Of a stretch of 64,000 bases of DNA, positions 1 to 64,000 are shown in pieces. The stretch covers positions 25,816-89,815 of the forward strand of contig SUVB01000051.1 in the NCBI GenBank assembly GCA_015062205.1, written 5' to 3'. The notes below the pieces were generated by a model. That model did not search any database and had not been told where the DNA came from. It saw only the letters and a program-made list of their open reading frames with translations. Each line of letters opens with the position of its first letter. Position 1 is the first letter of the stretch. This stretch comes from Desulfovibrio desulfuricans. GTDB taxonomy: Bacteria; Desulfobacterota; Desulfovibrionia; Desulfovibrionales; Desulfovibrionaceae. Both the position numbers and the translations under genes were made by a program.

Positions 1-743
1 TGGTGCTGCAGCACTTCCCCGACAAGAAGCAGCACATGCCCATAGCGGCCCTGCTGGACGGCGCGTTCAACACGCACGCCACCACGGTGGACATGGCCCT
101 TGCGGCCCGCACCCTGCTGTTGCTGAACGAGAATGCCGCAGCCGGACTGGACAGCGTGGGCCTGAGCTGCGCGCGCTACGGGCAGGGCTTCACGCCCGCT
201 CCCGGGCATGTTGCGCGCCAGGGCGCGGCGCTTACGCTCAACGCGCCCGGCTGCGCGCAGTACAAGGTTGACCTGCCCTCCGGCGCGCCGGAGCTGCATC
301 TGCTTGTCAGCACAGAGGGCTTTGACCGCAAGCCGCCTGCCGAAGACGGCGGCAACAAGCTGGAGCTGCGCCGCCGCTACCTGAATGCCAGGGGCGAGGC
401 CGTCACCGGCGCGAAACTGGGCGATGTGCTCACCGTGGAACTGGCCGTCCAGCCGGAGAGCGGCATCAGCAATGTGGTGCTGGTGGATCTGCTGCCCGGC
501 GGCCTCGAACCCGTGCTGGAAAAGGACGGGGAACGCGAGTCGCAGGAAGGCCTTGTGCGCTTCGAGCGGCGCGAGGACCGCGCCATCTTCTTCACCAACC
601 TCAGCGGCGAACGGCAGGTCTTCACCTACAAGGCGCGCGCCGCCACCCGGGGGCGCTTCACCCTGCCCTCGGCCACCGGCGAAGCCATGTACGACCCGGC
701 CACCAACGCCCATACGGGCGGCGGATACATGACCATTGAGTAA
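1..743 (+). CDS. Bacterial alpha-2-macroglobulin family protein, C-terminal part (5' end outside window)
   Basis: C-terminal receptor-binding-like region (VLVDLLPGGLE, ERREDR, Y.ARA.TRGRFTLP.A.GEAMYDP); lies directly upstream of and overlaps pbpC, the classic yfhM-pbpC pairing. Confidence 0.85.
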   Translation, partial: VLQHFPDKKQHMPIAALLDGAFNTHATTVDMALAARTLLLLNENAAAGLDSVGLSCARYGQGFTPAPGHVARQGAALTLNAPGCAQYKVDLPSGAPELHLLVSTEGFDRKPPAEDGGNKLELRRRYLNARGEAVTGAKLGDVLTVELAVQPESGISNVVLVDLLPGGLEPVLEKDGERESQEGLVRFERREDRAIFFTNLSGERQVFTYKARAATRGRFTLPSATGEAMYDPATNAHTGGGYMTIE

Positions 744-3117
744 GCGCCTCTTCTCCGGCGGGGGGGGCTCCCGAAAGGCCGACGTCCTTCGGGAGCCCCC
801 GGCCGGGCGGAAGCCGAACCGGCGGCGCTTCCGCCTGCTCGGCCTCGCCGCATGCCTGCTGTGCCTGCCGGCCTCCGCGCTTCTGACCTGGCTGATCTTC
901 GCCCCATGCCCGCACCCGCTGGACGGGCGGGATTTTTCCCGCATTGTGCTGGACAGGCGCGGCGGCATGCTGCGGGTCAGCCTTTCTTCCGACCAGAAAT
1001 ACCGCATCCGCACGCGCCTGACCGACATCCCCCCGGCAGCGGTGGACGCCGTACTGCGCTATGAAGACAGATTTTTCTGGCTGCATCCCGGCGTCAACCC
1101 CCTGGCCCTGCTGCGCTCCGCCTGGGGCATCGCCACGGGTGGACGGCGCATGGGCGGCTCCACCATCACCATGCAGGTGGCCCGCCTGGCCTATGGGCTG
1201 GAAACAGGCCGTATGGGCGCCAAGCTGCGACAGATCGTCCTGGCGCTGCAACTGGAACGGCATTACAGCAAGGAAGAGATTCTGGAGGCCTATTTCAACC
1301 TGGCCCCCTACGGCGGCAATGTGGAAGGGCTGGGAGCCGCCGCCGCGTGCTATTTCCACAAGTCCCCGGCGCAGCTGACCCCGGCGGAAAGCGCGGCCCT
1401 CATGCTGGTGCCGCAAAACCCCGCGCGGCGCAGGCCCTCAGCCGACAACACGGTTTTTCTTCAGGCCGTCCGCCGCCTCAATGAAACGTGGTTCGGCCGG
1501 GAGGAAAGCGCCCCCCTGCGCGTGTACTCCCCGCAGGACATGCCCTTCGCCGCGCCCCACCTCTGCGCCGAGCTTCTGGCGCAACCGGCGGGCGGCACTG
1601 TGCTGCGCACCACCATCGACCCCGCAGCGCAAAAAAGGCTGGAGCGGCATCTCGCCCGCTTCGCCGCGCGCAACGGGGCCTACGGGCTGCGCAACAGCGC
1701 CGCCCTGCTGCTGCACTGGCCCAGCATGGAAGTGCGGGCGCTGGCCGGATCGGCCAATTTCTTCAATGCCGCCATCGAGGGCCAGGTGGACGGCACGCGG
1801 GCGCGGCGCTCCCCCGGCTCCACCCTCAAACCCATGATCTACGCCCTGGCGCTGGAGCAGGGCCTCATCCATCCCCTGACCCTGCTGGCCGACACGCCGC
1901 GCGCCTTTGCGGGCTACGAGCCGGAAAACTACGACGGCGCGTTCCGCGGCCCTCTGGCTGCGGCCGAGGCACTGCGGGCCAGCCGCAATGTGCCCGCCAT
2001 CGCTCTGGCGGCGCGGCTCTCCCGCCCCAATCTGTATGAATTTCTGCGCCGGGCGGGCGTGCAGTTCGCCGCGCCGGAGGAGCACTACGGCCTGGCCCTG
2101 GTGCTGGGCGGGGCCGAGGTCAGCATGCGCGAACTGGTCGGCCTGTATGCCATGCTCGCCAACAAAGGGGTGTGGCGGCCCCTGCGCTTCCTCGCGGACG
2201 CGTCGCCCGCAACTGCGGCTCTGCCTCTGCTGACGCCCGAAGCCGCCTTTGTGACCCTCTCCATGCTGGAAGCGCCGGACCCGGACCGGCGCGTCCGCGC
2301 GCGAAACGGCGTCACCCTTCCCGTCCGGCTCAAGACGGGCACCTCCAACGGGTTTCGCGACGCCTGGGCCGTGGGCCAGTTCGGGCCGTACATTCTGGCC
2401 GTGTGGGCGGGCAATTTCAACAATGCCGCCAATCCGCTGCTGGTGGGCGGTTTGGCGGCCGCCCCCCTGCTGCTGGACATGGCGCGGGATCAGGCCGCCG
2501 CCGAAACCATGAGCGACCCCTTTGCCGAACCCGCGCCCGGCCTCAATGTGGAACGCATAGACGTCTGCGCGGCCACCGGCGACACGGACACGTCCCTGTG
2601 CCCGGAAACCCGGACCACATGGTTCATCCCCGGAGTTTCGCCCGTGGCACCCTCCGGCGTGTTCCGCACCATCCTTGTGGACAGGACGACCGGGCTGCGC
2701 GCCTGCGCCCCGCAGGAAGGCCGCACCGAGACGCGCGTCTGGGAATTCTGGCCCAGTGACCTGGCCGCCATGTTCGCCCGCGCTGGCATGCCCAAGCCCC
2801 CGCCGCCGCCCTATGAGGAACAGTGCCGCCAACAGCTGAAGGCGGCCGGTCGGCCGCCAGTCATTGTGCAGCCCCGGGACGGGCTGGTCTATCGCAAGGC
2901 CGCCTCAGGCGGCGGCGGAGAGCAGCTGGTGTTTCTGGCGCATGCCGAAGCGGGAGTGCGTAATCTGCACTGGTTCGTCAATGAACGCTATCTGGGCAGT
3001 TCCGCCCCCGGCGAGCCCCTGCTGTGGCGGGCGTCCACGGGCGATGTCACGGTGCGCGTGGTGGACGACGCCGGACGCGCCGCCCTGCGGACCGTGCATG
3101 TGCGCCCCGCGCCCTGA
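736..3117 (+). CDS. pbpC: Penicillin-binding protein 1C (transglycosylase-transpeptidase with C-terminal domain)
   Basis: N-terminal TM; EDRFF.HPG, GGSTITMQ, YFNLAPYG transglycosylase motifs; STLK, SRN, KTG transpeptidase motifs; C-terminal WFVN domain. Confidence 0.93.
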   Translation: MSKRLFSGGGGSRKADVLREPPAGRKPNRRRFRLLGLAACLLCLPASALLTWLIFAPCPHPLDGRDFSRIVLDRRGGMLRVSLSSDQKYRIRTRLTDIPPAAVDAVLRYEDRFFWLHPGVNPLALLRSAWGIATGGRRMGGSTITMQVARLAYGLETGRMGAKLRQIVLALQLERHYSKEEILEAYFNLAPYGGNVEGLGAAAACYFHKSPAQLTPAESAALMLVPQNPARRRPSADNTVFLQAVRRLNETWFGREESAPLRVYSPQDMPFAAPHLCAELLAQPAGGTVLRTTIDPAAQKRLERHLARFAARNGAYGLRNSAALLLHWPSMEVRALAGSANFFNAAIEGQVDGTRARRSPGSTLKPMIYALALEQGLIHPLTLLADTPRAFAGYEPENYDGAFRGPLAAAEALRASRNVPAIALAARLSRPNLYEFLRRAGVQFAAPEEHYGLALVLGGAEVSMRELVGLYAMLANKGVWRPLRFLADASPATAALPLLTPEAAFVTLSMLEAPDPDRRVRARNGVTLPVRLKTGTSNGFRDAWAVGQFGPYILAVWAGNFNNAANPLLVGGLAAAPLLLDMARDQAAAETMSDPFAEPAPGLNVERIDVCAATGDTDTSLCPETRTTWFIPGVSPVAPSGVFRTILVDRTTGLRACAPQEGRTETRVWEFWPSDLAAMFARAGMPKPPPPPYEEQCRQQLKAAGRPPVIVQPRDGLVYRKAASGGGGEQLVFLAHAEAGVRNLHWFVNERYLGSSAPGEPLLWRASTGDVTVRVVDDAGRAALRTVHVRPAP

Positions 3118-3279
3118 ATGGGGAAACGCGCCTGCAGGGGGGCAACCTGCCGGCGCAGGCATGGTGTGGGCAGGAACGGAAGCCCCTAACGCGCGACACG
3201 GAAGGCCGCCCGCCGGAACTGAGGAGGGGGGGACAGGAGGCCGCGGCCGTGCGGCGCGCGACGCCGGAACACAGCACGC

Positions 3280-4149
3280 CTATTTCTGGCAATGGGAACA
3301 GCAGACAGTCGTACGGCCCGCCACGCGGAGTTTCCGGAGTCGGCGTCCGCAGCTGCGGCAGGGCTGCCCGCCGCGCCCGTACACGGCAAAGCTGTTCTGG
3401 AATGCGCCCACGTTGCCGTCCGCATCGCGGTAATCGCGGATGGAACTGCCGCACTGCTCGATGGAGCGGCGCAACACATCCCGCAGGCAGCGCAGCAGCC
3501 GCGCGCATTGCGCCTCCGTGAGGGTGGAAGCCTTGCGCCGCGGGTCCAGCCGGGCGGCAAAAAGGCTTTCATCCGCGTAGATATTGCCCACGCCCGCCAC
3601 GACTTTCTGATCCAGCAGCACGGCCTTGAGGGCCGCATGTTTCCCGACGAGGCGCGCGGCGAAATCCGTCTCTTCCATTTCCAGGGGTTCCGGCCCCAGT
3701 TCACGCCAGAACGACCATTGCCGCAGCGTGTCCGGCGCGCAGGCCAGCACCTGCCCGAAGGCGCGCACATCGTCAAAGAACAGACGGCTCGCCCCCTCCG
3801 GCCCCTTCCCCGGGCAGGCGAGGTCAAACACGCAGCGCGTGTACGGGCCGGGCGCGGCATCGACGGGCCAGGTCATAAGGCGGCCCGTCATGCGCAAATG
3901 CACCACCAGGCGCAGTTCCCCGGCCGCGCGCACGGCCCCGTCCCGCGCCCCGGAGGCATCCAGCCACAGCAGAAGGAGTTTGCCGCGCCGCCCCACATCC
4001 GCAATGCGGCAGCCCGCAAGACGTTCCAGGGGCAGGCTCAGCGGGTGCAGGCTGGAGGCGCGCAGCAGAACCGCGCCGGTGATGCTGCGGTCCTGCACAT
4101 GCGGCCGCAGGGTGCGGGCCACGGTTTCCACTTCAGGCAGTTCCGGCAT
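3280..4149 (-). CDS. mutM: Formamidopyrimidine-DNA glycosylase (Fpg/MutM)
   Basis: Starts MPELPEVET; RRGK, HLRMTG, GVGNIYADE (H2TH), C-terminal zinc finger CxxC...CxxC; true start at 4149, not 4308. Confidence 0.96.
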   Translation of the reverse strand: MPELPEVETVARTLRPHVQDRSITGAVLLRASSLHPLSLPLERLAGCRIADVGRRGKLLLLWLDASGARDGAVRAAGELRLVVHLRMTGRLMTWPVDAAPGPYTRCVFDLACPGKGPEGASRLFFDDVRAFGQVLACAPDTLRQWSFWRELGPEPLEMEETDFAARLVGKHAALKAVLLDQKVVAGVGNIYADESLFAARLDPRRKASTLTEAQCARLLRCLRDVLRRSIEQCGSSIRDYRDADGNVGAFQNSFAVYGRGGQPCRSCGRRLRKLRVAGRTTVCCSHCQK

Positions 4150-4180
4150 GCGTGCATATGCGCCGCACGAGCGGCGGGGC

Positions 4181-4714
4181 TTAGTCGTTGGAGGAAAGAT
4201 AAATATCAATGAGCCCTTCGGGCGGCGCGATGCGCACGGCAGGTCCCTGCCTGTCAAACTGCAGGATAAATTCCGGCCTGGCGGGGAACAGCACTTCGCG
4301 GTCGTCATCCGTCAGTATGGCCCAGACTTCCTGCCCGGCGGGATATTCCACATGGTCGAGCCTGCCCAGACGACTGCCGTCGGCCAGCAGCACGGCGCAG
4401 CCCAGCAGATCCTGCACATAGGCCTCGTCATCCGCCGGCTCCGGCAAGGCGTCGCGCCGCAGCAGCAGCCTGCGGCCGCGCAGCGCTTCCGCCGCCGTAC
4501 GGTCGGCCACGCCTTCCAGCAGGACAAGGGGCCTGCCCCTGTGCCTGCGCACAGAAAGCAGCCGGATGCGGCGTGGCTCTTCCCCGGGGCCGCCCTGCAG
4601 CCACAGGGGCGTGTCCAACAACAAGGGGGAGTTCGCATGCCAGTCGATGCAGAACTCCCCTTTGATGCCGTGGGGCCGCGTCAGCGTGCCCATATGCAGC
4701 CAGTTTTCCGTCAT
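4181..4714 (-). CDS. rimM: 16S rRNA processing protein RimM
   Basis: G...RPHGIKGE motif, PRC-barrel C-terminus; position after rpsP-KH gene. Confidence 0.92.
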   Translation of the reverse strand: MTENWLHMGTLTRPHGIKGEFCIDWHANSPLLLDTPLWLQGGPGEEPRRIRLLSVRRHRGRPLVLLEGVADRTAAEALRGRRLLLRRDALPEPADDEAYVQDLLGCAVLLADGSRLGRLDHVEYPAGQEVWAILTDDDREVLFPARPEFILQFDRQGPAVRIAPPEGLIDIYLSSND

Positions 4715-4868
4715 ACTGCCGTCGCGCCTCGAACAGCCTGACGCATCAGGTCACATGGAATTCCGGCGATCCGCGCCGGGAAAATGCCCCGACGCGCAGC
4801 AGGGAAACGGCCCGCCCGCGAACAGCCGCGCGAAGTCGCTTCCGGCCTCGCCGCCGCGGCCCGGAAGA

Positions 4869-5099
4869 TTATTCCAGAATTTCCAGTACCGTGCGCTTCT
4901 TGCACTTGATAGAGGCGGCTCCCAGAATGGTGCGCATGGCGCGGGCCGTACGGCCCTGCTTGCCGATGACCTTGCCCAGGTCTTCCTTGGCGACCCTGAG
5001 CTCCAGCACCGTTGTCTGTTCGCCTTCCACTTCACTGACTTGCACTTCTTCAGGGTGATCCACCAGGGATCGGGCAATGTATTCTATCAGGGCCTTCAT
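4869..5099 (-). CDS. khpA: KH-domain RNA-binding protein (KhpA/YlqC family)
   Basis: [19 protein letters not shown]...[17 protein letters not shown]; GGAGG RBS upstream of ATG at 5099. Confidence 0.92.
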
Positions 5100-5360
5100 G
5101 AATAACCTCCATCGGGGGCAACCGGAATGTCGGTAAAGCCGCCATCCGGCGCGAGCGCCGGTGCGTTTCGCTGTGAAGGGTCGGACGCCGAACCGCCCAG
5201 CCGCTCCACCCGTCACGCCCCACGGCAGGTCTCCGTGTAAAGGGTCCGGGGTAGATACAAGCCTGGACTTTCCCTGAGAGCGCCCGCAGCAGCATTGTTT
5301 CCGGCATGGCCGGAACCGCTGCGGACACGCTGCCTCGCCACCAAGAAGATGCGGAATGCG

Positions 5361-5600
5361 CTATGCCATGTGCTTCTTGATCAGCACGCGAACCGTATCC
5401 GTCGGTTCGGCACCGCGGGCAAGCCATTCCTTGATTTTATCCGCATCCAGCTTCACTTCCGCCGGGTCGGTCATGGGGTTGTAGTAGCCAAGAAAATCCA
5501 GCGGGCGTCCGTCGCGGCGGGTTTCATCCGTGGCGGCCACCACCCGGTAGAAGGGGTGCTTCTTGCTGCCGAGGCGGGTCAATTTCAACTTTACTGCCAT
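5361..5600 (-). CDS. rpsP: 30S ribosomal protein S16
   Basis: [21 protein letters not shown]...RRDGR...LGYYNP. Confidence 0.97.
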
Positions 5601-5628
5601 GAGTGCAACTCCCTTGGTTATTGATGAC

Positions 5629-5657
5629 ATAGTAACGTCGCACAGAAGAAAGGGCAA
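5629..5657 (-). promoter_or_regulatory. Putative sigma70 promoter for rpsP-khpA-rimM-mutM
   Basis: Minus strand TTGCCC-17 nt-TACTAT, about 30 nt upstream of rpsP start. Confidence 0.55.
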
Positions 5658-5724
5658 GAGGCGCAAGGCCTTCCGCCGCAAGGATTTTCGCCGCCGTCTC
5701 CGGCGGCCCGTCCCTGCCTGCGCA

Positions 5725-7221
5725 CTATTTTTTCCTGCGCTTGGGGCGTTCCCTTTTCTTGCGTTTTTTCGATGTCTTGCCGGAATTTCCACTCCCGGCG
5801 GGCATGGGGGGCAGCCCCTCCATGCCGGGGAATCCGCCCATGCCCGGCATGCCGCCGGGGGGCGTGATGCCGGGGGGCATGCCGCGCATGCGGGGCATGG
5901 CAGGCATCCTGCCCTTACCCCCGCCCATCATGCCCTGCATCATGCGGCGCATCTGCTCAAACTGCCGCACAAGCTGATTCACCTGCGCCACGGTGACGCC
6001 CGCGCCCTTGGCAATGCGCGCGCGTCGGCTGCCGTTGAGGATGTCGGGGTTATGGCGCTCGGCCATGGTCATGGAATTGATGATGGCCTCGGTGCGCGCG
6101 AGTTCCTTCTCCGGCATGGCGCCGCCGGCCTCCGCCAGCTTTTCGCGCAGCCCCCCCAGCCCGGGAATGAGCTTGAGAATGCTGTCCAGCGAGCCCAGCT
6201 TCTTGATGCGGCGCATCTGCGTGCGAAAATCTTCCAGATCGAAACTGGCCTTCTTCAGCTTGCGGGCCAGTTCCTCCGCCTCCTCGGCGTTGATGGCGCT
6301 CTGCGCCTTCTCCACCAGGGTGAGCACATCGCCCATGCCCAGAATGCGCCCGGCGATGCGGTCGGGGTGAAAGACCTCCATCTCCGACAGCTTTTCGCCC
6401 ATGCCCACGAATTTCACGGGCGCGCCCGTGACCGCGCGGATGGAAAGCGCCGCGCCGCCGCGCGCGTCGCCGTCCATCTTGGTCAGCACCACGCCGGTAA
6501 GGCCAAGGCGCTCGTTGAAGCTCTCGGCCACGGTCACGGCATCCTGGCCGGTCATGGCGTCGGCCACGAACAAAATTTCCTGCGGCCGCACGGCCTCCTT
6601 GATGGAGGCCAGTTCCTGCATGAGGGGCTCGTCCACATGCAGACGGCCCGCCGTATCCAGCAGCAGCACCGTGGCCTGTTCCTCGCGGGCCCTGTCAAGC
6701 GCGGCCCGGGCGATATCCACGGGGTTCATGTCCGTGGCGGAGGGGTAGCAGGGCATGTCCAGCTGCTTCGCCAGCACGGTCAGCTGGTCTATGGCCGCCG
6801 GCCGGTACACGTCGGCAGGGACCAGATAGGGCCGCATTTTCTGCTTGCGCAGCAGGTTGGCTATCTTGCCGGCAGAAGTGGTCTTGCCCGACCCCTGGAG
6901 GCCCACCAGCATGATGACGGCAGGCTCGCGCCCCTGCAGGTTGAGGCCCGCCGTCTCGCCGCCGAGCAGCGCCACCAACTCCTCATGGACAATCTTGACC
7001 ACCTGCTGGGCAGGGCTGACGCCCTTGAGCACTTCCTGCCCCAGGCATTTCCCGCGCACGCGTTCCACAAAGTCCTTGACGACCTTGAAGTTCACGTCCG
7101 CTTCAAGCAGGGCCAGCCGCACTTCGCGCAGGCCCGCCTGCACGTTTTCTTCAGTAAGCCGGCCGTGTCCGCCGAACGAACGGAATACGCCTGAAAGTCT
7201 GTCGGAAAGGCTTTCGAACAT
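5725..7221 (-). CDS. ffh: Signal recognition particle protein Ffh
   Basis: [34 protein letters not shown] domain ([10 protein letters not shown]); Met/Gly/Pro-rich tail. Confidence 0.97.
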
Positions 7222-7398
7222 GAAGACCCCGTTACACGTCTACCCTTGCCTTTGCGTGAAAGGCAAAGCCTGCGGCGCAGCCGCGCCGTTCCCGCAAAAC
7301 CGCGCCGGGCGCAGCACAAGGGGGAAGTGCCGGTTCATAGGCTATTTGCCCGGAACTGTCAAATGCCCGCGCGCCGCCTGCTGCCGCGGAAGCCCCCG

Positions 7399-8352
7399 TC
7401 AGAAGGTCACGCCGCAGGGCGGGGGGAACGTTCCTTCCAGCGGCAGCTCGGGCAACATGAGAATCTGTTGCGCCACTGTGCGCATGAGGTCGTCGTTCCA
7501 GGGCAGGATATCGTAGATCTCCCCCACGCGCGCCACGGGACGGCTCTCGACCTCCCCGGCGTCGGAGAGAAAATAGAGCAGCATGCCCGAGTCCTCGTCG
7601 CCCTCCACATGCCGCGTGGAGCTGCCCCCAAGCGCCCAGCCGCCCGGCACGCGCAGGCAGCCCCGCAAAAAATGATCGCCGGTGACGCGCCAGGCCTGCG
7701 CGTGTTCCAGCCGCCCATCCCCGGCGGGCGTGAAGCGGTGGAACACGCCTTCCGCCGAAGAGCAGCAATAGATGTCGCCCCCGTGCTCCGTGACGGAATG
7801 CGGGCAGTTGAGCCCGGAAGCGGCAATGCTCGATACCGTCCGGCTGCCGTGACGCCTCATGTAAAAGAGCACGCCCAGGCCGTCCTGCTTCCAGCCGGGG
7901 CGGCCCTGCTTGAGAAAGGCGAAAGGCTGGTAGGAAAAGGCGGACGCCAGGATGCCGTCGCGCCAGGGGATCATGTCGTTCAAATGGATGGCGTCCGGCG
8001 GCAGGGGGCATTCCCAGCCGTCCAGAGGAGCGTATTCCATGAGGCGGCGCCCGTCGGCGTAGAGCAGCACGCGGGAATTGCCCGTATCCGCCACGCCGAG
8101 CGCATCCCGGCCCAGAGCCTTGACGCTGTGGGCCAGATTCTCATGCGGTCCCGGCAACGGGATGACGCGCGCGCCGTCCGCCCCCAGGCCGGTCAGCGTG
8201 TTGTCCGAGGCAATCCAGAGTCTGTCCGCCCCGGCGTGCACGCCGCACACGCGCAGACGGTTGCCGGGGCAGTACCAGAAGGGAACCCTGGCGTCCCAGT
8301 CATAGCCCACCAGAGAAACAGCGCTGTTCACGCAGCCGAGGAGCAGTTTCAT
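7399..8352 (-). CDS. Hypothetical beta-propeller-like protein, weakly DUF4915/TIGR03032-like
   Basis: Repeated short beta blades (HENLAHSV, HLND, GLNCPHSVTEHGGDIYCC, FLRGC, EIYDI); start at MKLLLG (8352). Confidence 0.5.
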   Translation of the reverse strand: MKLLLGCVNSAVSLVGYDWDARVPFWYCPGNRLRVCGVHAGADRLWIASDNTLTGLGADGARVIPLPGPHENLAHSVKALGRDALGVADTGNSRVLLYADGRRLMEYAPLDGWECPLPPDAIHLNDMIPWRDGILASAFSYQPFAFLKQGRPGWKQDGLGVLFYMRRHGSRTVSSIAASGLNCPHSVTEHGGDIYCCSSAEGVFHRFTPAGDGRLEHAQAWRVTGDHFLRGCLRVPGGWALGGSSTRHVEGDEDSGMLLYFLSDAGEVESRPVARVGEIYDILPWNDDLMRTVAQQILMLPELPLEGTFPPPCGVTF

Positions 8353-8502
8353 GACCACAAGCCTTTTTGTGTTGATGCGGGGGAAGGCTCTCAGGAGAGC
8401 CCGTGCCTGTCGCGCAGGTTTTTGGGGGGTGCGTCCGGCAGGCCGTCCGCCCTGCAGCAAAGCATAAAGCCTCCCCCGTTTCAAGGCGGGCTGCCGCCGG
8501 CT

Positions 8503-10068
8503 TCAGCGGCGACCGCTCGCGCGCAGCGCCTGCCGCAGCGTTTGCGCCACATCGGGAGCGTAGTAAGACTCCGCCAGCCCGGCAGTGAAGAGTATCTGCC
8601 GGTCATTGAGAACACCCCGACGAATGCCCTCCGTCAGCAGGGGCAAAAGCTCCCCGCCCACGCCCGCCGGAACCGAACAGGCCAGCATAAGATCCGCGGC
8701 CTCCGCTGAGGGGCGGAGGTTCCAGGCCCGACAGGCGAACTCCAGGCCTGTGTCCGGGCAGGGGTCATCGTCGCTCTTGGCGAATCCGAGCGCCAGGGAA
8801 TGTTCCATGATGCGGTAGATATGCCCCATGACGAGCAGATAGTCCGCCACATGGCGCGCATTGGCGAGCATGGCGGGAAGCGGCCTGCAGGCGCAGGCCC
8901 TTTCCGGCGGGATTTCCCGCAGGGCCGCAAGCGTCAGCGCGCCCGCCCCGGCCGTGTCATGTTCCCGCAGGCGCAGCAGGGCAAGCCGGAGGAAAGGGAA
9001 AGGCCCGGCCGTGCCGCACACGCTCCTGTACAGCTGTTCCGCCCGCCGCAGCCGTCCCCGCCGGATCTCCATGTCGCCCAGCAGCAGCACGCTCTCCACG
9101 TCTGCTGCCCTGCCCCCGGTAACAGCCATATTGAGAAGGCGCACAGGCTCCATGACGTCGCCGCCGAAACGCAGAAGATGCCGGCAGCGCGCACGGGCCT
9201 CGCGCAGGCGGCGCACATCCCCGTCCGCCCGCGCGTTGGCGGCGTCGCCACGCTCAAGGGCGGTCAGAAACTCTGCGGCGCGAACCCGTGACGTATGCCG
9301 CTCGCGGCAGACGCGCTGCCCCTCGGCGGCCATCCCTGCAAAGAGCGCCGGACGCGCCAGCATGTCCGCCGCGCGCTCCAGCAGATTGCCGGGCGTGAAA
9401 CAGACCAGGTGCTCCCCGTCCGCAAAGCAGTCGCGCAGGCCGTCGCCCTCTTCCGTCAGCAGCGGCGAGCCGGAGGCCAGCCCCTGAAACACGCGCAGCG
9501 TCAGCCCGTCAAACAGATTTTCATTGAGCACCGCAGCCGACGCAGCAAAGATATCCTGCATGACGTCCACAGAAACGCCCTGCCGCACACGTACGGGCAC
9601 ATGCCGCTGCAGCAGCGCGAGCAGGTTGACGCGCTTGCAGCGCTGCGGGGAGGTGAGCCCCACAAACGCCACCTCGCGCCGCCTTTCCGAAAGGGGCTTC
9701 CTGAAGCAGCCTTCGCCCACGCAGAGGGGCAGCCACATCGCCCGGATGCCCTGCGCCCCCAGCTGCGCCACAGAGGCTTTCTGATCCACAAACACATCAT
9801 CCGCCAGGCCGCATATGTCGCTCAGCCAGAACATGTTGAGGCTGGAATCAATGCAATAGAAAACGAGCCGCCCTTCAAAATCGTGCATATCAGCGGGCAG
9901 GGGGTGGCCGCCGTAGAGTTCCAGAATCGCCATATCCACCTTGCGCCCCGTCGCCGCAGCAGCCGCCGGCAGGCTTGCGCCGGACTCCGGCAGGGGAAAA
10001 AGTTCGTGCCCCAGCAGTTGCAGCCCCTCCCGCAGAAATCCCCCCTGGTACAAAATGTTCATGCGCAC
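8503..10068 (-). CDS. CgeB-like glycosyltransferase (Glyco_trans_1_2) with helical/TPR-like C-terminus
   Basis: VAFVG, S.AVLN, TLRVFQGLASGS.LLTE, F.DGEHLV.F, HT...RA pattern of CgeB-type GTs, followed by Ala/Leu-rich helical repeats. Confidence 0.75.
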   Translation of the reverse strand: MRMNILYQGGFLREGLQLLGHELFPLPESGASLPAAAAATGRKVDMAILELYGGHPLPADMHDFEGRLVFYCIDSSLNMFWLSDICGLADDVFVDQKASVAQLGAQGIRAMWLPLCVGEGCFRKPLSERRREVAFVGLTSPQRCKRVNLLALLQRHVPVRVRQGVSVDVMQDIFAASAAVLNENLFDGLTLRVFQGLASGSPLLTEEGDGLRDCFADGEHLVCFTPGNLLERAADMLARPALFAGMAAEGQRVCRERHTSRVRAAEFLTALERGDAANARADGDVRRLREARARCRHLLRFGGDVMEPVRLLNMAVTGGRAADVESVLLLGDMEIRRGRLRRAEQLYRSVCGTAGPFPFLRLALLRLREHDTAGAGALTLAALREIPPERACACRPLPAMLANARHVADYLLVMGHIYRIMEHSLALGFAKSDDDPCPDTGLEFACRAWNLRPSAEAADLMLACSVPAGVGGELLPLLTEGIRRGVLNDRQILFTAGLAESYYAPDVAQTLRQALRASGRR

Positions 10069-10082
10069 CCCTGTTTCGCTGA

Positions 10083-11780
<1,698 letters not shown>

Positions 11781-11895
11781 CATTCCCCGCATGTTCCGGG
11801 CCTTCCGCCTCCCTGCGGCGCGGCAGGCCCGCCGTCCCCGCACGGCGCATGCCGACAGAGGCGCCCGGGGCAAGCAGCGCCAGACGAGGAACATC

Positions 11896-13431
11896 ATGCC
11901 CAGCAAGGTCATCATCATTGACTACGGCTCACAGGTCACCCAGCTCATCGCGCGCCGGGTGCGCGAGGCCGGGGTCTACTCCGAAATCCATTCCTGCGTC
12001 ACCACTGCCGGGCAGGTCCGGGCCATGCGGCCTGACGCCCTCATTCTTTCCGGCGGCCCGGCCAGTGTGGGCGAAAAGGACGCCCCTGCCCTTGACCCCG
12101 GTTTTCTTGAGCTGGGCGTGCCGGTACTGGGCATCTGCTACGGCATGCAGCTGCTGGCGCAGGAACTGGGCGGGCAGCTGGCCCGCTCGCTCACGCGTGA
12201 GTACGGCCCGGCGGAACTCACGCTCGCCGCGCCCTGTGCCCTCTGGGAGGGTGTGCAAGGCCCCTCGCGCGTGTGGATGAGCCACGGCGACAAGGTGCTT
12301 GCGCCGCCGCCGGGCTTTACGGTGACGGGCCGCACCCCCACGCTGGACGTGGCGGCCATGGCCGACGAACGCCGCAACATCTATGCCGTGCAGTTTCACC
12401 CGGAAGTGCACCACAGTGTGGACGGCGAACGCATCCTGCAGAATTTTCTGTTCAGGGTGGCGGGGCTTGCGCCGGACTGGAACATGGCCTCCTTTGTGGA
12501 ACGCGTGGTGCCGGAGCTGGCCACGCAGGCGGGCGACAGCCATGTGGTCTGCGCGCTCTCCGGCGGCATTGATTCCACGGTGGTGGCCGTGCTGCTGCAC
12601 AAGGCCATCGGCAAACGCCTGCACTGCATTTTTGTGGACAACGGCCTGCTGCGCATGGGCGAGGCCGAGGACGTGGCGACCTATCTGCGCAAGCACTTTG
12701 ACCTCAACCTCACGGTGGTGCAGGCGCAGGAGCGCTTTCTCTCCCTGCTCAGGGGCGTGGACGATCCGGAGAAAAAGCGCAAGATCATCGGCCGCACCTT
12801 CATTGAAATCTTTGACGAAGAGGCGAAAAAACTGCCCAGAGTGGACTTTCTGGCGCAGGGCACGCTCTACCCCGACGTCATCGAATCCGTCTCACACAAG
12901 GGCCCCAGCGCCGTCATCAAGAGTCACCACAACGTGGGCGGCCTGCCCGAAACCATGAAGCTCAAACTCATTGAACCCCTGCGCGAACTCTTCAAGGACG
13001 AGGTGCGCAAGGTGGCCGCCGAACTGGGCATGCCCGACTCCATCGTCTGGCGGCATCCCTTCCCCGGCCCCGGTCTGGCCATCCGCGTGCTGGGCGAGGT
13101 TACGGAAGAACGCCTGGGCATCCTGCGCCGGGCGGACAAAATCGTGCAGGAGGAACTGCGCGAATCCGGCTGGTATCGCAAGGTCTGGCAGGGCTTCGCC
13201 GTGCTGCTGCCGCTCCGTACCGTGGGCGTCATGGGCGACGGCCGCACCTACGAGCATGTTATCGCCCTGCGGGTGGTGGACAGCGTGGACGCCATGACGG
13301 CAGACTGGTCGCGCCTGCCGGCTGACCTGGTGGCGCGCATCTCCGGCCGCATCATCAATGAAGTCAAGGGCGTCAACCGCGTGGTCTACGACGTGTCCTC
13401 CAAACCGCCCAGCACCATCGAGTGGGAGTAG
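11896..13431 (+). CDS. guaA: Glutamine-hydrolyzing GMP synthase
   Basis: [46 protein letters not shown]. Confidence 0.98.
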
Positions 13432-13435
13432 GGGC

Positions 13436-13930
13436 ATGTTCGGCATAGGCAGTACGGAACTGCTGGTCATCCTGGTGGTGGCCCTCATTGTGCTGGGCCC
13501 CAAGAGTCTGGCCAAGGTTTCGCGCACCCTCGGCAAAGCCATGGGTGAATTTCGCCGCGTCTCCACGGATTTTCAGCGCACGCTCAATGCCGAAGCCGCG
13601 GAGGATGACCGGCGTGAACGCCGAGAGGCCGCCGCCAGGGCTGCACAAGCGGCCAAGGAATCCAGGGCGGCCGCCCGGGGCGGGGCAGATGCGCCCCCCC
13701 TCGCGTCGGAGGCCGCTTCTGCCGACACCACGCCGGAAAGCGCTTTGCATGCGTACGACGCACAGGCCGCAGAGGAAACGCAGGCGCACCCCGTCGCGCC
13801 GCCCGCCGGAAGCCCGCTGGAGGCCGCGCTGGCCAAAACCCGCGCCGCTGCGGAAGCCGCCTCGGGGGCGAACCATGCGGCCATGTCCGCTGCGGCGTCC
13901 GGCACTCCTGACAAGGGCGACAAGGCATGA
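13436..13930 (+). CDS. tatB: Twin-arginine translocase subunit TatB
   Basis: MFGIGSTELLVILVVALIVLGPK; followed by tatC. Confidence 0.9.
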   Translation: MFGIGSTELLVILVVALIVLGPKSLAKVSRTLGKAMGEFRRVSTDFQRTLNAEAAEDDRRERREAAARAAQAAKESRAAARGGADAPPLASEAASADTTPESALHAYDAQAAEETQAHPVAPPAGSPLEAALAKTRAAAEAASGANHAAMSAAASGTPDKGDKA

Positions 13931-15066
13931 AGAACGACCTGCTGCATCCCGTCCGGCCGGACGCAACGCGCTCCGAGATCGATGCTGCGACGGCAGCCGC
14001 CGCAGCCGCGAGCGGGGACGATGCCGTGACGGCAGCCGCCGCGCCTGTTCTTCCCCCTGAAGACAGTACGGGCTTTCCGGAGGGTGCCGCCGCGCCCGAC
14101 GCGGGCAGCGCGGATACGGCAGCAGACAGCGCGCCCGGAACCGACGCAGCGAAGCCGCAGGAAGGCGGCGATCCCCCTCTCCCCCCCCCGGCGACGGCTG
14201 AAGACACCCCGGCCCGGAGCGAACCGCCCTCGCCGCCCGCCGCCCCAGGCGGCACGGCCCCGGCACAGGCCGACGCGGGCGACAGCGCCGACAACACCAT
14301 GAGCCTCATGGATCATCTGGCGGAGTTGCGCACGCGCCTCGTGCGTTGCTGCGTTGCCGTCATTGCGGGATTCTTCGTCTGCTGGGCCGTGGTGGACCCG
14401 CTCTACAACGCCCTGGTGGACCCGCTGCTGGCCGTGCTGCCCCCAGGTTCGCATGCGCAGTACACTACCCTGCCCGAAGGCTTTTTCACCCGCATGTACA
14501 TTGCCTTCATCGCGGGCGTGTTTCTGACGAGTCCCATCCTGTTCTACCAGATCTGGGCCTTCATCTCGCCCGGCCTGTATGAGGAGGAAAAACGCGGCAT
14601 TGTGCCCATCGCCTTCATGTCGGCCGTATTCTTCGCGGGGGGCGGCGCCTTCTGCTATTTCATCGTCTTCCCCTACGCCTTTGCCTTTTTTGTGAGCTTC
14701 GCCACCGAGAGCATCGTGGTCACGCCCAAGATCAGCGACTATCTCGATTTTGTGCTCAAGCTCATCCTTGCCTTCGGGCTGGTCTTTGAAATGCCGCTGT
14801 TCTCCTTTTTCCTGTCGCGCATGGGCGTGGTCACTGCCGCGCGCCTGCGCAGCTGGCGGCGTTACGCCGTGCTGCTCATTTTCATTGCGGCGGCCATTCT
14901 CACCCCGCCGGATGTCGTTTCGCAACTGCTCATGGCCTGCCCCATGCTCCTTCTCTATGAAGTGAGCATCCTGGTGGCCGCCGCTGCGGGCAAAAAACCC
15001 GGGCCGCGCGCCGCAGCAAAGGCCGCAGCGGCATCCGACACCGCCACCCCCCCGGAGGGAGCATGA
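13927..15066 (+). CDS. tatC: Twin-arginine translocase subunit TatC with long low-complexity N-terminus
   Basis: [45 protein letters not shown]. Confidence 0.95.
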
Positions 15067-15662
15067 ACGACCCCGCCCCCCGCAGCGCGACGCGCCGACG
15101 CGCCAGCGCGGAAACCGACATACAGCTTGCGCTGACCCTGGACGGTCAGGGCCGGACCAACGTGAAAACCGGCTTCGGCATGCTGGACCACATGCTCACG
15201 CTGGCGGCCTTCTGGGCCGACATGGACCTGAGCCTGACCTGCGCGGGCGACCTGCAGGTGGACGCCCACCACACTGTCGAGGATGTGGGCCTGACGCTGG
15301 GCGCGGCACTGCTGGAGGCTCTGGGCGACCGCAAGGGCATCGCCCGCACAGGGTACGGCCGCGTGCCCATGGACGAGGCCCTGGCCGAAGTGACGGTTGA
15401 CCTCTCCGGCCGTTCCTGGCTGGAATGGCGCGGCGACGACCTGCTGCCGCCGCTGCTGGCCGGGGAGGAAAAGGACCTCTGGCGCGAATTTTACAAGGCC
15501 CTTGCCGGCGGGGCGCGCTGCAATCTGCATGTGGAGTTTCGTTACGGCAAGAACGGCCATCATCTGCTGGAATCGGCCGCCAAGGGGCTGGGCATTGCCC
15601 TGGCCCAGGCCGTACGCCGACACGGCACAACCATCCGAAGCACCAAGGGAGGACTGGATTGA
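15063..15662 (+). CDS. hisB: Imidazoleglycerol-phosphate dehydratase
   Basis: [33 protein letters not shown]. Confidence 0.95.
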
Positions 15663-16321
15663 TGCTCTCACGACTCCGCCTGTTGCTGCTGCCGGCGCTG
15701 ATTATCGCGCTCATAGCCTGCGCATGCAGCCGCCGCCCGCGCAGCACCGCCGACGTGCCGCGCACGGTTTCCCAAGCATATGTTGTTCATGTGGCCCCCT
15801 TTACCCAGCCCATCACCTCGGGGCAGCTCATCACCGGGCACATTCCCGAGCCGCAGGGCCGCATCGCCGAGGAACAGCTGCCCTCTCTGGACCAGCAGAT
15901 GCGCACCATCCTCTCCACAGAGACCAAAAGGCGCTACAAGTTCATCACCACCGTCGACCACCCCAAGGACCTCACGCGCTTCCACAGTTCCGGGCAGCCC
16001 CAGGCCCTGCCCCTGTGGCTGGCCTACGGCAAGAAACAGGGCGCGCAGCTGCTGCTGGTGCCGCAGGTGCTGGACTGGCACGAGCGCGAGGGCTCCGGGG
16101 CGGGCGTGACCAACCCGGCCCATGTGCGGGTGGAATTCTTCCTTCTCAACGTGGACAAGGGGCTCATCATGGGCCGTTCCGTCTTTGAGGAAAAGCAGCA
16201 GGGGCTAGTGGACAACCTGCTTAACGTGGGCTCGTTCATCCAGCGCCGCGGTCAGTGGGTGACAGCCGAACAATTGTGCGTGGACAGCATCCGCAAGGCC
16301 GCCAGGGATCTTGGTCTATGA
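15662..16321 (+). CDS. Hypothetical lipoprotein
   Basis: Signal peptide ending IACAC/CS (lipobox-like); translationally coupled to hisB and hisA. Confidence 0.7.
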
Positions 16322-17052
16322 TTCTCTTCCCGGCTGTGGACATCCAGAACGGCAAGGCCGTGCGCCTCAGGCAGGGGCGCGCGCATGAGAGCACCGTCTT
16401 TGCCGAAGACCCGGTGGAAGTCGCCAAAAGCTGGCAGGCGCGCGGCGCGCGCCGCCTTCATGTGGTGGACCTGGACGGCGCATTTGACGGCGCGCCCAAA
16501 AGCCGCGACATCGTGCGCCGCATCTGCGCCGCCCTGTCCATTCCCGTACAGCTCGGCGGCGGCATCCGCGACATGGCCACGGCCCAGGCATACCTTGACG
16601 CCGGCGTCGCGCGCCTGATCATCGGCACGCTGGCGCTGGAGCAGCCGGACCTCTTCGCCGCATTCTGCCGGGCCTTTCCCGGCCGCATCGGCGTCTCGCT
16701 GGACGCCGAAGGCGGCAGGCTGAAAAGCCGGGGCTGGGTGGCGGACACGGGCCTGAGCGTGGACGACGCCCTCCCCCGTCTGCTCGACGACGGCGCGGCC
16801 TTTGTCATCTATACGGACATCGAGCGCGACGGCATGCAGAGCGGCGTCAATATGCCCGCGCTGGAACATCTGGCCACGCTCTCCACCGTACCCGTCATTG
16901 CGGCGGGCGGCGTGGCCACGCTGGCCGATGTGCAGAAGCTCTACCCGCTCACCCGCAGCACAAGGCTTGCGGGGGCCGTCAGCGGCCGCGCCCTGTACGA
17001 AGGCACGCTCAGCCTGGAAGAGGCCAACGCCTGGATCGACGCGCAGGGCTGA
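16318..17052 (+). CDS. hisA: ProFAR isomerase HisA
   Basis: [44 protein letters not shown]. Confidence 0.95.
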
Positions 17053-17203
17053 CCGAACCCGTCCGTCAGGATGGTCTGCCCTCTGCTGCGGCAGCGAAGC
17101 AGGCCGCGAGCATTGCGGCACGCCGCCGCAGGAAGCGCCCCACATCCGGCAAAACGTAGCGGCTGCATGCTTCGCGTGTTTCCGAACAATGGAGAAACAG
17201 GTC

Positions 17204-17722
17204 ATGGGCACAACGCTTGAAAAGCTGCTGCAGCGCTGGCGCGCCCTCTTTCCGCGCCGGCGGGCCGTGAGTTGGCGCGGCAGTTGGCTGTACAACGGCT
17301 ACTGCGCGGACTGCCGCCTCTGCTGCGGCCCGCAGGAAGAAGCCGAGCCCTTTCCCATGAAGCTGTTGCCGCACCAGCTGCGGCCTGACCTGGCAAAGGA
17401 TTTCTACCTGCTGGACGCGGAAACCGCCTGTCTGGACCGCCGGGGCTGCCGCTCCTGCACGGAACGCGGCTGCCGCCTGCCGCGCGCGCAACGGCCTGCG
17501 GCCTGCGGGCTTTTTCCCTTTGTGCTCAATGCGGACGCGCTCCTGCTCTATCTGCGCTGCCCGGCCACCCTGTTCACTCCGCCGGCCCGCATGGAAGCCA
17601 TCGGCCGTGCGGCCGCGCAGTGGCTTTCAGGCTTCAGCCGCGAGGATCGCACGCGCATCGCTCTCAGCCTGCCCGCCGCCGTGCTGGCCGACCGCTACAT
17701 GGACCTGCATATACGCGTCTAG
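17204..17722 (+). CDS. YkgJ-like Cys-cluster (putative Fe-S/Zn-binding) protein
   Basis: CADCRLCC...CL...C..C...C....RP..C..FPF pattern; GGAG about 9 nt before ATG 17204 (alternative start 17189). Confidence 0.6.
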   Translation: MGTTLEKLLQRWRALFPRRRAVSWRGSWLYNGYCADCRLCCGPQEEAEPFPMKLLPHQLRPDLAKDFYLLDAETACLDRRGCRSCTERGCRLPRAQRPAACGLFPFVLNADALLLYLRCPATLFTPPARMEAIGRAAAQWLSGFSREDRTRIALSLPAAVLADRYMDLHIRV

Positions 17723-17749
17723 GACGCGGCGCGGCGCCGCACCCTGCGT

Positions 17750-19420
17750 TCACGCGCCGCCGAGGCGCTCCAGCATGGCGCGCACGCGCTGCGCGTAACC
17801 GTGTTCCGCGCGCAGACGTCCCCGCCAAGCGCGGCGCAGGTTCAGAACCTCGCGCGGACGCGCGCGCAGGCGCTCCAGCCGGGGCAGAAAATCCTCCGGC
17901 CCGCGCAGGGTCATGGGTTCCGTCAGTTCCCGGGGAAAGATGTCCAGCCCCTGCGTCGCGTCGCTGAGCAGCAGACCGCCGCAGGCCCAGACGTCAAAAT
18001 GGCGCTGGCTCAGGCTGCGGGGCAGCAAAAGACTCGTGACGTTGAGCACGGCCCCTGCCCCGGCATACAAGTCCGGCAGGGCCGTGTAGTAATCCACAGG
18101 GGGGAGCAGTTCCGCGCCGGGCAGGAGCGGCCCCCAGCCGTCATCACCCGCCACGCGCACGCCGCCGGGCTGCCCGGCTCCGGCGGCCAGCAGCCAGCGC
18201 ACGCGGTTGGCCCGGGCGCAGCGTTCCGCGCCGAGGCCCATGCGCCGCACGTCGTGCCCCGGCCAGAGCGCCCCGCCCAGCCGCTCCCGCCACCAGAAGA
18301 AGTGCGGCGCGTCTTCCGGTCCGGAACTGCCGCGCAACCGTTCCGCCGCCGCCGCTTCCAGCGCCGGCGGCACGCGCGCGGCGGCAAAGAAGCGATCCCT
18401 GTCGGGAAAGGCGGAGCGCCCCACAAACAACGGCGGCCCTTCAGGCTCCCGCAGGTCGGCGTCCGCCCGCCACATGTGCGGGGCCACGGCCAGCGGCAGG
18501 GCATGCACATGCCGCGCCCCCTCCGCCCGCAGTGACGGCACGAAGCCCGCGTCCGTCACGAAAAGATGCGCCTCGCGCCACCAGGGCAGACGCAGGCCCG
18601 CCAGCACATGCCAAGGATTGTCCACAAACCATACGGCCACCGGCACGCCCAGCTCCCGGCAGAGGTGGAAAACGCGCCCTTCCGCATCCAGCCCGCGCAG
18701 ATTGACCGAAAGCAGCCAGGCCGGACGCCCCTGCGACAGAAGCCGCCGCCAGTTCCGGACAAAGTCCGCCTCCCCGGCGGCGGAGCCGCCCCGCACGCCT
18801 TCCCCCAGCGGCGACGGCACACGTTCCAGAATGGGGCCGAAGCCGCAGCATGCCAGCGCCGCGCGCAATTCCTGATGCAGGAGCTGCGCGTCTGTGCCGG
18901 GAAGCAGCACGGCGCGCCGCGCCATCCCGTGAGCCGGCGCAGTCCTGCCCGCGCCGCGCCCCGCTCCGCAGGCAGCCGCGTCCAGCCGTCCCAGCAGCGG
19001 TCCCCAAAAGGCCGGGTCCAGCCGCAGGCCCGCCCGGTAGAAGAAACGGCGGCAGGAAGACGCCAGCCGCACGGCCTCGTCGGGCGACACCTCCCGCCAG
19101 TGCCGGGGCGGCTTGCCCGTCTGCGCGGCAGCGCCCCCGTCGTCCGCGTGTTCCCCTGCGGGCTGCGCCGCCAGCGCCGCGCGCGTTGCGGGGGAATCCA
19201 GCCAGTACACGGCGCGCATGCCCGCAAGGAAAGGCAGTTCCCACGGACGGCCCGGTCCCAGCCCCAGCAGCAGGGCGGCCTCCCCCGCGCCCTCGGCGCT
19301 CCAGGCCTCCGGGCCGTCGGCAAGACTGCACGGACGGCCGGAAAAATCGGGCAGGCTGACACGGTGCGGACGCCGGAGGGCATGCTCCGGAACACGGCGC
19401 GGCGAGGCGGATTCCTTCAT
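17750..19420 (-). CDS. CgeB/DUF3880-like glycosyltransferase family protein
   Basis: [53 protein letters not shown] motifs. Confidence 0.75.
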
Positions 19421-19551
19421 GGCTTCACCCTGCCGCTTTTGCTCCCTGCATGCAAGCCCGCGCGCCCGCCCCTCCGCCCCGCGACGAAAGCCCCGCATCG
19501 CCTCTTGGCGTGCGCCGCAAAAAAGCGTATGCTTGTTTGCTGGCAGGTTGC

Positions 19552-20208
19552 ATGAAGGAATATCGCGATCATTATTTTCTGAAGGCCAAGCGCGAGCATT
19601 ACCCCGCCCGCTCGGTCTACAAGCTCAAGGAGCTGGACGCCAGGTTCCGCCTGCTGCGCCCCGGGCAGCATGTGCTGGACCTTGGCGCGGCCCCCGGTTC
19701 ATGGTCGCTGGGCGCGGCGGAAAAGGTGGGCAAAAAGGGGCTGGTGCTGGCCTGCGACATTCAGGACACGGCAACGGTCTTCCCGCCGCAGGTCGTCTTC
19801 ATGCGCGAGGACGTGTTCAGCCGCTCGCCGGAGTTTGAGGCCAGGCTGGAGGAATTCGGCCCCTTCGATCTGGTCCTCAGCGACATGGCCCCCAGCACCA
19901 CGGGCACCAAGTTCACGGATCAGGCCCGTTCGCTGGAACTGACGCTGGAGGCCCTCGCCGTAGCCTGCCTGCACCTGAAGCAGGGAGGCGGCTTTGTGGT
20001 CAAAATCTTCATGGGGCCGGACATTCAGGAACTGCTGACGCCCATGCGCAAGGCCTTCACCTCGGTGCGTTCCTTCAAGCCCAAGAGTTCTCGGGCGGAA
20101 AGCAAGGAAACGTTCTTTGTGGGCCTCGGCTTCCGCGGCCGGGCGGCAGCGCCCGCAACGGATGCGGCGGCAGACGGACCTGTCCGCGACGCGCCGCCGG
20201 GCGTGTGA
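19552..20208 (+). CDS. rlmE: 23S rRNA Um2552 methyltransferase RlmE/FtsJ
   Basis: D.Y...AK...[37 protein letters not shown]. Confidence 0.95.
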
Positions 20209-20239
20209 TTTTTCTACTCTACAAAGGTTCGGAGGTTTT

Positions 20240-20977
20240 ATGTCAGGTCACAGCAAATGGGCCAACATCCAGCACCGCAAGGGACGCCAGGACGCCAAGC
20301 GCGGCAAGGTGTTCACCAAGGCCGCCAAGGAAATCATCATCGCCGCCAAGTCCGGCGGGGACCCCGCAGGCAATCCCCGTTTGCGGGCGGCCATCGCCGC
20401 AGCCAAGGCCGTCAATCTGCCCAAGGACAAGATTGAAGCCGCCATCCGCAAAGGCACCGGCGAAGACGCCGGCGGCGACCTGACCGAGACCTTCTACGAA
20501 GGCTACGGCCCCGGCGGCATCGCCATCATGGTGGAAGTGGCCACGGACAACAAGAACCGCACCGTGGCCGAAGTGCGTCACCTCTTCACCAAACACGGCG
20601 GCACCATGGGCGAGAACGGCAGCGTGGGCTGGATGTTCGACCGCAAGGGCGTCATCGCCGTGGAAAAGGCCGCCTACCCCGAAGACAAAATCATGGAAGC
20701 CGCGCTGGAAGCCGGGGCCGACGATGTGCTGGACGACGAGGACGTGTGGACCATCCATACGGCAATGGCCGATTTCACCGCCGTGCGCGACGCTCTCGAA
20801 GCCGCGGGCATCGTCATGCAGGGGGCGGAGTTGGCCATGGTGCCGCAGAATCTGGTGGCCATAGACGCCGAAATGGGCATGAAGGTGCTGCGCCTCATGG
20901 ACGCGCTGGACGACAATGACGATGTGCAGAACGTTTACGCCAACGCGGATTTCCCGGACGACATGCCGACGGAATAA
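20240..20977 (+). CDS. yebC: YebC/PmpR family protein
   Basis: [37 protein letters not shown]. Confidence 0.96.
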
Positions 20978-21117
20978 TCCCTTTGCGCTGCCGGGCGGCG
21001 GGATGTTGCATGCCTGCCGCCCGGCGGCACAGCCCTTCGCGGTTCTGCGCGGGCAGAACCGATGTTTTTGCAATGGCGCCCTCCCCTTCGCCCGAGGGCA
21101 ACAGCCAGGCGGTCTGC

Positions 21118-21933
21118 ATGCAGGCATGGAACATTGAATTTCGTAATCTCAGCGCAGGCTACGGCAGTCATGTGGTGCTGCGCGACATCAATGCCGTCAT
21201 TCCGGACGGCAAGATCACCGTCATTCTGGGCGGCTCCGGCTGCGGCAAGTCCACCCTGCTGCGGCACATCATCGGGCTTTCGCGCCCCCTGGCCGGTCAG
21301 GTGCTGCTGGGCGGTCAGGACCTCTTCGCCCTGCCGCCCGGGGAATTCCGCCGCATGCGCCGACGCATGGGCGTGCTTTTTCAGGACGGCGCGCTGCTGG
21401 GCGCGCTGACGCTGGCGCAGAACGTCACCCTGCCCCTGAGCGAGCATCTGCGCCTGCCCAAGGCCCTGCTGCGCGAGGCCGGGTTGCGGGTGCTGCGCAT
21501 GGTGGGGCTGGAGGATTTCGCAGATTTTTATCCCAACCAGCTTTCCGGCGGCATGCGCAAGCGCGCGGGGCTGGCGCGGGCCATCATCGCCGAGCCGCGC
21601 ATCCTGCTGTGCGACGAACCCACCTCGGGGCTGGACCCGGTCACTGCCGCCCGCATGGACGCCCTGCTGCTCTCCATGCGCCGCCGCTACGCGGACATGA
21701 CCATTGTTGTGGTCAGCCACGATCTGGCAAGCCTGCGCGTCATTGCCGAACATGTGCTGGTGCTGGGCGAGGGGCGCGCGCTCTTTTCCGGCTCTCCGGA
21801 GGCGCTGGAAGCCGACGATGATCCCTACCTGCGGCAATTCCTGCACCGCGAGGCCGGGGACGACGGGGCAACCCTGCGGGAAGCTGCCGACCCGGCCGTG
21901 ACGGCGGCGCTGGATCGCTGGCTGGCCTCATAG
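21118..21933 (+). CDS. mlaF: ABC transporter ATP-binding protein, MlaF/Mkl type
   Basis: GGSGCGKS Walker A, FQDGALL, LSGGMRKRAGLARA, CDEPTSGLDP; start may be 21073. Confidence 0.85.
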   Translation: MQAWNIEFRNLSAGYGSHVVLRDINAVIPDGKITVILGGSGCGKSTLLRHIIGLSRPLAGQVLLGGQDLFALPPGEFRRMRRRMGVLFQDGALLGALTLAQNVTLPLSEHLRLPKALLREAGLRVLRMVGLEDFADFYPNQLSGGMRKRAGLARAIIAEPRILLCDEPTSGLDPVTAARMDALLLSMRRRYADMTIVVVSHDLASLRVIAEHVLVLGEGRALFSGSPEALEADDDPYLRQFLHREAGDDGATLREAADPAVTAALDRWLAS

Positions 21934-21971
21934 CGTTGCCGAACATATGCCCGCATGCACGGCGGGCGGGC

Positions 21972-22000
21972 TTGAAACTTTGCCGTGGCGCATTTATACT
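21972..22000 (+). promoter_or_regulatory. Putative internal sigma70 promoter before mlaD
   Basis: TTGAAA-17 nt-TATACT in the mlaF-mlaD gap. Confidence 0.5.
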
Positions 22001-22061
22001 AGCACTCGTCTGCTGTGTCTGTACAACCTTTTCCTGTCTATCAGGGAGCAGCCATTCCCGT

Positions 22062-22514
22062 ATGAATACTGCACGTGAAACCGCCGTGGGCCTCTTTGTG
22101 CTGCTGGGGCTGGCCTGCGTGGCCTATATGGCCGTCAAGCTCGGCAAGATGGAAGTTTTCGGCGGGCAGGGCTTTGAGCTTTCCGCCGGTTTTGACTCCG
22201 TGTCCGGCCTGCGCGTGGGCGCGGATGTGGAGTTGGCCGGCGTGCCCGTTGGCCGCGTGATCAGCATCAGCCTTGACCCCGACCCCGTGCGCAATCAGGC
22301 CGTGGTGCGCCTGCGTCTGAACCGCGATCTGCAACTCTCGGATGACAGCATTGCCTCCATCCGCACCAGCGGCCTCATCGGCGACAAATTCGTCAGCCTT
22401 TCCCGGGGCGGTTCCGAGCGCCTGCTGCGCTCCGGCGACACCATCACGGAAACGGAACCCGCCGTTGATATCGGAACGCTCATCAGCAAATACGCCTTCG
22501 GAGGAGTCAAATAG
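22062..22514 (+). CDS. mlaD: MCE/MlaD lipid asymmetry maintenance protein
   Basis: ETAVGLFV TM, F..VSGL..GA.V..AGV.VG.V, SI.TSGLIGDKFV.L..G. Confidence 0.92.
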   Translation: MNTARETAVGLFVLLGLACVAYMAVKLGKMEVFGGQGFELSAGFDSVSGLRVGADVELAGVPVGRVISISLDPDPVRNQAVVRLRLNRDLQLSDDSIASIRTSGLIGDKFVSLSRGGSERLLRSGDTITETEPAVDIGTLISKYAFGGVK

Positions 22515-22516
22515 CC

Positions 22517-23161
22517 ATGTCCATTCCTCTGCTGACGCGTCGCGCCGCTGCAGGCCTGCTCTGCCTGCTCCTGGCGTCGGCGCTGCATGTCGCTGCGGCA
22601 AACGCCGCCTCGCCCGCCCGTCAGGCGCTGGAGACCTCCATCAACCGCGTGCTTGCGGCCATCAAGAACCCCGACTACGTCAACCCGGCCACGCGCGGTC
22701 CGCTGCGCCAGCAGATCGAGGACGAGGTCCTGCATATTTTCGACTTCAGGGAATTTTCCTCCCGCACGGTGGGCCCCCGCTGGAAAACCTTCAGCCCGGC
22801 CCAGCAGCAGCAGTTCAGCGACGCCTTCGCAGACCTGCTCATGACAACCTACCTGAGCAAGATTGACGGCTACAACGGCGAGCAGGTGCTGTACACGGGC
22901 GAAGTCACGGACGCCAAGGGCGACCGCGCTGAGGTGCGCACCGTCATCACCATGAAGGACGGCAAGAAAGTGCCCGTGGCCTACCGCATGCTGCCCAAGA
23001 ACGGCACATGGCTGGTCTATGACGTGCTTGTCGAAAACATCAGCCTTGTCAAAAATTATCGCACGCAGTTTCAGGACATGCTGAATTCCGGCAGCCCGGA
23101 TCAGCTCATCGCCAGAGTCAGGGAAAAGGCGCAAGAGGTGCGGCAGGGCCATGCCCAATAA
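22517..23161 (+). CDS. mlaC: MlaC/Ttg2D periplasmic lipid-binding protein
   Basis: Signal peptide; FDF, W.VYDV.VENISLVKNYRTQF. Confidence 0.88.
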   Translation: MSIPLLTRRAAAGLLCLLLASALHVAAANAASPARQALETSINRVLAAIKNPDYVNPATRGPLRQQIEDEVLHIFDFREFSSRTVGPRWKTFSPAQQQQFSDAFADLLMTTYLSKIDGYNGEQVLYTGEVTDAKGDRAEVRTVITMKDGKKVPVAYRMLPKNGTWLVYDVLVENISLVKNYRTQFQDMLNSGSPDQLIARVREKAQEVRQGHAQ

Positions 23162-24026
23162 TGCTTTTACGGGGAGACGCGGCGGCGTCCTGCCGTGCTG
23201 CGTTCTGGCGGTCGCGCTGTGCCTTTTGGCGGCGGGGAACGCTGCCGCCGCTGCCGTCCCGGCGGAACCCGCCCCCTCCAGCGTCTACGGCAACGCGCCC
23301 GCGCTGGCGCCCGGGGCCGTCACGGTGCATCCCTACGGCTCCCTGAAGGCCGAAGGCAGCCTTGACGATTATGACAGCGAACCCGCCCAGGGCATTGCCG
23401 ATCCCCTGGAATACTGGAACCGCTTCTGGTTCCATTTCAATGACATTTTCTTTGTCTATGTGGCCAAGCCCGCCTACCGCGCCTGGGAATTCATCACGCC
23501 GCACCAGCTGCGCAGCGGCCTGAAAAACTTCTTCTCCAACCTGCTCTTCCCGGTGCGCTTTGTGAACAACCTCCTGCAGTTCCGCTTCATGGAGGCCGGG
23601 GTGGAGTTCGGGCGCTTCATCATCAACACCACGACCAGCGCAGGCTTTGCGGACGTGGCCAAACGCCACAAGACCATCGTGCCCGTTGACCCCACCGGCG
23701 AGGACTTCGGCCAGACGCTCGGGCGCTGGGGCATCGGGCACGGCATCTACCTAGTCTGGCCCTTCATCGGGCCCAGTTCCCTGCGCGACACCATCGGCCG
23801 CGTGGGCGACACGCTGGCCGAGCCCACCTTCTGGCTGAATCCCTGGCCCCTGCTCTATGAACCCAATTACTGGGAACTGAAATGGGCCGTCGGCGGCGGG
23901 CTGCGCTTCAACGCCCTGGGTGACGTCCTGCCCCTGTACGACGATCTGAATTCCGCCGCCGTGGATCCGTACATCGCCATGCGCGAAGCCTATGTCAACT
24001 TCCGTCAGAATCAGGTGCTGCACTGA
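23151..24026 (+). CDS. mlaA: MlaA/VacJ family lipoprotein-like protein
   Basis: DPLE.WNR, NFFSNL..P, RF.INTT, EDFGQTL..WG, GPSSLRD, DPY...R.AY. Confidence 0.92.
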   Translation: MPNNAFTGRRGGVLPCCVLAVALCLLAAGNAAAAAVPAEPAPSSVYGNAPALAPGAVTVHPYGSLKAEGSLDDYDSEPAQGIADPLEYWNRFWFHFNDIFFVYVAKPAYRAWEFITPHQLRSGLKNFFSNLLFPVRFVNNLLQFRFMEAGVEFGRFIINTTTSAGFADVAKRHKTIVPVDPTGEDFGQTLGRWGIGHGIYLVWPFIGPSSLRDTIGRVGDTLAEPTFWLNPWPLLYEPNYWELKWAVGGGLRFNALGDVLPLYDDLNSAAVDPYIAMREAYVNFRQNQVLH

Positions 24027-24063
24027 GGGGCGCACGCAGCGCAGCTGCGGCAGATATCCAAAG

Positions 24064-24090
24064 GCGTCGCCCTGCGCGGCGCTTTTTTTT
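24064..24090 (+). terminator. Rho-independent terminator after mlaA
   Basis: GCGTCGC-cctgc-GCGGCGC stem followed by T8. Confidence 0.6.
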
Positions 24091-24119
24091 GTCTGCCGCT
24101 TCTGGTATACGTTCTCTCC

Positions 24120-25109
24120 ATGAATGCTGCTTGTGCCGCCGCTCCGGCCCTCCCGCTGCTCCACCTGGAGCAGCTTTCCGTCACCTTCGCCACGGAGGCA
24201 GGCCCCCTGCCCGCCGTGCGGGGGGTGGATTTCAGCCTCTGTGACGGTGAAACCACCTGTCTTGTGGGTGAATCCGGCTGCGGCAAGAGCCTTACGGCCC
24301 GGGCCATCCTGCGACTGACGCCTGAAAATGCCGTCCTGAGCGGACGCGTGCTGCTGCGCGGCACGGATCTGCTGGCCTTGCGCGAAAAGGACATGCAGGC
24401 CGTGCGCGGCAGAAAAATCGGCATGGTCTTTCAGGAACCCATGACTTCGCTCAACCCTGTGCTGCGCATCGGTGAACAGGTGGCCGAACCCCTGCGCCTG
24501 CACATGGGCCTGCACAAGGGCGATGCGCGGGATGCCGCCATGGAACTGCTGGCCGAAGTGGGCATTCCCGCGCCTGCCGAACGCTACGACGAATACCCGC
24601 ACCAGCTTTCCGGCGGCATGCGCCAGCGCGTCATGCTGGCTATGGCGCTCTCCTGCCGCCCGGCCCTGCTGCTGGCCGACGAACCCACCACGGCCCTGGA
24701 CACCACCATACAGGGGCAGATACTGCGCCTGCTGGCCGCGCGCAGCCGTGAACGCGGCATGGCCGTGCTGCTCATCACGCACGATCTGGGCGTGGCCGCG
24801 CGCATGGCCGGCAGCGTGGGCGTGATGTATGCCGGGCGGCTGGTGGAATTCGCCCCGGCCGCCGAGTTCTTCGCCGCCCCGCAGCATCCGTACGCGCAGG
24901 GCTTGCTGCACGCCGCGCCGGGCATGCATTCCCGCGGCCTGAACCGCCTGCCCACCATCCCCGGCAGCGTGCCGCCCCTCAACCGCATGCCCGCAGGCTG
25001 CCCCTTCCATCCCCGCTGCCCGCACGCCCTGCCCCGCTGCGCGGAGGCCATGCCGCCCGTGCGGGAAGACAGCGGCCACCGGGTCGCCTGCTGGAACGTG
25101 ACGGCATAA
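24120..25109 (+). CDS. Oligopeptide/dipeptide ABC transporter ATP-binding subunit (DppD/OppD type), stand-alone
   Basis: GESGCGKS, FQEPMTSLNP, YPHQLSGGMRQR, HPY, GCPFHPRC...C...C tail. Confidence 0.9.
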   Translation: MNAACAAAPALPLLHLEQLSVTFATEAGPLPAVRGVDFSLCDGETTCLVGESGCGKSLTARAILRLTPENAVLSGRVLLRGTDLLALREKDMQAVRGRKIGMVFQEPMTSLNPVLRIGEQVAEPLRLHMGLHKGDARDAAMELLAEVGIPAPAERYDEYPHQLSGGMRQRVMLAMALSCRPALLLADEPTTALDTTIQGQILRLLAARSRERGMAVLLITHDLGVAARMAGSVGVMYAGRLVEFAPAAEFFAAPQHPYAQGLLHAAPGMHSRGLNRLPTIPGSVPPLNRMPAGCPFHPRCPHALPRCAEAMPPVREDSGHRVACWNVTA

Positions 25110-25125
25110 ACGGAGAATGCGCAAA

Positions 25126-25163
25126 CGCCCCGGCGCGGCATCCTGCGATGCCGCGCCGGGGCG
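25126..25163. terminator. Long hairpin between convergent ABC ATPase and ilvC
   Basis: Perfect 17-bp inverted repeat CGCCCCGGCGCGGCATC-ctgc-GATGCCGCGCCGGGGCG; no U tract. Confidence 0.5.
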
Positions 25164-25187
25164 CTGTGCAATCCGTTGCGAACGCGC

Positions 25188-26207
<1,020 letters not shown>

Positions 26208-26405
26208 TTAGACGGAAAACGACTTTCCCCCGCTCTGAAGCGTTTTCACCGTGATCCGCTCCGACGCAGGGGCGAAAAAGGCCGGACGACAATGCCGCTC
26301 GGCCGCTATCCGCGTTCCGGAAGGGCATACGCCCTCCCCCCATGTTTGTACAGCCGCCCCGCGTCGCCGGTTGCCGCCGGTCAGGGGCCGCAGTGCATGA
26401 AAACG

Positions 26406-26894
26406 CTACTCCACCTTCATGGAACGGCGCATGGCCACCGCCCCGGTTCTGGCGATTTCCTTGATGCCGAAGCGCTGCAGCAGGTTGAGGATGGCTTCCA
26501 GTTTTTCATGGTCGCCCGTGGCCTCAATGGTCATTTCGGTAAGGCTCACGTCCACCACCTTGCAGCGGAATATCTCGCAGGTGCGCAGCAACTCGCCGCG
26601 CATGGGGCCTTCGGCCTGCACCTTGACGAACATCATCTCGCGGGACACGGCAGGGATGTCCGCATAGTCCACCACCTTGATGACCGAGACGAGCTTGTGG
26701 AGCTGTTTCATGATCTGCTCCAGAATCAGGCTGTCGCAGTCTGTGGTGATGGTCATGTGCGAGACGCCTTCCTCCAGGGCCGGAGCCACGTTGAGCGAAT
26801 GGATGTTGAACCCCCGCCCGCTGAACAGCCCCGCCACGCGGGAGAGCACGCCGGGCTCGTTCTCCACCAGCACGGAAAGCACATGTCGTTGCAT
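26406..26894 (-). CDS. ilvN: Acetolactate synthase small subunit
   Basis: LSVLVENEPGVLSRVAGLFSGRGFNI ACT domain; EIARTG. Confidence 0.96.
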   Translation of the reverse strand: MQRHVLSVLVENEPGVLSRVAGLFSGRGFNIHSLNVAPALEEGVSHMTITTDCDSLILEQIMKQLHKLVSVIKVVDYADIPAVSREMMFVKVQAEGPMRGELLRTCEIFRCKVVDVSLTEMTIEATGDHEKLEAILNLLQRFGIKEIARTGAVAMRRSMKVE

Positions 26895-26906
26895 AGCCGC
26901 CCTCCC

Positions 26907-28598
26907 TTACACCAGCAGCATTTCATCCAGCGCCGCACCGGCGGGAACCATGGGGTACACGTTTTCCTCCCGCTCGACGACGACGTCGATGAAGGCGGGA
27001 TTGGGCGAGGCCAAGGCCTTTTCCAGCACGGTTACGAGCTCCGCGGGGTCAACGATGCGGTACCCTTCGGCCCCGTAGGCTTCGGCCAGCTTCACGAAAT
27101 CCGGCTGCGCCTCCATGTCGGTGGAACTGTAGTTGCGTTTGTAGAAGAGTTCCTGCCACTGCCGCACCATGCCCAGATACCGGTTGTTGAGAATGACGAC
27201 CTTGATGGGCAGCCTGTTGGAGACGACGGTGGCCAGTTCCTGAATGTTCATCTGCAGGGAGCCGTCGCCCGCCACGGCGATGACCTTCTTGTCGGGAAAG
27301 GCAAGCTGCGCGCCGACGGCGGCGGGAAATCCGTAACCCATGGTGCCGAGCCCCCCGCTGGTCAGCAGGGTGCGCGGCCTGTTGAAGGCGAAGAACTGGG
27401 CCACCCACATCTGGTGCTGGCCCACCTCGGTGGTGACAATGGCGTCGCCGCCGGTGATGGTGTAGAGGGCCTCCACGACCTGTTGCGGCTTGATGGCCTC
27501 GCCCTTCTGGTAGCACAGGGGCTTGTCCGCCTTCCAGGCGTCCACGGCGGCAAGCCAGTCCGCGTGCGCGCCCTGCCAGTCCTTGTCCGCCAGTTTGGCG
27601 TCGCATATCTCGGCCATGCCCTCCAGCGCCAGGCGGCAGTCGCCCACCACGGGCACCTGCACTTCCACATTCTTGCGGATGGACGTGGGGTCGATATCGA
27701 TATGCACGATGCGCGCCTTGGGCGCGAAGGCCGCGAGCTTGCCGGTGACGCGGTCGTCAAAGCGCGCGCCCACGCACATGAGCACGTCGGCATGGTTGAT
27801 GGCCATATTGGCGGCATAGGTGCCGTGCATGCCCACCATGCCCAGCCACAGGGGGTCTGTGGCGGGGAAACCGCCCAGTCCCATGAGCGTACAGGTGACG
27901 GGGATGCGCAGTTTGCGCGCGAGCCCGGTCAGGGCCTCGGCCGCATCGGACATGATCACCCCGCCGCCGGCCAGCAGCACGGGGCGCTCGGCATGGGCCA
28001 GTTCCTCCACCGCGCGCCGCAACTGGTTGAGGTTGGGCTTGTAGGTGGGATTGTAGCTGCGCATGTAAACTTCTTCCGGCCAGATGAATTCCGTTCTGGC
28101 CAGCATGACGTCCTTGGGCAGATCCACCAGCACAGGGCCGGGCCTGCCGGACCGCGCCAGATAGAAGGCCTGACGGATGGTCAGCGCCAGCTTGGTCACA
28201 TCCTTGACCAGGAAGTTGTGCTTGGTGCAGGGGCGGGTGATGCCCACGATGTCCACTTCCTGAAAGGCGTCGTTGCCGATGAGCTGTGTGGGCACCTGCC
28301 CTGTGAACACCACCAGCGGGATGGAATCGCAATAGGCTGTGGCTATGCCCGTGACCGTATTGGTGGCTCCGGGGCCGGAGGTTACCAGGCAGACGCCCGT
28401 CTTGCCCGAGGCGCGGGCATAGCCGTCAGCCGCGTGCACAGCTCCCTGCTCGTGCCGGACGCGCACATGGCGCAACTCCGGATGACGCGGCAGTTCATCA
28501 TAGATGTCAATAACCGCGCCGCCCGGATAGCCGAACAGCACGTCGACGCCCTCTTTCTTCAACGACTCAAGGAGAATCTGCGCACCAGTGCATTCCAT
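26907..28598 (-). CDS. ilvB: Acetolactate synthase large subunit (biosynthetic)
   Basis: FGYPGG, RHEQGA.HAADGY, TSGPGATN, RFDDRVTG, GDGSLQMNIQEL; start MECTGAQ at 28598. Confidence 0.97.
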   Translation of the reverse strand: MECTGAQILLESLKKEGVDVLFGYPGGAVIDIYDELPRHPELRHVRVRHEQGAVHAADGYARASGKTGVCLVTSGPGATNTVTGIATAYCDSIPLVVFTGQVPTQLIGNDAFQEVDIVGITRPCTKHNFLVKDVTKLALTIRQAFYLARSGRPGPVLVDLPKDVMLARTEFIWPEEVYMRSYNPTYKPNLNQLRRAVEELAHAERPVLLAGGGVIMSDAAEALTGLARKLRIPVTCTLMGLGGFPATDPLWLGMVGMHGTYAANMAINHADVLMCVGARFDDRVTGKLAAFAPKARIVHIDIDPTSIRKNVEVQVPVVGDCRLALEGMAEICDAKLADKDWQGAHADWLAAVDAWKADKPLCYQKGEAIKPQQVVEALYTITGGDAIVTTEVGQHQMWVAQFFAFNRPRTLLTSGGLGTMGYGFPAAVGAQLAFPDKKVIAVAGDGSLQMNIQELATVVSNRLPIKVVILNNRYLGMVRQWQELFYKRNYSSTDMEAQPDFVKLAEAYGAEGYRIVDPAELVTVLEKALASPNPAFIDVVVEREENVYPMVPAGAALDEMLLV

Positions 28599-28624
28599 AA
28601 CCGTCTCCATGCCGAACAGTCCGG

Positions 28625-28849
28625 CTATTGGTTTTTCAGGCGATCCAGCATGGCCGTGAGCTGCGTCTTGGCCTCCAGCTTCTGCTTTTTCAGTTGCTTG
28701 AGGGTCTGTTCTTCGGTGGGCGTGCGGTATGTCTTGCTTTCCAGCTTTTCCACCTGTTTCTTGTAGAGGACGTGATCTTCCCAAAGGGATTTCAGCTCCG
28801 GATCAGTGGCAGCATATTTTTCCAGCAGTTCCAGTTCTTGCTGATCCAT
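28625..28849 (-). CDS. Small coiled-coil protein, DUF465/YdcH-like
   Basis: 74 aa; LWEDH..Y...VEKLE...LKKQKL..K pattern; GGAG RBS. Confidence 0.7.
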   Translation of the reverse strand: MDQQELELLEKYAATDPELKSLWEDHVLYKKQVEKLESKTYRTPTEEQTLKQLKKQKLEAKTQLTAMLDRLKNQ

Positions 28850-28976
28850 AAGAAATCTCCTGTGTTAAAAGTTCAGGGCGTTCCGCCCATGCCGGACGCG
28901 CGCCCCCGGGCGCACGCCGCTGTTATCGGGAAAAGGCCCGACCGCCTTCCGGCGGCCCGGCCCTGACGCTGCGCCG

Positions 28977-29279
28977 TCAGTGGAGCGTGGCCGCATACTG
29001 CGCCAGAGACACGACCACAATGCGATTGACAAGCTCAATGGCCAGCAGCACCACCACCGGCGAAAAATCCATGCCGCCGGTGTAGGTGAAGGGCAGCCAC
29101 TTGCGCACGCGGTAGAAGACCGGTTCGGTCATGGTGCGCAAGGCCCTGACGATGGGGTTGTACGGGTCGGGCCGCACCCAGGTCAGCACTGCCGCGATGA
29201 TGACAATCCAGAAATAGAGATTCAGCACGCCCCCGAGCACCATGGCGACGGCACTGAGGGTATTGGCAAACACGATCAT
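28977..29279 (-). CDS. yggT: YggT family membrane protein
   Basis: Y.WIVIIAAVLTWV.PDPYNPIV..L..MTEP...DFSP. Confidence 0.9.
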   Translation of the reverse strand: MIVFANTLSAVAMVLGGVLNLYFWIVIIAAVLTWVRPDPYNPIVRALRTMTEPVFYRVRKWLPFTYTGGMDFSPVVVLLAIELVNRIVVVSLAQYAATLH

Positions 29280-29298
29280 GCGACCTCCGGCGAGGTGT

Positions 29299-29991
29299 TC
29301 AGGTCAACGCGGCGTTGCGGCCCGGCTGCCGGCCCGCAATCGGCGGCAGGCTGTCGGCCAGCGCCGCGCGCAGTTCTTCGAATGTCCGTGCGGTGATATG
29401 CCCCCGCAGTTCGTCGCCGCCCATGGCGGCGAACACGGTTCCCGCCCCCTCGGCGGCGGCCTTGTCATGCCCGGTGTCGCCCACAAAGAGCACGCGCGAG
29501 GGGGCGCAGCCCCAAACCGCGCAGATGCGCCGCGCGCCTTCCGGAGAAGGCTTGGGCGCGGCGGTATCCGCCGCAACCACAGGATTAAAATAGGAGGGCA
29601 GGGAAAAAATGTCCAGAACCGTTTGTATGCCCCGCAGACGCCGGTTGGTGTGCACAGCCATGCGCACGCCCCTGCCCCGCAGTTCGTCGATAAAGGGCCT
29701 GAACCCCGGCCGCAGCCGCAGCAGGGGCAGGATGTCGCGCTCGTACACGACCGCCGTGGAAACGACATGCTCTATCTGCGCGTGCAGGTGCGGCGGCACC
29801 ATGTGCAGCAGGGCCTGCATGGCCGTGGCCTTGAAGCTGTACTCTTCCTGCTCGCGCGTCATGGGCGGCAGACCGAAATGGGCAAGCACCCGGTTGTAGA
29901 AGAGGTTGTTGGCCTCGCGCGAGTCGATCATCACGCCGTCGCAGTCGAAAATGACGCCGGCAAGCCCGCCCGGAAACAGCGCATCACTCAT
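29299..29991 (-). CDS. HAD family hydrolase
   Basis: IFDCDGVMIDS (DxD motif I), HTN, KPSP, FVGD. Confidence 0.88.
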   Translation of the reverse strand: MSDALFPGGLAGVIFDCDGVMIDSREANNLFYNRVLAHFGLPPMTREQEEYSFKATAMQALLHMVPPHLHAQIEHVVSTAVVYERDILPLLRLRPGFRPFIDELRGRGVRMAVHTNRRLRGIQTVLDIFSLPSYFNPVVAADTAAPKPSPEGARRICAVWGCAPSRVLFVGDTGHDKAAAEGAGTVFAAMGGDELRGHITARTFEELRAALADSLPPIAGRQPGRNAALT

Positions 29992-30842
29992 ACCGCACGC
30001 CTCCAGGCGACCCACAGCCGTTCCGCGTCCAGCGGGGCCTGCCCCGTGGGGCGGGTGCGGCCCAGCAGCAACCGGCCCGGCGCGCGGGCCTCCACAGCGA
30101 CAACGCCCTCCGCGTCGGAAAGCGCCTGCCCCCAGCGCGGCGCGGGAGTGAAATCCAGCAGATCAAGGGCATCCTCACGCATCTCGCCTTCCAGGGCGAC
30201 AGCCGCCTCCGGCGGCAGAAAGAACAGAGCATTGGCGGCCACCGTGCGCCAGGACGGCGCAAGCCCCGCATCCGGCACGATGGGCGCGCTCAGGCGCGCA
30301 AGGTCGTCCGTCAGGGCCGCCGCGCCGCCCCCGCCCATGTTTTCGTCCGGCTCCACGCCGAGGGCCGCCGCGAGGCCGTCGGCCGTGGCTGTGAAACGCT
30401 CCGCCAGCCCGGCCAGTTCCCCCAGGCGCTCCTCCTGCTGCCATGCCCAGAGCAGGGCCTTCTGCGCCTGCTGCCGCGCCAGCATGTCCCTGCGGGCCGC
30501 TTCGGCCGCGCGGGCGGCGGCCGCATCACCGCGCGAAGCGCCCAGGCCTTCCAGCAGCGCGGCTTCCGAAGCAGCACGCGCGGCGGCGGCATTGCCCGCC
30601 ACGGTCGCCCCCACCGGCAGGCCGGAGAGCGCCGCCTCGCCCATGAGCCGCAAATCCTCCATGCAGGCGGCCGCCTCACGCGGCGAGAAGGGGTAGTTCC
30701 CCGGGCACAGCCACCCTCCCTGCGGGACGTCGGGCAGCCCCGGCCACAGGCGCAGCGCGCCCGTCCATTGCGGCGACGCCGCGCCGTCGCGGGGGGCATG
30801 CAGCGACGGCAGAACAACGAGAAGCAACTGGCGCATCGGCAC
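29988..30842 (-). CDS. Hypothetical protein
   Basis: AAGGAG RBS; stop overlaps HAD start (coupled); no motif recognised. Confidence 0.6.
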   Translation of the reverse strand: MPMRQLLLVVLPSLHAPRDGAASPQWTGALRLWPGLPDVPQGGWLCPGNYPFSPREAAACMEDLRLMGEAALSGLPVGATVAGNAAAARAASEAALLEGLGASRGDAAAARAAEAARRDMLARQQAQKALLWAWQQEERLGELAGLAERFTATADGLAAALGVEPDENMGGGGAAALTDDLARLSAPIVPDAGLAPSWRTVAANALFFLPPEAAVALEGEMREDALDLLDFTPAPRWGQALSDAEGVVAVEARAPGRLLLGRTRPTGQAPLDAERLWVAWRRAV

Positions 30843-31057
30843 TCCTTTCTGAAGTTATTCAGCATAGCCGGAGCGCGGCGGGAGCGCAAGCAGCGGACCT
30901 GCGATTCCCCCGGGCCGATGCCCCCGGCCTTGCCGACGCAGGGCTGCAGCGCTGCCGTCCCTGCACCGAAGGGGGGAATCGCCGCCACCGCTGCGCCGGG
31001 GGCGCGCAACAGCGGGATTGCGACGCGTCTGCCCCACCGCAGATCCACCCGGTTGTA

Positions 31058-31086
31058 TTGTCATACCGGGGTTCTTCGCATATAAC
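31058..31086 (+). promoter_or_regulatory. Putative sigma70 promoter for pdxST
   Basis: TTGTCA-17 nt-TATAAC. Confidence 0.6.
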
Positions 31087-31161
31087 TGCCGTACGGCCGC
31101 CCCTGCGCGGCCAGTGACACCATTGGGGCCGCAACGGCCCGGAATCAAGGAGTAGAGAGAT

Positions 31162-32043
31162 ATGGAACAGGGCACCATCCGCCTGAAAACAGGCCTTGCT
31201 GAAATGCTCAAGGGCGGCGTCATCATGGACGTCACCACCCCCGAGCAGGCCAAGATTGCGGAAGCAGCCGGAGCCTGCGCCGTCATGGCACTGGAACGCG
31301 TGCCGGCCGACATCCGCGCCGCCGGCGGAGTGGCCCGCATGGCCGACCCCACCATCGTCAGAAAAATCATGGATACGGTCAGCATTCCCGTCATGGCCAA
31401 GGCCCGCATCGGGCACTTTGTCGAGGCCCGCATTCTGGAAGCCATGGGCGTGGACTACATTGACGAGAGCGAGGTGCTGACCCCCGCCGACGACAAGTAC
31501 CATATCGACAAGCGCGACTTCACCGTGCCCTTTGTCTGCGGCTGCCGCAACTTGGGCGAAGCCCTGCGCCGCATCGCCGAAGGCGCGGCCATGATCCGCA
31601 CCAAGGGCGAGCCCGGCACCGGCAATGTGGTTGAGGCCGTGCGGCACTGCCGCCAGGTCATGGACGAAATCCGCCGGCTCTGCGCCCTGCCCGAGGCCGA
31701 AGTGGCCAACTTCGCCAAGGAAATCGGCGCGCCGCTTGAGGTGTGTCTGGCCGTGCGCAAGGAAGGCCGCCTGCCCGTGGTCAACTTTGCCGCCGGCGGC
31801 ATCGCCACCCCGGCCGACGCCGCCATGATGATGCACCTGGGCTGCGACGGCGTGTTTGTGGGCTCCGGCATCTTCAAGTCCGGCGATCCGGCCAAGCGCG
31901 CCAAAGCCATTGTGCAGGCCGTGACCAACTACAAGGATTTCGCCATGCTGGCCGAAATCTCCCGCGACCTTGGCGAGGCCATGGTGGGCATCGACATCTC
32001 CACCATCCCCGCCGGCGAACGCATGCAGGAACGGGGCTGGTAA
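31162..32043 (+). CDS. pdxS: PLP synthase lyase subunit
   Basis: [52 protein letters not shown] end. Confidence 0.98.
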
Positions 32044-32615
32044 TGGGCAGACTCGTGGGCGTGCTGGCCCTGCAGGGGGCCTTCCGCGAGCATGTGGCGG
32101 CCCTGTCCCGTCTGGGCGTGGAAACAAGGGAAGTGCGCCAGCTCAGGCACATGGACGGCGTGGACGCCATGATCATCCCCGGCGGCGAAAGCACCACCAT
32201 GGGCAAGCTGCTCACCGACTGGAACATGATGGACGCCCTACGCGCCCGCATTGCGGACGGCATGCCCGTGTACGGCAGCTGCGCCGGGCTCATCCTGCTC
32301 TGCCGCGACATCGAGGGCTTTGATCAGCCCCGTCTCGGCGTGCTGGACGCCACGGTGCGGCGCAACGCCTTCGGCCGCCAGGTGGACAGCTTTGAGACGG
32401 ATCTCGCCATGCCGGCGCTCGGCCCTGACCCAATACCGGCGGTCTTCATCCGCGCGCCGGTCATCACCCGCGTGGGAGAGGGCGTCGCGGTGCTGGCCGA
32501 CATTGACGGTCAGGCTGTGGCCGTGCGCCAAGGCAATATCTTGGCCACGTCCTTCCACCCGGAATTGACGCCTGACACGCGCATGCACGAATACTTTCTG
32601 TCGTTCCCCGCATAG
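32043..32615 (+). CDS. pdxT: PLP synthase glutaminase subunit
   Basis: GVLALQGAFREH, PGGESTT, GSCAG, RNAFGRQVDSF, FIRAP, FHPE. Confidence 0.97.
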   Translation: MGRLVGVLALQGAFREHVAALSRLGVETREVRQLRHMDGVDAMIIPGGESTTMGKLLTDWNMMDALRARIADGMPVYGSCAGLILLCRDIEGFDQPRLGVLDATVRRNAFGRQVDSFETDLAMPALGPDPIPAVFIRAPVITRVGEGVAVLADIDGQAVAVRQGNILATSFHPELTPDTRMHEYFLSFPA

Positions 32616-32640
32616 CCCCGGTTCACCGGCTTCAATGCGC

Positions 32641-32668
32641 AACGCCCCGGTCGAAAGGCCGGGGCGTT
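32641..32668. terminator. Hairpin between convergent pdxT and adh
   Basis: AACGCCCCGGTC-gaaa-GGCCGGGGCGTT (12-bp stem with one G-U, GNRA loop). Confidence 0.55.
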
Positions 32669-32733
32669 CTGGCTGGCATTGCAGGCGTGCGACGCGGCCG
32701 CCTTTTGTCCGCGCGTCCGCGCGATGCCGCTCT

Positions 32734-33933
32734 CTACATGGCAGCCTTGTAGATGGCCGCCACGGCCGCGTCCGTCATGAGGCGGGGGTTGGTCAGGGCG
32801 CAGGCGTCCTTCTGGGCATTGGCGGTCATGGTCGGAATGTCCTCCTCGCGCACGTTCTTGCCGTACTTCCTGCCGAGCGCCACCAGGCCTTCAGGAATGC
32901 CCACATCCTGCGACAGAATGTTGATGGCCCTGATGGCCATGCGCGACGCCTCGTCCGCGCTGAGGCCCTGCGGGTATTCGCCCAGCAGCCGGGCGATGCG
33001 GCCGAAGCGGCGGCGATTGGAGATGCGGTTGTATTCGCACACGTGCGGCAACAGGATGGCGTTGCACTCGCCATGCGGCAGATCATAGAACCCGCCGAGC
33101 TGGTGGGCCATGGCATGCACATGACCGAGGCTGGCGTTGTTGAAGGCCATGCCTGCCAGATACTGGGCATAGCACATGCCCTCGCGGGCCTCCTTGTCCT
33201 CCCCGTTGGCCACGGCGCGGCGCAGATAACGGTTGATGAATTCCATGGCCTTTTCGGCACAGGCATCCGTCATGGGGGTGGCGGCTGTGGAGACGTAGGC
33301 CTCCACGGCATGCGTCAGGGCGTCCATGCCGGTGGCTGCGGTCAGCGCGGGGGGCATGCCCATCATCAGCACCGGATCGTCAATGGCCACGCTGGGCGTG
33401 CAGCGCCAGTCCACAATGGCCATTTTCACCTTGCGCGACGTATCGGTGATGATGCAGAAACGCGTCATTTCCGATGCCGTACCCGCCGTGGTGTTGACGG
33501 CCACGTACGGAGGGAAGGGCTTGGAGGACTTGTCCAGACCCTCGTAGTCATGGATTTTGCCGCCGTTTCCCGCCAGGAAGCCCACGCCCTTGCCGCAGTC
33601 GTGCGAGCTGCCGCCGCCCAGCGTAATGAGGCTGTCGCACTGTTCCTCCTTGTACACGGCAAAAGCTTCATCCACGTTGTTGTCCGTGGGATTGGGCACG
33701 GTCTTGTCGTAGACGGCGTAGGACAGCTTTGCGGCATCAAGAATATCCGTTATCCGCTGCAGAATTCCCGCCTTGACGATGCCCTGATCGGTAACGACGA
33801 GAGGTTTCTTTCCGCCGATGCTCTGCAGCCGCGCCGGAATATCACCGGAGCAGCCTTCGCCCACAAGCGTGACATTGGGGATAAAAAATGACGTAACCTG
33901 CCCCATGTGCATGCTTTTAATGTCTGTACTCAT
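32734..33933 (-). CDS. adh: Iron-containing alcohol dehydrogenase
   Basis: GGGSSHDCGK, NTTAGTASE, GMDALTHAVEAY, LGHVHAMAHQLGG, HGECNA; AAGGAG RBS before MSTDIK. Confidence 0.95.
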   Translation of the reverse strand: MSTDIKSMHMGQVTSFFIPNVTLVGEGCSGDIPARLQSIGGKKPLVVTDQGIVKAGILQRITDILDAAKLSYAVYDKTVPNPTDNNVDEAFAVYKEEQCDSLITLGGGSSHDCGKGVGFLAGNGGKIHDYEGLDKSSKPFPPYVAVNTTAGTASEMTRFCIITDTSRKVKMAIVDWRCTPSVAIDDPVLMMGMPPALTAATGMDALTHAVEAYVSTAATPMTDACAEKAMEFINRYLRRAVANGEDKEAREGMCYAQYLAGMAFNNASLGHVHAMAHQLGGFYDLPHGECNAILLPHVCEYNRISNRRRFGRIARLLGEYPQGLSADEASRMAIRAINILSQDVGIPEGLVALGRKYGKNVREEDIPTMTANAQKDACALTNPRLMTDAAVAAIYKAAM

Positions 33934-34003
33934 TGGTGACTCCTTTTGCATAACGATAATGTTTTTCCGCTATACACAAAGCGCGGAGAGACTATACAGG
34001 TCT

Positions 34004-34032
34004 ATAATACCCAATGAAAAATATTATGACAA
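34004..34032 (-). promoter_or_regulatory. Putative sigma70 promoter for adh
   Basis: Minus strand TTGTCA-17 nt-TATTAT inside an AT-rich region. Confidence 0.65.
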
Positions 34033-34192
34033 GTATATAACAAAAATATATTTCAATATTTTTCCATATATTATTTGTAACGCAACTTAATTACAGCAGA
34101 TAAAAATTTTTTATCTATACACAATATTGGTTGATCACACATACAAAACCATTTGTGATAATTGTAACATTTGCACATCATATTGAAACGAC

Positions 34193-34230
34193 AAAAAAGC
34201 TGCCGTGGAATGTCGAAATTCCACGGCAGC
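34193..34230 (-). terminator. Rho-independent terminator of the large PHP-like gene
   Basis: 13-bp perfect stem GCTGCCGTGGAAT/ATTCCACGGCAGC with T6 on the minus strand. Confidence 0.75.
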
Positions 34231-34259
34231 TCCAAAAAGATGCCCGGCGCGCGGCAGGG

Positions 34260-37200
34260 CTATGTGGCAGAGGGGGCCCGGGACGCGTCCTGCTCCCGCA
34301 GCCTGCCGGGCCGGCACACGCAGTTGAGACGGCGCAAGTAGGCCTTGTGTTTGTCCAGGAAAAAGGCCAGGGGACGGGAAAATTCGCGCCCGAGGATGCC
34401 GTTCACCAGCAGCTGGCTTATTTCGCGCTCCCGTGTGAGCACAAGCTGGGAGCGCGCCAGCACGTTGCGGTCGGCCTCGGACATCTTGCGGATGAGCTGC
34501 CGGAACGCGTCCTGCGCGCGCGGCTGGTAGAACCACATGTACATCAGGTCCAGCGCATGGACGATGAAGGCGCGTTCCAGTTCCTTGCCGCGGGCTCCCC
34601 CGCTGCCGTTCAGCCCGCCGGTCCTGGCCAGCTTGACGAGAGCGTCCTCATCCGGAAAGAGCAGCTCAAGGTGCGTATAGCAGTCAAACAGCCCGGCCAG
34701 TTTGCTTTTATAATCCCAGCGGCGCATGCGCAGGTTTTCCTGACTGTCGGCATAGCCCTCAATGACGGAAGCCACGGTATCCGACGCCATCTTGGAAATG
34801 ATGGCCGCGCCGGGCACGAGGAAGAAGGCCGGGTCAGGCACATGCAGCAGCGCCGCCAGCTTATACAGCGTCACATTGTAAAGGGCGGCCACCGGAATGG
34901 CCAGCAGGCCGCGCGCCAGCGCCCCGGCCGACACCCGCCAGGAGAAGCCCAGCAGGGCATTGCGGCCGCAAAGATAGACGGCGTTGATGAAGCTCAATAC
35001 GCCGAACACGATCCACGGGCTTTGAGCCGTGGTGATGCCCAGCGTCCGTTCCAGCAGGCCCACGCGCACGAGCCCTTCCAGCAGCAGTACGGAAAAGCCC
35101 GTAAACATGAGCGAATTGCACAGACGGTTGACGTTGATCTGGTCTTTCCAGTGGATGAGCGCGCCCGGAGAAGCCCCGCGCGCCGCCACGACCATTTGCG
35201 TCACCGTGCGCACGCCGTTGATGCCGAACCAGATGAACGAGCCGAACCAGGCCAGGAACCACCATTCCTGCGTATACATGAAGGTCATAAACGCCGGCAA
35301 AAAGCCCAGCAGCACCTTGAGAAGATTGCCTCCCCTGAGGTAGGCCAGGCCCGGCGAGGCTTTCCGGCCCGCGTCCGTCCCAGCGCCGGAGGTCCGGGCA
35401 AGGCCGTTGTCGCGGGCAAGGCTCAGCCCGCCGAGATTGAGCACGTTGCCCTGGGGGCAGACGCGAAAGCCCACGCTGGCGGTTTTCCAGACGCGGCGCT
35501 GTTCCAGGCCCAGATGCGCGCAGCCGGGCAAATGCCGCAGAGCCCGCAGGGTGCGCTGCCAGAATGTGGGATTGCGGGGTTTGCTGTAGCGGATGAGTTC
35601 CTCAACCGGCGTACAGATGGGCAGTTCGGGCTGACGCCGTTCCCTGGGGCGGTCGTAGAACCTGCGGCCGCGCGCGGGCAGCGTGTCGCGCAGAACGAAG
35701 CCCATGCCGTAGGAGGCGCGGCTCACCGAACTGGTGCCCAGCCGCGACCCCAGGGGCTTGTTGCGGTAATGCTCCCACAGCTTGGGCACGTTGTGCAATA
35801 TCTGCCGGAACTTGGCCGCGCGCTCTTCGTCCCTGTCGCGCATGCGGCGCGCCATCTCGCGTATCATCTGCTTGACGCGCGGTCCCACGCCCTCGTTGAG
35901 GGCCTGCTGCAGGTCGCTGATGGCCTTGAGGCTGGCGTGCCTGCCCTCCATCCAGCCGCGCATGTTGAAAATTTCCAGATGGCTGATGCTGCCGCCGCTG
36001 TCCCAGAGGAGTTCAGCCACATCTTCCGCGCTCAGCCCGGCCGTGGTCAGCACAAGCCGGTAGCCGGGCGTAAGGTCGGCCAGCTCGCGCGTGAGGTCCC
36101 CCGGCGAAAGGCGCAGCAGCGCGGGCAGGTCGGCCGTCCGGCAGGGCCGGGCGAGATCGGGCAGCTCCGGGTGTTCCTGCGGGGAGAGCCAGTGGTCGGC
36201 GATGTATTCCGCGTTGAGCGCATCCAGGCATTCCAACTCCACGCGGGCGTCCTCGTCGCCCCGTTCCGCAAGCAGAGCCGCGCGCCGCCGCAGCGCGGGG
36301 AGCACATGCTGGTGCAGCGCCTCGGCAAGATGCAGGGCAGAGGCCTGCCCCCGGCCCACATGGCGCAAAAAATTCTCGGGCGTCAGTTCAGGCACGGGGG
36401 TTTCCCATTGCGCCGCCAGCAGGGGACGCTGCCTTTCGTTCCACAGGGCCAGGCATTGCAGCACCCGCCCCCGCCGCCAGCGCAGCACCTCCCGCCCGAG
36501 ACGCATGATGCCGGCCACCTTGGGGCTGTGCAGAAATTCCAGAAAATCCTCGTCGGAACTGAAGCCGCGCGGAATCCAGAGCAGGCTGATAAAACGGCCG
36601 TAAAAGGGCGCCTGGAATTCCAGGCCGATGCGCACATTGATGCCGGTGATCTCCGCAGCGCTCAGGATTTCCCTGGCGGCGTCCGGCTGAACCCAGTACT
36701 CATAGGCCACCGTCAGGGAGCGCATGCCCTTGATCCAGGCGTCCATGATCAGATGGGTGGGCGTTTTGCGCCCCTTGGTGTTGGCGTCATACACATGGTC
36801 GTCAAAGGCAAGCTGGTTCCAGCTTTCCGGCATTTCCGGCAGATGGTAGCGGGCCAGCATGTGCCGCACCACCTTGGGCGACCCCTGCATGGTGCGGCGA
36901 AAATCATGGGCCAGCTTGAGCTGTTCCAGCTCGTCGCCGTGGGCGCGCACCATGCCCTTCATGATCTGCATAAGCGCCCGCGCCGTATTGCGCCGCAGCG
37001 TGGTGTGCGCGCTGTTCAGCACCTCGTCATACAGGGTGCGCAGGGCCAGCAGACGGTCGCGGGCTTGGGTGCGCCCGGTCTGGAGATTGCGCAGCAGGTT
37101 GACCACGGCATAGGCCATGCGCGAAACCGGCGTGGCCACCAGTTCCTTGATGCCGTGCGGATGCAGGCTGGGATCGAAAAGAAAGGTTTCGGAAGGGTCG

Positions 37201-37286
37201 CCGTCCGACGCAAGGATGTTGTTGACCAGGGTGAGGATGTCCCTGTCCTGCCGGTCAAAATAAATGCCGTCCCATGTGCCGCTCAC
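34260..37286 (-). CDS. Large hypothetical protein (~1008 aa): degenerate PHP-like domain plus multi-pass membrane region
   Basis: GTG start with AAGGAG RBS; PHP-like spacing FDDHVY...TP.HLI.DA..KG.RSL.V...I.GLEF, later HLEIFN; hydrophobic helices in C-terminal third. Confidence 0.7.
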   Translation of the reverse strand: MSGTWDGIYFDRQDRDILTLVNNILASDGDPSETFLFDPSLHPHGIKELVATPVSRMAYAVVNLLRNLQTGRTQARDRLLALRTLYDEVLNSAHTTLRRNTARALMQIMKGMVRAHGDELEQLKLAHDFRRTMQGSPKVVRHMLARYHLPEMPESWNQLAFDDHVYDANTKGRKTPTHLIMDAWIKGMRSLTVAYEYWVQPDAAREILSAAEITGINVRIGLEFQAPFYGRFISLLWIPRGFSSDEDFLEFLHSPKVAGIMRLGREVLRWRRGRVLQCLALWNERQRPLLAAQWETPVPELTPENFLRHVGRGQASALHLAEALHQHVLPALRRRAALLAERGDEDARVELECLDALNAEYIADHWLSPQEHPELPDLARPCRTADLPALLRLSPGDLTRELADLTPGYRLVLTTAGLSAEDVAELLWDSGGSISHLEIFNMRGWMEGRHASLKAISDLQQALNEGVGPRVKQMIREMARRMRDRDEERAAKFRQILHNVPKLWEHYRNKPLGSRLGTSSVSRASYGMGFVLRDTLPARGRRFYDRPRERRQPELPICTPVEELIRYSKPRNPTFWQRTLRALRHLPGCAHLGLEQRRVWKTASVGFRVCPQGNVLNLGGLSLARDNGLARTSGAGTDAGRKASPGLAYLRGGNLLKVLLGFLPAFMTFMYTQEWWFLAWFGSFIWFGINGVRTVTQMVVAARGASPGALIHWKDQINVNRLCNSLMFTGFSVLLLEGLVRVGLLERTLGITTAQSPWIVFGVLSFINAVYLCGRNALLGFSWRVSAGALARGLLAIPVAALYNVTLYKLAALLHVPDPAFFLVPGAAIISKMASDTVASVIEGYADSQENLRMRRWDYKSKLAGLFDCYTHLELLFPDEDALVKLARTGGLNGSGGARGKELERAFIVHALDLMYMWFYQPRAQDAFRQLIRKMSEADRNVLARSQLVLTREREISQLLVNGILGREFSRPLAFFLDKHKAYLRRLNCVCRPGRLREQDASRAPSAT

Positions 37287-37748
37287 GCCCGCATCTCCTT
37301 GCTCCGTCGAAAAGCCGCGTGTGCGGGGCGGCGCACGGCTTCCGCAGCGGAAGCGCCGTCCCGCCCGGCGACGCATGCCGTCCGCCCCAAGCTTACCATA
37401 ATTTCTATGCGTTACCGCGACGCGGCGTCAACGTCAAACCCTTCATCCCGCGCGAAACGGCCTTGCACGGCGGCTCGGCATGCGCCCTGCCGCACGTGGC
37501 CCGAAGGCCCGGGGTTTGCTGCAGCGGAACGGACAGAAAGGCTGAACGCGGATTTTCCCACAACACCCGCCTGTTCCGGCGGCTGTAAACAGATACGCCG
37601 CGTTGCAACTGAAGGAGGGAAACAGCGTGTCCCGCGCTCCTGCCGCTGCGACGGCAGAGCATTGCCCGTTACGGGGCGTTGCGGGCAATAGCGGCAGGAG
37701 CGGCTGCGTATGCGGGCTGCGACGACGGGACAGTGCGGCGCCGATGGG

Positions 37749-38507
37749 CTAGAAGGCCTTGCCGCCGAAAATCCTGTCCTTCAGCGAGGGCTTTTCCGCC
37801 GCGCCGGGATCCACCCAGTTCAGGACGACATGGCCCATGTCCCAGGCGAGGGAGCGCACGATGAAGCCGGGGGGATCGCCGGGATTGCGCTCATGGATGG
37901 AGAAGAGGTAAAAATCGTGCTTCGCGCGGCCCTCCATGAGCCCGGCCTGGGCCATGGACCAGAGCTGCGAACCGGAACGCGCGTCATAGATTTCCACGGC
38001 CAGCGAGACGGAACTCAGGCCGCTGTTGCCGCCGTCCACATATTCGTTGATGTAGCCGCCCACCACCAACTCCGCCCCGCGGGCCCGGGCAAGGGCAATG
38101 GCGCGGGAGGGCTCGTAGGGGCCGGCGCCGCTCGCGTATTCCAGCGAATGGAAGGCGTTGAGCGAAAGCCAGACCTGCCAGAACTGGCGTGAAATCATGT
38201 CGCCGAAGCTCACGGGGTCGGCAATCTGCTGCACAACGCGGAAGGGCACGAAAAGCGCGCGCGGGCGGTGGCCGATATCTCCCAGCGGGGCCACATAGAC
38301 GGCCGGGGGCTGCCGGTGCGCGAAGTTGTTGATCTCAATCTGGTAGGGCGTGCGCAGGTCGCCGCTGACCCGGTATATCCTGCGGCTGTCGTCCGGGGCC
38401 TTGGCGCAGGAACAGGCCAGGGACAGGGTCAGCATCACAAGAAACGCCCGGCGCAGAATGCGCCATGCGAGGCAGAGGCCGCCAAACCGCACAACCTGAT
38501 GTTTCAT
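37749..38507 (-). CDS. Hypothetical lipoprotein (possibly LpoB/PelC/CsgG-like fold)
   Basis: Lipobox-like LACSCA; GAELVVGGYINEY...VSLAVEIYDARSG.QLWS pattern; start could be a later Met. Confidence 0.55.
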   Translation of the reverse strand: MKHQVVRFGGLCLAWRILRRAFLVMLTLSLACSCAKAPDDSRRIYRVSGDLRTPYQIEINNFAHRQPPAVYVAPLGDIGHRPRALFVPFRVVQQIADPVSFGDMISRQFWQVWLSLNAFHSLEYASGAGPYEPSRAIALARARGAELVVGGYINEYVDGGNSGLSSVSLAVEIYDARSGSQLWSMAQAGLMEGRAKHDFYLFSIHERNPGDPPGFIVRSLAWDMGHVVLNWVDPGAAEKPSLKDRIFGGKAF

Positions 38508-38637
38508 CGCAATTTCTCCGAAATGGGGCCGGTCTTCACCACGGGACGCGCCGCGCGCGCTTCGCCCGCGTGCCGACGCCGCTTTTCTGACACATGCAAA
38601 ATCTGCGCCGGGAAAACGCCGTCGCGCCGGGACGCCG

Positions 38638-39762
38638 TCAGCCCTGCGCGGCCCTGAGCAGCTGCAGCGTCAGGGGCGCAAGCAGCGCCGCCACGGGCAA
38701 AAACCCCGCAAAGGTCTGCGGCCAGCTGAGCCGCAGGGCCGCGCGGCAGCCCACCAGAAGGCAGGCCAGCATCCAGATGAAGCCCGCAATGGAGCCCAGC
38801 AGCGGCACAATGCAGAGCAGGGAAGGCGCGGCGGCATAGGCGGCTATCTGAAAAATGCGGGAGAAATCGGGCCGGGGCCTGACCACAAAACCGTAGGCGA
38901 AATGCAGCAGCGTCGCCAGAATATAGAGCTGCGCCACGGAAACGCCGGTCTTGAGCAGAATGACGAGCGGCAGGCTGACCTGCGGTGAAAGCAGTTCCAG
39001 CATTTTGGCAAGCTCGGGATCGGAGGCCGCGCCGGGAGCCATGAGCGACAGGAAGACGCCGGCCCATACCCGCTCCACCACCACCTGAATGACGCTGATG
39101 ACGAGATAGAACAGCAGGGGGCGCAACTGGGGCGCGTCGGGGCGAAGGCGGCTGAAAAACTGCGGCGCGCCGAACATGACCCGGACACAGGTATGGTAAA
39201 AGGCGGCTATCCAGCCGTCCGGAGCGGGAGCGGCCTCCCATGGATTGGCCGCCGCGCCGCCCGTCTCCTCGCCGGGATCCTCCCCGGAAGCGGCACGCGC
39301 CGGCTGCGGGCGGTCTGCGTCCCGCCTGCCGGGAAAAGGTTCCTCCCCTGCAGAGGCATTTCCCTCTGTTTCCGCCGCGTCCCTGCCCGCGGCAGCGGGA
39401 GCGGCAGGGCCTTCTCCCGCGCTCTTCCCGACCGAAGGCTCCGGCACGGGCGCGGCCCCCTCCTCTGGGGAAGGGAGCCCGCGTCCCGGTATGACCGCGC
39501 CGGGCGGCAGGGGATCGTCCTCATAGCCGCCGGAGACGTCGCCCCCCGTCGTGGCGGGACGCCCCCCCGCGTCGGCAACGCGGGAAGGAACCGCGTCCGG
39601 AGACGCGGCGCGGGCGTCGGGCAGAGGCTCCACAGCGCCCGTTTCCGGCACAAAGCGGAAACGGCAGGCGCAGTGGGGGCAGGTGGCAATGACCGTGCGC
39701 GCGGGCAGACGGTCCGGCGACAACGAGCGGCTGAAACCGCAACGCGGACAAGTTATGTTCAC
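38638..39762 (-). CDS. Zinc-ribbon (CxxC..CxxC) - low-complexity linker - Yip1-like membrane domain protein
   Basis: GTG start with AAGGAG RBS; CPRC...CPHC; Ala/Pro/Gly/Glu linker; C-terminal ~5 TM helices. Confidence 0.75.
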   Translation of the reverse strand: MNITCPRCGFSRSLSPDRLPARTVIATCPHCACRFRFVPETGAVEPLPDARAASPDAVPSRVADAGGRPATTGGDVSGGYEDDPLPPGAVIPGRGLPSPEEGAAPVPEPSVGKSAGEGPAAPAAAGRDAAETEGNASAGEEPFPGRRDADRPQPARAASGEDPGEETGGAAANPWEAAPAPDGWIAAFYHTCVRVMFGAPQFFSRLRPDAPQLRPLLFYLVISVIQVVVERVWAGVFLSLMAPGAASDPELAKMLELLSPQVSLPLVILLKTGVSVAQLYILATLLHFAYGFVVRPRPDFSRIFQIAAYAAAPSLLCIVPLLGSIAGFIWMLACLLVGCRAALRLSWPQTFAGFLPVAALLAPLTLQLLRAAQG

Positions 39763-40051
39763 GCAGTGCTCCTTGAAAAGCCGGCCCGACGGCCGGCGGA
39801 AATCGCATCCCATTCTAGCCGCAGCCCCCCGGGCTGGCAAGCGCAGCGGCGCGGAGGCCGCGCCTGCGGTCTTTCATTTATGAAAAACGGCTGGCTCCAC
39901 AACCTCTCGGCGCGGGCCGTTTCACAAACGGCGGGGCATACCGCCCCCCGGCCGGGCACTGGACCCCTTGCCGCCTTTTTGCCACAATCGCGCCGATGTT
40001 TCTGCAAAAGGAACGCATGCGCTGTCGTTCCCGCCGCTCAAGGAGGCCGCC

Positions 40052-41317
40052 ATGTCCGAAACGCCCAAGGGCCTGCGCCTGCACATCGCCCTCTTCGGCC
40101 GCAGCAATGTGGGCAAGTCCTCGCTGCTCAACGCGCTCACGGGGCAGCAGGCGTCCATCGTGTCGGCCGCGCCCGGCACCACCACGGACCCAGTGGAAAA
40201 AACGCTGGAGCTGCCCCCCCTGGGGCCTGTGGTCTTTCTGGATACGGCCGGGCTGGACGACAGCGGCGAGCTGGGCCGTCTGCGCACGGAGCGCAGCCTG
40301 CAGATCATGGAACGCGCCGACGTGGCCCTGCTGGTGACGGAAAAGACGGCCTGGGGACCGCACGAGGCGCGCATCGCCGCACTGCTGCAGGAACGGAACA
40401 TCCCCTTTGCGGTGGCGCGCAACAAGATGGACGCCCCGGCGGACGCGCCCCCCCCCTGTCCGGCAGGCGCGGGGGATGAGCCGGGCATCCCCGGCGGGCC
40501 GGACGCCGCCGTGCCCGTCATTGACGTTTCGGCCCGCAGCGGCCTCGGGCTGGACGCCGTGCGCGCGGCGCTGGCGCAGCTTGCCCCGGAGAGCGCCCTG
40601 CAGCAGCCGCCCCTGCTCGGCGACCTGCTGCCCGAACACGGCCTGCTGGTGCTGGTGGCGCCCATCGACACGGGCGCGCCCAAGGGCCGCCTCATCCTGC
40701 CGCAGGTGCAGGCCGTCCGTGACAGCCTGGACAGCCGCAAGCTCTGCATGGTTGTGACGGAGGGGGACCTGCCCCGCGCGCTGGACAGCCTGAAACGCGC
40801 GCCGGATCTGGTGGTCTGTGATTCGCAGGTCGTGCGCAGGGTCAATGAGGACACGCCGCCCCACATTCCCCTGACCACATTTTCCGTGCTCATGGCCCGC
40901 CTCAAGGGCGACCTGCCCGCGCTGGCGCGAGGCGCGGCGGTTCTGGAACGGCTCCGGCCCGACGACGCGGTGCGCATTCAGGAAGCCTGTTCTCACCACC
41001 CGCAGAAGGACGACATCGCTCGCGTCAAACTGCCGCGCCTGCTGCACAGGCTGGCCGGGGGCGAGTTGCGCATCGCGCTGGACGCCGGCAAGGAATTTCC
41101 GCGCTATGCTGCGGACTGCAGGGTCGTCGTGCACTGCGGCGGCTGCGTCATCACGCGCGGCCAGATGCTGGCCCGCCTGCGCGCCGCCGAAAAGGCGGGC
41201 TGCCCCATGACCAATTACGGCATGGCCATTGCTCTGGCGCAGGGCGTGCTGGAGCGGGTGCTCTCCCCCTTCCCCGAAGCGCTGCGCGCCTTCAGGGAAA
41301 CGCGGGCGGGGGGCTGA
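40052..41317 (+). CDS. hydF: [FeFe]-hydrogenase H-cluster maturation GTPase
   Basis: GRSNVGKSS, GTTTDPV, DTAG, NKMD, APKGRLILPQVQ, CSHH...HCGGC Fe-S motif. Confidence 0.95.
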   Translation: MSETPKGLRLHIALFGRSNVGKSSLLNALTGQQASIVSAAPGTTTDPVEKTLELPPLGPVVFLDTAGLDDSGELGRLRTERSLQIMERADVALLVTEKTAWGPHEARIAALLQERNIPFAVARNKMDAPADAPPPCPAGAGDEPGIPGGPDAAVPVIDVSARSGLGLDAVRAALAQLAPESALQQPPLLGDLLPEHGLLVLVAPIDTGAPKGRLILPQVQAVRDSLDSRKLCMVVTEGDLPRALDSLKRAPDLVVCDSQVVRRVNEDTPPHIPLTTFSVLMARLKGDLPALARGAAVLERLRPDDAVRIQEACSHHPQKDDIARVKLPRLLHRLAGGELRIALDAGKEFPRYAADCRVVVHCGGCVITRGQMLARLRAAEKAGCPMTNYGMAIALAQGVLERVLSPFPEALRAFRETRAGG

Positions 41318-41437
41318 CCTTCCCTGCGGCATGCCGCCCCGGCCGGGCGCATCCCGCAGACCGGCCGCGCGCTTGCGTCCGCAGGCGCGAACAGATACAC
41401 AGCGACGGGAATGATTTCATACGAAAAAGGCGCCTCC

Positions 41438-41932
41438 ATGCTGCACACGCTCGCGCGCAGGGTCGCGGCCCTGCTGTTCGATCCGCAATTCCTCCGCTTT
41501 CTGCTCTTCGGCGGCATTGCCACCCTGGTCAGCTTCTTCGGCGGCTTCGCGCTCTATGCCTTCTGCTCCGTGCCCTACGCCCCGGCGGTCTTCATTGGTT
41601 CGGCCGCCGCCATCTTCGTCAATTTCGCCCTCAACTACGTGTTCAATTTCCACTACCACGGACGGTCCATGCAGGCCCAGTTCATCACCTTCGCCTCCGT
41701 GGCCGGCATCGGCACCGTCCTGACCACCCTGCTGGCCAAGGGGCTGCTGCACGCGGGCCTGTGGCTCTTCCCCGCCTGCGGCCTGCTGGATGTGGAAGTC
41801 GTCTGCCACGTCCTCGCCATCGGCATCGTCACGTTCTATTCCTTTTTCGCCCACAAATACCTGAGCTTCAATGCGGGCATTCTCGCCCCGCTGAAAAAGC
41901 TCCTTGACCGCACGGGGCGGGGCGGCCGCTAG
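41438..41932 (+). CDS. GtrA family flippase-like membrane protein
   Basis: FLRFLLFGGIATLV, NF.LN..FNF, F..FA.V, YSF..HKYLSF; 4 TM; start may be 41411. Confidence 0.85.
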   Translation: MLHTLARRVAALLFDPQFLRFLLFGGIATLVSFFGGFALYAFCSVPYAPAVFIGSAAAIFVNFALNYVFNFHYHGRSMQAQFITFASVAGIGTVLTTLLAKGLLHAGLWLFPACGLLDVEVVCHVLAIGIVTFYSFFAHKYLSFNAGILAPLKKLLDRTGRGGR

Positions 41933-41987
41933 ACGCCCGCCCCGCAGGCGCGGAAACAGCGGCAGGGAACACGGCCGGAACAGGCGT

Positions 41988-43607
41988 TCAGCGGCGGCGC
42001 AGGAGCAGCCACTCCGCATTCTCGAAAAGCAGGTCGCCCGCGCCCAGCAGTTCTTCCCGGCAGTCCACGCTTCGCGTCAGCAGGAGGGGCGCTTCACCAT
42101 CCTTCCACAGCGTGATCCATCCGCGCGGGTCCGCGGCCATGACGCGCTGCATGTCCACCCAGCGCCGGGCGATTTCCGGCTCCTTGGCGTAGTAGATGAT
42201 GTTGCCGTCCTTGTGCACCGGGCTCATGGGGCAATGCGCCGCATAGCGCACGGCCATGAGGTCATTGTTGCTGAACACCAGTTCTCCCGGCCGGATATGC
42301 CGCCGCAGCGCCGACAGCGCCTCCATCTGCAGGGCTCCGGCCCGGACCATGCCCCGGCCCTCGGCGGTATCCAGAGCGGCAAAGCCCGAGACTTCGGCCA
42401 AGCAGTGCCGGGCGGCCAGCACCTGCTTGTCCTGCGAAACAAAAAACAGGCAGAGGGCCAGGCCGAACGCCGCCCCGCCCCGCAGCAGCGCCGGCAGCTT
42501 CGGCCAGACAAGGGCCAGCGCCGCCGTTGCCGCCAACCAGGAAAGGGGAATCAGGAAACGCGTGCCGCGCAGTATCTCCTGGCTGTAATTGTTGCGGCCG
42601 AGGATCGACGTCAGCCATATCTCCAGCGCACAGAGCACGCACATGCCCGCCATGCCCAGCGCCATGCCGGGCATGAGCGCCAGCAGGCTTTGCAGCCGCC
42701 CGGAGAGCCGCGCCCGGTTTTTCCAGGCGATCCACCAGCAGAGCGCGCCTAAGGGCAGCACCGGCTGCGTGAGGCTGTAGTGGGCAAGGATCTCCCGCAG
42801 CGAGAGCCACAGGTTCTGGAAATCCTCCGCAAAACGGAACGCGCGCACCTGGGCGAACAGCGCTTCGTCATGGGGCTGGGCGAGCATGCCGCCCAGCAGC
42901 CACCAGAGGTAGGCCGCCACGGGCAGGGCAAAACAGCCGGCGCAGAGCAGCCAGTGGGCGGCATGCCTGCGCCACGGCCGCCCCTGCGGCAGGAGGGCGA
43001 AGGCCATGAGCAGCATGGGGCCGAACATGAGCGTGCTGACCGTGTGCACATTGACGGCGCAGCCCGTGAGCAGCAGCACAAGGGGGCGCAGGGCGACACG
43101 GCGCACGGCGAGACAGGCCCCCATGAGCAGCAGCGGCCAGAGGTCGGCGAAAAAAATCCGGGGTATCGGGTCCGAATGCAGATTGCCCCAGAAGGTGCCG
43201 TAGGCCCAGTAGACGGTAATGCTCATGAGCAGAGAGAGAACGGCCGCCAGTGAAGGCCTGCCGAACAGCCAGCGCCCCAGCGCGTAATACATGAGAAAAT
43301 GCAGGAAGATGCCCAGGCTGCCGACGTACAGCAGGTTGGTGGGGGCGTGATCCGTGGGGGAAAGCCAGCCCGCCAAGTCGGTGAGCAGGTTGGGAACCCC
43401 CGGCTCGTGCGGGAACAGGGGAACCACCGGATCCGCGGCAAAGGCTTCGGGGTGAAGCCGCGCCTCCAGAATCTGGGCGTACCATTGCAGATCGCTGTCG
43501 ATATTGACGGCCCGGGGATTCATTGCCAGCGTGCCGTTGAGGGCGGCCAGACAAAACAGCCCTGCAAGCAGGACAAAAAGACCGTCAGCCAGTATGGTGC
43601 GTGACAT
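41988..43607 (-). CDS. Polytopic membrane protein, candidate GT-C fold glycosyltransferase (GtrII/ArnT-like role)
   Basis: About 11-13 hydrophobic segments, acidic DSD in first loop after TM1, C-terminal soluble domain; flanked by gtrA-like and GT2 genes. Confidence 0.55.
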   Translation of the reverse strand: MSRTILADGLFVLLAGLFCLAALNGTLAMNPRAVNIDSDLQWYAQILEARLHPEAFAADPVVPLFPHEPGVPNLLTDLAGWLSPTDHAPTNLLYVGSLGIFLHFLMYYALGRWLFGRPSLAAVLSLLMSITVYWAYGTFWGNLHSDPIPRIFFADLWPLLLMGACLAVRRVALRPLVLLLTGCAVNVHTVSTLMFGPMLLMAFALLPQGRPWRRHAAHWLLCAGCFALPVAAYLWWLLGGMLAQPHDEALFAQVRAFRFAEDFQNLWLSLREILAHYSLTQPVLPLGALCWWIAWKNRARLSGRLQSLLALMPGMALGMAGMCVLCALEIWLTSILGRNNYSQEILRGTRFLIPLSWLAATAALALVWPKLPALLRGGAAFGLALCLFFVSQDKQVLAARHCLAEVSGFAALDTAEGRGMVRAGALQMEALSALRRHIRPGELVFSNNDLMAVRYAAHCPMSPVHKDGNIIYYAKEPEIARRWVDMQRVMAADPRGWITLWKDGEAPLLLTRSVDCREELLGAGDLLFENAEWLLLRRR

Positions 43608-43764
43608 GGGAAAAGCCGCCCGTTGAAGAAAGAAACGCATAATATTGCGGTTTCATACATATTATGGCAAAAAGAAACATTCAAGAACAATTTTATCCGC
43701 ACCGGCTCCGTTCCGTCCCCCCCGCCACTGGACGCGCGGGGGCAGATGCACTAGCCTTGTCCAG

Positions 43765-44517
43765 ATGAACACGCTTTTTCTTTTCGCGCACCAGGACGAC
43801 GAGTACGGCGTCTTCGCCAAGCTCCACGAGCATTGCCGTCGGGGCGACGCCGTCCACTGCGCCTACCTGACCGACGGCGGCCCCCTGGCCCCGCGCCGCT
43901 GCCGGGAATCGCTGGCCGTGCTGGCCGACCTGGGCGTGGTGACGGCGCATGTACACTTTCCCGGCTGCGACGGCTCATGGCGGGACGGCAGGCTGTACGA
44001 ACACTATGCGGACTGCTGCCGCTGGCTGGCCCGCCTGCTGGCCGGACTGGCCCCCGTGGGCGATGTGTACGTTCCCGCCTGGGAGGGCGGGCATCAGGAC
44101 CATGATACGGTCCATGCCGCCGCCGTGGCCGCCGTGGCCCGGATGGAACAGCCGGCCCGCCTCTGGCAGTTCCCGCTGTACAACGGCTGGCGCTGTTCCC
44201 GGCCCCTGTTCCGAACCATGCTGCCGCTGCCCGGCAACGGCCCCGTGCGGCGCGACCCCATTCCCCCGGCCCTGCGCCCCCGCTATGTACGCCTCTGCCT
44301 GCGCTACCCCTCCCAGTGGAAAACTTGGCTTGGGCTCTTCATCCCCGTGGCCCTGCGCTATCTTGTCACGGGCGCGCAGCAGACGCAGGCGGTCCCGCTC
44401 CGGCGCCGGGGCAGGCCGCATGAGGGGCCGCTGCTCTACGAACGCCGCGGCGTCTGCACGTGGGAAACCCTCAACGCCGCGCTGGATACCGACCCCTTCG
44501 AGGTGCGCCATGAGTGA
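43765..44517 (+). CDS. PIG-L/LmbE family de-N-acetylase
   Basis: FAHQDDE and GGHQDH metal-binding motifs, LTDG. Confidence 0.85.
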   Translation: MNTLFLFAHQDDEYGVFAKLHEHCRRGDAVHCAYLTDGGPLAPRRCRESLAVLADLGVVTAHVHFPGCDGSWRDGRLYEHYADCCRWLARLLAGLAPVGDVYVPAWEGGHQDHDTVHAAAVAAVARMEQPARLWQFPLYNGWRCSRPLFRTMLPLPGNGPVRRDPIPPALRPRYVRLCLRYPSQWKTWLGLFIPVALRYLVTGAQQTQAVPLRRRGRPHEGPLLYERRGVCTWETLNAALDTDPFEVRHE

Positions 44518-45514
44518 ACACGGCATCGCTGTCGTCATCCCCTGTTTCAAATGCCGCCGCCACATTCTGGACGTGCTGCGCCGCATGGGCAAGGAAGTGC
44601 GCCGCATCTACGTGGTGGACGACTGCTGCCCCGAAGGCACGGGCCGCCTTGTGCAGGAAGAAGTCAGCGATCCCCGCGTGCGCGTGCTGTTCAATGAGAG
44701 AAACCTCGGCGTGGGCGGGGCCGTCATGCGCGGCTACCGCGCGGCGCTGGAAGAGCCGGAGAACCGGATCATCGTCAAGATCGACGGCGACGGGCAGATG
44801 GACCCGGCCCTGCTTTCCCGTTTCACGGCCCCCATCCGCCGGGGCCTGGCCGACTACGCCAAGGGTAACCGCTTCTACAATCTGGACCAGGTGTTCCGCA
44901 TGCCCAAGATACGCATCTTCGGCAATGTGGCGCTGTCCTTCCTCTCCAAGTTTTCCACCGGATACTGGCAGATTTTCGACTTCACCAACGGCTACACGGC
45001 CATTGCCAGGGAAGTGGTCAGCCGTCTGGATTTCGACAAGATCGACAAGCGCTATTTCTTCGAGTCGGACATGCTCTTCCGCCTGAACATCATCCGCGCC
45101 GTGGTGGTGGACATTCCCATGTCGGCGCGCTACGGCGACGAAAAAAGCAACCTGAGCATAGCCAACTGCGTGGGCCGGTTCTTCTTCAAGCACTGCGCCA
45201 ACATGGTGAAGCGCATTTTCTACAACTATTTTCTGCGCGACCTTTCGCTGGCGTCCCTGGAGTTGCTGCTGGGTCTGTTTTTTGCCGTCTGGGGCTGCCT
45301 GTTCGGCGGCTTCACCTGGTGGAACGCGCTGGAGCAGAATCTCACCACCCCGGCGGGCACGGCCATCCTGGCGGGCACCATGATTATCGTCGGCCTGCAG
45401 CTCCTGCTGGGCTTTTTCGCCTATGACATGGCCAACGCGCCCACACGCCCGCTGCACCTGCTTTACGACGACAGGGACGAGCCGCCCTCCCCCGACGAGG
45501 CCGGGCAGGCGTGA
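44510..45514 (+). CDS. GT2 polyprenol-phosphate glycosyltransferase (GtrB/ArnC/Dpm1-like)
   Basis: VVIPCF, VVDD..PEGT, NLGVGGA, KIDGDGQMDP (DxD), D..NGY, FESDML; two C-terminal TM helices; overlaps the deacetylase stop. Confidence 0.9.
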   Translation: MSEHGIAVVIPCFKCRRHILDVLRRMGKEVRRIYVVDDCCPEGTGRLVQEEVSDPRVRVLFNERNLGVGGAVMRGYRAALEEPENRIIVKIDGDGQMDPALLSRFTAPIRRGLADYAKGNRFYNLDQVFRMPKIRIFGNVALSFLSKFSTGYWQIFDFTNGYTAIAREVVSRLDFDKIDKRYFFESDMLFRLNIIRAVVVDIPMSARYGDEKSNLSIANCVGRFFFKHCANMVKRIFYNYFLRDLSLASLELLLGLFFAVWGCLFGGFTWWNALEQNLTTPAGTAILAGTMIIVGLQLLLGFFAYDMANAPTRPLHLLYDDRDEPPSPDEAGQA

Positions 45515-45647
45515 CGCGGCCGTCCGCAGCCCCTGCCTGCGCAGTGCCGCACAGGAGAGCGCAGCCCCTCCGGGCGATGGAGCAGGGCCGGCGCGCCGGG
45601 AGCATCAGCCCCGGCAAAAGCGCGCGACCGCAACTGTCGGGGGAACT

Positions 45648-46763
45648 ATGGCGCAGGGAACGGCACGGGAACTCCTGAACCGCCTGGCGCAAGAACGCCG
45701 TCTCGCATGGAAGGAGTGGCGCGCCCTGCTGGCCGGGGCCGGGGAAGACGACCGCCGCTATGCCGCGCAGCTCGCGCGCGGCATAGCGCGCGCGGCCTTC
45801 GGCAACCGGGTCTGGTATCGCGGCATCGTCGAAATCACGAACCATTGCCGCAACAACTGCCGGTATTGCGGCATCCGCCGGGGGCATGCCGCCCTGCCGC
45901 GCTACCGCCTTTCCGACCGACAGATACTGGACTGCTGCGCGTCCGGCCATGCCCTGGGCATACGCACCTTTGTGCTGCAGGGCGGCGAAGACCCGTGGCA
46001 CACGGACGCGCGCCTCGTCCCCCTGCTGCACGAACTGCGCCGCCGCTTTCCGGACGCGGCCGTCACGCTTTCCCTGGGCGAGCGCAGCCGGGAAAGCTAC
46101 CGGCGCCTGTACGACGCCGGGGCGCGCCGCTATCTTTTGCGGCACGAGACGGCCGACCCGCGGCATTACCGCCTGCTGCACGCGCGCGGACAGGACTTTT
46201 GGCGGCGCATGGAGTGCCTGCACGCCCTGCGCGACACGGGCTACCAGACCGGCTGCGGCATGATGGTCGGCTCGCCGGGACAAAACGCGGACTCGTTGGC
46301 GGACGACATGACATTCATGCAGGAATTCCGCCCGCAGATGATCGGCCTGGGGCCGTTTCTGCCGCACCATGCCACGCCCTTTCGCAGGCATCCCGCGGGA
46401 GACGCGGGGCTGACGCTCTTTCTGCTGAGCCTGTGCCGCATCATGTTCCCGCGGGTGCTGCTGCCCGCCACCACGGCCCTGCGGACGCTCCTGCCCGACG
46501 GCCTCACGCGGGGCCTTGAGGCCGGGTGCAATGTGGTCATGCCCAACCTGACGCCTGCGGCAGGCCGCGGCTACCGGCTGTACGACGGGAAACCCGATGC
46601 CGGCGACGCGCGCGAAAGCCTGTGCGCCCTCGGGCGGGAACTGGCGGCGGCAGGGTATGCGCCGGCCTCCGGCAGGGGCGACTACGCGCCGGAGGACGGC
46701 CCGGTCGGCGTGCAAGCCCGCGGGGGCGAGGGGCCGACCGAAGGGCCGGTCATGCCGTCGTGA
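45648..46763 (+). CDS. hydE: [FeFe]-hydrogenase maturation radical SAM protein
   Basis: RGIVEITNHCRNNCRYCGIR, LQGGED, YLLRHET, G.GPF.PH, PATTAL, NVVMPN. Confidence 0.88.
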   Translation: MAQGTARELLNRLAQERRLAWKEWRALLAGAGEDDRRYAAQLARGIARAAFGNRVWYRGIVEITNHCRNNCRYCGIRRGHAALPRYRLSDRQILDCCASGHALGIRTFVLQGGEDPWHTDARLVPLLHELRRRFPDAAVTLSLGERSRESYRRLYDAGARRYLLRHETADPRHYRLLHARGQDFWRRMECLHALRDTGYQTGCGMMVGSPGQNADSLADDMTFMQEFRPQMIGLGPFLPHHATPFRRHPAGDAGLTLFLLSLCRIMFPRVLLPATTALRTLLPDGLTRGLEAGCNVVMPNLTPAAGRGYRLYDGKPDAGDARESLCALGRELAAAGYAPASGRGDYAPEDGPVGVQARGGEGPTEGPVMPS

Positions 46764-46863
46764 GGACAGACGCGACAGGCCGCGCCGCATTTCGCGGCAT
46801 GGAACGTTCGGCGGACGGGGCCGCTGAACGGTTCCGGACATCCCCCCTGCGAACGGGACGCTT

Positions 46864-49200
46864 ATGAAGACCCTGCGGATAGAAGTGCGCGGCATTGTGC
46901 AGGGGGTCGGCTTCCGCCCCTTTGTGCACCGCGCGGCCGACGCCTGCGGGGTCAGGGGCAGCGTGGCCAACAGGGGTTCCTACGTGGAGATATTCGCCCA
47001 GGGCACGCGGGACAGGGTGGAACGGCTCCTCGGCATGCTCCGCAACGAGCCGCCGGAACGCTCGCTGGTCATGAAGATTTCCGCCACGGAAACGGATATC
47101 CCCGAAGCGCGGGAATTCGCCATTGTGGAGAGCGCGCGGGAAGAGGGCGACATCTTCGTCTCGCCGGACATCGCCACCTGCCCCCGCTGCCGGGAGGAGC
47201 TGTTCAATCCCGGCGACCGGCGCTACCTGCACCCCTTCATCAACTGCACGGCCTGCGGCCCGCGCCTGACCATTCTGGATTCCATGCCCTATGACCGCGA
47301 ACGCACCAGCATGGGAGCCTTCCCCATGTGCCGGGCCTGCGCGTGGGAATACACGCACGCCGAAACGCGCCGCTACGACGCCCAGCCCGTCTGCTGCAAC
47401 GACTGCGGCCCGCAGGTCTACATGCTCGACGGCGGGGAGCGCGGGGCCGCGGCCATCACGGCGGCGCGCCGCCGCATCATGGCGGGCGGCATCGTGGCCG
47501 TCAAGGGCATCGGCGGCTTCCACCTCTGCTGCGACGCGGGCAACGCCGCCGCCGTGGCCCGCCTGCGGCGGCTGAAACGCCGCCCGACCAAGCCCTTTGC
47601 CGTCATGCTGCGCGATATGGCCGCAGTGCGCCGCGAATGCGCAGCGGACACTGCGCGCGAGACCCTGCTGGACAGCTGGCAGAAGCCCATCGTGCTCCTG
47701 CCGCGGCGGGAGGGCGGCCGCCTCTGCGCCGGGACAGCGCCGGACAATCCCGCGGTGGGCGTCATGCTGCCCTATGCGCCCCTGCAGCTGCTGCTCTTCA
47801 CCTACCCCGACGATGTGCCCATGACGGACATGCTCGTCATGACCAGCGCCAACGCCTCCGGCGCGCCCATCTGCCGCACGGAGGAGGACGCCCGGCGGGA
47901 GATTTCCGGCTTCTGCGACGCCATCCTCTCCCATGACCGCGTCATCCGCCTGCGGGCCGACGATTCCGTCATGGATATCGTGGACGGGCAGCCCTCCATG
48001 ATCCGCCGGTCGCGCGGCTATGCGCCCCTGCCCTGCATCCTCTCCGGCGACTGGAAGGGCGCCGTGCTGGGCATCGGCGGCGAACTGAAGAACGCGTTCT
48101 GCCTGGGCCGCAACGAATTGTTCTACCTCTCGCCGCACATCGGCGACCTGGAGGACATCCGCACCGTGGAAGCCCTGCGCGCCTCCCTGACGCGCATGGA
48201 GGGGCTGCTGGAAATCCGGCCGCAACTGGCGGCCTGCGACCTGCATCCCCGCTACAACAGCGTGGCCGTGGCCGGGGATCTGGGCCTGCCGCTGCTGCCG
48301 GTGCAGCACCATTACGCGCACGTGGCCGCCTGCATGGCCGAGAACGACCGGCACGAGCCTGTCATCGGCGTTGCCTTCGACGGCACGGGCTACGGCTCGG
48401 ACGGGACAATCTGGGGCGGGGAACTGCTTGTGGCCGACTATGCGGGCTTCCGCCGCGCGGGGCACATCCGGCCCTTCACGCTGGCCGGGGGCGACGCCGC
48501 CGCCCGCGAGGGCTGGCGCGTGGCCGCGGCCATGCTGCAGGCCCTGCGCGGCGGGGACGCAGCGGAAGAGCTGCGCGCGCTCGGGGTCTGCCCGCCGGAG
48601 GAGGCCGCCGTGGTCCAGGCCATGACGTCAAAAAACATCAACTGTGTGCGCTCCACCAGCGCGGGCCGCCTGTTCGACGCCGTCAGCGCCCTGCTGGGCC
48701 TGCGGCGGGCCTCCACCTTTGAGGGCGAGGCTTCCATGGCGCTGCAGTTCGCGGCGGAGGCGCACTGGCGCACGGTCGGGCAGGAGCCGGGCGAGGCCAC
48801 GGCGCGCATGGCCGCCCGGCTGCACAAGGACGGGCGCGGCCCCCGGCTGGCGGAGGAAAACGGCGCGCCGGTGCTGCCCACGGAAACGCTTGTGGAAGAC
48901 CTGGCGGCAGCCCGGCTGAACGGGGAGCCCTCCGGCCCCCTGGCCGCGCGCTTCCACGCGGGGCTGGCCGCCATGATCACGGCCTGCTGCGAGCGCATCC
49001 GCGAAGATACCGGCCTTACGACCTGCGCCCTGACGGGGGGGGTGTTCCAGAACCGGCTGCTCTCCTCGGCCTGCGCCCGGCTGCTGGAACAGCGCGGTTT
49101 CCTCGTGCTGCGGCACAGCCTCGTGCCGCCCAACGACGGCGGCCTTGCCCTGGGGCAGGCCGTCATTGCCGCATGGCGGCTGCGGCACGGCCGGTTGTGA
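46864..49200 (+). CDS. hypF: Carbamoyltransferase HypF ([NiFe]-hydrogenase maturation)
   Basis: Acylphosphatase N-terminus (GIVQGVGFRPF), two CxxC-x18-CxxC zinc fingers, KGIGGFHL, QHHYAH, TSAGRLFDA, PPNDGGLALGQ. Confidence 0.97.
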   Translation: MKTLRIEVRGIVQGVGFRPFVHRAADACGVRGSVANRGSYVEIFAQGTRDRVERLLGMLRNEPPERSLVMKISATETDIPEAREFAIVESAREEGDIFVSPDIATCPRCREELFNPGDRRYLHPFINCTACGPRLTILDSMPYDRERTSMGAFPMCRACAWEYTHAETRRYDAQPVCCNDCGPQVYMLDGGERGAAAITAARRRIMAGGIVAVKGIGGFHLCCDAGNAAAVARLRRLKRRPTKPFAVMLRDMAAVRRECAADTARETLLDSWQKPIVLLPRREGGRLCAGTAPDNPAVGVMLPYAPLQLLLFTYPDDVPMTDMLVMTSANASGAPICRTEEDARREISGFCDAILSHDRVIRLRADDSVMDIVDGQPSMIRRSRGYAPLPCILSGDWKGAVLGIGGELKNAFCLGRNELFYLSPHIGDLEDIRTVEALRASLTRMEGLLEIRPQLAACDLHPRYNSVAVAGDLGLPLLPVQHHYAHVAACMAENDRHEPVIGVAFDGTGYGSDGTIWGGELLVADYAGFRRAGHIRPFTLAGGDAAAREGWRVAAAMLQALRGGDAAEELRALGVCPPEEAAVVQAMTSKNINCVRSTSAGRLFDAVSALLGLRRASTFEGEASMALQFAAEAHWRTVGQEPGEATARMAARLHKDGRGPRLAEENGAPVLPTETLVEDLAAARLNGEPSGPLAARFHAGLAAMITACCERIREDTGLTTCALTGGVFQNRLLSSACARLLEQRGFLVLRHSLVPPNDGGLALGQAVIAAWRLRHGRL

Positions 49201-49411
49201 CGACAGCCCCTCACGGGCTTGCATGGAACAACGCGCCGGGCGCCGTCACGTCCGCAGCAACGCCTTTTTTGACAGTTGCAGGCAGCCTGCCATAGACAGC
49301 GTCCGCACAAAGCGCTTGCCACAAAGCCCCGCCATGGGATACCCTAGGAACGGCAGGCGTGCCGTTTTTCATTGGGCGCGCCCTTTGTCCGTATCTACCC
49401 GAGAGGCGCGC

Positions 49412-50785
49412 ATGGAAGCTTTGTACAGTTTTTTGCAGCAGGTCAGCGATTTTGTCTGGGGGCCGGTGATGCTGGTCATGCTGGTGGGCACCGGCCTGTA
49501 CCTGACATTGGGCCTGCACTTCTTTTCCTTCCGCAACTGGATCACGGCATATCGCTGCCTCTGGGCCGGGCGGAAGGATCAGTCGGAACGCGGTGAGGTT
49601 TCCCCCTGGAATGCCCTGATGACGGCCCTTGCCGCCGATATCGGCACCGGCAACATCGTGGGCGTGGCCACGGCCATTGCCGTGGGCGGCCCGGGCGCGC
49701 TGTTCTGGATGTGGATGACCGCCCTTGTGGGCATGATGACAAAATTTTCCGAAGTGCTGCTTTCCGTGCACTTCCGCGAGCGCACCCCCGCCGGCAACTG
49801 GGTGGGCGGGGCCATGTATTTCATCAAGAACGGCCTTGGCCCCAACTGGAAATGGCTGGCCACCTGTTTCGCCCTGTTCGGCATGATCGCCTGTTTCGGC
49901 ATCGGCGGCATGGTGCAGTCCAACGCCATCAGCGTGAACCTGGAACGAACCGCAGGCGTGCCCAATGCCGTCACGGCCCTCCTGCTGCTCCTCCTGGCGG
50001 GCATGGTGCTGGTGGGCGGCGTGAAGCGCGTGGGCGCCGTGGCCGGCAGGCTGGTGCCCTTCATGGCCGCCATCTACGTGGTCATGTGCATGGTCATTAT
50101 CTGCCTGAATTTCACGCGCATCCCCGCCATTGTGTGGTGGGTCATCAGCGACGCCTTCACCCCCACCGCCGCGCAGGGCGGCTTTGCCGGGGCCACGGTA
50201 ATGATGGCCATCCGCATGGGCATGGCCCGCGGCGTCTTTTCCAACGAGGCGGGCCTCGGCTCCGCGCCCATGGCCCACGCCGCGTCCACGGCGGAATCCC
50301 CGCTGGTGCAGGCCAGCATCGGCATGCTGGACGTGTTCATCGACACCATCATTGTCTGCTCCATGACGGGCTTTGTGATTCTCATTTCCCTGACGCCCGA
50401 AGGCCAGCCCCTGTGGAGCTCCGGCCTCAACGGCGGCCTGCTCACCGCCGCCGCCTTCAAGGCCTCGCTGTCCAGCTTCGGCGAATACGGCGTCACCATC
50501 TGCCTCACGCTCTTCGCCTTCACCACGTCGCTCGGCTGGTGCGTCTACGGCGAGCGCTGCGTCATCTACCTCTTCGGCGACAGGGGGCAGAAGCCCTTCC
50601 GCATCGTCTTTGTCTGCGCCATTGCCCTGGGCGCCGTGCTCAAGCTGGACCTGGTCTGGCTGCTTTCCGACATCGGCAACGCGCTCATGGCCTTCCCCAA
50701 CATTCTGGGCATTCTGCTGCTCAGCCCGGTACTGTTTCAGATTGTGCGCGACGAGGTCAGCAAGGACCCGCGCTTCGTGCTGTAA
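49412..50785 (+). CDS. Alanine/glycine:cation symporter (AGCS family)
   Basis: GTGNIVGVATAI..GGPGALFWMW, RGVFSNEAGLGSAP, DT.IVC.MTG, FAFTT..GW..YGE. Confidence 0.95.
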   Translation: MEALYSFLQQVSDFVWGPVMLVMLVGTGLYLTLGLHFFSFRNWITAYRCLWAGRKDQSERGEVSPWNALMTALAADIGTGNIVGVATAIAVGGPGALFWMWMTALVGMMTKFSEVLLSVHFRERTPAGNWVGGAMYFIKNGLGPNWKWLATCFALFGMIACFGIGGMVQSNAISVNLERTAGVPNAVTALLLLLLAGMVLVGGVKRVGAVAGRLVPFMAAIYVVMCMVIICLNFTRIPAIVWWVISDAFTPTAAQGGFAGATVMMAIRMGMARGVFSNEAGLGSAPMAHAASTAESPLVQASIGMLDVFIDTIIVCSMTGFVILISLTPEGQPLWSSGLNGGLLTAAAFKASLSSFGEYGVTICLTLFAFTTSLGWCVYGERCVIYLFGDRGQKPFRIVFVCAIALGAVLKLDLVWLLSDIGNALMAFPNILGILLLSPVLFQIVRDEVSKDPRFVL

Positions 50786-50835
50786 GGCGACCGCATGCGC
50801 GGCATGGACCCGCCCCGGCAGGTCGCTGACGACAG

Positions 50836-50867
50836 AAAAGGCCCCGGCGGCAACGCCGGGGCCTTTT
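50836..50867. terminator. Bidirectional Rho-independent terminator
   Basis: AAAAGGCCCCGGCG-gcaa-CGCCGGGGCCTTTT between convergent genes. Confidence 0.8.
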
Positions 50868-50904
50868 GCGCCGCTGGGCGAAGGTGCTGCCCCGCCCTCC
50901 TGCC

Positions 50905-51480
50905 TCAGGGCAGGGGCGGCAGGATGTTGAGTCCGGTAAATCGCGCTTCCTGTTCCGGCGTCGGCAGCGCCTGCTGCGACGGCGAGAACAGGAACCACTG
51001 CTGATTCGCGGGATGCCAGAAGTGGATACGGCGGGCATGCAGCCCGGCATCGGCGGCGAAAGCGCGGATGGTCGGTTCCGTATAGGCGGCAAGTACGCTC
51101 TCCCCCTTGGGAAAATTGTCGAAATAGAACCAGCCCGAGCGCGTCTCGTCCGCGTCGCCCACGAAAAACGTGGCAAACAGCCTGCGCATGATATCCTTGC
51201 CGGTATGCGTGAAGATGGACAGCGCGACAATAACGTCAAAACGGACATCAAACGGGACGGAAAAATCGTCTGCGGCAGAAAAATGGGGAGATTTTACGGT
51301 CAGGATATCCTCGCCAAGTTCCTCCCGCAACGCCTCCTGCACGAGCCATTGGTTGGGTTCGACGCCGTAGTAGTGCCCCGCCTGAAGGTAGGAAATGAAA
51401 AAACGGCCGCCCCGCAGGGAGCCGCAGCCGAAATCCAACTGTGAAGCGCCGATGACGTCATACAGCCTGCCCGGCCCCAC
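50905..51480 (-). CDS. Class I SAM-dependent methyltransferase, probably 5'-truncated or degraded
   Basis: LDFGCGSLRGGR motif I, YYGVEPN, SIFTH; only a GTG start; in-frame TGA at 51517-51519 just upstream. Confidence 0.55.
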   Translation of the reverse strand: MGPGRLYDVIGASQLDFGCGSLRGGRFFISYLQAGHYYGVEPNQWLVQEALREELGEDILTVKSPHFSAADDFSVPFDVRFDVIVALSIFTHTGKDIMRRLFATFFVGDADETRSGWFYFDNFPKGESVLAAYTEPTIRAFAADAGLHARRIHFWHPANQQWFLFSPSQQALPTPEQEARFTGLNILPPLP

Positions 51481-51564
51481 ACAGGTTCTGTACGCCTTCT
51501 GTTCCTTGAACGAGCCTCAGCAGCGGATAGGAACGGGGGAACTCCGCGGGGAAGACCGCCCTCG

Positions 51565-52341
51565 CTACTGCCCGCGGATCCAGTACGTTTCGAAGCCGTC
51601 TTCCAGCTGGCCGTCCCTCACGCCGGTGAACCCCGCCTCCTTGAAGAGGTTGCGGTATTCGTCCTGCGTGCGCCGCCAGCCCCAGAACTGTTGCCGCCGT
51701 ATGCCCAGATAATGCAGCACGCCGCGGATGAGGATCTTGATGGCGTTCACGAAGCTGCCGATGAAGGAATCCTCCTCCAGCAGCGAAGCGGAGAGCAGCA
51801 CCAGTTCCCCGCCGGGGGCGAGCTGCGCCCGCAGCTCCCAGAGCAGGCGCTGGAACTCGCGCGTGGGAATGCCGTAGTCCACGGTGGAGAGGTAGATCAT
51901 GTCGTAGTGCACGTCCGGGGGCAGGCACCCCGGGGGCAGACCTATGTAGATGCGATCGCCGGGAATATGCTCGCGCAGCCACCTCATGCCCACGGTGCTG
52001 GGCTCGTTGACGTGCAGTTCCAACTCCGGCATTTCATCCAGCAGGATCTTTTCCATGTAGCCGACGCCGCTGCCGATGGAGAGCACGCGCACGGGCTCCC
52101 TGCGGCCCGCAGGTTCCTGGGCGAGTTTGGCGCGCAGCTGCCCGAGAAGCCAGCGGGCATCCTTGCGCTTGTTCTCACACCAGACCGCAGGCAGGTCGTT
52201 CCAGTCCTTGTAGCGGCGGAAGAGTTCCTCGTAAAACACCGCGTAAAACTTGGGTTCCGCCAGATGGAAAAAGGAAAGGTGCGAAAATGTCGTAAACGGT
52301 ATGCCTTGCCAACTTTCCTGATAAAAACGCCGCACGTTCAC
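51565..52341 (-). CDS. Methyltransferase-like hypothetical protein
   Basis: GTG start with GGAGG RBS; VLSIGSGVG glycine-rich motif, YDMIYL, L.PGG. Confidence 0.7.
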   Translation of the reverse strand: MNVRRFYQESWQGIPFTTFSHLSFFHLAEPKFYAVFYEELFRRYKDWNDLPAVWCENKRKDARWLLGQLRAKLAQEPAGRREPVRVLSIGSGVGYMEKILLDEMPELELHVNEPSTVGMRWLREHIPGDRIYIGLPPGCLPPDVHYDMIYLSTVDYGIPTREFQRLLWELRAQLAPGGELVLLSASLLEEDSFIGSFVNAIKILIRGVLHYLGIRRQQFWGWRRTQDEYRNLFKEAGFTGVRDGQLEDGFETYWIRGQ

Positions 52342-52453
52342 AGCCTCCGGAAGGGACACGGGGAATCGCCGGGCGCGCATCCCGCAGTTGTCAGTATAGA
52401 CCAAGCGCCGGAAAGGCGCAATGCGGCGCGGCCGGCGCGACGCAAATGGCGCG

Positions 52454-53191
52454 CTATATATCCTTGGGACGGCGCATCTCCCCCACCCAGCGGGAAAGCC
52501 CGGTGCGGGAAAAAACCGCATCGGCGGGCTTCAAGGCGCTGAGGCGCTCCTTCAGCGCCTCCTGCGCCTCCCTGTCCGGAAACGCCACCGTGCAGGCCTT
52601 TCTGCCCCGCTGACGGAAGGCGTTCAGCCGTTGCGGGTCAAAGGCGGCGTCGCGCGCCGCATCGTCGGGCACAGGTTCATGGTACTCCGCAATGACCAGC
52701 ATCTTTCTGAACTGCAGGACGAACTTTGCCCGGTACACAAGGCAGGCCTGCCCCGCCGCGTCAAAAGGGTTCTGCCCTGCCCGGAAGGCCATCAGGCTCT
52801 CATACAGCGTCTGCCCCGCGTGTTCATACTGCACGGCCTGCAGCACGGGAAAGGGTTCGTTATGCCCGTGATCCCACAGCCAGGGGTCCGTGGCTTCGGC
52901 CAGGGCGGTGATGAGCACGCCCTCGCCGTTCTCGTAGCCAGCAAACCACAGCCGCGCATTGCCCGGCTCCGTGACGCGGGTTTTCGGGATCAGATCGCGC
53001 CAGCCGGCCGTCTGCAGCACCATGCCCGGCGCGGGCACGAACTGGACCGCCGGTCGCGCGCGCGAGGCCAGCACCTGCTGCGAAGCCGCAGGAATGTGCG
53101 CAAGGCCGCGCAAGGGCGGCTGCGCGCCCATCTGCCGGACCAGAAGAAAGCCGCCTGCCAGCAGCACGGCAAACAGAAGAACAATTTTCAT
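52454..53191 (-). CDS. Hypothetical exported/membrane-anchored protein (possibly DUF4851-like)
   Basis: Hydrophobic N-terminus MKIVLLFAVLLAGG; no catalytic motif recognised. Confidence 0.5.
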   Translation of the reverse strand: MKIVLLFAVLLAGGFLLVRQMGAQPPLRGLAHIPAASQQVLASRARPAVQFVPAPGMVLQTAGWRDLIPKTRVTEPGNARLWFAGYENGEGVLITALAEATDPWLWDHGHNEPFPVLQAVQYEHAGQTLYESLMAFRAGQNPFDAAGQACLVYRAKFVLQFRKMLVIAEYHEPVPDDAARDAAFDPQRLNAFRQRGRKACTVAFPDREAQEALKERLSALKPADAVFSRTGLSRWVGEMRRPKDI

Positions 53192-53419
53192 GCGCGCATC
53201 TCCGGGCATCAGGTTGCGATACGAACGCCCCGCAGGGCCGGAAACGGAGGGCACTCTACGCCAAAGCGGCCGGGAAGGAAAGAGCGTCCGCGCACGGCGC
53301 GGGCACTCCGCGGCGGGCTTGCGCCGTGCGGCTTCAGGCCACGCGGCCGGGCAGGCCGGCCAACGGCATGCGCATGGCGGTTGCAGGCGCAGACAGGCGC
53401 TCCAACCCGGCCCGCCGCG

Positions 53420-53992
53420 CTACCATTCCGGCAAAAAGCAGCGGCAGGCATAGTGCTGCGGGATACGCAGCACCTCGTCAAGAGGCAGGGCCAGGTAGCG
53501 GGCCAGCAGGACGCGCAGCACGCCCGCATGCGCGACGCACAGCAGCGCGCCCTGCGGATAGCGCTGCCGCCAGCGGGCCAGCGCATCCAGAGCGCGGCGC
53601 TGGACTGCGGCGAAGCTTTCCCCGCCGGGAGGGACAAAGTCGCCCATATCCCGGCCGCGTGCCGCGTGCGCGCCGGGCCAGCGGATTTCAATCTCTTCGC
53701 GGGTCAGGCCTTCCCAGCGGCCAAGGCTTATTTCGCGCAGGCCCGGCTCCACATGCAGGGGAACAGGCTCGAAATGCTCCAGCAGCAGGGCTGCTGTTTC
53801 ACGGCAGCGGGACAAGTCCGAGGTGATGACGGCGCACAGCCGTCCGCGCAGGCCGGGCATGAACCCGCGCGCCAGGGCGCGCGCCTGCGCCCGGCCCGTT
53901 GCGCTCAGGGCAATGTCGCGCGCGCCGACCATGCGGCCTTCCGGATCAGGCGGCAGCGCGCCGTGCCGCACCAGCCAGACGCCGCCGCTCAC
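53420..53992 (-). CDS. Histidine phosphatase (phosphoglycerate mutase/CobC-like)
   Basis: LVRHG, SDLSRCRETA, LREI..G.WEG, GGESF, VAHAG. Confidence 0.9.
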   Translation of the reverse strand: MSGGVWLVRHGALPPDPEGRMVGARDIALSATGRAQARALARGFMPGLRGRLCAVITSDLSRCRETAALLLEHFEPVPLHVEPGLREISLGRWEGLTREEIEIRWPGAHAARGRDMGDFVPPGGESFAAVQRRALDALARWRQRYPQGALLCVAHAGVLRVLLARYLALPLDEVLRIPQHYACRCFLPEW

Positions 53993-55200
53993 GCCCCGCC
54001 TCCGCCCGACGGCATGGCGGCTGCGGCCGCCAGCGCCTCCTGCGCCATGTCGGCCGGAGCGCGCCCCGTTTCCGCCGCCAGACGCGCCTCCAGCAGGCGC
54101 GCCCTGTGCAGGCGTCCGGCGATGGCCGCGCAGGCTGCGGCATCTCCGGCATACAGCGCCATCTTCAGTGCAAAACGGCGCGCCAGCGGCACAAATTCCC
54201 CGCCACGGCAGTATTTGTCCGCCAAGCAGACCAGTTCGCGCTCCGTGATCGGCTGCGCGTCCGGCAGGCGCAGGTCACGATGGCCGCGCACCAGCGCGGC
54301 CATGCGCGGCAGGCCCAGACTGTCCAGCAGCTCGCCCCCGGCCCGTTCATGGCACGGCTGCCCCTTGCAGACATCGTGCAGCAGCCCTCCGGCCCGCGCC
54401 AGCTCAGGATCAAGCTGCGCAGCCATGCCCGCTGCCGTGCGGCAACGCGCCAGCTCTGCCGCAAAGCGGGCAGCCACGGTCCCCACGGCGCGGGCATGGC
54501 GCAGGCCCTTTTCCGGCACGGCGCGCAGGGCCAGCAAAACTTCCGCCTCCGCCGGGGAAAGCGCCTCCCGCGCGGCCGCCAGAGCCGACAGGCGCGTGTA
54601 GTCTTCCGGCGTGTCCATGTCTTGCAGCATCAGGGCATCGGGCGTGGGCACGAGGCGCCGGGGCAGGTCCGCCAGCGCGCCCTGCAGGCCGCCACGCCCG
54701 CCATACGCCAGAATGCGCGGCGCAGCGGCGGCGGGAATCAGGGGCGGATGCCCCTCGCGTCCGGCAAAGACGGGCACGAACACGGGCGGGGACGTTGCGG
54801 CGTCGGCTGCGGCGGCTTCCCGGGCGGCCGCCAGCAGGGCCTGCACAGTCAGCGGCCGCACCAGCGGCACATCCACGGGATGCACGAACACGGGGCGGCC
54901 CGGGTGCCGCCGCGCCAGCGCGGCCAGCCCCGTCCGCACGGAAGAGAACATGCCTTCTTCCGGCGCGGGATTGCGCGCTGCCGCGAGGCCCAGAACTCCG
55001 GCCTCCGCCTCCACGGCGGCGGCATAAAAGCCGCTCACGACCAGGATGTCTTCCAAACCGCAGGCCCGATACAGCCGCGCGACGGCGGCCAGTGCGGAAC
55101 AGGCCGCGCGCCCTCCCGGCAAGGGCAGGGGCAGCAGGGCCTTGACCCGCCCCATGCGCTCGGCCCTTCCGGCGGCAAGGATTATAACGGTTGGCTGCAT
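53989..55200 (-). CDS. MocA-like nucleotidyltransferase fused to HD domain (DVU_1551-like)
   Basis: IILAAGRAERMG..KALL, GMFSSV, PVD.P, GHPP, DMDTPEDY; C-terminal H...LLHDV.K...H...G, ADK. Confidence 0.85.
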   Translation of the reverse strand: MQPTVIILAAGRAERMGRVKALLPLPLPGGRAACSALAAVARLYRACGLEDILVVSGFYAAAVEAEAGVLGLAAARNPAPEEGMFSSVRTGLAALARRHPGRPVFVHPVDVPLVRPLTVQALLAAAREAAAADAATSPPVFVPVFAGREGHPPLIPAAAAPRILAYGGRGGLQGALADLPRRLVPTPDALMLQDMDTPEDYTRLSALAAAREALSPAEAEVLLALRAVPEKGLRHARAVGTVAARFAAELARCRTAAGMAAQLDPELARAGGLLHDVCKGQPCHERAGGELLDSLGLPRMAALVRGHRDLRLPDAQPITERELVCLADKYCRGGEFVPLARRFALKMALYAGDAAACAAIAGRLHRARLLEARLAAETGRAPADMAQEALAAAAAMPSGGGGA

Positions 55201-55443
55201 GACGCTCCCGGCGGATGTTGTGAACATGCGCGCCGAAAACAGCATATCATCGGGAGAGGCCCTTGCGCAAACAGCGGTTTCTGCCGCCAGGCGGCATGCG
55301 CGCGAATGTCCGCCCTGCCGCTTCTTGAAGTTCGGTATCGTGCCGCTGCCGGCAATGCGGAGGACGCGCCGGACCAGTTCGTCCGGATCAGGCGGTTTTC
55401 CTTGTATTCCGTGCAGGAGTCCGTTTCACGCAGGGGCTGCCGC

Positions 55444-55484
55444 AAAAGAGCAGGCCCCCGGTGACGCCGGGGGCCTGCTCTTTT
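55444..55484. terminator. Strong bidirectional terminator-like hairpin after amidohydrolase
   Basis: 18-bp perfect inverted repeat AAAAGAGCAGGCCCCCGG-tgacg-CCGGGGGCCTGCTCTTTT. Confidence 0.8.
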
Positions 55485-55515
55485 GCCATGCTGCATTCCT
55501 GGTCGGTCAGGCCGG

Positions 55516-56370
55516 CTAGGGCAGCTTCATCCCCAGCAGTTTTTCCGCGTTGCCGCGGAAGAACTTCTTCTTGTGCTCTTCGGAGAAATTGAACCTGTCA
55601 AGGTCGTGAATGGCCTGCTTCAGATTGTAGCAGGGGTAGGCCGAACCGTACAGGATGCGTTCGCCGTCAAGCCAGCGCATGGCCTCGCCGTACATCTGGT
55701 TGCCGGGGGCGTCGGGATTGAGCATGTACAGATCCGGCAACAGCCAGATATTGGGCTGCACGATGCACAGGTTCACGACATGGAGCAGCCAGGGGTAGCA
55801 GGCGTGCGCCAGCACGATCTGCAGGTCCGGGAAATCCTGCGCGACGCGCTGCGCGGCCGCCGGATTGGAATAGTCCAGATTGCCCTGGAAGAAGCTCATG
55901 GTGAGCACCACCGGCACCCGGGCCTTTTCCAGACGCGCATAGATGGGGTAGAGAACATTCGCGTCCGCGAAACGCGGCGGCATGCAGTAGGCGGGCTCCA
56001 TGGCGATGCCCTTGAAACCCATGCTCAGGCAGCGCTCCAGTTCGTCCATGGCGGCGGCCACGCCGCGCGACACGTCCAGGCTGCCGAAGGGAATGATCCT
56101 GTCCGGGTAGGCCCTGGCCATGTCGTTGATGTCGTCATTGGGAACGGAGGCCGTGTCGTCCGGCACCTGACGGCCGATGATGACGCCGGCGCTGATGCCC
56201 GCCTCGTCCATCTCTTTCCAGAAAAGGTCGATGGACTTTTCACGGGCGGCCTGGCTCGGCACTCCGTGCCATTTCTGGGGCGAGCTTTCGTTGCAGACAG
56301 GGTTGCCGTAAATGCCGAGATTGGTGAATTTCTTGTATGGCGGCCGCAGCCGGAAATCAAAAATCTTCAT
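55516..56370 (-). CDS. Amidohydrolase family protein (Amidohydro_2 type)
   Basis: IFDFR.RPP, GFKGI..EP, LYPIY, PDL.IVLAH, LYGSAYP, F..NAEKLL; GGAG RBS before MKIF. Confidence 0.85.
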   Translation of the reverse strand: MKIFDFRLRPPYKKFTNLGIYGNPVCNESSPQKWHGVPSQAAREKSIDLFWKEMDEAGISAGVIIGRQVPDDTASVPNDDINDMARAYPDRIIPFGSLDVSRGVAAAMDELERCLSMGFKGIAMEPAYCMPPRFADANVLYPIYARLEKARVPVVLTMSFFQGNLDYSNPAAAQRVAQDFPDLQIVLAHACYPWLLHVVNLCIVQPNIWLLPDLYMLNPDAPGNQMYGEAMRWLDGERILYGSAYPCYNLKQAIHDLDRFNFSEEHKKKFFRGNAEKLLGMKLP

Positions 56371-56426
56371 GACACACTCCAAGTATCTGAATTTGCATAT
56401 TGCCATATGCCGGAACATGGAATTCG

Positions 56427-57545
56427 TCAACGTATTTCACGGCTGCTCCCGGGGCGGGCGGCGGCATGCGCGCCCTTGGGCAGCCGCGCGATGCGCGGCC
56501 CCGCTCCCGCGGCGTCGCGGAGAATGCGGCCCCGCACCGGGCCAAGCCGGGGCAGGGGGCTGCCGCAGGCGCAGGGCCCCGGCAGCAGGGAGGCCACGTC
56601 GCCCGTACGGTAGCGCACCAGCGGCATGGCCTCGCGCTGCAGCGTGGTGATGACCACCTCGCCCTCCTCGCCGGGCGGCAGCACCCGATCGCCCGTCATG
56701 GCGACAATTTCCACGTACACATCCAGCGCGCGCAAATGATAGCCGTCGTGGGCCGGGCATTCCACGGCGCAGCCATAGCCGGTTTCGGTCAGGCCGTAAT
56801 GGTCCAGCGTCAGGCAGCCCCAGCGCTCCCGCAGAACGCGGGCCAAGCCCGGCGGCAGCGGTTCCGCGCTGGACAGGATGCCCGCAAGGCCGGGCGGTCC
56901 CGCATCAGGAAACTGCGGCAGAAGACGCTCCAGCTGGGCGGGCGCGGCCACCACGCAGTGCGGGCGAAGTTGCGCAAGCTGCCGCGCCGCCGCGCTGCCG
57001 CGCAACAGCTCCGGCGGCAGGGCGAGCACCTCCACCCCGTCGGCCTCAAGGGCCTGCCGCAGCAGGTCGGCCACGCCGTCCGGACGTTCCGCGCCCGGCA
57101 GAAGCACGACCAGCCGTTGCCCCCGCCCCGCCAGCCCGCGCATGCCCACGGCGAAAAACTGACGCGTGCGCGCAAGGTCCGCTTCCGTGAAGGCCAGCCG
57201 CTTGGGCGCGCCCGTAGTGCCCGAGGTGCGCAGCGTGACCATGCGCTCCACCGCCCCGCGCGACACGCAGAGAAAATCCTCCCAGCGCGCCAGGTCTTCG
57301 GGCCGGGTGAAGGGCAGACGCGCCAGATCATCCGGACCGGACACGTCAAGGCAATGCCCGCGCAGCAGCCGCGCGTAAAAACGGCTGTTCCCGCCCGCAT
57401 GGCGCAGAACGCGCCGAAGGGCGGCCATGCGCGCGGCCGTGAGCCGCCGGGGCAGGTCTTCCGGCGATGCGCCGCACTGCCCGGCCAGCCAGGCGTCCAA
57501 CGCGCAGGCGAACCTGCCGGGGGGCGGCGCTGCGCCCGTTGTCAC
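56427..57545 (-). CDS. Phenylacetate-CoA-ligase-like AMP-forming enzyme (DVU_1553-like)
   Basis: TSGTTGAPKR, DHYGLTETG, VVITTL, MPLVRYRTGD; GTG start overlaps radical SAM stop. Confidence 0.85.
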   Translation of the reverse strand: MTTGAAPPPGRFACALDAWLAGQCGASPEDLPRRLTAARMAALRRVLRHAGGNSRFYARLLRGHCLDVSGPDDLARLPFTRPEDLARWEDFLCVSRGAVERMVTLRTSGTTGAPKRLAFTEADLARTRQFFAVGMRGLAGRGQRLVVLLPGAERPDGVADLLRQALEADGVEVLALPPELLRGSAAARQLAQLRPHCVVAAPAQLERLLPQFPDAGPPGLAGILSSAEPLPPGLARVLRERWGCLTLDHYGLTETGYGCAVECPAHDGYHLRALDVYVEIVAMTGDRVLPPGEEGEVVITTLQREAMPLVRYRTGDVASLLPGPCACGSPLPRLGPVRGRILRDAAGAGPRIARLPKGAHAAARPGSSREIR

Positions 57546-58942
57546 CGCCCGTCCCCGTACAGCCGCGTGCCGTCCGCGGACGTGATGTTGTGCAGACAGA
57601 AGGGGATAAGCCGCCCGTCGGGCCGCGCCACATGGATGCAGCAGCCGCGCACGCGGTCCACGTCCAGACTCAGGGCGTCCTGAAAGGCCATGGCCGAAAG
57701 GGTGAAACGGCGTTCCGCCCCGGCCTCGGCCAGAAAGCGGCTGAAGCCGTCTGCGGCGGCGCTTTCGCGGCCGGAGGGCGTCGGCGCAGGGCCGCTCCCC
57801 TTCCAGTGCAGGGCCGTGAAGCGGCGGGATTGCCGCGCCCCCTCCGCCGCCGGAGGCGGCGCAAAAGGGGCCTGCGGCGCGGGCGCGCAGCAGGCGGCCT
57901 GCCCCAGCGGTTCCAGCGCGGGCGCGCCCTGCCGCTCCGTACGGCGGTACACGGCGCTGAAGGAGCAGAGTTCGTGCTCGCAGCCCGGCGGGTGCACATG
58001 GCCGGGACTGAACAGTTCCGGGGCCTGCTGCGCCAGCGCGCCCATCACTTCGGGCAGGGTCAGACGCGGGGCCTGCTCCAGCCGCCAGGGGTACCGCCCG
58101 AAAAAGGCGGCTGGCTGCAAATGCAGGCCGCGCACGGCAGGCCCCAGACGCAGGGCCAGACGCAGGAGTTCGCCCAGTTCGTCCGAATTGACGCCGCGCA
58201 CGACGGTGGCCACCAGCACCACCCCCAGACCCGCGCGGGCGCAGTGCTCCACGGCGCGGCGCTTGAAGGCCAGACACTCCCGGCCGCGCAGCGACAGGAA
58301 GGACGCCTCGCGCGCGCCGTCCCACTGCAGGTAGACGGAATCCAGCCCCGCCGCGCGCAGCCGCGCGGCATATTCCGGGTCTTCGGCCAGCCGCAGGCCG
58401 TTGGTATTGAGCTGCACAAGGCCGAAGCCGCGCTGCCGGGCCAGGGAAAGGATGGCGGGCAGGTCGTCGCGCACGGTGGGCTCCCCGCCGGAAATCTGCA
58501 CGTTGCAGGGGCCGGAGGCCTGCCGGAGGGCATCCAGCTGCGCGGCGACGACTGCCGGGGGCGGGTCCCCCGCGACCGCCTCCGCGCCCGCGACCGCGTA
58601 GCAGACGGGGCAGGCCATGTTGCAGCGCAAGGTCACTTCCACAAGGCCGGTGCAGGTGTGCTGGGCATGCGCCGGGCACAGGCCGCAGTCAAAAGGACAG
58701 CCCCCCGCAATGGACGTGGCGGGACGGGCAGGATAGGAAGGCGCCTTGGGACGCGACCAGTCCGCAAAGGCGGGCGTGGAAGGGCCGCCCTTCTGCGGCT
58801 CGCGCCACACGGGCACGCTGAAGGCCCCGTGCTCCGGGCAGCGCTTGCGCAGCAGGACGGCGGCGCCGTCGGGGGCTTGCTCGTACACGGCGTCCAGCCG
58901 CCGCAGACAGACGGGGCAAAGACTCTGGGTACGGCGCAGCAT
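57542..58942 (-). CDS. Radical SAM protein with extra Cys clusters (TrsS-like; Tes/GDGT-MAS MJ0619-like architecture)
   Basis: N-terminal CPVC...CPEH, CPFDCGLC, RS motif CNMACPVC, SGGEPT, C-terminal CCIH...IPFC. Confidence 0.85.
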   Translation of the reverse strand: MLRRTQSLCPVCLRRLDAVYEQAPDGAAVLLRKRCPEHGAFSVPVWREPQKGGPSTPAFADWSRPKAPSYPARPATSIAGGCPFDCGLCPAHAQHTCTGLVEVTLRCNMACPVCYAVAGAEAVAGDPPPAVVAAQLDALRQASGPCNVQISGGEPTVRDDLPAILSLARQRGFGLVQLNTNGLRLAEDPEYAARLRAAGLDSVYLQWDGAREASFLSLRGRECLAFKRRAVEHCARAGLGVVLVATVVRGVNSDELGELLRLALRLGPAVRGLHLQPAAFFGRYPWRLEQAPRLTLPEVMGALAQQAPELFSPGHVHPPGCEHELCSFSAVYRRTERQGAPALEPLGQAACCAPAPQAPFAPPPAAEGARQSRRFTALHWKGSGPAPTPSGRESAAADGFSRFLAEAGAERRFTLSAMAFQDALSLDVDRVRGCCIHVARPDGRLIPFCLHNITSADGTRLYGDGR

Positions 58943-59406
58943 CACGCCCCCGCAGCGAGATCCAGCCCGTAGCTTTCGGCCAGCTCCAGGATCTTTTCCC
59001 AGCATTCGGCCAGCAGGTCGCCGCAAACCATAGGATCGGGCCGTTCCCCGGGCGCGCCGGAGGAAGCCCCCAACCCGGCGGCCACCTGCCCGCAGCGCAG
59101 GCCGCCGTACGCCTCAACGCGCGCATGGAACCACATGCCGTACTCGTTGAGCAGGGGCGTGAACATGGGGTGCGCCGTTTCGTCTTCCGAGCCCTTGCCC
59201 GCCGCCAGCGCAAGGGCGCAGGCCCCGCCCGTGAGCAGCCCGCACGGCCCGTCGGACTGCCCTATGCCGTGGCACAGGCCCTGCGCCGCGCGCACTGCGT
59301 CAGGACAGTCCCTGTTCATGGCCTGCGCCATGAGCAGCAGCAACAGCTGGCTGCAGCAGTAGCCCTGACGCGCCAGCGGCAGCAGTTCCATCATCATGGG
59401 GTGCAT
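58942..59406 (-). CDS. C-GCAxxG-C-C family putative redox protein (DVU_1555-like)
   Basis: GYCCSQ, GLCHGIG, CGLLTGGACA, C..., C.DL pattern. Confidence 0.85.
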   Translation of the reverse strand: MHPMMMELLPLARQGYCCSQLLLLLMAQAMNRDCPDAVRAAQGLCHGIGQSDGPCGLLTGGACALALAAGKGSEDETAHPMFTPLLNEYGMWFHARVEAYGGLRCGQVAAGLGASSGAPGERPDPMVCGDLLAECWEKILELAESYGLDLAAGA

Positions 59407-60137
59407 ACGGTCTCCTTTTTTCGGGCGATCCACAATCCGTACCCGTAGCGGCGCGGAACCGAAAGAGCGCAGGCGCACGCCCCGCTTTTCGCCGGGTCTG
59501 TCCCGGCGGAAAGGCGGGACGCGGCAGGCCCGCTCTCCCCGTCGCCATACCAGAGCATGCGCGCCGCCAGCTCCACGAGGGCCCGGCTGTGATCCTCATA
59601 CAGCAGCACGCCAAATCCGGCCTTTTCCAGAAAATCGCGCCACCCGGCGGCAGGGCGCGCGCCCTTCAGGCAGGAAGCGCCCTCCTCCCGGCCCGGTCTC
59701 CGGCCCGCCTCCTCCGCGCGCAGCGTCAGATCGCCCACAATGCCTATGCCGCCCGCTCGCAGAACGCGGCAGGCGGCGCGCAGAACTGCCAGGGGATCGT
59801 CCAGCAGGGAAAGCACGCACTCGCAGAGCACCATATCCGCGCAGCCTTCGGCCAGCGGCGGGCGGCGCAGATCGGCGCGCACAAAGGCTGACGCGGCGGC
59901 CCCTCCCCCTTCCGGCCCGTCCCCGCGGTCCAGCCCCACGGCGACATAGCCCCGCGCCGCCAGCAATTCCAGCGTGGCCCCACCCCCGCAGCCCCAGTCC
60001 TGCGCCAAGGCCGGGGGTCGCATCAGCCCCCGCGCCTCGCACCAGTCGAGCGCGCGGCGCGTCAGGGCGCGGCCGCCGGGCCGCCACGCGCCCCCTGCCG
60101 CAACGCGAAAATCCGCCCGCTCCCACAGCGCGCTCAC
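59394..60137 (-). CDS. Class I SAM methyltransferase (DVU_1556-like)
   Basis: RPGG..LT, DWGCGGG, GLD, ECVLSL, LRAGG, GYGLWIARK; GTG start overlaps upstream stop. Confidence 0.85.
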   Translation of the reverse strand: MSALWERADFRVAAGGAWRPGGRALTRRALDWCEARGLMRPPALAQDWGCGGGATLELLAARGYVAVGLDRGDGPEGGGAAASAFVRADLRRPPLAEGCADMVLCECVLSLLDDPLAVLRAACRVLRAGGIGIVGDLTLRAEEAGRRPGREEGASCLKGARPAAGWRDFLEKAGFGVLLYEDHSRALVELAARMLWYGDGESGPAASRLSAGTDPAKSGACACALSVPRRYGYGLWIARKKETVCTP

Positions 60138-60349
60138 TTGTCCTCCAGCAGCGCTTCCACTTCCAGCATCTTGCCTTCGGCCAACGACCTGGGCACCATC
60201 GTCAGGCCGCATTGGGGGCAGCGCGGCAACACCACGTCAAAGGCGCTGTTGAGATAGAACACCGATGTCCTGATCTGCTCCAGAGGCACGCCGCAACGGC
60301 CGCACACCCAGCGGCCGCCGTCCGGCCCGTAATTCGGCCCCATGCTCAT
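60134..60349 (-). CDS. Small CxxC..CxxC redox/metal-binding protein (DVU_1557-like)
   Basis: WVCGRC...LPRCPQCG...LAEGKMLEVEALLEDK. Confidence 0.8.
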   Translation of the reverse strand: MSMGPNYGPDGGRWVCGRCGVPLEQIRTSVFYLNSAFDVVLPRCPQCGLTMVPRSLAEGKMLEVEALLEDK

Positions 60350-62778
60350 GACCGCTCCCTCTTGCCGCCGTCGGTGCCGCTCTGGCAGGCCCTGACAACA
60401 TCCTCGGCTTCCTGCCCTCCTGCGCCGGGGACAATCATGCGATGGCACCAGGCGTCGCGCAGTTCGTACTCCTCGCCCCGCTTCCGGTATGCCACCCAGA
60501 ACGTCACCTTGCGCGGCCGCCATGAGCCGAGCCTGCACCCGTCTTCCCGATTCTCGAACCAGTGCCCGCAGGCTTCCGCCCCGGCCACGGCCTCCGTGAC
60601 GTCTGTGAGCAGGATATGCCGTTCCTCCAGCCGCGCCAGCAGATCTGGGGCGACACGCAGGCGACAGGACGGCTTCGGCGGCTCGGGGACTGCGCCGCCG
60701 CGCGCCAGCAGACGCGCGCGCAGGGCCGCCCGGTTGGCCCGTCGGGCCGAAAGGCCCGGCCCCGGCGTCGCGCCCGAAGCGGGGAATGCCCCCGGCAGCA
60801 GCACATCCAGCAGATGCAGGCACTCCTTGCCCCCGGCGACCAAGCGGTCGCGGCACATGATGCACGAAGCAAGGCCGGGATGCGGCAGTTCCGCCGCACG
60901 CCGGTCCCCCATGACGCCGGCCAGTTCCGGCTGGGCGCACCACACCAGACCGCCGTAGCCGCAGCAGCCCGTGGTCGCGCCGGAAAAACGCGGTTCCTCA
61001 ATGCGCGCGCCGCACTTGCGGGCCAGGCTGCGCACCGCCGCCAGCCAGGCCGCGTCATGCCGGGCGGCACAGGGATCGTGCATGGAAAACAGCTCGGGCA
61101 ACGCCGCCTGCGCGCCGTCCGCACTGCCGGACAGGCCGTCCCGCAGCGCGCGCAGGCCGGAAGCGTCCAGCCCGTCCAGAACCTCCCACACCGAAAGGGC
61201 CTGCGCTTCGGGCAGGGTTTCACGCAACACCGTGAGGCAGGAGGCGCAGGCCGCCATGACGCGCGGGCGGCCCAGGCGTTCCCACGCCGCCCGCAGTCGC
61301 GCCGCGTGTTCGCGGAACAGCCGCGTCCGTCCGGCCCAGCGCGCGGGTATGCCGCAACAGGAGAGCATGAGCGCCACGCCCGGCGTCGGCCCCTCCGCAA
61401 GAACGGCGCGCAGCCGCTCGTAGAGCGCTGCCACCTGTTCCCCGCGCGAGGCTGCCAGCTGGCAGCCGGGGAAAAACAGCCACGCGGGAGCGCCGCCGTC
61501 CGCCCCCGTATCCGGCAGGGTCAGGGCGCAGTCCGGGCCGGAGGCGTTTTCCATGTCCTCCAGGGCAAACTCATGAGCGGAGGGCGGCATGAAGCCGCGC
61601 TCCACCATATCCTCGCGGGCGGCCAGACACAGCTCGGCCATGGAGAAATTTTCGGGGCACAGTTCCTCGCAGCGACCGCACAGGGCGCAGCCATTGATCA
61701 TGGCATTGGCCGTGTGCAGGCCCTTGACGATGGCAGCGTTATTATACGCCTGCCGCGCATAGAGGCGCGGATAGCCCTTGTATTTTTGCAGATACGCGCA
61801 TTGCCGCACGCAGATCAGGCACTCGCACTGCAGGCAGCGCTGCGCCTCGGCGCGGGCCTCCTGCGCGTCGAACAGCCCCTCGTCGCCCGCGCGGACGGCA
61901 GGTTCCACCTGCGGCACGGGCGCAATGCCCGTCACATCCGTATGCAGGGGGTTCTGCTGCCTGACGCGTGCGGCCGTCAGCGAAACCTTGCCCGCCAGGC
62001 GCTCCATGGTCTGCGCGGCCTGCCTGCCCTCCCCCGCCTGACGCGAGGACGCGATGAAGGCATGCCCCGTGGCCGTGCGCCCCGGCCGCCCCGCGCAGCA
62101 GATATTGCCGCGCCAGAGCAGCGTGTCCGGCTCCACGGCCGCCGTCTCCGGGGCCAGTTCCGGAAAGGCGTCCGCATCCAGCAGCACGGCGTCGTATTCT
62201 TCGGCCGCGCGCTCCAGCAGGGCGGCCTCCGCCTCCGACGGCGCGAAGACGACGTTCCGGGCCGTGAGGGCGGCCATATCTTCCGCCGCGAAATCCTTGG
62301 CAATGCCCTCCGTGGACTGCAGTTGCGGATAGCGCGTGAGCAGCGCGTCCAGGGGCGCGCCCCGGTGGAACACGGTAACGGGATAGGCCTTGCGCGCCAG
62401 ATCCCACGCCGCGGCCAGCCCCGCCAGCCCCGCCCCCAGCACGGCCATGCGCAGACGCTTGGGCGGCAGGGGGAGGGTCCGCCCCTGCGGTCCTGCGGTC
62501 AGCATGCAGGCCAGCTCCAGGCCGTGCAGGGCCACGCTGCCGCCGAGGTCGCGACGCAGACAGACGTTTTCGCACGGGTGGTCGCAGATGCGCGCCATGA
62601 TGCCCGGCAGGGGCAGGTGCAGCTCCAGCAGCCTGCGGGCCTCGCCCGGCCGCCCTTCGGCCATGCGGGCCATGAAGGCGCGCACGTCCAGACCGAAAGG
62701 ACAAGCGGCGCGGCAGCGCGGCGGGCTCTCCTGGGTACAGTGCGATTCTATTTCGTGCAGGCGGTTCTGGTTCATCAT
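60346..62778 (-). CDS. Multi-FeS flavoprotein oxidoreductase: GltD-like N-terminus, dicluster, CCG domains (DVU_1558-like)
   Basis: C.QE.PP.C.AACP, ICDHPCE..C.R, GAGLAG FAD motif, CLQCECLICVRQC, CALCGRCEELCP, FFPGC, CCG, HDPC, CCGYGG. Confidence 0.85.
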   Translation of the reverse strand: MMNQNRLHEIESHCTQESPPRCRAACPFGLDVRAFMARMAEGRPGEARRLLELHLPLPGIMARICDHPCENVCLRRDLGGSVALHGLELACMLTAGPQGRTLPLPPKRLRMAVLGAGLAGLAAAWDLARKAYPVTVFHRGAPLDALLTRYPQLQSTEGIAKDFAAEDMAALTARNVVFAPSEAEAALLERAAEEYDAVLLDADAFPELAPETAAVEPDTLLWRGNICCAGRPGRTATGHAFIASSRQAGEGRQAAQTMERLAGKVSLTAARVRQQNPLHTDVTGIAPVPQVEPAVRAGDEGLFDAQEARAEAQRCLQCECLICVRQCAYLQKYKGYPRLYARQAYNNAAIVKGLHTANAMINGCALCGRCEELCPENFSMAELCLAAREDMVERGFMPPSAHEFALEDMENASGPDCALTLPDTGADGGAPAWLFFPGCQLAASRGEQVAALYERLRAVLAEGPTPGVALMLSCCGIPARWAGRTRLFREHAARLRAAWERLGRPRVMAACASCLTVLRETLPEAQALSVWEVLDGLDASGLRALRDGLSGSADGAQAALPELFSMHDPCAARHDAAWLAAVRSLARKCGARIEEPRFSGATTGCCGYGGLVWCAQPELAGVMGDRRAAELPHPGLASCIMCRDRLVAGGKECLHLLDVLLPGAFPASGATPGPGLSARRANRAALRARLLARGGAVPEPPKPSCRLRVAPDLLARLEERHILLTDVTEAVAGAEACGHWFENREDGCRLGSWRPRKVTFWVAYRKRGEEYELRDAWCHRMIVPGAGGQEAEDVVRACQSGTDGGKRERS

Positions 62779-62875
62779 GGCATCGGCTCGCTGCGCAGGA
62801 TGACGCGGGTTGCAGAATGGCGGCGGACAAAGGCCCTGTTGCCGCCTTTGCCCGCCGGTTGCCGGTTTTTTTCGT

Positions 62876-64000
62876 CTACTTGGGCATGGCCTCCAGCACC
62901 TTGTCAGGACGGGCGGGCAGATGCCGCACGCGCGCCCCGCAGGCATTGTAGATGGCGTTGATGATGGCCGGATGCGGCGCGGTGAGGGGCATCTCGCCCA
63001 CGCCGGACGCGCCGAAGGGGCCGTCCTTGCGCGGCGTCTGCACATAGACGATTTCCATGTCGTCGGGAATCATCCTGATGCCGGGCACGCCCGCGCCGCC
63101 CATGGTGGCATGCTTCTTGAGATCCTCATAATCCTCGGACAGGGCCAGGCCCACGCCCTGCGCCATGCCGCCGTAGATCTGGCCGTCCACCACAAGCTTG
63201 TTGTTGACCTTGCCGATGTCGGTCACGCAGACCAGCTTTTCCACCGTGGTCTTGCCGGTGGCGACCTCCACCGCCACTTCGGCCAGGAACAGGCCGTACA
63301 TGTAGCAGGCGAAGGGCTCGCCCTGGCCCTTGGCGTCGCAGTCCCTGGCGGGGGCGGTCCACTTGCCGTCGTAGTGCACGGGGCGGCCGTCCGCCAGCAT
63401 TTCGCCATAGGTGAGGAAGCCGCCGTCCGCCTTGCGCATGCCTTCCAGCAGCAGTTCGCAGGCCACGCGGATGGCGTTGCCCGTGACCACCTGCGAGCGG
63501 GAACCGCCCGCCGGGCCGGAATTGGGCGTCTTGCTGGTGTCGTTCATGACCAGGCGTATGCGTTCGGGCGCAAGGCCCAGCGGCCGCAGGGCCTCGTGGG
63601 CCGTGCCCAGCGCGCCGGAATCCGCGCCCTGGCCGTGGTCTTCCCACGAACTGCCGATGGTCACGGAGCCGTCGGCATTGAGTTCCGCCCAGGCCTCGGA
63701 GGTGTCCGGCCCGTCCAGGCCCGCGCCGTACACGCCGAGGGCGATGCCCGTGCCGCGCTTGACCTCCGCCGTGGAGCGCTCCTTCACGCGCTTTTTGGAT
63801 TCCTCATAATAGGGGCGCATGGCCTTGAACATCTCCGGCAGGCTCAGGACTTCGGGCGCCTGTCCGGAAGGCGTGGTGTCCCCCTCCCTGTAGCAGTTCA
63901 GTTCGCGCAGGTCGAAAGGATCCATGCCCAGCTTCTCGGCCAGCTCGTCCATGAGCACTTCGGAGGGGAATTCCGACTCCGGCGCGCCGTAGCCGCGGAA
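62876..64000 (-). CDS. mop: Molybdopterin-dependent aldehyde oxidoreductase (xanthine oxidase family), C-terminal part
   Basis: FRGYGAPESEF, EDHGQG, SGPAGGSRSQV, YMYG, DGQIYGG..QG.GLAL, GASGVGE.P. Confidence 0.92.
   Translation of the reverse strand, partial: FRGYGAPESEFPSEVLMDELAEKLGMDPFDLRELNCYREGDTTPSGQAPEVLSLPEMFKAMRPYYEESKKRVKERSTAEVKRGTGIALGVYGAGLDGPDTSEAWAELNADGSVTIGSSWEDHGQGADSGALGTAHEALRPLGLAPERIRLVMNDTSKTPNSGPAGGSRSQVVTGNAIRVACELLLEGMRKADGGFLTYGEMLADGRPVHYDGKWTAPARDCDAKGQGEPFACYMYGLFLAEVAVEVATGKTTVEKLVCVTDIGKVNNKLVVDGQIYGGMAQGVGLALSEDYEDLKKHATMGGAGVPGIRMIPDDMEIVYVQTPRKDGPFGASGVGEMPLTAPHPAIINAIYNACGARVRHLPARPDKVLEAMPK

Follow-up and report, generated by a model that had tools for sequence, protein, structure and literature searches.

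A four-gene unit of Desulfovibrio desulfuricans as a candidate pathway for editing a lipid-linked sugar

Four adjacent genes of the gut bacterium Desulfovibrio desulfuricans, at positions 41438–45514 of the window (the whole 64,000-nucleotide stretch of DNA analysed here), raise the question of whether they belong to one periplasmic glycosylation pathway in which a lipid-linked sugar is edited before its delivery. We consider that they do with a probability of roughly 60%.

Layout and transcription of the unit

All four genes were found where the preliminary description had placed them, when it proposed a compact unit of GtrA, a polytopic protein, PIG-L and GT2. The GtrA-family gene (41438–41932, plus strand, 164 aa) lies beside a gene for a polytopic protein with a predicted GT-C fold, labelled TM550 here (41988–43607, minus strand, 539 aa). 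Across a divergent intergenic region (43608–43764) follow the genes of a predicted PIG-L/LmbE-fold de-N-acetylase (43765–44517, plus strand, 250 aa) and a putative GT2 polyprenyl-phosphate glycosyltransferase resembling GtrB, DPMS, AglJ and PpgS (44510–45514, plus strand, 334 aa). The AT-rich spacer and the PIG-L/GT2 overlap had both been noticed earlier, and both are present. The two reading frames share 8 nt (ATGAGTGA), so that GT2 appears to be translationally coupled to PIG-L.

The GC content of the spacer is 0.52, falling to 0.33 in an 81-nt core (43620–43700), against 0.67 for the window. One sigma-70-like site was predicted in it, on the minus strand at 43670–43641. Contigs of three gut metatranscriptome runs end at 43619–43626 and restart at 43667–43690; they span both transcription units, and the divergent spacer is their only break. 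We predict that this region holds the promoters of both units. The contigs suggest that the unit is transcribed in faeces, the evidence being assembled contigs, which can contain DNA. Hydrogenase maturase genes flank the unit, so its neighbours in the window give no hint of an acceptor, and no prophage context surrounds it there.

Predicted properties of the four proteins

The PIG-L protein matches Pfam family PF02585 (E 1.5e-12, 48.6 bits against a cut-off of 28.2). Its AHQDDE (residues 8–13) and HQDH (residues 110–113) motifs are invariant across 46 homologues, the invariant residues of the metal and base motifs being H9, Q10, D11, D12, E13, H110, D112, H113 and D114. The AlphaFold2 (AF2) model (pLDDT 96) was matched by Foldseek to diacetylchitobiose deacetylases, the teicoplanin deacetylase Orf2*, TT1542, MshB and BshB, and neither a hydrophobic segment nor a signal peptide was found. 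These results agree with the earlier assignment to PIG-L/LmbE deacetylases and allow us to predict a soluble cytoplasmic, metal-dependent de-N-acetylase of the LmbE fold with intact catalytic motifs. In the literature searched, we found no PIG-L enzyme reported as part of a GtrA/GT2/GT-C pathway.

The GT2 protein was recognised by PF00535 (E 3e-18) and by the PHROG family "GtrB-like O-antigen conversion" (4e-10), and carries two C-terminal hydrophobic segments, the probable TM helices, which bears out its earlier description as GtrB-like. Its best sequence match in the PDB is the dolichol-P-mannose synthase 5mlz, and its NCBIfam matches to AglJ and PpgS are sub-threshold. With 40 bits on the PpgS model against a cut-off of 370, it is ruled out as a PpgS orthologue. 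It is the presence of a de-N-acetylase and this sub-threshold AglJ/PpgS similarity that point to N-acetylhexosamine (HexNAc) as the sugar. The GtrA-family protein (PF04138, E 2.8e-13, 50.5 bits against a cut-off of 26.1) has four hydrophobic segments and may serve the lipid-linked sugar as flippase or cofactor.

TM550 has no match to any Pfam or NCBIfam family, and no sequence-level link was found to any GT-C family of Pfam, including the PMT and PMT_2 (GT83) models. Its start at 43607 is backed by 539-aa homologues and by the RNA contigs that end at 43619–43626. There are at least nine hydrophobic segments, and the first extracytoplasmic loop carries D37 and D39, two residues that do not vary among 32 homologues, in line with the polytopic protein of about 540 aa and acidic first loop described before. 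Foldseek placed AftA, ArnT, DPY19, STT3, ALG9, EmbB and Pmt4 at the top of the matches to its AF2 model (pLDDT 90.1, pTM 0.90), with E values of 7e-6 to 0.1, probabilities of 0.95–1.0 and moderate TM-scores of 0.34–0.49. All significant structural matches are GT-C enzymes, and ArnT is among the best, as would be expected from the transferase role first proposed for this product. The model thus assigns TM550 a GT-C fold and makes it a putative periplasmic glycosyltransferase. Its family, with 488 representatives in a library of 1.84 billion proteins, has not yet been described as a membrane transferase for amino-sugar envelope glycosylation.

Distribution and origin of the unit

The four genes are syntenic in seven loci (L001–L005, L027 and L028) at 65–90% identity, so the families do travel together, as had been supposed. 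Desulfovibrio of the rumen and of the mouth keep the unit, in two distinct genomic contexts; the flanking genes in L001 are wholly different from those of the window, which argues that the adjacency is not a matter of chance. Relatives of TM550 that lack PIG-L still adjoin a GT2, with or without GtrA, and the family therefore seems to depend on a GT2-made donor. In D. piger-type genomes, these relatives show exactly the composition GtrA, GtrB-like GT2 and polytopic transferase.

A second arrangement, found mostly in Betaproteobacteria, has the order GT2–GtrA–GNAT(Acetyltransf_9)–PIG-L–GT-C(PMT_2/DUF7024). This module is widespread and apparently undescribed in the literature searched. For 23 metagenome loci in which the PIG-L orthologue has 3 kb or more of sequence on either side, we counted the neighbours within 6 kb of it: an orthologue of the window GT2 was present in 20, GNAT in 19, GtrA in 15 and a DUF7024 protein in 12. 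The DUF7024 proteins carry a PMT_2 domain (42 bits in L037 and 36 bits in L112, cut-off 26.1), which identifies them as GT-C proteins. The module and the window unit have the four functional families in common, with orthologous PIG-L (44–50% identity) and GT2 (48–57%), whereas the window unit lacks GNAT and differs in gene order and in its divergent transcription. The betaproteobacterial GT-C is unrelated to TM550 (hhalign probability 1.9%), and the GtrA lineage also differs. The combination of GT2, GtrA, PIG-L and GT-C is thus seen again in other phyla, where the GT-C belongs to an unrelated family.

The window GtrA is 49–62% identical to the GtrA adjoining PIG-L-less TM550 relatives (L006, L010) and only marginally similar to that of the betaproteobacterial module, so that it appears to be the Desulfovibrio lineage accompanying TM550. 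The window GT2 shows the opposite pattern: it is 52–57% identical to the module GT2s and about 25% to those that accompany TM550 elsewhere. This suggests that PIG-L was co-inherited with this GT2 lineage, a one-sided coupling, since the lineage is also found without PIG-L. Judging from these sequence comparisons, the unit would be a chimera of a "donor-making" pair (PIG-L and GT2) and a Desulfovibrio-specific "delivery" pair (GtrA and GT-C), with the GNAT of the parent module probably lost. The unit, a cut-down form of a widespread module, is no isolated invention of Desulfovibrio. In a sister module, an epimerase and an FAD oxidoreductase stand in the place of GNAT and PIG-L, which marks an editing step between GT2 and GT-C as a general design.

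The missing GNAT bears on what the deacetylase is for. In the 19 parent-module loci that have it, the GNAT gene overlaps the PIG-L start, indicating translational coupling and suggesting that the deacetylase normally serves N-acyl exchange and not the release of a free amine; the product of the ancestral module was probably re-acylated and not cationic. The same could hold in Desulfovibrio if an acyltransferase encoded elsewhere re-acylated the lipid-linked amine, leaving the transferred sugar neutral and the surface charge unchanged. A relative (L025) with PIG-L beside the acyl-chain genes AMP-binding, KAS III and SDR fits such an exchange. We nevertheless regard it as unlikely here: GNAT is absent from all seven syntenic loci, PIG-L is coupled straight to GT2, and the loss has been kept in a clade diverged to 65–75% identity, which suggests that the form without GNAT is functional as it is.

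The proposed pathway and its acceptor

If the four genes form one pathway, the membrane-anchored GT2 would load undecaprenyl phosphate at the cytoplasmic face with N-acetylhexosamine, taken from a nucleotide sugar. The soluble PIG-L would then strip the N-acetyl group in the cytoplasm, polyprenyl-P-HexNAc being its proposed substrate, and the GtrA-family protein would help the product to reach the periplasmic face. There, TM550 would attach the (amino)sugar to an acceptor in the envelope by means of its invariant Asp37/Asp39 loop. We infer the lipid carrier, the HexNAc, the order of the steps, the membrane side of deacetylation, the acceptor and the free amine. The architecture itself, which had been read from the genes at the outset, draws support from the GT-C fold, the gene co-occurrence and the intact PIG-L motifs; the free cationic hexosamine, lipid A as its target and resistance to antimicrobial peptides or phages, also proposed there, stay hypothetical.

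Gtr-type three-component systems (GtrA–GtrB–GtrC; CsbB/YfhO and GacI/GacL-type) glycosylate O-antigen or teichoic acid. They share with the unit GtrA, a GtrB-like GT2 and a variable polytopic transferase, whereas the unit has an additional cytoplasmic editing enzyme, PIG-L, translationally coupled to GT2, a transferase family without a curated model and no prophage context. The lipid A aminosugar pathways ArnC–ArnD–ArnE/F–ArnT (L-Ara4N), Francisella FlmF2–NaxD–FlmK (GalN) and Bordetella LgmA–LgmC–LgmB (GlcN) follow the same course as proposed here: a GT2 makes an Und-P-N-acyl sugar, a cytoplasmic deacylase frees its amine while it is still on the carrier, and the product is flipped and transferred by a periplasmic GT-C enzyme. 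Their deacylases are of the NodB/CE4 (ArnD) or YdjC (NaxD, LgmC) type, unlike the PIG-L/LmbE fold of the unit. The Arn flippase is the SMR-type ArnE/F and not a GtrA candidate, and TM550 differs from their transferases in its lack of a match to PMT-type models. They act on lipid A; the surroundings of the unit include neither PmrAB nor PhoPQ. PMC4993483 cites the Lgm genes.

The mycobacterial and corynebacterial arabinogalactan GalN pathway (PpgS (Rv3631), Rv3632 and Rv3779) likewise combines a GT2 for polyprenyl-P-HexNAc, a GtrA-like helper, a GT-C transferase and de-N-acetylation. The latter is required on the lipid-linked sugar, by a deacetylase "as yet unidentified" (PMC9671496). The window unit differs in encoding a candidate deacetylase itself and in the GT2, which belongs elsewhere than with PpgS.

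It is rather improbable that PIG-L acts on another cytoplasmic substrate, such as HexNAc of the nascent lipid A-core or a soluble GlcNAc conjugate, and only shares a transcript with an ordinary Gtr-type system. The structurally closest characterised LmbE-fold enzymes do act on soluble substrates (cf. MshB, BshB), and Pseudomonas PA5002/DnpA is proposed to de-N-acetylate HexNAc on the nascent lipid A-core. The Pseudomonas LPS core cluster also holds a pair of PIG-L and GNAT-like genes (PMC8005017; PMC13552734). Against this stand the association of the PIG-L subfamily with one GT2 lineage across phyla (the 20 of 23 loci above), its entry into Desulfovibrio alongside that GT2 rather than genes for core biosynthesis, and the 8-nt overlap that couples the two.

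A little less probable again is that a free aminoglycolipid, built on a glycerolipid, is the end product of GT2 and PIG-L and is flipped by GtrA, with the 539-aa protein serving as a polymerase, ligase or transporter. Trios of synthase, deacetylase and flippase that make cationic or zwitterionic membrane glycoconjugates from a GlcNAc precursor are established in the operons GpgSDF (P. aeruginosa, GlcN-PG) and HexSDF (C. difficile) (PMC12713373). They use other families (GT4, a COG3233 deacetylase and a UPF0104 flippase), have the lipid as end product and have no GT-C transferase, whereas the GT2 of the unit belongs to the DPMS/GtrB/AglJ type and has TM helices at its C-terminus, and a GT-C-fold protein joins the module in two unrelated families, as a polyprenyl-P-sugar donor predicts. 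Finally, two unrelated divergent units that are neighbours by chance, as the opposite strands and different origins of the two pairs and the transporter gene that separates them in L005 might suggest, are highly improbable, since the four genes stay together in the seven loci despite the change of context in one, TM550 relatives always accompany a GT2 and the sole one nearby in this clade is coupled to PIG-L, and the four families also co-occur in Betaproteobacteria.

Under the preferred reading, in which the four genes edit and deliver one lipid-linked sugar, this sugar would most probably be attached to LPS, at its O-antigen or core, or to a different surface polysaccharide. In the surroundings of relatives we observed Wzx, Wzy_C-like and rml genes, carbohydrate-binding fusions and tandem paralogues, a context that favours decoration of polysaccharide or O-antigen over lipid A. 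The unit would thus follow the known logic of the Arn, Flm and Lgm systems and of mycobacterial GalN addition, here with a PIG-L enzyme and an undescribed transferase family.

The four-gene unit and its probable expression in Desulfovibrio

The preliminary description placed four genes in a compact unit, and all of them were confirmed as written, together with their families, motifs, overlap and AT-rich spacer. A GtrA-like protein is encoded at 41438-41932 (+ strand; PF04138, 50.5 bits against a cut-off of 26.1; four hydrophobic segments). It is followed at 41988-43607 (- strand) by the gene for a 539-aa polytopic protein, which we call TM550 and for which no Pfam or NCBIfam family was found. 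Across the divergent spacer, whose 81-nt core has a GC content of 0.33 against 0.67 for the window, lie the genes for a 250-aa PIG-L protein (43765-44517, +) and a GT2 glycosyltransferase (44510-45514, +; PF00535; two C-terminal hydrophobic segments), which overlap by 8 nt (ATGAGTGA). The unit is flanked on one side by the [FeFe]-hydrogenase maturase gene hydF (39968-41317, with HydF_dimer and HydF_tetramer domains) and on the other by a radical-SAM hydE-like gene (~45640-46763), after which comes hypF (46864-49200). Elsewhere in the window there are no paralogues of the four genes and no DUF7024 homologue. Upstream of the unit, two ORFs on the - strand have no Pfam match: one of 1038 aa with a hydrophobic middle (34260-37376) and one of 252 aa (37749-38507).

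The source of the window is a Desulfovibrio of the gut or rumen. Its genes have their nearest relatives in a canine oral isolate and in Desulfovibrio MAGs from the rumen of goat, buffalo and reindeer, and the same DNA is present in faecal and sheep-gut metagenomes.

The four genes had been expected to travel together if they form one pathway, and they do so: seven Desulfovibrio loci (L001-L005, L027 and L028; L-numbers denote relatives' loci) show all four in synteny, at 65-90% identity. Three of these loci (L002, L003 and L005) share the placement between hydF and hydE seen in the window, and in L004 hydF lies on one side and the contig then ends. In L001 the unit sits between a thioesterase/Tim44-like gene and mgtE, and these different flanks indicate that it moved as a block. 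In L005, from a rumen MAG, a sodium:dicarboxylate symporter gene (7983-9293) is inserted between the TM550 and PIG-L genes and splits the divergent promoter region. A tblastn search of the PLSDB plasmids with the PIG-L protein (1e-20) gave no match and hence no sign that plasmids carry it.

In four runs with a metatranscriptome label, 67-97% of the region's sampled words are present. In three of the four, the assembled contigs, which carry no strand information, cover both transcription units, break off at 43619-43626 and start again at 43667-43690, on either side of the AT-rich spacer. Such breaks are what divergent transcripts would give and contaminating DNA would not. The contig ends additionally support the start codons at 43607 and 43765. 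A single contig extends from 43687 across PIG-L, GT2 and hydE into hypF, which makes read-through co-transcription with the maturase genes possible. A low-depth contig of metatranscriptome run X13 lacks 204 nt within the PIG-L gene (44222-44427), equal to 68 codons and in frame; either a variant strain that carries an internal deletion or a fault of assembly could explain it.

A putative GT-C transferase and its PIG-L, GT2 and GtrA partners

The preliminary description proposed that the polytopic protein is a GT-C-like transferase with an acidic first loop, and both parts of this proposal held. Among 32 homologues, aligned down to 38% identity, D37 and D39 are invariant; they lie in a helix of the first loop, after TM1, within the motif DSDLQxYAQ. 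The positions of R3 before TM1 and of R112 and R116 after TM2 place this loop outside, as the first extracytoplasmic loop. The other invariant positions are G137-T138-x-W140-G141, R347-G348-x-R350 and K466-D467.

An AlphaFold2 model built from the homologue alignment (pLDDT 90.1, pTM 0.90) was compared with the PDB using Foldseek. All six matches at E <= 1e-3 are GT-C enzymes: AftA (8if8, two chains), ArnT (5f15 and 5ezm, so that both bound and apo forms are matched) and DPY19 (7zlh and 7zli). Weaker GT-C matches were obtained for STT3 (E 1.6e-3 and 1.5e-2), ALG9, EmbB and Pmt4 (up to E 0.1). The probabilities of the GT-C matches are 0.95-1.0, and the transporters that come after them stay below 0.2. 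At 0.35-0.49, the TM-scores to GT-C enzymes are modest, which is normal for GT-C families with only the N-terminal module in common. Since GT-C enzymes are the only credible PDB matches, the model allows us to describe TM550 as a polytopic membrane protein with a predicted GT-C fold.

At the level of sequence, TM550 belongs to none of the curated GT-C families in Pfam or NCBIfam (PMT, PMT_2, YfhO, GT87 and others). Pfam searches with the 32 relatives at E <= 5 returned only noise, and the TM550 profile had no match among PDB sequences. When 1.84 billion representatives were searched in full with an HMM, 488 members were recovered; the family is thus real but small, and no curated model covers it. 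A scan of genome collections recovered it from Desulfovibrionaceae only, because the query consisted of two short conserved peptides. A fragment 63% identical to the window TM550 also occurs on a 397-bp contig (L019; 0.88x coverage) of the Desulfobulbus alkaliphilus DSM 24258 assembly; it probably reflects contamination, not a true occurrence outside Desulfovibrionaceae.

More distant relatives of TM550 (38-57% identity), in D. piger ATCC 29098 (L007) and others, occur without PIG-L. Next after their genes comes a GT2 (320-345 aa); GtrA is often close by, and in some cases there are also tandem paralogues and a Wzy_C-like gene. We therefore regard the TM550 family as the transferase arm of Gtr-like three-component systems. 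A membrane-anchored GT2 adjoins the TM550 gene in all well-flanked relatives examined except L109, where GtrA alone is nearby; this gives indirect support to a polyprenyl-phosphate-linked sugar as the putative donor. In three places (L009, L014 and L018/L107) two or three diverged TM550 paralogues, 33-43% identical to the window protein, stand side by side, and one of these is interrupted beside a transposase. Such tandem arrays suggest that some Desulfovibrio genomes hold a variable repertoire of surface decorations. Fusions were found in two family members (P0303 and P0215), one with an N-terminal Wzx-like Polysacc_synt domain and the other with C-terminal F5/8-type-C and LamG carbohydrate-binding domains, and none with GT2. 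Judged from their domains, the fusions would fit a role in polysaccharide decoration.

The PIG-L protein matches PF02585 at 48.6 bits (cut-off 28.2; E 1.5e-12) over profile positions 1-128 of 129. The AHQDDE (residues 8-13) and HQDH (110-113) motifs, already named in the preliminary description, are both present. None of the metal and base residues (H9, D11, D12, H110, D112 and H113) varies among 46 homologues, whose conservation spans all 250 residues. Searched by sequence, the PDB contained no match at E <= 0.1; the structural model (pLDDT 96) yielded 42 at E <= 1e-3, with TM-scores up to 0.64. All except one are LmbE-like superfamily de-N-acetylases or putative de-N-acetylases (41 of 42), including diacetylchitobiose deacetylases, teicoplanin Orf2*, TT1542, MshB and BshB. 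The remaining match is GalB (5cgz), a 4-carboxy-2-hydroxymuconate hydratase of the same fold. The model thus assigns the protein an LmbE Rossmann-like fold, and de-N-acetylase activity is predicted. Having neither a hydrophobic segment nor a signal peptide, it should be cytoplasmic.

By every available criterion, its two C-terminal TM helices included, the GT2 is a predicted polyprenyl-phosphate glycosyltransferase. Its best PDB match is the dolichol-P-mannose synthase DPMS (5mlz), and it matches the phage PHROG 'GtrB-like O-antigen conversion' (4e-10). AglJ and the polyprenyl-P-GalNAc synthase PpgS appear among sub-threshold NCBIfam matches; against the PpgS equivalog NF058614 the protein scores 40.3 bits, well short of the cut-off of 370. 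No PIG-L/GT2 fusion was found among the best 120 matches of either search. PADLOC returned no defence-system match other than a marginal HEC-01A for GT2 (E 0.004), and nothing in its output supports a dedicated anti-phage system.

A sister module and the origin of the unit

The PIG-L subfamily occurs widely (44-50% identity): a word-limited search gave 798 matches, and 376 metagenome loci were confirmed. Its named members come from Ramlibacter, Pseudoduganella, Cupriavidus and other Betaproteobacteria. To describe its neighbours, we counted genes within 6 kb of PIG-L in the 23 metagenome loci whose flanks reach at least 3 kb in both directions. A GT2 orthologous to that of the window was present in 20 of the 23, a GNAT acyltransferase (Acetyltransf_9) in 19, GtrA in 15 and a DUF7024 protein of roughly 700 aa in 12. 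Most often the genes run GT2-GtrA-GNAT-PIG-L-DUF7024, and those for GNAT and PIG-L overlap. This sister module was seen in loci L024, L037, L041-L047, L060, L065, L066, L074, L076, L080, L091, L101 and L111, from Betaproteobacteria and environmental metagenomes, and in Cupriavidus basilensis it lies within an O-antigen/EPS cluster with Wzx, GT4 and rml genes.

The DUF7024 proteins contain a PMT_2 domain and are therefore GT-C enzymes. Their homology to TM550 was considered and rejected: hhalign gave a probability of 1.9%, so the two GT-C partners are not detectably homologous. It follows that this combination of four functional families is found repeatedly, with GT-C partners of two unrelated kinds.

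Additionally, the window unit appears to be composite. Its GT2 is 52-57% identical to the GT2s of the sister module, against ~25% to the GT2 partners of the TM550 family in other Desulfovibrio. The pattern for GtrA is reversed: the window protein is 49-62% identical to the GtrA of Desulfovibrio loci without PIG-L and barely similar to that of the betaproteobacterial module. These opposite patterns mark the unit as a chimera, in which a donor-making pair, PIG-L and GT2, would have been joined to a resident delivery pair, GtrA and GT-C, with GNAT lost. GNAT is absent from the unit in all seven syntenic Desulfovibrio loci.

The same GT2 lineage also occurs with other enzymes. In Pseudomonas nicosulfuronedens (L112, 7001-13720) a GT2 of 59% identity is followed by GtrA, an SDR epimerase, an FAD oxidoreductase and a PMT_2/DUF7024 GT-C protein. 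This set seems to epimerise a lipid-linked sugar in the manner of DprE1/DprE2, ahead of its transfer in the periplasm. In Achromobacter denitrificans (L110, 7001-10477) the GT2 is followed by a 113-aa EamA-like protein and a DUF7657 membrane protein; because sulfate-activation genes and a large sulfotransferase/RgpF protein are neighbours, this may be a sulfated-glycan variant. Editing of a lipid-linked sugar between its synthesis and its transfer thus seems to be a general design.

Proposed pathway, known counterparts and significance

The preliminary description read the unit as a PIG-L-based pathway that adds a positively charged hexosamine to lipid A, O-antigen or protein, and at the level of architecture our analysis supports it. 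The parts list, folds, motifs and co-inheritance of the unit are established; the substrate, order of steps, acceptor and final charge are those we infer. In the proposed route, GT2 would make a polyprenyl-P-HexNAc on the inner face of the membrane, the coupled cytoplasmic PIG-L would take off the acetyl group, GtrA would assist translocation, and TM550 would hand the sugar to a periplasmic acceptor by means of the D37/D39 loop. We estimate the probability of this model of lipid-linked deacetylation and transfer at about 0.6.

As to the acceptor, context favours O-antigen or another polysaccharide over lipid A. This preference rests on the Wzx/GT4/rml cluster in Cupriavidus, the Wzy_C-like neighbours, the tandem paralogues and the fusions with carbohydrate-binding and Wzx domains. 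As to the charge, the sister module, here the parent, nearly always includes GNAT, and the ancestral function of the deacetylase was therefore probably N-acyl exchange, in which one N-acyl group on a lipid-linked hexosamine would be replaced by another. Since the seven Desulfovibrio loci lack GNAT, a free amine on the sugar is plausible in the Desulfovibrio form.

The proposed steps follow the same logic as the Arn/Flm/NaxD/Lgm and mycobacterial GalN pathways. The deacylase ArnD is of NodB/CE4 type, and NaxD and LgmC are of YdjC type. No Polysacc_deac_1 or YdjC match was found in the unit, whose sole hydrolase is PIG-L. The Arn, Flm and Lgm systems use a transferase of the ArnT family (GT83, PMT/PMT_2), which TM550 resembles at the level of fold only, with no sequence match. 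The unit therefore falls outside this group, as its deacylase type, ArnT family and flippase type all differ. It shares with the Gtr three-component system a GtrA protein and a GT2 of GtrB type, by predicted activity, but departs from plain GtrABC in having an extra editing enzyme, with PIG-L coupled translationally to GT2. By analogy, it may still work like both.

GpgSDF and HexSDF are functional analogues that belong to different families and have no GT-C step; GpgSDF looked promising as a relative of the unit, but the families are unrelated. In the literature, the nearest PIG-L protein in an LPS context is PA5002 (DnpA) of Pseudomonas, which adjoins the Mig-14/GNAT-like PA5003 in an LPS core cluster (PMC8005017, PMC13552734). 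By its families and setting, this may be regarded as another PIG-L and acyltransferase-like pair. In the literature searched, we found no paper that links a PIG-L/LmbE enzyme with GtrA, GT2, GT-C or undecaprenyl, and none that mentions DUF7024. The betaproteobacterial sister module is thus apparently undescribed.

While the logic of the pathway is familiar, the deacetylase fold is not known from this putative role, the GT-C family is new, and the 'donor-editing cassette' was previously unremarked. If the model is true, LmbE would be the third deacylase fold to edit undecaprenyl-phosphate-linked amino sugars, and TM550 would define a new GT-C family. A widespread and unstudied betaproteobacterial module, that of Cupriavidus and Pseudoduganella included, would be exposed, and this module seems to replace the N-acyl group on a lipid-linked sugar ahead of its transfer in the periplasm. 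The model would also offer a concrete family to seek where a lipid-linked HexNAc deacetylase is missing. One such case is the mycobacterial/corynebacterial arabinogalactan GalN pathway, whose enzyme of this kind is described as 'as yet unidentified' (PMC9671496).

A broader and more tentative reading, which we consider less likely than not, goes further. This PIG-L/LmbE subfamily might be an unrecognised class of polyprenyl-phosphate-HexNAc de-N-acetylases. Together with its dedicated GT2, it might form a portable cassette that is plugged into different GT-C enzymes, PMT_2/DUF7024 in Betaproteobacteria and the new Pfam-less family in Desulfovibrio. The GNAT-less Desulfovibrio form might then put a free, positively charged hexosamine on the LPS of a gut sulfate reducer and thereby change those of its interactions with host peptides, phages and immunity that depend on charge.

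The unit is present in a cultured isolate, Desulfovibrio sp. OH1186_COT-070 (L001). For gut Desulfovibrio, the model, if true, predicts that strains differ in surface charge or antigenicity; D. piger-type genomes have the transferase without PIG-L.

Follow-up and report, generated by a model that had tools for sequence, protein, structure and literature searches.

The closest described relative of the locus analysed here is the DVU_1551–DVU_1559/TrsS neighbourhood catalogued in NCBIfam (NF045645, NF045646, NF045663–NF045669), the name TrsS being credited to Haft & Tolstoy 2025 (mSystems 10:e0141724), as cited in PMC13188914. Clostridium ljungdahlii carries two tandem sets (CLJU_RS11830-11815 and RS11870-11850), each encoding Mop, a fused FAD/CCG oxidoreductase, a 4-Cys protein and a C_GCAxxG_C_C protein; these are reported to be induced on syngas, H2/CO2 or both, and the 2017 paper calls their reactions unknown (PMC5640608). 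These four genes are identical in kind and order to the first four of the present island, although that paper did not tie them to genes for a methyltransferase, a ligase or a radical SAM enzyme and took their partner to be a membrane electron carrier (PMC5640608).

The island occupies positions 53420–64000 of a 64,000-nt stretch of Desulfovibrio desulfuricans DNA (contig SUVB01000051.1), referred to here as the window. It consists of ten genes, all on the minus strand: the 3′ part of mop, a multi-Fe-S flavoprotein (F), a zinc-ribbon protein (z), a methyltransferase (T), a C-GCAxxG-C-C protein (C), the radical SAM enzyme TrsS (S), a PaaK-like adenylate-forming enzyme (L), an amidohydrolase, a MocA-like cytidylyltransferase with an HD domain (N) and a histidine phosphatase (h). 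All ten were recovered with the content and placement given by an earlier sequence-only reading of this DNA. Eight of the ten (Mop, scored on the whole gene, F, z, T, C, S, L and N) reach the NCBIfam equivalog cut-offs, and the matching models bear the D. vulgaris DVU_1551–1559 names to which that reading had linked the island. Judged from these matches, the gene set is a further copy of one common to many anaerobes and already catalogued, with eight families above their cut-offs, in the same order and with Mop adjacent. The island is thus a member of the NCBIfam neighbourhood, from which it differs in its Cys-form TrsS, in the position of XdhC outside the island, in a foreign amidohydrolase with a terminator and in the short Desulfovibrionaceae form of L.

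The window ends within mop (62876..64000, 374 codons), which encodes a Mo-MCD aldehyde oxidoreductase (NF045668, pterin_aldehy; Pfam MoCoBD_1/2). The fragment scores 642 bits (1.2e-192), and the complete gene (907 aa, contig positions 88694–91414) reaches 1651.6 bits (cut-off 1100); a gene for a MoCF-binding protein lies just upstream, beyond the window. A 97-nt gap, with no overlap, separates mop from F. Between F and L, neighbouring genes overlap at all five junctions, by 1–13 nt, just as had been read from the letters: 4 nt for F/z, z/T and S/L, 13 nt for T/C and 1 nt for C/S (4 nt if a GTG start is used). The start codon of z (ATG 60349) is shared with the stop of F as ATGA. An overlap between L and the amidohydrolase requires an unsupported TTG start at 56430; the ATG at 56370 ('MKIFDF...') has a ribosome-binding site and leaves a gap of 56 nt. 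Further downstream, the amidohydrolase and N are 315 nt apart, and N and h overlap by 4 nt.

The distribution of the genes was followed in 80 loci picked by TrsS similarity, so that all synteny counts are conditional on TrsS; long loci number 57, of which 41 are long Mop loci. The order B-Mop-F-z-T-C-S-L-(XdhC)-N-h is kept in Desulfobacterota, Bacillota, Chloroflexota, Acidobacteriota, Campylobacterota and Spirochaetota. The conserved order recurs in 41 of the 57 long loci, spread over six or more phyla, far more than chance would give. F, z and C are found in every one of the 41 long Mop loci, L in 40, T in 39, XdhC in 34, N in 32 and h in 30, the last always adjoining N. Mop above its cut-off was found in 19/28 genomes with TrsS and in 0/52 without it (Fisher P = 6e-12, uncorrected for relatedness), and equivalog-level Mop was accompanied by TrsS in every case (19/19 genomes). 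Across loci and genomes, the genes therefore do not assort independently but co-occur tightly.

TrsS and its companions also occur without Mop. In some loci the Mop-less cassettes adjoin AOR, a ferredoxin and ALDH; other neighbours are DMSO-reductase-type enzymes, NarI-like plus DsrK-like proteins (a DsrMK-like module) and a double-cubane-type reductase with its ATPase, the DsrMK-like and double-cubane modules being without a pterin cofactor. F is reduced in Mop-less loci to its dicluster, CCG and C-terminal (Fct) parts. N is absent from the Mop-less cassette loci, and N, h and XdhC track Mop. The island is made of two modules: Mop with molybdenum-cofactor genes, and a separable F-z-T-C-S-L cassette that is also coupled to non-Mop redox modules. 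The idea of a coupled system, put forward in the sequence-only reading, is partly supported by the tight co-occurrence of the genes, but the ten genes do not make up a single pathway: the amidohydrolase has been inserted, the cassette is separable, and the MocA-HD protein and histidine phosphatase, counted by that reading in the same pathway, follow Mop instead. Full-text literature searches on the DVU tags and cassette families gave only catalogue or expression mentions and no published function of the cassette, in agreement with the earlier statement that no pathway had been demonstrated.

The amidohydrolase (55516..56370, minus strand; 284 aa, Amidohydro_2) was matched by Pfam only (PF04909), and among solved structures the uncharacterised BB4693 (3IRS) lies closest to it. 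It had been proposed as a pathway member; it is present in 0 of the 57 other long loci and is also missing from six loci of relatives, five of the same genus and G016. Homology to the relatives stops at ∼56523 and resumes at ∼55202, defining an insertion of ∼1.3 kb with a GC content of 0.61, compared with 0.73–0.74 in the flanks. Inside the inserted segment, just downstream of the amidohydrolase stop codon, lies a strong terminator-like hairpin (55443..55486, minus strand), in which a 20-bp stem is followed by UUUUGC; its predicted fold of −50.8 kcal/mol (z = −6.1) was equalled by 0 of 200 shuffles. The amidohydrolase and terminator are a strain-specific insertion outside the conserved system, occupying the usual spot of XdhC between L and N, while XdhC itself sits elsewhere in this genome.

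Beyond the insertion, N (53989..55200, minus strand; 403 aa from ATG 55200) belongs to the DVU_1551 family (NF045665, 380 bits; cut-off 315) and combines NTP_transf_3 with an HD phosphohydrolase domain; against the MocA model TIGR03310 it scores 83 bits, under the cut-off. The branch 1 histidine phosphatase h (53420..53992, minus strand; His_Phos_1, PF00300, 167 bits) is CobC-like, with 134 bits to TIGR03162, under the equivalog cut-off of 162.9. N, h and the MoCF-binding protein are Mop-module genes for the molybdopterin-cytosine-dinucleotide cofactor.

F (60346..62778, minus strand; 810 aa) scores 838 bits with NF045663 (family name diclust_near_Sec; cut-off 530). Its domain order is a GltD-like 2x[4Fe-4S] N-terminus, an NAD(P)/FAD Rossmann motif, a 2x[4Fe-4S] dicluster, two CCG motifs and Fct; Pfam recognises Fer4_20, Fer4_17 and the CCG domains. 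Both CCG motifs are complete and HdrB/HdrD-like (C439, C474, C475, C511, C514; C570, C605, C606, C639, C642), and two complete motifs are retained in every F variant. Fct, a C-terminal domain of ∼100 aa with no match in Pfam or the PDB, persists in Mop-less loci alone or joined to z. All z fusions with an identifiable partner domain have the architecture [dicluster]-CCG-Fct-z, z coming last; shorter fusions contain only DUF7479 by Pfam, one of them with a weak peptidase match. The invariant core of the cassette is an HdrB/HdrD-like CCG module, Fct and the 60–70-aa z protein, and z appears to be the hub of the cassette.

In this genome z (60134..60349, minus strand) is a zinc-ribbon protein of 71 aa from the DVU_1557 family (NF045645, 81 bits, cut-off 60; DUF7479, PF24292). 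It has four invariant cysteines, an invariant Tyr32 and a C-terminal helix, and its extreme C-terminus reads ...E-x-x-L-E-D-K. LE(D/E)K forms the end of z in 69 of 69 locus homologues. Among 150 representatives of clusters at 50% identity, K is the last residue in 144, and 142 fit [LIMVF]E.K at the end; divergent clades keep the final K in LSYK, LESK, LEAK and LEGK, and an exception, the homologue L081, ends in ...EAKME, with K at position −3. The tail motif turns up a single time when all 2.65 Mb of the genome are translated in six frames. Because synonymous codons vary freely in the tail (GAA 33 and GAG 35 for E, AAA 46 and AAG 22 for K, and six codons for Leu), the constraint acts on the protein and not on the ribosome-binding site of the next gene. 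In the AF2 model of z (pLDDT 71) the tail is a low-confidence helix. A four-Cys ribbon such as that of z could bind iron as a rubredoxin-like electron shuttle, and an invariant C-terminal tip of this kind can be a pure docking motif.

The remaining four cassette genes encode predicted enzymes and a cysteine-containing helical protein. TrsS (57542..58942, minus strand; 466 aa; NF045646, 554 bits, cut-off 490), here the Cys form without selenocysteine, is a paralogue of the tetraether lipid synthase Tes/GDGT-MAS: it matches PDB 7TOL (GDGT-MAS) with E=3e-74, and its score with the Tes model NF045702 is 300 bits, below the cut-off of 450. Its invariant motifs are C9xxC12...C35xxH38, GC82PxDC86GLC89...C97, C107xxxC111xxC114 and C434...H437...C449. 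L (56427..57545, minus strand; 372 aa; DVU_1553 family, NF045666, 382 bits, cut-off 300) aligns only to residues 22–330 of the 437 of PaaK, a short form without the C-terminal, CoA-handling domain; this form is native to Desulfovibrionaceae, the proteins of other phyla being 418–432 aa long with the C-terminal domain. T (59394..60137, minus strand; 247 aa from GTG 60137; DVU_1556 family, NF045667, 190 bits, cut-off 155; Methyltransf_11) is a class I SAM methyltransferase with conserved E106-C107 and a GCGxG motif that resembles ArsM or UbiG only weakly. C (58942..59406, minus strand; 154 aa; DVU_1555 family, NF045669, 147 bits, cut-off 103; PF09719) has the invariant cysteines C18, C55, C105 and C128 and is modelled as all-alpha with seven helices (AF2 pLDDT 93); a search of the PDB found no structural neighbour.

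The earlier suggestion of cofactor maturation or modification, or of acid/aldehyde activation, was too broad to fail and misses both the C-terminal lysine of z and the fusion to the CCG protein. As a best explanation, which we put forward tentatively and at somewhat less than an even chance, L, TrsS, T and perhaps C would build a group on the terminal lysine of z, F would act on that group and Mop would give electrons. z would then act as a carrier, much as LysW, lipoyl domains or DsrC do. L may put a carboxylic acid on the terminal lysine, or activate the terminal carboxylate; TrsS, in which all metal sites of the tetraether synthase are conserved, could join the tethered group at one of its unactivated carbons through a new C-S or C-C bond; T would methylate that group; and the four-cysteine, all-alpha C may serve in sulfur supply, cluster supply or redox. 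Once complete, the arm of z would dock at the double-CCG site of F, where two-electron chemistry of the thiol/disulfide type would follow, while Mop would oxidise aldehydes and its electrons would pass through F; elsewhere the input role would fall to AOR, a DMSO-reductase-type enzyme, the DsrMK-like module or the double-cubane reductase. Such chemistry at the CCG site is preferred over a plain electron wire because quinol-linked DsrMK-like input presumably could not reduce a radical SAM cluster. Against this explanation, z resembles no carrier protein in detectable sequence or fold, its ribbon and tip could be those of a docked electron shuttle, its tail is modelled with low confidence, and the conserved set is without a product-release hydrolase and without an obvious sulfur donor. 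CCG domains also serve non-thiol enzymes, such as those of the lactate, glycolate and glycerol-3-phosphate systems, which likewise speaks against it.

The four invariant Cys of the z ribbon would also suit a dedicated redox chain of Mop formed by F, z and C, with z as a rubredoxin-like one-electron shuttle and its tail only for docking; low-potential electrons would reach TrsS, and TrsS, L and T would transform a free small molecule. This combination we regard as rather unlikely. Consistent with it, the identifiable fusion partners of z are all Fe-S/CCG proteins, Mop is never found without the cassette, most alternative partners are low-potential sources (AOR; double-cubane reductase with ATPase), and the C. 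ljungdahlii Mop, F, z and C, induced together on syngas or H2/CO2, have been discussed as redox proteins (PMC5640608). However, a shuttle needs no invariant last residue as a free C-terminus; a plain dicluster ferredoxin would suffice, yet two complete CCG motifs are always kept; and the quinol-linked DsrMK-like variant probably cannot supply electrons at radical-SAM potential.

The position of the cassette between mop and molybdenum-cofactor genes (MocA-HD, XdhC, MoCF-binding protein, MoeA) could instead point to maturation, sulfuration, repair or modification of the pyranopterin cofactor or active site of Mop, AOR and DMSO-reductase-type enzymes, which we consider unlikely. Equivalog-level Mop never occurs without TrsS, the alternative partners are mostly pterin enzymes of three families, and MoaC is present in all cassette genomes tested; the Mop-less genomes tested have all kept molybdenum-cofactor synthesis, and AORs are present in most of them, which leaves room for a pterin-related role. 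On the other hand, N, h and XdhC track Mop rather than the cassette, the cassette also stands beside the pterin-free modules, and z is fused to a CCG redox protein and to no cofactor-handling protein. A shared step would need a common precursor, since the final cofactors differ between the three pterin families (MCD, W-bis-MPT and bis-MGD). High-resolution structures of D. gigas Mop contain an ordinary MCD cofactor, which also counts against this role.

Aldehyde oxidation is common to Mop, AOR and ALDH, which swap beside the cassette, and the acid-activating L adjoins TrsS, the closest paralogue of a lipid C-C coupling enzyme, in 56 of the 57 long loci. Mop might accordingly turn an aldehyde into an acid, which L would activate as an acyl-adenylate or thioester and TrsS and T would remodel, lipid or fatty-acid tails being one example, as with Tes; AOR or ALDH in place of Mop would then be a non-orthologous displacement of the aldehyde-oxidising step. 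We hold this joint scheme to be improbable: it gives no role to the invariant tail of z or to the CCG module, some cassette variants have no aldehyde-oxidising enzyme nearby, L here is without a CoA-binding domain, and TrsS falls under the Tes cut-off, with a substrate-binding middle part unlike that of Tes. It is very improbable that T, TrsS and the Cys-rich proteins make or detoxify an organo-arsenic or organo-selenium compound, for although T has weak matches to arsenite methyltransferase (4e-10) and selenoprotein methyltransferases and NCBIfam names mark TrsS and C-GCAxxG-C-C relatives as selenoproteins in some species, T reaches 39.6 bits against an ArsM cut-off of 263, a single arsenic-binding cysteine position is conserved, no selenocysteine codon was found in the cassette genes of the 80 loci, and ars or selenium genes are absent from the island.

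Compared with known systems, TrsS shares with Tes/GDGT-MAS (7TOL) the N-terminal Cys3His ribbon and the CPxDCGxC auxiliary-cluster, CxxxCxxC radical SAM and C-terminal CC..H..C motifs, but its middle ∼100 residues are unrelated (the alignment breaks off) and its context is one of redox proteins, not lipid synthesis. F resembles HdrB/HdrD, DsrK and class II benzoyl-CoA reductase BamBCDE in its 2x[4Fe-4S] dicluster and two CX(n)CCGX(m)CXXC motifs, and differs from them in its fusion to a GltD-like N-terminal half and Fct; in other cassette genomes, a DsrK-like protein or AOR-type enzymes fill the neighbouring position. No homology or fold match was detected between z and LysW or any carrier protein; z ends in Lys where LysW has Glu and DsrC has Cys, and the ligase of the cassette resembles PaaK rather than an ATP-grasp enzyme or LplA. 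What the cassette has in common with LysW/ArgW, the lipoyl/biotinyl lysine arms and DsrC-DsrK is architecture and logic: a small (zinc-ribbon) protein whose flexible C-terminal end is invariant, neighbouring genes for an ATP-dependent ligase and for a radical SAM enzyme that has auxiliary clusters, and a CCG-type docking partner.

The ten minus-strand genes that the sequence-only reading had placed at 53420–64000 were borne out by family scans, with slight corrections at three of the junctions. The gene for the molybdenum aldehyde oxidoreductase Mop is cut by the end of the window, which holds only its 3′ part; on the contig it encodes a protein of 907 aa, and the whole Mop scores 1651 bits with NCBIfam model NF045668 (cut-off 1100). 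It is followed by the genes for F, an 810-aa multi-Fe-S flavoprotein (NF045663, 'diclust_near_Sec'; 838 bits, cut-off 530), z, a 71-aa protein with four cysteines (60134–60349; NF045645, 'DVU_1557 family redox protein', 81/60; Pfam DUF7479), T, a class I methyltransferase (NF045667; 190 bits, cut-off 155), C, a protein of the C-GCAxxG-C-C type (58942–59406; NF045669; 147 bits, cut-off 103), the radical SAM enzyme TrsS (NF045646; 554 bits, cut-off 490) and L, a PaaK-like adenylating enzyme (NF045666; 382 bits, cut-off 300). These six genes are referred to below as the cassette. An Amidohydro_2 protein without NCBIfam match is encoded between L and N, the latter being a fusion of a MocA-like NTP transferase with an HD domain (NF045665; 380 bits, cut-off 315). 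The last gene encodes h, a branch-1 histidine phosphatase that is CobC-like, albeit under the cut-off of the alpha-ribazole phosphatase model TIGR03162 (134 bits versus 162.9), and that keeps company with Mop and MocA-HD, not with cobalamin genes.

Inspection of the start codons gave overlaps of 4 nt for F/z, z/T, TrsS/L and N/h, of 13 nt for T/C and of 1 nt (or 4) for C/TrsS, while gaps of 97 nt, 56 nt and 315 nt separate mop from F, L from the amidohydrolase (counted from the start codon that has a ribosome-binding site) and the amidohydrolase from N, respectively. The genes flanking the island at 46864–53254 are unrelated to it: a HypF carbamoyltransferase (46864–49200) and a Na+/alanine symporter (49145–50785) on the plus strand, and two small methyltransferase-like genes (50905–51480 and 51565–52521) and a DUF4851 protein (52454–53254) on the minus strand. 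Directly upstream of mop, past the right end of the window, lies the gene for a 346-aa MoCF_biosynth-domain protein (positions 91498–92535 of C49, the contig that carries the window) with a Cys-rich C-terminus, CSQCKECRYPVCPFGK; a protein of this kind holds the same position in many phyla.

The loci of D. vulgaris have given their names to the NCBIfam models in which the cluster is catalogued, and the entry for TrsS describes a selenoprotein family, naming Haft and Tolstoy (2025) as its source. In a 2017 transcriptome of C. ljungdahlii (PMC5640608), two tandem sets of Mop, F, 4-Cys and C_GCAxxG_C_C genes were up on syngas or H2/CO2, and the study asked that the reactions of these sets be investigated. 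Proteomics papers on D. vulgaris give DVU_1559 only as an ethanol-metabolism enzyme. Our search of the full-text literature on the D. vulgaris loci, TrsS and the cassette families found neither a functional study nor an assignment of the cassette. To our knowledge, the physiological substrate and electron acceptor of Desulfovibrio Mop, a textbook molybdenum enzyme, have never been settled. The window is another copy of a catalogued, uncharacterised gene set and is ordinary apart from one local feature, the insertion of an amidohydrolase, by which the operon is probably split.

In order to assess how widely the gene set is conserved, a pattern scan was run on one genome per species. It yielded 600 matching stretches, 597 of them coding for TrsS relatives, and the 80 best TrsS matches were taken with 10-kb flanks for comparison of synteny. 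These loci span Desulfobacterota, Bacillota (Clostridium, Acetobacterium, Sporomusa and Desulfosporosinus), Chloroflexota, Acidobacteriota, Campylobacterota and Spirochaetota. Searches by tblastn with the proteins of the window revealed a near-fixed order: MoCF-binding protein, Mop, F, z, T, C, TrsS, L, (XdhC), N, h. Of the loci, 57 are 19 kb or longer (hereafter long loci), and 41 of these have a true Mop; the order of the window, from Mop through L to N, is that of these 41 and of six loci of relatives, five from the same genus and one other (G016). Within the 41, F, z and C are each found in all, L in 40 and T in 39, followed by XdhC (34), N (32) and h (30). The tightest pair of the set is L and TrsS, which adjoin in 56/57 long loci.

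Co-occurrence was examined at the level of whole genomes. TrsS scores above its cut-off in 27 of 301 sampled genomes of the phylum, including all eight of the window's genus. Mop was searched for in 80 of these genomes, 28 with TrsS (one with a split TrsS counted) and 52 without. Equivalog-level Mop was recovered from 19 of the 80, and all 19 carry TrsS (Fisher P = 6e-12, uncorrected for the relatedness of the genomes); TrsS-free genomes do carry Mop-like paralogues, at 740–850 bits. The island genes are functionally linked, and independent assortment, which the sequence-only reading had named as evidence against a common pathway, is contradicted both by this co-occurrence and by the conserved gene order. 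Since equivalog-level Mop never occurs without the cassette in the sampled genomes, and since at least 597 TrsS stretches are found in at least six phyla, a radical-SAM-dependent process appears to be tied to Mop function.

The novelty of the window itself is limited to the inserted amidohydrolase with its terminator and to the lack of XdhC from the island, the latter being genus-wide. No counterpart of the amidohydrolase was found in any of the 57 long loci, nor in the six loci of relatives, where N directly follows L. DNA homology to the relatives ends near 56523 and restarts at 55202, and the intervening segment of ∼1.3 kb (55203–56523, minus strand) has a GC content of 0.61–0.64, compared with 0.73–0.74 in its flanks; judged by these sequence features, the segment is a recent insertion. 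Behind the amidohydrolase lies a hairpin with a 20-bp stem followed by UUUUGC (−50.8 kcal/mol, z-score −6.1), which was found by eye and missed by a promoter and terminator scan that gave nothing decisive. This terminator-like hairpin probably ends the upstream transcript, leaving N and h on a promoter within the 315-nt gap. Among solved structures, the nearest to the amidohydrolase is that of an uncharacterised protein from structural genomics. L was not shortened by the insertion, as the short form is common to all Desulfovibrionaceae loci. A homologue of XdhC is encoded on another contig of the genome (C35, 34145–35152); the gene is missing from the island in every same-genus genome examined, and in most phyla it lies between L and N.

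The hub of the cassette appears to be its smallest protein, z. All 69 z homologues of the loci end in (V/A)E-x-x-L-E-(D/E)-K followed by the stop codon. A profile search for z over 1.84 billion representative proteins returned 373 matches; among the 150 best, lysine is the last residue in 144 and [LIMVF]E.K stands at the very end in 142, and the six that lack the lysine seem to be gene calls that are extended or shifted. Divergent clades, in which TrsS identity is 35–37%, keep the terminal lysine as well (LSYK, LESK, LEAK, IEDK and LEGK), with one divergent sequence carrying it at position −3. LE[DE]K-stop occurs only once in the six-frame translation of the whole genome, that is, in z. At 60137–60150 the tail of z (CTG GAG GAC AAG TGA) also supplies the gene for T with its Shine-Dalgarno sequence, GGAGGA, and its GTG start. 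Preservation of the tail as a ribosome-binding site is nevertheless ruled out by free synonymous-codon variation across loci: glutamate is encoded by GAA in 33 cases and GAG in 35, aspartate by GAC in 37 and GAT in 29, lysine by AAA in 46 and AAG in 22, all six leucine codons are used, and no more than 35 of 68 tails include an SD-like 4-mer. It is thus the protein that is constrained.

The AlphaFold model of z consists of a β-hairpin ribbon and a C-terminal helix, the end of which is of low confidence. Profile searches against the PDB and Foldseek searches returned generic zinc ribbons, and neither LysW nor any other carrier protein was among the matches. The best profile match (E = 1e-3, residues 2–52) was to MasE (9O8U, chain D), a subunit, the small one, of 1-methylalkylsuccinate synthase, which is a glycyl-radical enzyme; this weak match may reflect only the common Cys ribbon. 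Fusions of z with an identifiable partner domain always have the architecture [GltD-like]-[dicluster]-CCG-CCG-Fct-z, where Fct is the C-terminal domain of F (∼100 aa) and z occupies the extreme C-terminus; its terminal lysine is free. Shorter fusions contain DUF7479 alone by Pfam, one of them with a weak peptidase match. No fusions of z to T, C, TrsS or L were found.

Out of an 'unknown operon', the analysis singles out z, a small protein that should be easy to purify, and within it the terminal lysine. The reading that we put forward, tentatively, is that z is a carrier whose terminal lysine is loaded, remodelled and then cycled at F, with Mop as the electron donor. L would load the terminal lysine or the terminal carboxylate of z, TrsS and T would remodel the tethered group, C would play a supporting role in the provision of sulfur, a cluster or redox equivalents, and F, receiving electrons from Mop, would act on the arm of z at its double-CCG site. 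A fuller version, which we consider rather unlikely as a whole, would have the lysine bear a new prosthetic group that is installed by L, remodelled by TrsS through C–S or C–C chemistry at unactivated carbon, methylated by T and cycled by the double CCG of F. If true, z would be the missing physiological electron acceptor of Mop-type and some AOR-type enzymes in anaerobes.

The first of the main rival explanations holds that z is purely an electron-transfer protein, its tail serving for docking, and bears on the relationship between z and F. The latter possesses two CX(n)CCGX(m)CXXC motifs (C439, C474, C475, C511, C514 and C570, C605, C606, C639, C642) and the cysteines of a dicluster (C315–C327 and C364–C374), all conserved at ≥90% in 61 sequences and matched by the Pfam CCG and Fer4_17 families. 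This is the cluster-binding signature of HdrB, HdrD and DsrK, i.e. two CCG domains and a 2×[4Fe-4S] dicluster. A structure search with Fct found no match. An electron-transfer role would suit the fact that z is fused exclusively to CCG proteins, yet reduction of a radical SAM cluster is beyond a DsrMK-like input linked to quinol, which favours chemistry at the CCG site over a simple wire.

Inputs of several kinds are indicated by cassettes that occur apart from Mop. TrsS is present without Mop in 8–9 of the 28 TrsS-positive genomes, and Mop is absent from 16/57 long loci, although in 2–3 of the 16 it is merely cut at the flank boundary. The neighbours of the cassette are then tungsten/molybdenum enzymes of the AOR family together with aldehyde dehydrogenases and a ferredoxin-like gene (L046, L089 and L090), members of the DMSO reductase family, of which one has a CoxM-like FAD subunit (L036 and L088), a NarI-like membrane cytochrome b with a DsrK-like protein (L083), or a double-cubane/HgdAB-like reductase accompanied by its ATPase of the BcrAD type (L081). 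All these neighbourhoods lack the N-terminal, GltD-like half of F. What they keep is z, T, TrsS and L, usually C as well, a protein with the dicluster and two CCG motifs, and an Fct of ∼95 aa, which is either free or fused to z. Across the long loci, N, h and XdhC track Mop, not the cassette. We read this as two modules, one consisting of Mop and the genes for its MCD cofactor, the other being a portable cassette that serves various redox 'input' enzymes, most of them low-potential. MCD synthesis by N is itself only inferred, because N scores under the cut-off of the MocA model TIGR03310 (83 bits versus 186) and falls into a separate DVU_1551 family with an added HD domain. According to the second main rival explanation, the cassette matures pterin enzymes, a role that would be compatible with the presence of MoaC in all Mop-less cassette genomes tested and of AORs in most of them. 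On the other side stands the tracking of the MocA-HD, h and XdhC genes with Mop.

The third main rival explanation, a pathway acting on a free acid or a lipid, concerns TrsS and L. TrsS and the tetraether synthase GDGT-MAS are close paralogues (7TOL, E = 3e-74) that have in common a Cys3His ribbon, the motif CPxDCGxC for an auxiliary cluster, the radical SAM motif and a C-terminal CC..H..C; the cluster and ribbon motifs are invariant in sets of 15 and 81 sequences. However, TrsS scores under the cut-off of the Tes model NF045702 (300 bits versus 450), and its middle ∼100 residues, where the alignment with GDGT-MAS breaks off, are unrelated. L likewise departs from PaaK, with 90.7 bits against a TIGR02155 cut-off of 646 and an alignment that stops at PaaK residue ∼330 of 437. 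In the window it aligns with the N-terminal domain only and lacks the ∼100-aa C-terminal domain that PaaK needs for thioester formation; this short form is native to Desulfovibrionaceae, and the domain is kept in other phyla. With regard to selenocysteine, the TrsS reading frame of the window runs without interruption, and neither in the window nor in the 80 loci did a TGA align to a cysteine; membership of the family stands, since the name '(seleno)protein' allows Cys forms. One homologue (P0116) that might have seemed truncated by a Sec codon is cut by its contig end. In four loci from Dehalococcoidia and Clostridia (L064, L067, L072 and L075), the TrsS matches are about twice the query length, which suggests tandem or fused double genes.

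The weakest explanation, metalloid methylation, is very unlikely: T is a generic class I methyltransferase whose similarity to ArsM is weak (39.6 bits versus a cut-off of 263), and of the arsenic-binding cysteine positions of ArsM only E-C107 is conserved (at 95%), unlike the second cysteine. C has four invariant cysteines and an all-α AlphaFold model (pLDDT 93) for which Foldseek found no match in the PDB with E <1; the predicted fold seems to lack a solved representative.

The carrier reading of z recalls three known systems, none of which is related to it by homology. LysW, which is a zinc ribbon, has a conserved tail at its C-terminus and is served by an ATP-dependent ligase. Its tail ends in glutamate (EDWGE), whereas that of z reads LEDK, and its ligase is of the ATP-grasp LysX type, whereas the one in the neighbourhood of z is PaaK-like; z may be called LysW-like by analogy only. 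Lipoyl-lysine is made by an adenylating ligase together with a radical SAM enzyme that contains an auxiliary cluster, a pairing that L and TrsS might parallel. Finally, in DsrC/DsrK a conserved C-terminal arm docks in the CCG site, much as the tail of z would at F.

Follow-up and report, generated by a model that had tools for sequence, protein, structure and literature searches.

The trsS gene of a Desulfovibrio desulfuricans aldehyde oxidoreductase operon encodes a bacterial homologue of archaeal tetraether synthase that belongs to a family of its own

The gene at 57542..58942 on the minus strand of the window, that is, of the whole 64,000-nucleotide stretch that was analyzed, is trsS, a member of a bacterial family that stands apart from the archaeal tetraether synthase Tes (GDGT-MAS) and has the GDGT-MAS/Tes fold with all four metallocofactor sites. 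The gene is thus a true GDGT-MAS/Tes homologue, not a Tes orthologue, and its family has already been catalogued by NCBI (NF045646). The reading frame begins with ATG and encodes 466 amino acids. A longer frame with a TTG start, extending up to 59026, was rejected because the database protein P0001, which is named TrsS by NCBI and is 98% identical to the window protein, also begins with MLRRTQ. The equivalog model NF045646, radical SAM (seleno)protein TrsS, matched residues 4-462 with 554.1 bits against a cut-off of 490, and Pfam recognized Radical_SAM (PF04055, 7.9e-21) and Zn_ribbon_HMPTM (PF23545, 7.3e-18). Similarity to these Pfam models and to GDGT-MAS in the PDB (7TOL, E = 3e-74 by sequence and 8e-105 by profile) was far above chance. 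An AlphaFold2 model (pLDDT 85.5, pTM 0.89) was compared with the GDGT-MAS structure by Foldseek, a check that the earlier note had proposed, and matched 7TOL with E = 9e-38 and TM scores of 0.77/0.73, the next-best fold reaching only 0.39. The core of the model superposes on MoaA, SkfB, viperin and HydE, as expected for a partial TIM barrel. Membership in the MJ0619/Tes/GDGT-MAS structural family, which had been read from the letters alone, was thereby confirmed. The name TrsS comes from Haft and Tolstoy 2025 (mSystems 10:e0141724), as cited in PMC13188914. No TrsS experiment or published biochemical function was found in the literature searched, which comprised papers other than the one that named the family. 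Transcripts of the trsS operon were present in three gut metatranscriptomes.

Every motif by which the earlier note had recognized a radical SAM reading frame with the Cys layout of Tes was located in the translation: TQSLCPVC (residues 5-12), KRCPEHG (33-39), GCPFDCGLCPAH (81-92), CNMACPVC (107-114), SGGEPT (151-156), CCIHV (434-438) and DGRLIPFC (442-449), followed by N452. They fall into sites that are all encoded on the minus strand and whose ligands are invariant among 81 TrsS sequences. The rubredoxin-like mononuclear metal site, C9-x2-C12...C35-x2-H38, lies at 58829..58918 within the Zn_ribbon_HMPTM match; the N-terminal auxiliary [4Fe-4S] site, C82-x3-C86-x2-C89-x2-H92, at 58667..58699; and the CX3CX2C motif of the radical SAM cluster, C107-x3-C111-x2-C114, at 58601..58624 within PF04055. 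The GGE-type SAM-binding motif SGGEPT (58475..58492) is at least 90% conserved in the same 81 sequences. The C-terminal auxiliary [4Fe-4S] domain (57596..57967) contributes the invariant C326 (codon 57965-57967), M418 (codon 57689-57691), C434 and C449 (both within 57596-57643). With GDGT-MAS ligands numbered as in PMC9433317, a joint alignment paired C9/C12/C35/H38 of TrsS with C9/C12/C33/H36, C82/C86/C89/H92 with C73/C77/C80/H83, C107/C111/C114 with C98/C102/C105, and M418, C434 and C449 with M439, C455 and C470, respectively. C326 (in C-S-F-S-A-V-Y) matches C338 of Tes (in C-G-T-S-T-Y-V). Judged by this alignment, the window TrsS retains all four metal sites of GDGT-MAS together with the labile Met ligand.

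Despite the shared fold (TM 0.77) and the shared rubredoxin-like, N-terminal, radical SAM and Cys3+Met sites, TrsS is clearly separated from GDGT-MAS/Tes (MJ0619; 7TOL/7TOM; NF045702). The NCBI equivalog model for Tes, NF045702, gave 300.8 bits, below its cut-off of 450. In a tree of 79 TrsS and 60 Tes sequences, each group was monophyletic and the split was recovered in 50/50 bootstraps, so that the window protein clusters apart from Tes, one of the outcomes that the earlier note had said would speak against its reading; identity between the groups was 28-42%. In GDGT-MAS, Tyr459 is only 4.2 Å away from the lipid carbon that reacts, and 1,000 archaeal homologues keep it without exception (PMC9433317). 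The position was Tyr in 60/60 Tes sequences, whereas 79-81 TrsS sequences carry V, I or T and never Tyr at this position, which is Val438 in the window protein (codon 57629-57631). The exchange represents family divergence rather than loss of an essential catalytic residue, since the Y459F/L variants of GDGT-MAS retain activity (PMC9433317). The C-terminal insert of TrsS is shorter, rich in Gly, Pro and Ser and less aliphatic than that of Tes. Between the third Cys ligand and the Met ligand, TrsS has a median of 84 amino acids with 21% ILVFM and a hydropathy of -0.43, compared to 97 amino acids, 36% ILVFM and +0.07 in Tes. This region, which encloses the lipid pockets in GDGT-MAS, cannot be aligned between the families by sequence, and its composition serves as a sequence proxy for the two long hydrophobic pockets; by this proxy, TrsS may lack the hydrophobic channels, an observation that the earlier note had named as counting against its reading.

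These data bear on the role in membrane-spanning lipids that the earlier note had implied, in which TrsS would be a bacterial Tes, either linking a pair of unactivated lipid tails or changing an acyl lipid in some other way. The fold and the four cofactor sites common to both proteins, as well as the acyl-activating enzyme encoded next to trsS, are in keeping with it. Elsewhere, bacterial "Tes homologs" picked out by BLASTP with E < 1e-50 were suggested to be brGDGT synthases (PMC8941075); TrsS, at 3e-74, would clear this filter. Nevertheless, the failed Tes model and passed TrsS model, the bootstrap split, the missing Tyr459, the less aliphatic segment and the neighbouring genes leave the Tes-like reading unsupported, even if the point on Tyr459 is tempered by the active variants. 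No lipid-synthesis gene was found among the conserved syntenic genes of 80 TrsS loci, and GDGT-MAS/Tes is an archaeal tetraether lipid synthase, while the hosts of TrsS are bacterial anaerobes that carry it in an operon around an aldehyde oxidoreductase. Membrane-spanning lipids are not known from Desulfovibrio, Acetobacterium and similar hosts. A lipid-coupling role for TrsS is unlikely, and we give the reading of TrsS as a bacterial tetraether synthase only a very small chance.

A feature that TrsS has in addition to those of Tes is Cys97 (codon 58652..58654, minus strand). This position was Cys in 81/81 TrsS sequences and I, V or M, never Cys, in 60 Tes sequences. A metagenomic TrsS orthologue in an operon of the same type (L082) has TGA at position 97 with a frame that is open across the whole gene; the hairpin downstream of this TGA is weak to modest (z = -1.9). 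Position 97 is thus a candidate selenocysteine site in TrsS, as suggested by this one metagenomic contig. Selenocysteine usually signals a residue that is redox-active or handles chalcogens. The window trsS has no in-frame stop codon across its reading frame and accordingly encodes the Cys form; the in-frame UGA that, with a SECIS hairpin downstream, characterizes a selenoprotein gene is absent from it. [quoted passage not shown] The gene for a Mop-type molybdopterin (MCD) aldehyde oxidoreductase (62876..64000; NF045668, MoCoBD_2) extends past the window end, so that only the C-terminal portion of the protein is covered; this truncated enzyme aside, the DVU_1553 ligase, the DVU_1555, DVU_1556 and DVU_1557 proteins and the NF045663 oxidoreductase all pass their NCBIfam cut-offs. 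The NF045663 oxidoreductase (60346..62778) combines an NfnB/GltD-like FAD/NAD(P) module, a 4Fe-4S dicluster, CCG (HdrD-like) domains and a C-terminal domain. The DVU_1556-family class I SAM methyltransferase (59394..60137; NF045667, 190 bits against a cut-off of 155) has weak matches to ArsM (arsenite) and selenoprotein methyltransferases. The DVU_1555-family C_GCAxxG_C_C protein (58942..59406; NF045669, PF09719), in which C42, C79, C129 and C152 are invariant across the family, has a stop codon overlapping the start of trsS (TGATG), and the GTG start of the DVU_1553-family PaaK-like adenylate-forming ligase (56427..57545; NF045666, 385 bits against 300) overlaps the trsS stop (GTGA). The closest PDB entries to this ligase are PaaK (2Y27/4R1L), and a comparison of lengths showed it to be a short form without most of the C-terminal domain. 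A DVU_1551-family protein (53989..55245; NF045665) with a MocA-like NTP transferase and an HD domain (PF12804+PF01966) is predicted to mature the cytidine-dinucleotide cofactor of the aldehyde oxidoreductase, and a CobC-like histidine phosphatase (53420..53992) is syntenic with it. The window locus has an extra Amidohydro_2 gene and no XdhC-family gene, which is present in most loci, and its trsS encodes Cys, not Sec, at position 97.

The DVU_1557-family protein of this operon (60134..60349, minus strand; NF045645, PF24292) belongs to the small zinc-ribbon proteins (DUF7479) and has a CxxC...CxxC arrangement. It ends in exactly LEDK, as do 68/70 sequences of its family across phyla. Near-invariant tails of this kind are typical of carrier or precursor proteins and not of simple electron carriers. 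In being a small zinc ribbon it resembles LysW, and in its near-invariant terminus and its position beside an ATP-dependent adenylating enzyme and a radical SAM enzyme it recalls LysW, MoaD/ThiS and MftA, although its tail differs from theirs in sequence. The NCBI family name is "redox protein", and the likeness to these carriers is an analogy only.

The surroundings of trsS were compared among 80 loci from Desulfobacterota, Bacillota, Chloroflexota, Acidobacteriota, Campylobacterota and Spirochaetota. The genes follow a fixed order of aldehyde oxidoreductase, NfnB/HdrD-like oxidoreductase, LEDK zinc-ribbon protein, methyltransferase, C_GCAxxG protein, TrsS and PaaK-like ligase, usually followed by Mo-cofactor maturation genes. 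The ligase accompanies TrsS in 72/80 and the methyltransferase in 65/80 loci, which bears out their earlier description as adjacent partner enzymes; the oxidoreductase is found in 70, DVU_1557 in 69 and the C_GCAxxG protein in 68 of the 80. An aldehyde oxidoreductase was seen in 54/80 loci, with contig ends interrupting several others. The DVU_1551 NTP transferase occurs in 41/80 loci, exclusively with the Mop-type aldehyde oxidoreductase, and the CobC-like phosphatase in 37/80. Loci of the Dehalococcoidia type keep the methyltransferase, TrsS and the ligase but have neither DVU_1557 nor the C_GCAxxG protein. In L031 and L045, which carry a W-type AFOR in place of Mop, the C-terminal domain of the oxidoreductase is fused to DVU_1557.

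As a tentative model, which we consider plausible but rather less than probable, TrsS would be the radical-chemistry core of a module that accompanies an aldehyde-oxidising Mo/W-pterin enzyme and forms a C-S or C-Se bond on a ligase-activated substrate. The module would comprise the oxidoreductase (or its C-terminal domain alone), DVU_1557, DVU_1556, DVU_1555, TrsS and the DVU_1553 ligase. A carboxylic acid would be adenylated beforehand by the PaaK-like ligase and perhaps passed to the C-terminal Lys of DVU_1557; given the Dehalococcoidia-type loci without DVU_1557, such tethering would not be universal. SAM would be cleaved at the C107/C111/C114 cluster, and the 5'-deoxyadenosyl radical would abstract H from an sp3 carbon of the acid-derived substrate. 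The Met-capped C-terminal [4Fe-4S] cluster (C326/C434/C449/M418) would then trap the carbon radical, and a C-S (or C-Se) bond would result. Capture of a carbon radical at this Met-capped cluster with an S-C intermediate has been demonstrated for GDGT-MAS (PMC9433317), and the site of that intermediate, including the labile Met, is invariant in TrsS. Since GDGT-MAS at limiting SAM releases a thiolated lipid (PMC9433317), the fold is intrinsically capable of sulfur insertion. No second lipid tail would be coupled; rather, the resulting thiol or selenol would be released or relayed via Cys/Sec97 and capped by the ArsM-like methyltransferase. The rubredoxin-like site and the N-terminal auxiliary cluster would relay electrons to DVU_1557 and to the oxidoreductase, which would be tied to aldehyde oxidation. 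In favour of the model we count the invariant, TrsS-specific Cys97 and its TGA counterpart in L082, the conserved order and overlapping boundaries of the partner genes, the weak methyltransferase matches, the LEDK tail of DVU_1557 with its fusion in the AFOR loci, the fusion of TrsS to DUF5714 in L048 and the transcription of the operon. The proposed chemistry is analogous to that of LipA, BioB and MiaB/RimO, in which a carbon radical is trapped by the sulfur of an auxiliary [4Fe-4S] cluster; the Met-capped cluster of GDGT-MAS has itself been likened to sulfur-inserting radical SAM enzymes (PMC9433317). MiaB/RimO also methylate after thiolation, a step for which the TrsS system has a separate protein. 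However, only the radical SAM core is related to these enzymes, and sulfur insertion by TrsS is putative. The model is opposed by the truncated ligase of this Desulfovibrio lineage, since ANL enzymes need the C-terminal domain of which it has lost the greater part. The sulfur/selenium or cofactor role that the earlier note had allowed as a hedge nevertheless fits the evidence better than its headline on lipids.

The neighbouring genes also allow for a role in maturation of the Mo/W-pterin enzyme, which we regard as unlikely though still a serious alternative. TrsS, the ligase and the methyltransferase would then act tracelessly on the cofactor or the active site, alongside XdhC and MocA, for example by delivering a terminal sulfido or selenido ligand. 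The module does lie between the structural genes and those for the XdhC-family maturation factor (NF045664), MocA-HD and MoeA-like proteins, and Mop is replaced by other pterin enzymes in several loci, namely by an XDH-type enzyme with ThiF in L046, by W-type AFOR with a MoeA-like gene in L031, and by bis-MGD enzymes in L035 (from Pfam) and L076 (from an N-terminal motif only). In a metatranscriptome, the contig with the aldehyde oxidoreductase, oxidoreductase and zinc-ribbon genes was ~4x deeper than that with the methyltransferase, C_GCAxxG and trsS genes, and NCBI model TIGR04317 already describes a radical SAM maturase of tungsten-cofactor oxidoreductases. One four-gene set of C. ljungdahlii (aldehyde oxidoreductase, oxidoreductase, 4-Cys protein and C_GCAxxG protein) is reportedly without TrsS partners; this agrees equally with maturation and with the C-S/C-Se model. 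Yet the cofactor forms of XO-family, AFOR and DMSOR enzymes differ, so that one chemical target is hard to name, and the loci that were read yielded neither a cysteine desulfurase nor a SelD gene. High-resolution structures of D. gigas Mop are said to contain an ordinary MCD cofactor without added modification. Pterin-free aldehyde dehydrogenases also adjoin the module (L045, L079), suggesting that the aldehyde and not the cofactor is the shared link.

TrsS could also be a catabolic enzyme, with the aldehyde oxidised to an acid, the acid converted by the ligase to a CoA thioester or adenylate, and this small molecule then subjected by TrsS to a radical rearrangement, a decarboxylation or a C-C reaction. 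Three unrelated kinds of aldehyde oxidiser (Mop, W-AFOR and Aldedh) adjoin the module, the ligase is nearest to phenylacetate-CoA ligases, the Clostridium tyrobutyricum locus is bordered by a PAS-domain sigma-54 activator, and two Dehalococcoidia loci have an MFS transporter at their side. We consider this distinctly unlikely: the truncated part of the Desulfovibrio ligase is the thioester-forming domain, downstream genes for beta-oxidation or ring reduction are not conserved in the loci surveyed, the D. vulgaris aldehyde oxidoreductase is assigned a housekeeping role in ethanol metabolism, and the C_GCAxxG protein, LEDK tail and Sec/Cys97 would be left unexplained. The LEDK tail would be accounted for if TrsS cross-linked or modified it, or the Cys motifs of the C_GCAxxG protein, into a protein-derived cofactor as PqqE, MftC and QhpD do. 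A generic radical SAM likeness to MftC and PqqE and the fusion of TrsS to a Cys-rich DUF5714 in L048 might be taken in the same sense, but an hhalign comparison of DUF5714 with the C_GCAxxG family was not significant. As TrsS has no SPASM/twitch domain or RiPP recognition element, its C-terminal domain is Tes-like, and some loci with TrsS and ligase have no DVU_1557 or C_GCAxxG protein, we judge peptide or protein maturation to be quite improbable.

A further reading that starts, like the C-S/C-Se model, from sulfur or selenium chemistry would have TrsS, the ligase and the methyltransferase build an S/Se "swinging-arm" group on DVU_1557. An acyl group on the C-terminal Lys would be thiolated or selenolated at an unactivated carbon, as by LipA, and cycled by the NfnB/HdrD-like oxidoreductase for the aldehyde-oxidising Mo/W enzymes. 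We give this reading no more than a slim chance; if true, the swinging-arm group would represent an unrecognized protein-bound cofactor that is widespread in anaerobes, including gut Desulfovibrio.

The trsS gene occupies 57542-58942 on the minus strand and encodes 466 amino acids from an ATG start; a longer version starting at a TTG at 59026 was ruled out by comparison with the nearest database protein (P0001), which is 98% identical, originates from an uncultured Desulfovibrio and is named TrsS by NCBI. The window TrsS sequence was found again in faecal and sheep-gut metagenomes. All strings quoted for this gene in the earlier note were recovered in the translation, namely TQSLCPVC (residues 5-12), KRCPEHG (33-39), GCPFDCGLCPAH (81-92), CNMACPVC (107-114), SGGEPT (151-156), CCIHV (434-438) and DGRLIPFC (442-449), the last followed by N452, and Pfam assigned an HMPTM zinc ribbon and a Radical_SAM domain. 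The protein scored 554 bits against the NCBIfam model NF045646 for the 'radical SAM (seleno)protein TrsS' (cut-off 490), whereas the model of the archaeal tetraether lipid synthase Tes (NF045702) gave 301 bits, below its cut-off of 450. The window protein is a member of TrsS, a family that has previously been named, modelled and published bioinformatically. The name is listed in a table of a 2026 review (PMC13188914), which credits it there to Haft & Tolstoy 2025. Our literature search retrieved no experimental work on any TrsS member, and searches for DVU_1553, DVU_1554 and DVU_1556, the names of the ligase, TrsS and methyltransferase counterparts, gave nothing.

The best solved relative of TrsS is the Methanocaldococcus jannaschii Tes enzyme GDGT-MAS (MJ0619; PDB 7TOL), detected with E=3e-74 from the single sequence and 8e-105 from the family profile. 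An AlphaFold2 model of TrsS (pLDDT 85.5, pTM 0.89) superimposed on 7TOL over the whole chain with TM 0.77/0.73, compared to at most 0.39 for other radical SAM folds, so that the family-level homology to GDGT-MAS proposed in the earlier note is borne out by sequence, profile and predicted fold. For a residue-level comparison, MJ0619 and 119 further Tes matches were recovered, and 60 of the 119 of usable length were aligned with 79 TrsS sequences out of 80 genome loci. Using the ligand numbering published for GDGT-MAS (PMC9433317), the TrsS positions matched the metal ligands exactly: C9, C12, C35 and H38 of the window protein correspond to C9, C12, C33 and H36 at the rubredoxin-like iron, C82, C86, C89 and H92 to C73, C77, C80 and H83 at the N-terminal [4Fe-4S] cluster, C107, C111 and C114 to C98, C102 and C105 at the radical SAM cluster, and M418, C434 and C449 to M439, C455 and C470 at the C-terminal [4Fe-4S] cluster. 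The third Cys of the latter, C338 in Tes (H-x-H-C-G-T-S-T-Y), is equivalent to the invariant C326 of TrsS (L-C-S-F-S-A-V-Y). TrsS is predicted to operate as a multi-cluster radical SAM enzyme of the GDGT-MAS type.

Nevertheless, TrsS did not fall among the Tes proteins. Both families were monophyletic and were split in 50/50 bootstraps (79 TrsS and 60 Tes sequences), with 28-42% identity between them. Cys97 is invariant in TrsS, whereas the same column holds I, V or M in Tes. Tyr459 of GDGT-MAS, which lies 4.2 Å from the reacting lipid carbon and is shared by 1,000 archaeal homologues (PMC9433317), was present in 60/60 Tes sequences of our alignment but replaced by V, I or T in every TrsS (Val438 in the window). 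Since the Y459F/L variants of GDGT-MAS remain active (PMC9433317), we regard this difference as a marker of family divergence and not as the loss of a catalytic residue. The segment from the third Cys to the Met ligand, located around the lipid pockets in 7TOL, has a median length of 84 aa in TrsS compared to 97 aa in Tes. It is composed of 21% ILVFM with a hydropathy of -0.43 in TrsS versus 36% and +0.07 in Tes, a composition used as a stand-in for pocket geometry; the two segments do not align at the sequence level.

The family name allows for a selenoprotein; none of the 80 genome loci carries an internal UGA in trsS to be read as selenocysteine (Sec). Apparent internal TGA matches were true stop codons, except for an in-frame TGA near position 4069 of L056 (SL-U-YWDTLLER compared with SLGEWD), where close relatives have Gly and which probably reflects a sequencing error or mutation; the database protein P0116, seemingly truncated N-terminally at the candidate Sec site, proved to be cut by its contig end. 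Scanning metagenome contigs with a DNA pattern requiring TGA at trsS codon 97 yielded a single contig, L082, with 33% G+C and the same operon. In its TrsS, CGLCGEHRQHT-U-TALIEITDRCNLGCKYC, the reading frame continues uninterrupted, with conserved sequence, as far as the normal C-terminus. A hairpin begins 16 nt past the UGA; against shuffled sequence its advantage is modest (z = -1.9). This single example of an in-frame UGA makes it very probable that Cys97 is where the family alternates between Cys and Sec; the residue would thus be a reactive one absent from Tes. In the neighbouring methyltransferase, which ends in VCTP (59394-59411, minus strand), the C-terminal Cys may likewise be Sec in some relatives: its codon is TGA in L007 (near 9508; VUTPFY before the stop), and L004 reads AUTPFF, although an ordinary stop codon would be another possible reading. 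The VUTPFY end recalls the 'UXPK-star' methyltransferase selenoproteins of NCBI, to which the window methyltransferase is a weak match.

In the window, trsS is part of a tightly packed operon located entirely on the minus strand. It runs from a Mop-type aldehyde oxidoreductase (62876 to beyond 64000) through the NF045663 oxidoreductase, which combines an NfnB/GltD-like FAD/NAD(P) module with a 4Fe-4S dicluster and CCG domains (60346-62778), the DVU_1557 zinc-ribbon protein (DUF7479; 60134-60349), the DVU_1556 methyltransferase (59394-60137), the DVU_1555 C_GCAxxG protein (58942-59406) and TrsS to the DVU_1553 PaaK-like ligase (56427-57545), an Amidohydro_2 protein (55516-56430), the DVU_1551 MocA-like NTP transferase with an HD domain (53989-55245) and a CobC-like phosphatase (53420-53992). 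The boundaries overlap at the C_GCAxxG/TrsS (TGATG) and TrsS/ligase (GTGA) junctions. Beyond the operon end, past the phosphatase gene, the plus strand encodes a HypF carbamoyltransferase of hydrogenase maturation (46864-49200) and an AgcS-type amino-acid carrier (49145-50785), which appear unrelated to the finding. The ligase of this and related Desulfovibrio, with about 372-402 aa, is devoid of most of the C-terminal domain that ANL enzymes normally require for adenylation and thioester formation, and the orthologues of Clostridium and Dehalococcoidia (439-467 aa) have kept it; a C-x-C-G motif (C330/C332) and C268 are invariant.

Contigs of three gut metatranscriptomes covered the operon in full. 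Taking contig depth as a rough proxy for expression, the contig with the aldehyde oxidoreductase, oxidoreductase and zinc-ribbon genes was approximately 4x deeper than that with the methyltransferase, C_GCAxxG and trsS genes, and the Amidohydro_2 contig was the deepest (up to 630 versus 14-50 for its neighbours). The Amidohydro_2 gene fills the slot between ligase and NTP transferase that in most genomes is occupied by an XdhC-family gene, which is absent from the entire 64-kb window and also from the closest relatives, L001 and L003. With its much higher transcript depth and its occurrence in 0/80 related loci, Amidohydro_2 was ruled out as a member of the system; as none of the 80 loci contains it, we consider it a lineage-specific insert, which looks independently expressed.

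Searching the 80 TrsS loci by tblastn with the operon proteins showed that the gene order around trsS recurs across the sampled phyla, comprising Desulfobacterota, Bacillota (Clostridium tyrobutyricum, Acetobacterium, Sporomusa, Desulfosporosinus), Chloroflexota, Acidobacteriota, Sulfurospirillum and a spirochaete. The ligase was found in 72 loci, the oxidoreductase in 70, the zinc-ribbon protein in 69, the C_GCAxxG protein in 68 and the methyltransferase in 65, followed by the Mop-type aldehyde oxidoreductase (54, many others being cut off by contig ends), the XdhC-family 'aldehyde oxidoreductase maturation factor' NF045664 (46, between ligase and NTP transferase), the NTP transferase (41) and the CobC-like phosphatase (37). 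In place of Mop, L031, L045 and L079 carry a tungsten-type aldehyde:ferredoxin oxidoreductase (AFOR_N and AFOR_C) together with a ferredoxin, and L045 and L079 additionally have NAD-type aldehyde dehydrogenases. In L046, TrsS and the ligase are accompanied by a three-subunit XDH-type enzyme and a ThiF gene; a bis-MGD-type molybdopterin enzyme is present in L035 and, based on an N-terminal motif only, probably also in L076. These variant loci tie the module to aldehyde-oxidising Mo/W-pterin enzymes. A transcriptome study of C. ljungdahlii reports two tandem four-gene sets for an aldehyde oxidoreductase, an FAD-CCG oxidoreductase, a 4-Cys protein and a C_GCAxxG protein, one set being induced on syngas or H2/CO2 (PMC5640608).

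Multiple TrsS-like paralogues were observed in Dehalococcoidia, Peptostreptococcaceae and one Clostridiales MAG, two per locus but three in L080, with tandem arrangements in L070 (9992-12772), L073, L062 and L065; L051 has Cys-rich ORFs downstream of TrsS. Together with L048, in which TrsS is fused to a Cys-rich DUF5714 domain, these represent divergent sub-systems from which the zinc-ribbon and C_GCAxxG proteins are missing. As an hhalign comparison of DUF5714 with the C_GCAxxG family was not significant, the L048 fusion counts as a hint only.

In the zinc-ribbon family DVU_1557, 68 of 70 sequences, drawn from every phylum sampled, terminate precisely with LEDK; the remaining two end in LEEK and LESK. 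Termini this constant usually belong to carrier or precursor proteins such as MoaD/ThiS, LysW and MftA and are not typical of simple electron carriers. The neighbouring genes encode an adenylating and a radical SAM enzyme, and L031 and L045 encode DVU_1557 as a fusion with the C-terminal domain of the NF045663 oxidoreductase, which suggests interaction of both proteins. The conserved terminus and these fusions suggest a tail of the carrier or docking type and not simply a 'redox protein'.

To our knowledge, GDGT-MAS/Tes is the only enzyme coupling two sp3 carbons via a cluster-bound C-S intermediate. Hydrogen abstraction from an sp3 carbon by its 5'-deoxyadenosyl radical leaves a carbon radical, which the Met-capped C-terminal cluster stores through a C-S bond; when SAM is limiting, a thiolated lipid is released (PMC9433317). 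TrsS keeps the whole metal apparatus of GDGT-MAS, with altered substrate-lining residues and an additional Cys/Sec97. It is accompanied by an adenylating enzyme, the ligase, and usually by an ArsM-like methyltransferase. We tentatively favour a reading in which TrsS catalyses C-S or C-Se bond formation on a carboxylate-derived, ligase-activated substrate, perhaps tethered to DVU_1557; the methyltransferase would cap the product, and the zinc-ribbon protein and oxidoreductase would handle electrons. From the substrate onward, this scheme is what we infer. The leading idea of the earlier note, a Tes-like enzyme coupling lipids, appears highly improbable: the fold and cluster sites are indeed shared with GDGT-MAS, but TrsS departs from Tes in HMM score, Tyr459 and clade, and no lipid-synthesis genes were found among the conserved syntenic genes of the 80 loci.

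The common link of the variant loci may be the aldehyde/acid or the pterin enzyme itself, either of which would fit the Mop and AFOR loci. TrsS acting as a traceless maturase of the Mo/W enzyme is an unlikely but serious alternative, and its use as a catabolic enzyme on the acid produced by the aldehyde oxidoreductase seems distinctly doubtful. With the peculiar tail of DVU_1557 in mind, TrsS might also be a maturase modifying this or the C_GCAxxG protein, which we consider a still fainter prospect. The Dehalococcoidia loci retain a methyltransferase, TrsS (sometimes as a tandem duplicate), the ligase and a CCG-domain protein. Neither the zinc-ribbon nor the C_GCAxxG protein is present there, and no aldehyde oxidoreductase was found within 10 kb.

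On the strength of BLAST thresholds, bacterial 'Tes homologs' have been put forward as the producers of brGDGT lipids used in palaeoclimate work (PMC8941075), and TrsS passes BLAST criteria of the kind used. It is nevertheless a distinct family, present in Desulfobacterota, Bacillota, Chloroflexota and also Acidobacteriota, and sits in aldehyde-oxidoreductase operons. Genome-based inference of lipid producers should leave TrsS out, correcting a tempting Tes annotation; simple discriminators are Cys97, a residue other than Tyr at position 459 and a comparison of the scores for NF045646 and NF045702. TrsS is expressed in gut Desulfovibrio beside an abundant aldehyde oxidoreductase and has a Sec option at a family-specific site; for an uncharacterised GDGT-MAS relative, these features argue that its reaction is likely to be new radical SAM chemistry. 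The TrsS system represents a well-defined, expressed and genetically accessible target, with D. vulgaris (DVU_1551 to DVU_1559) as a tractable host.
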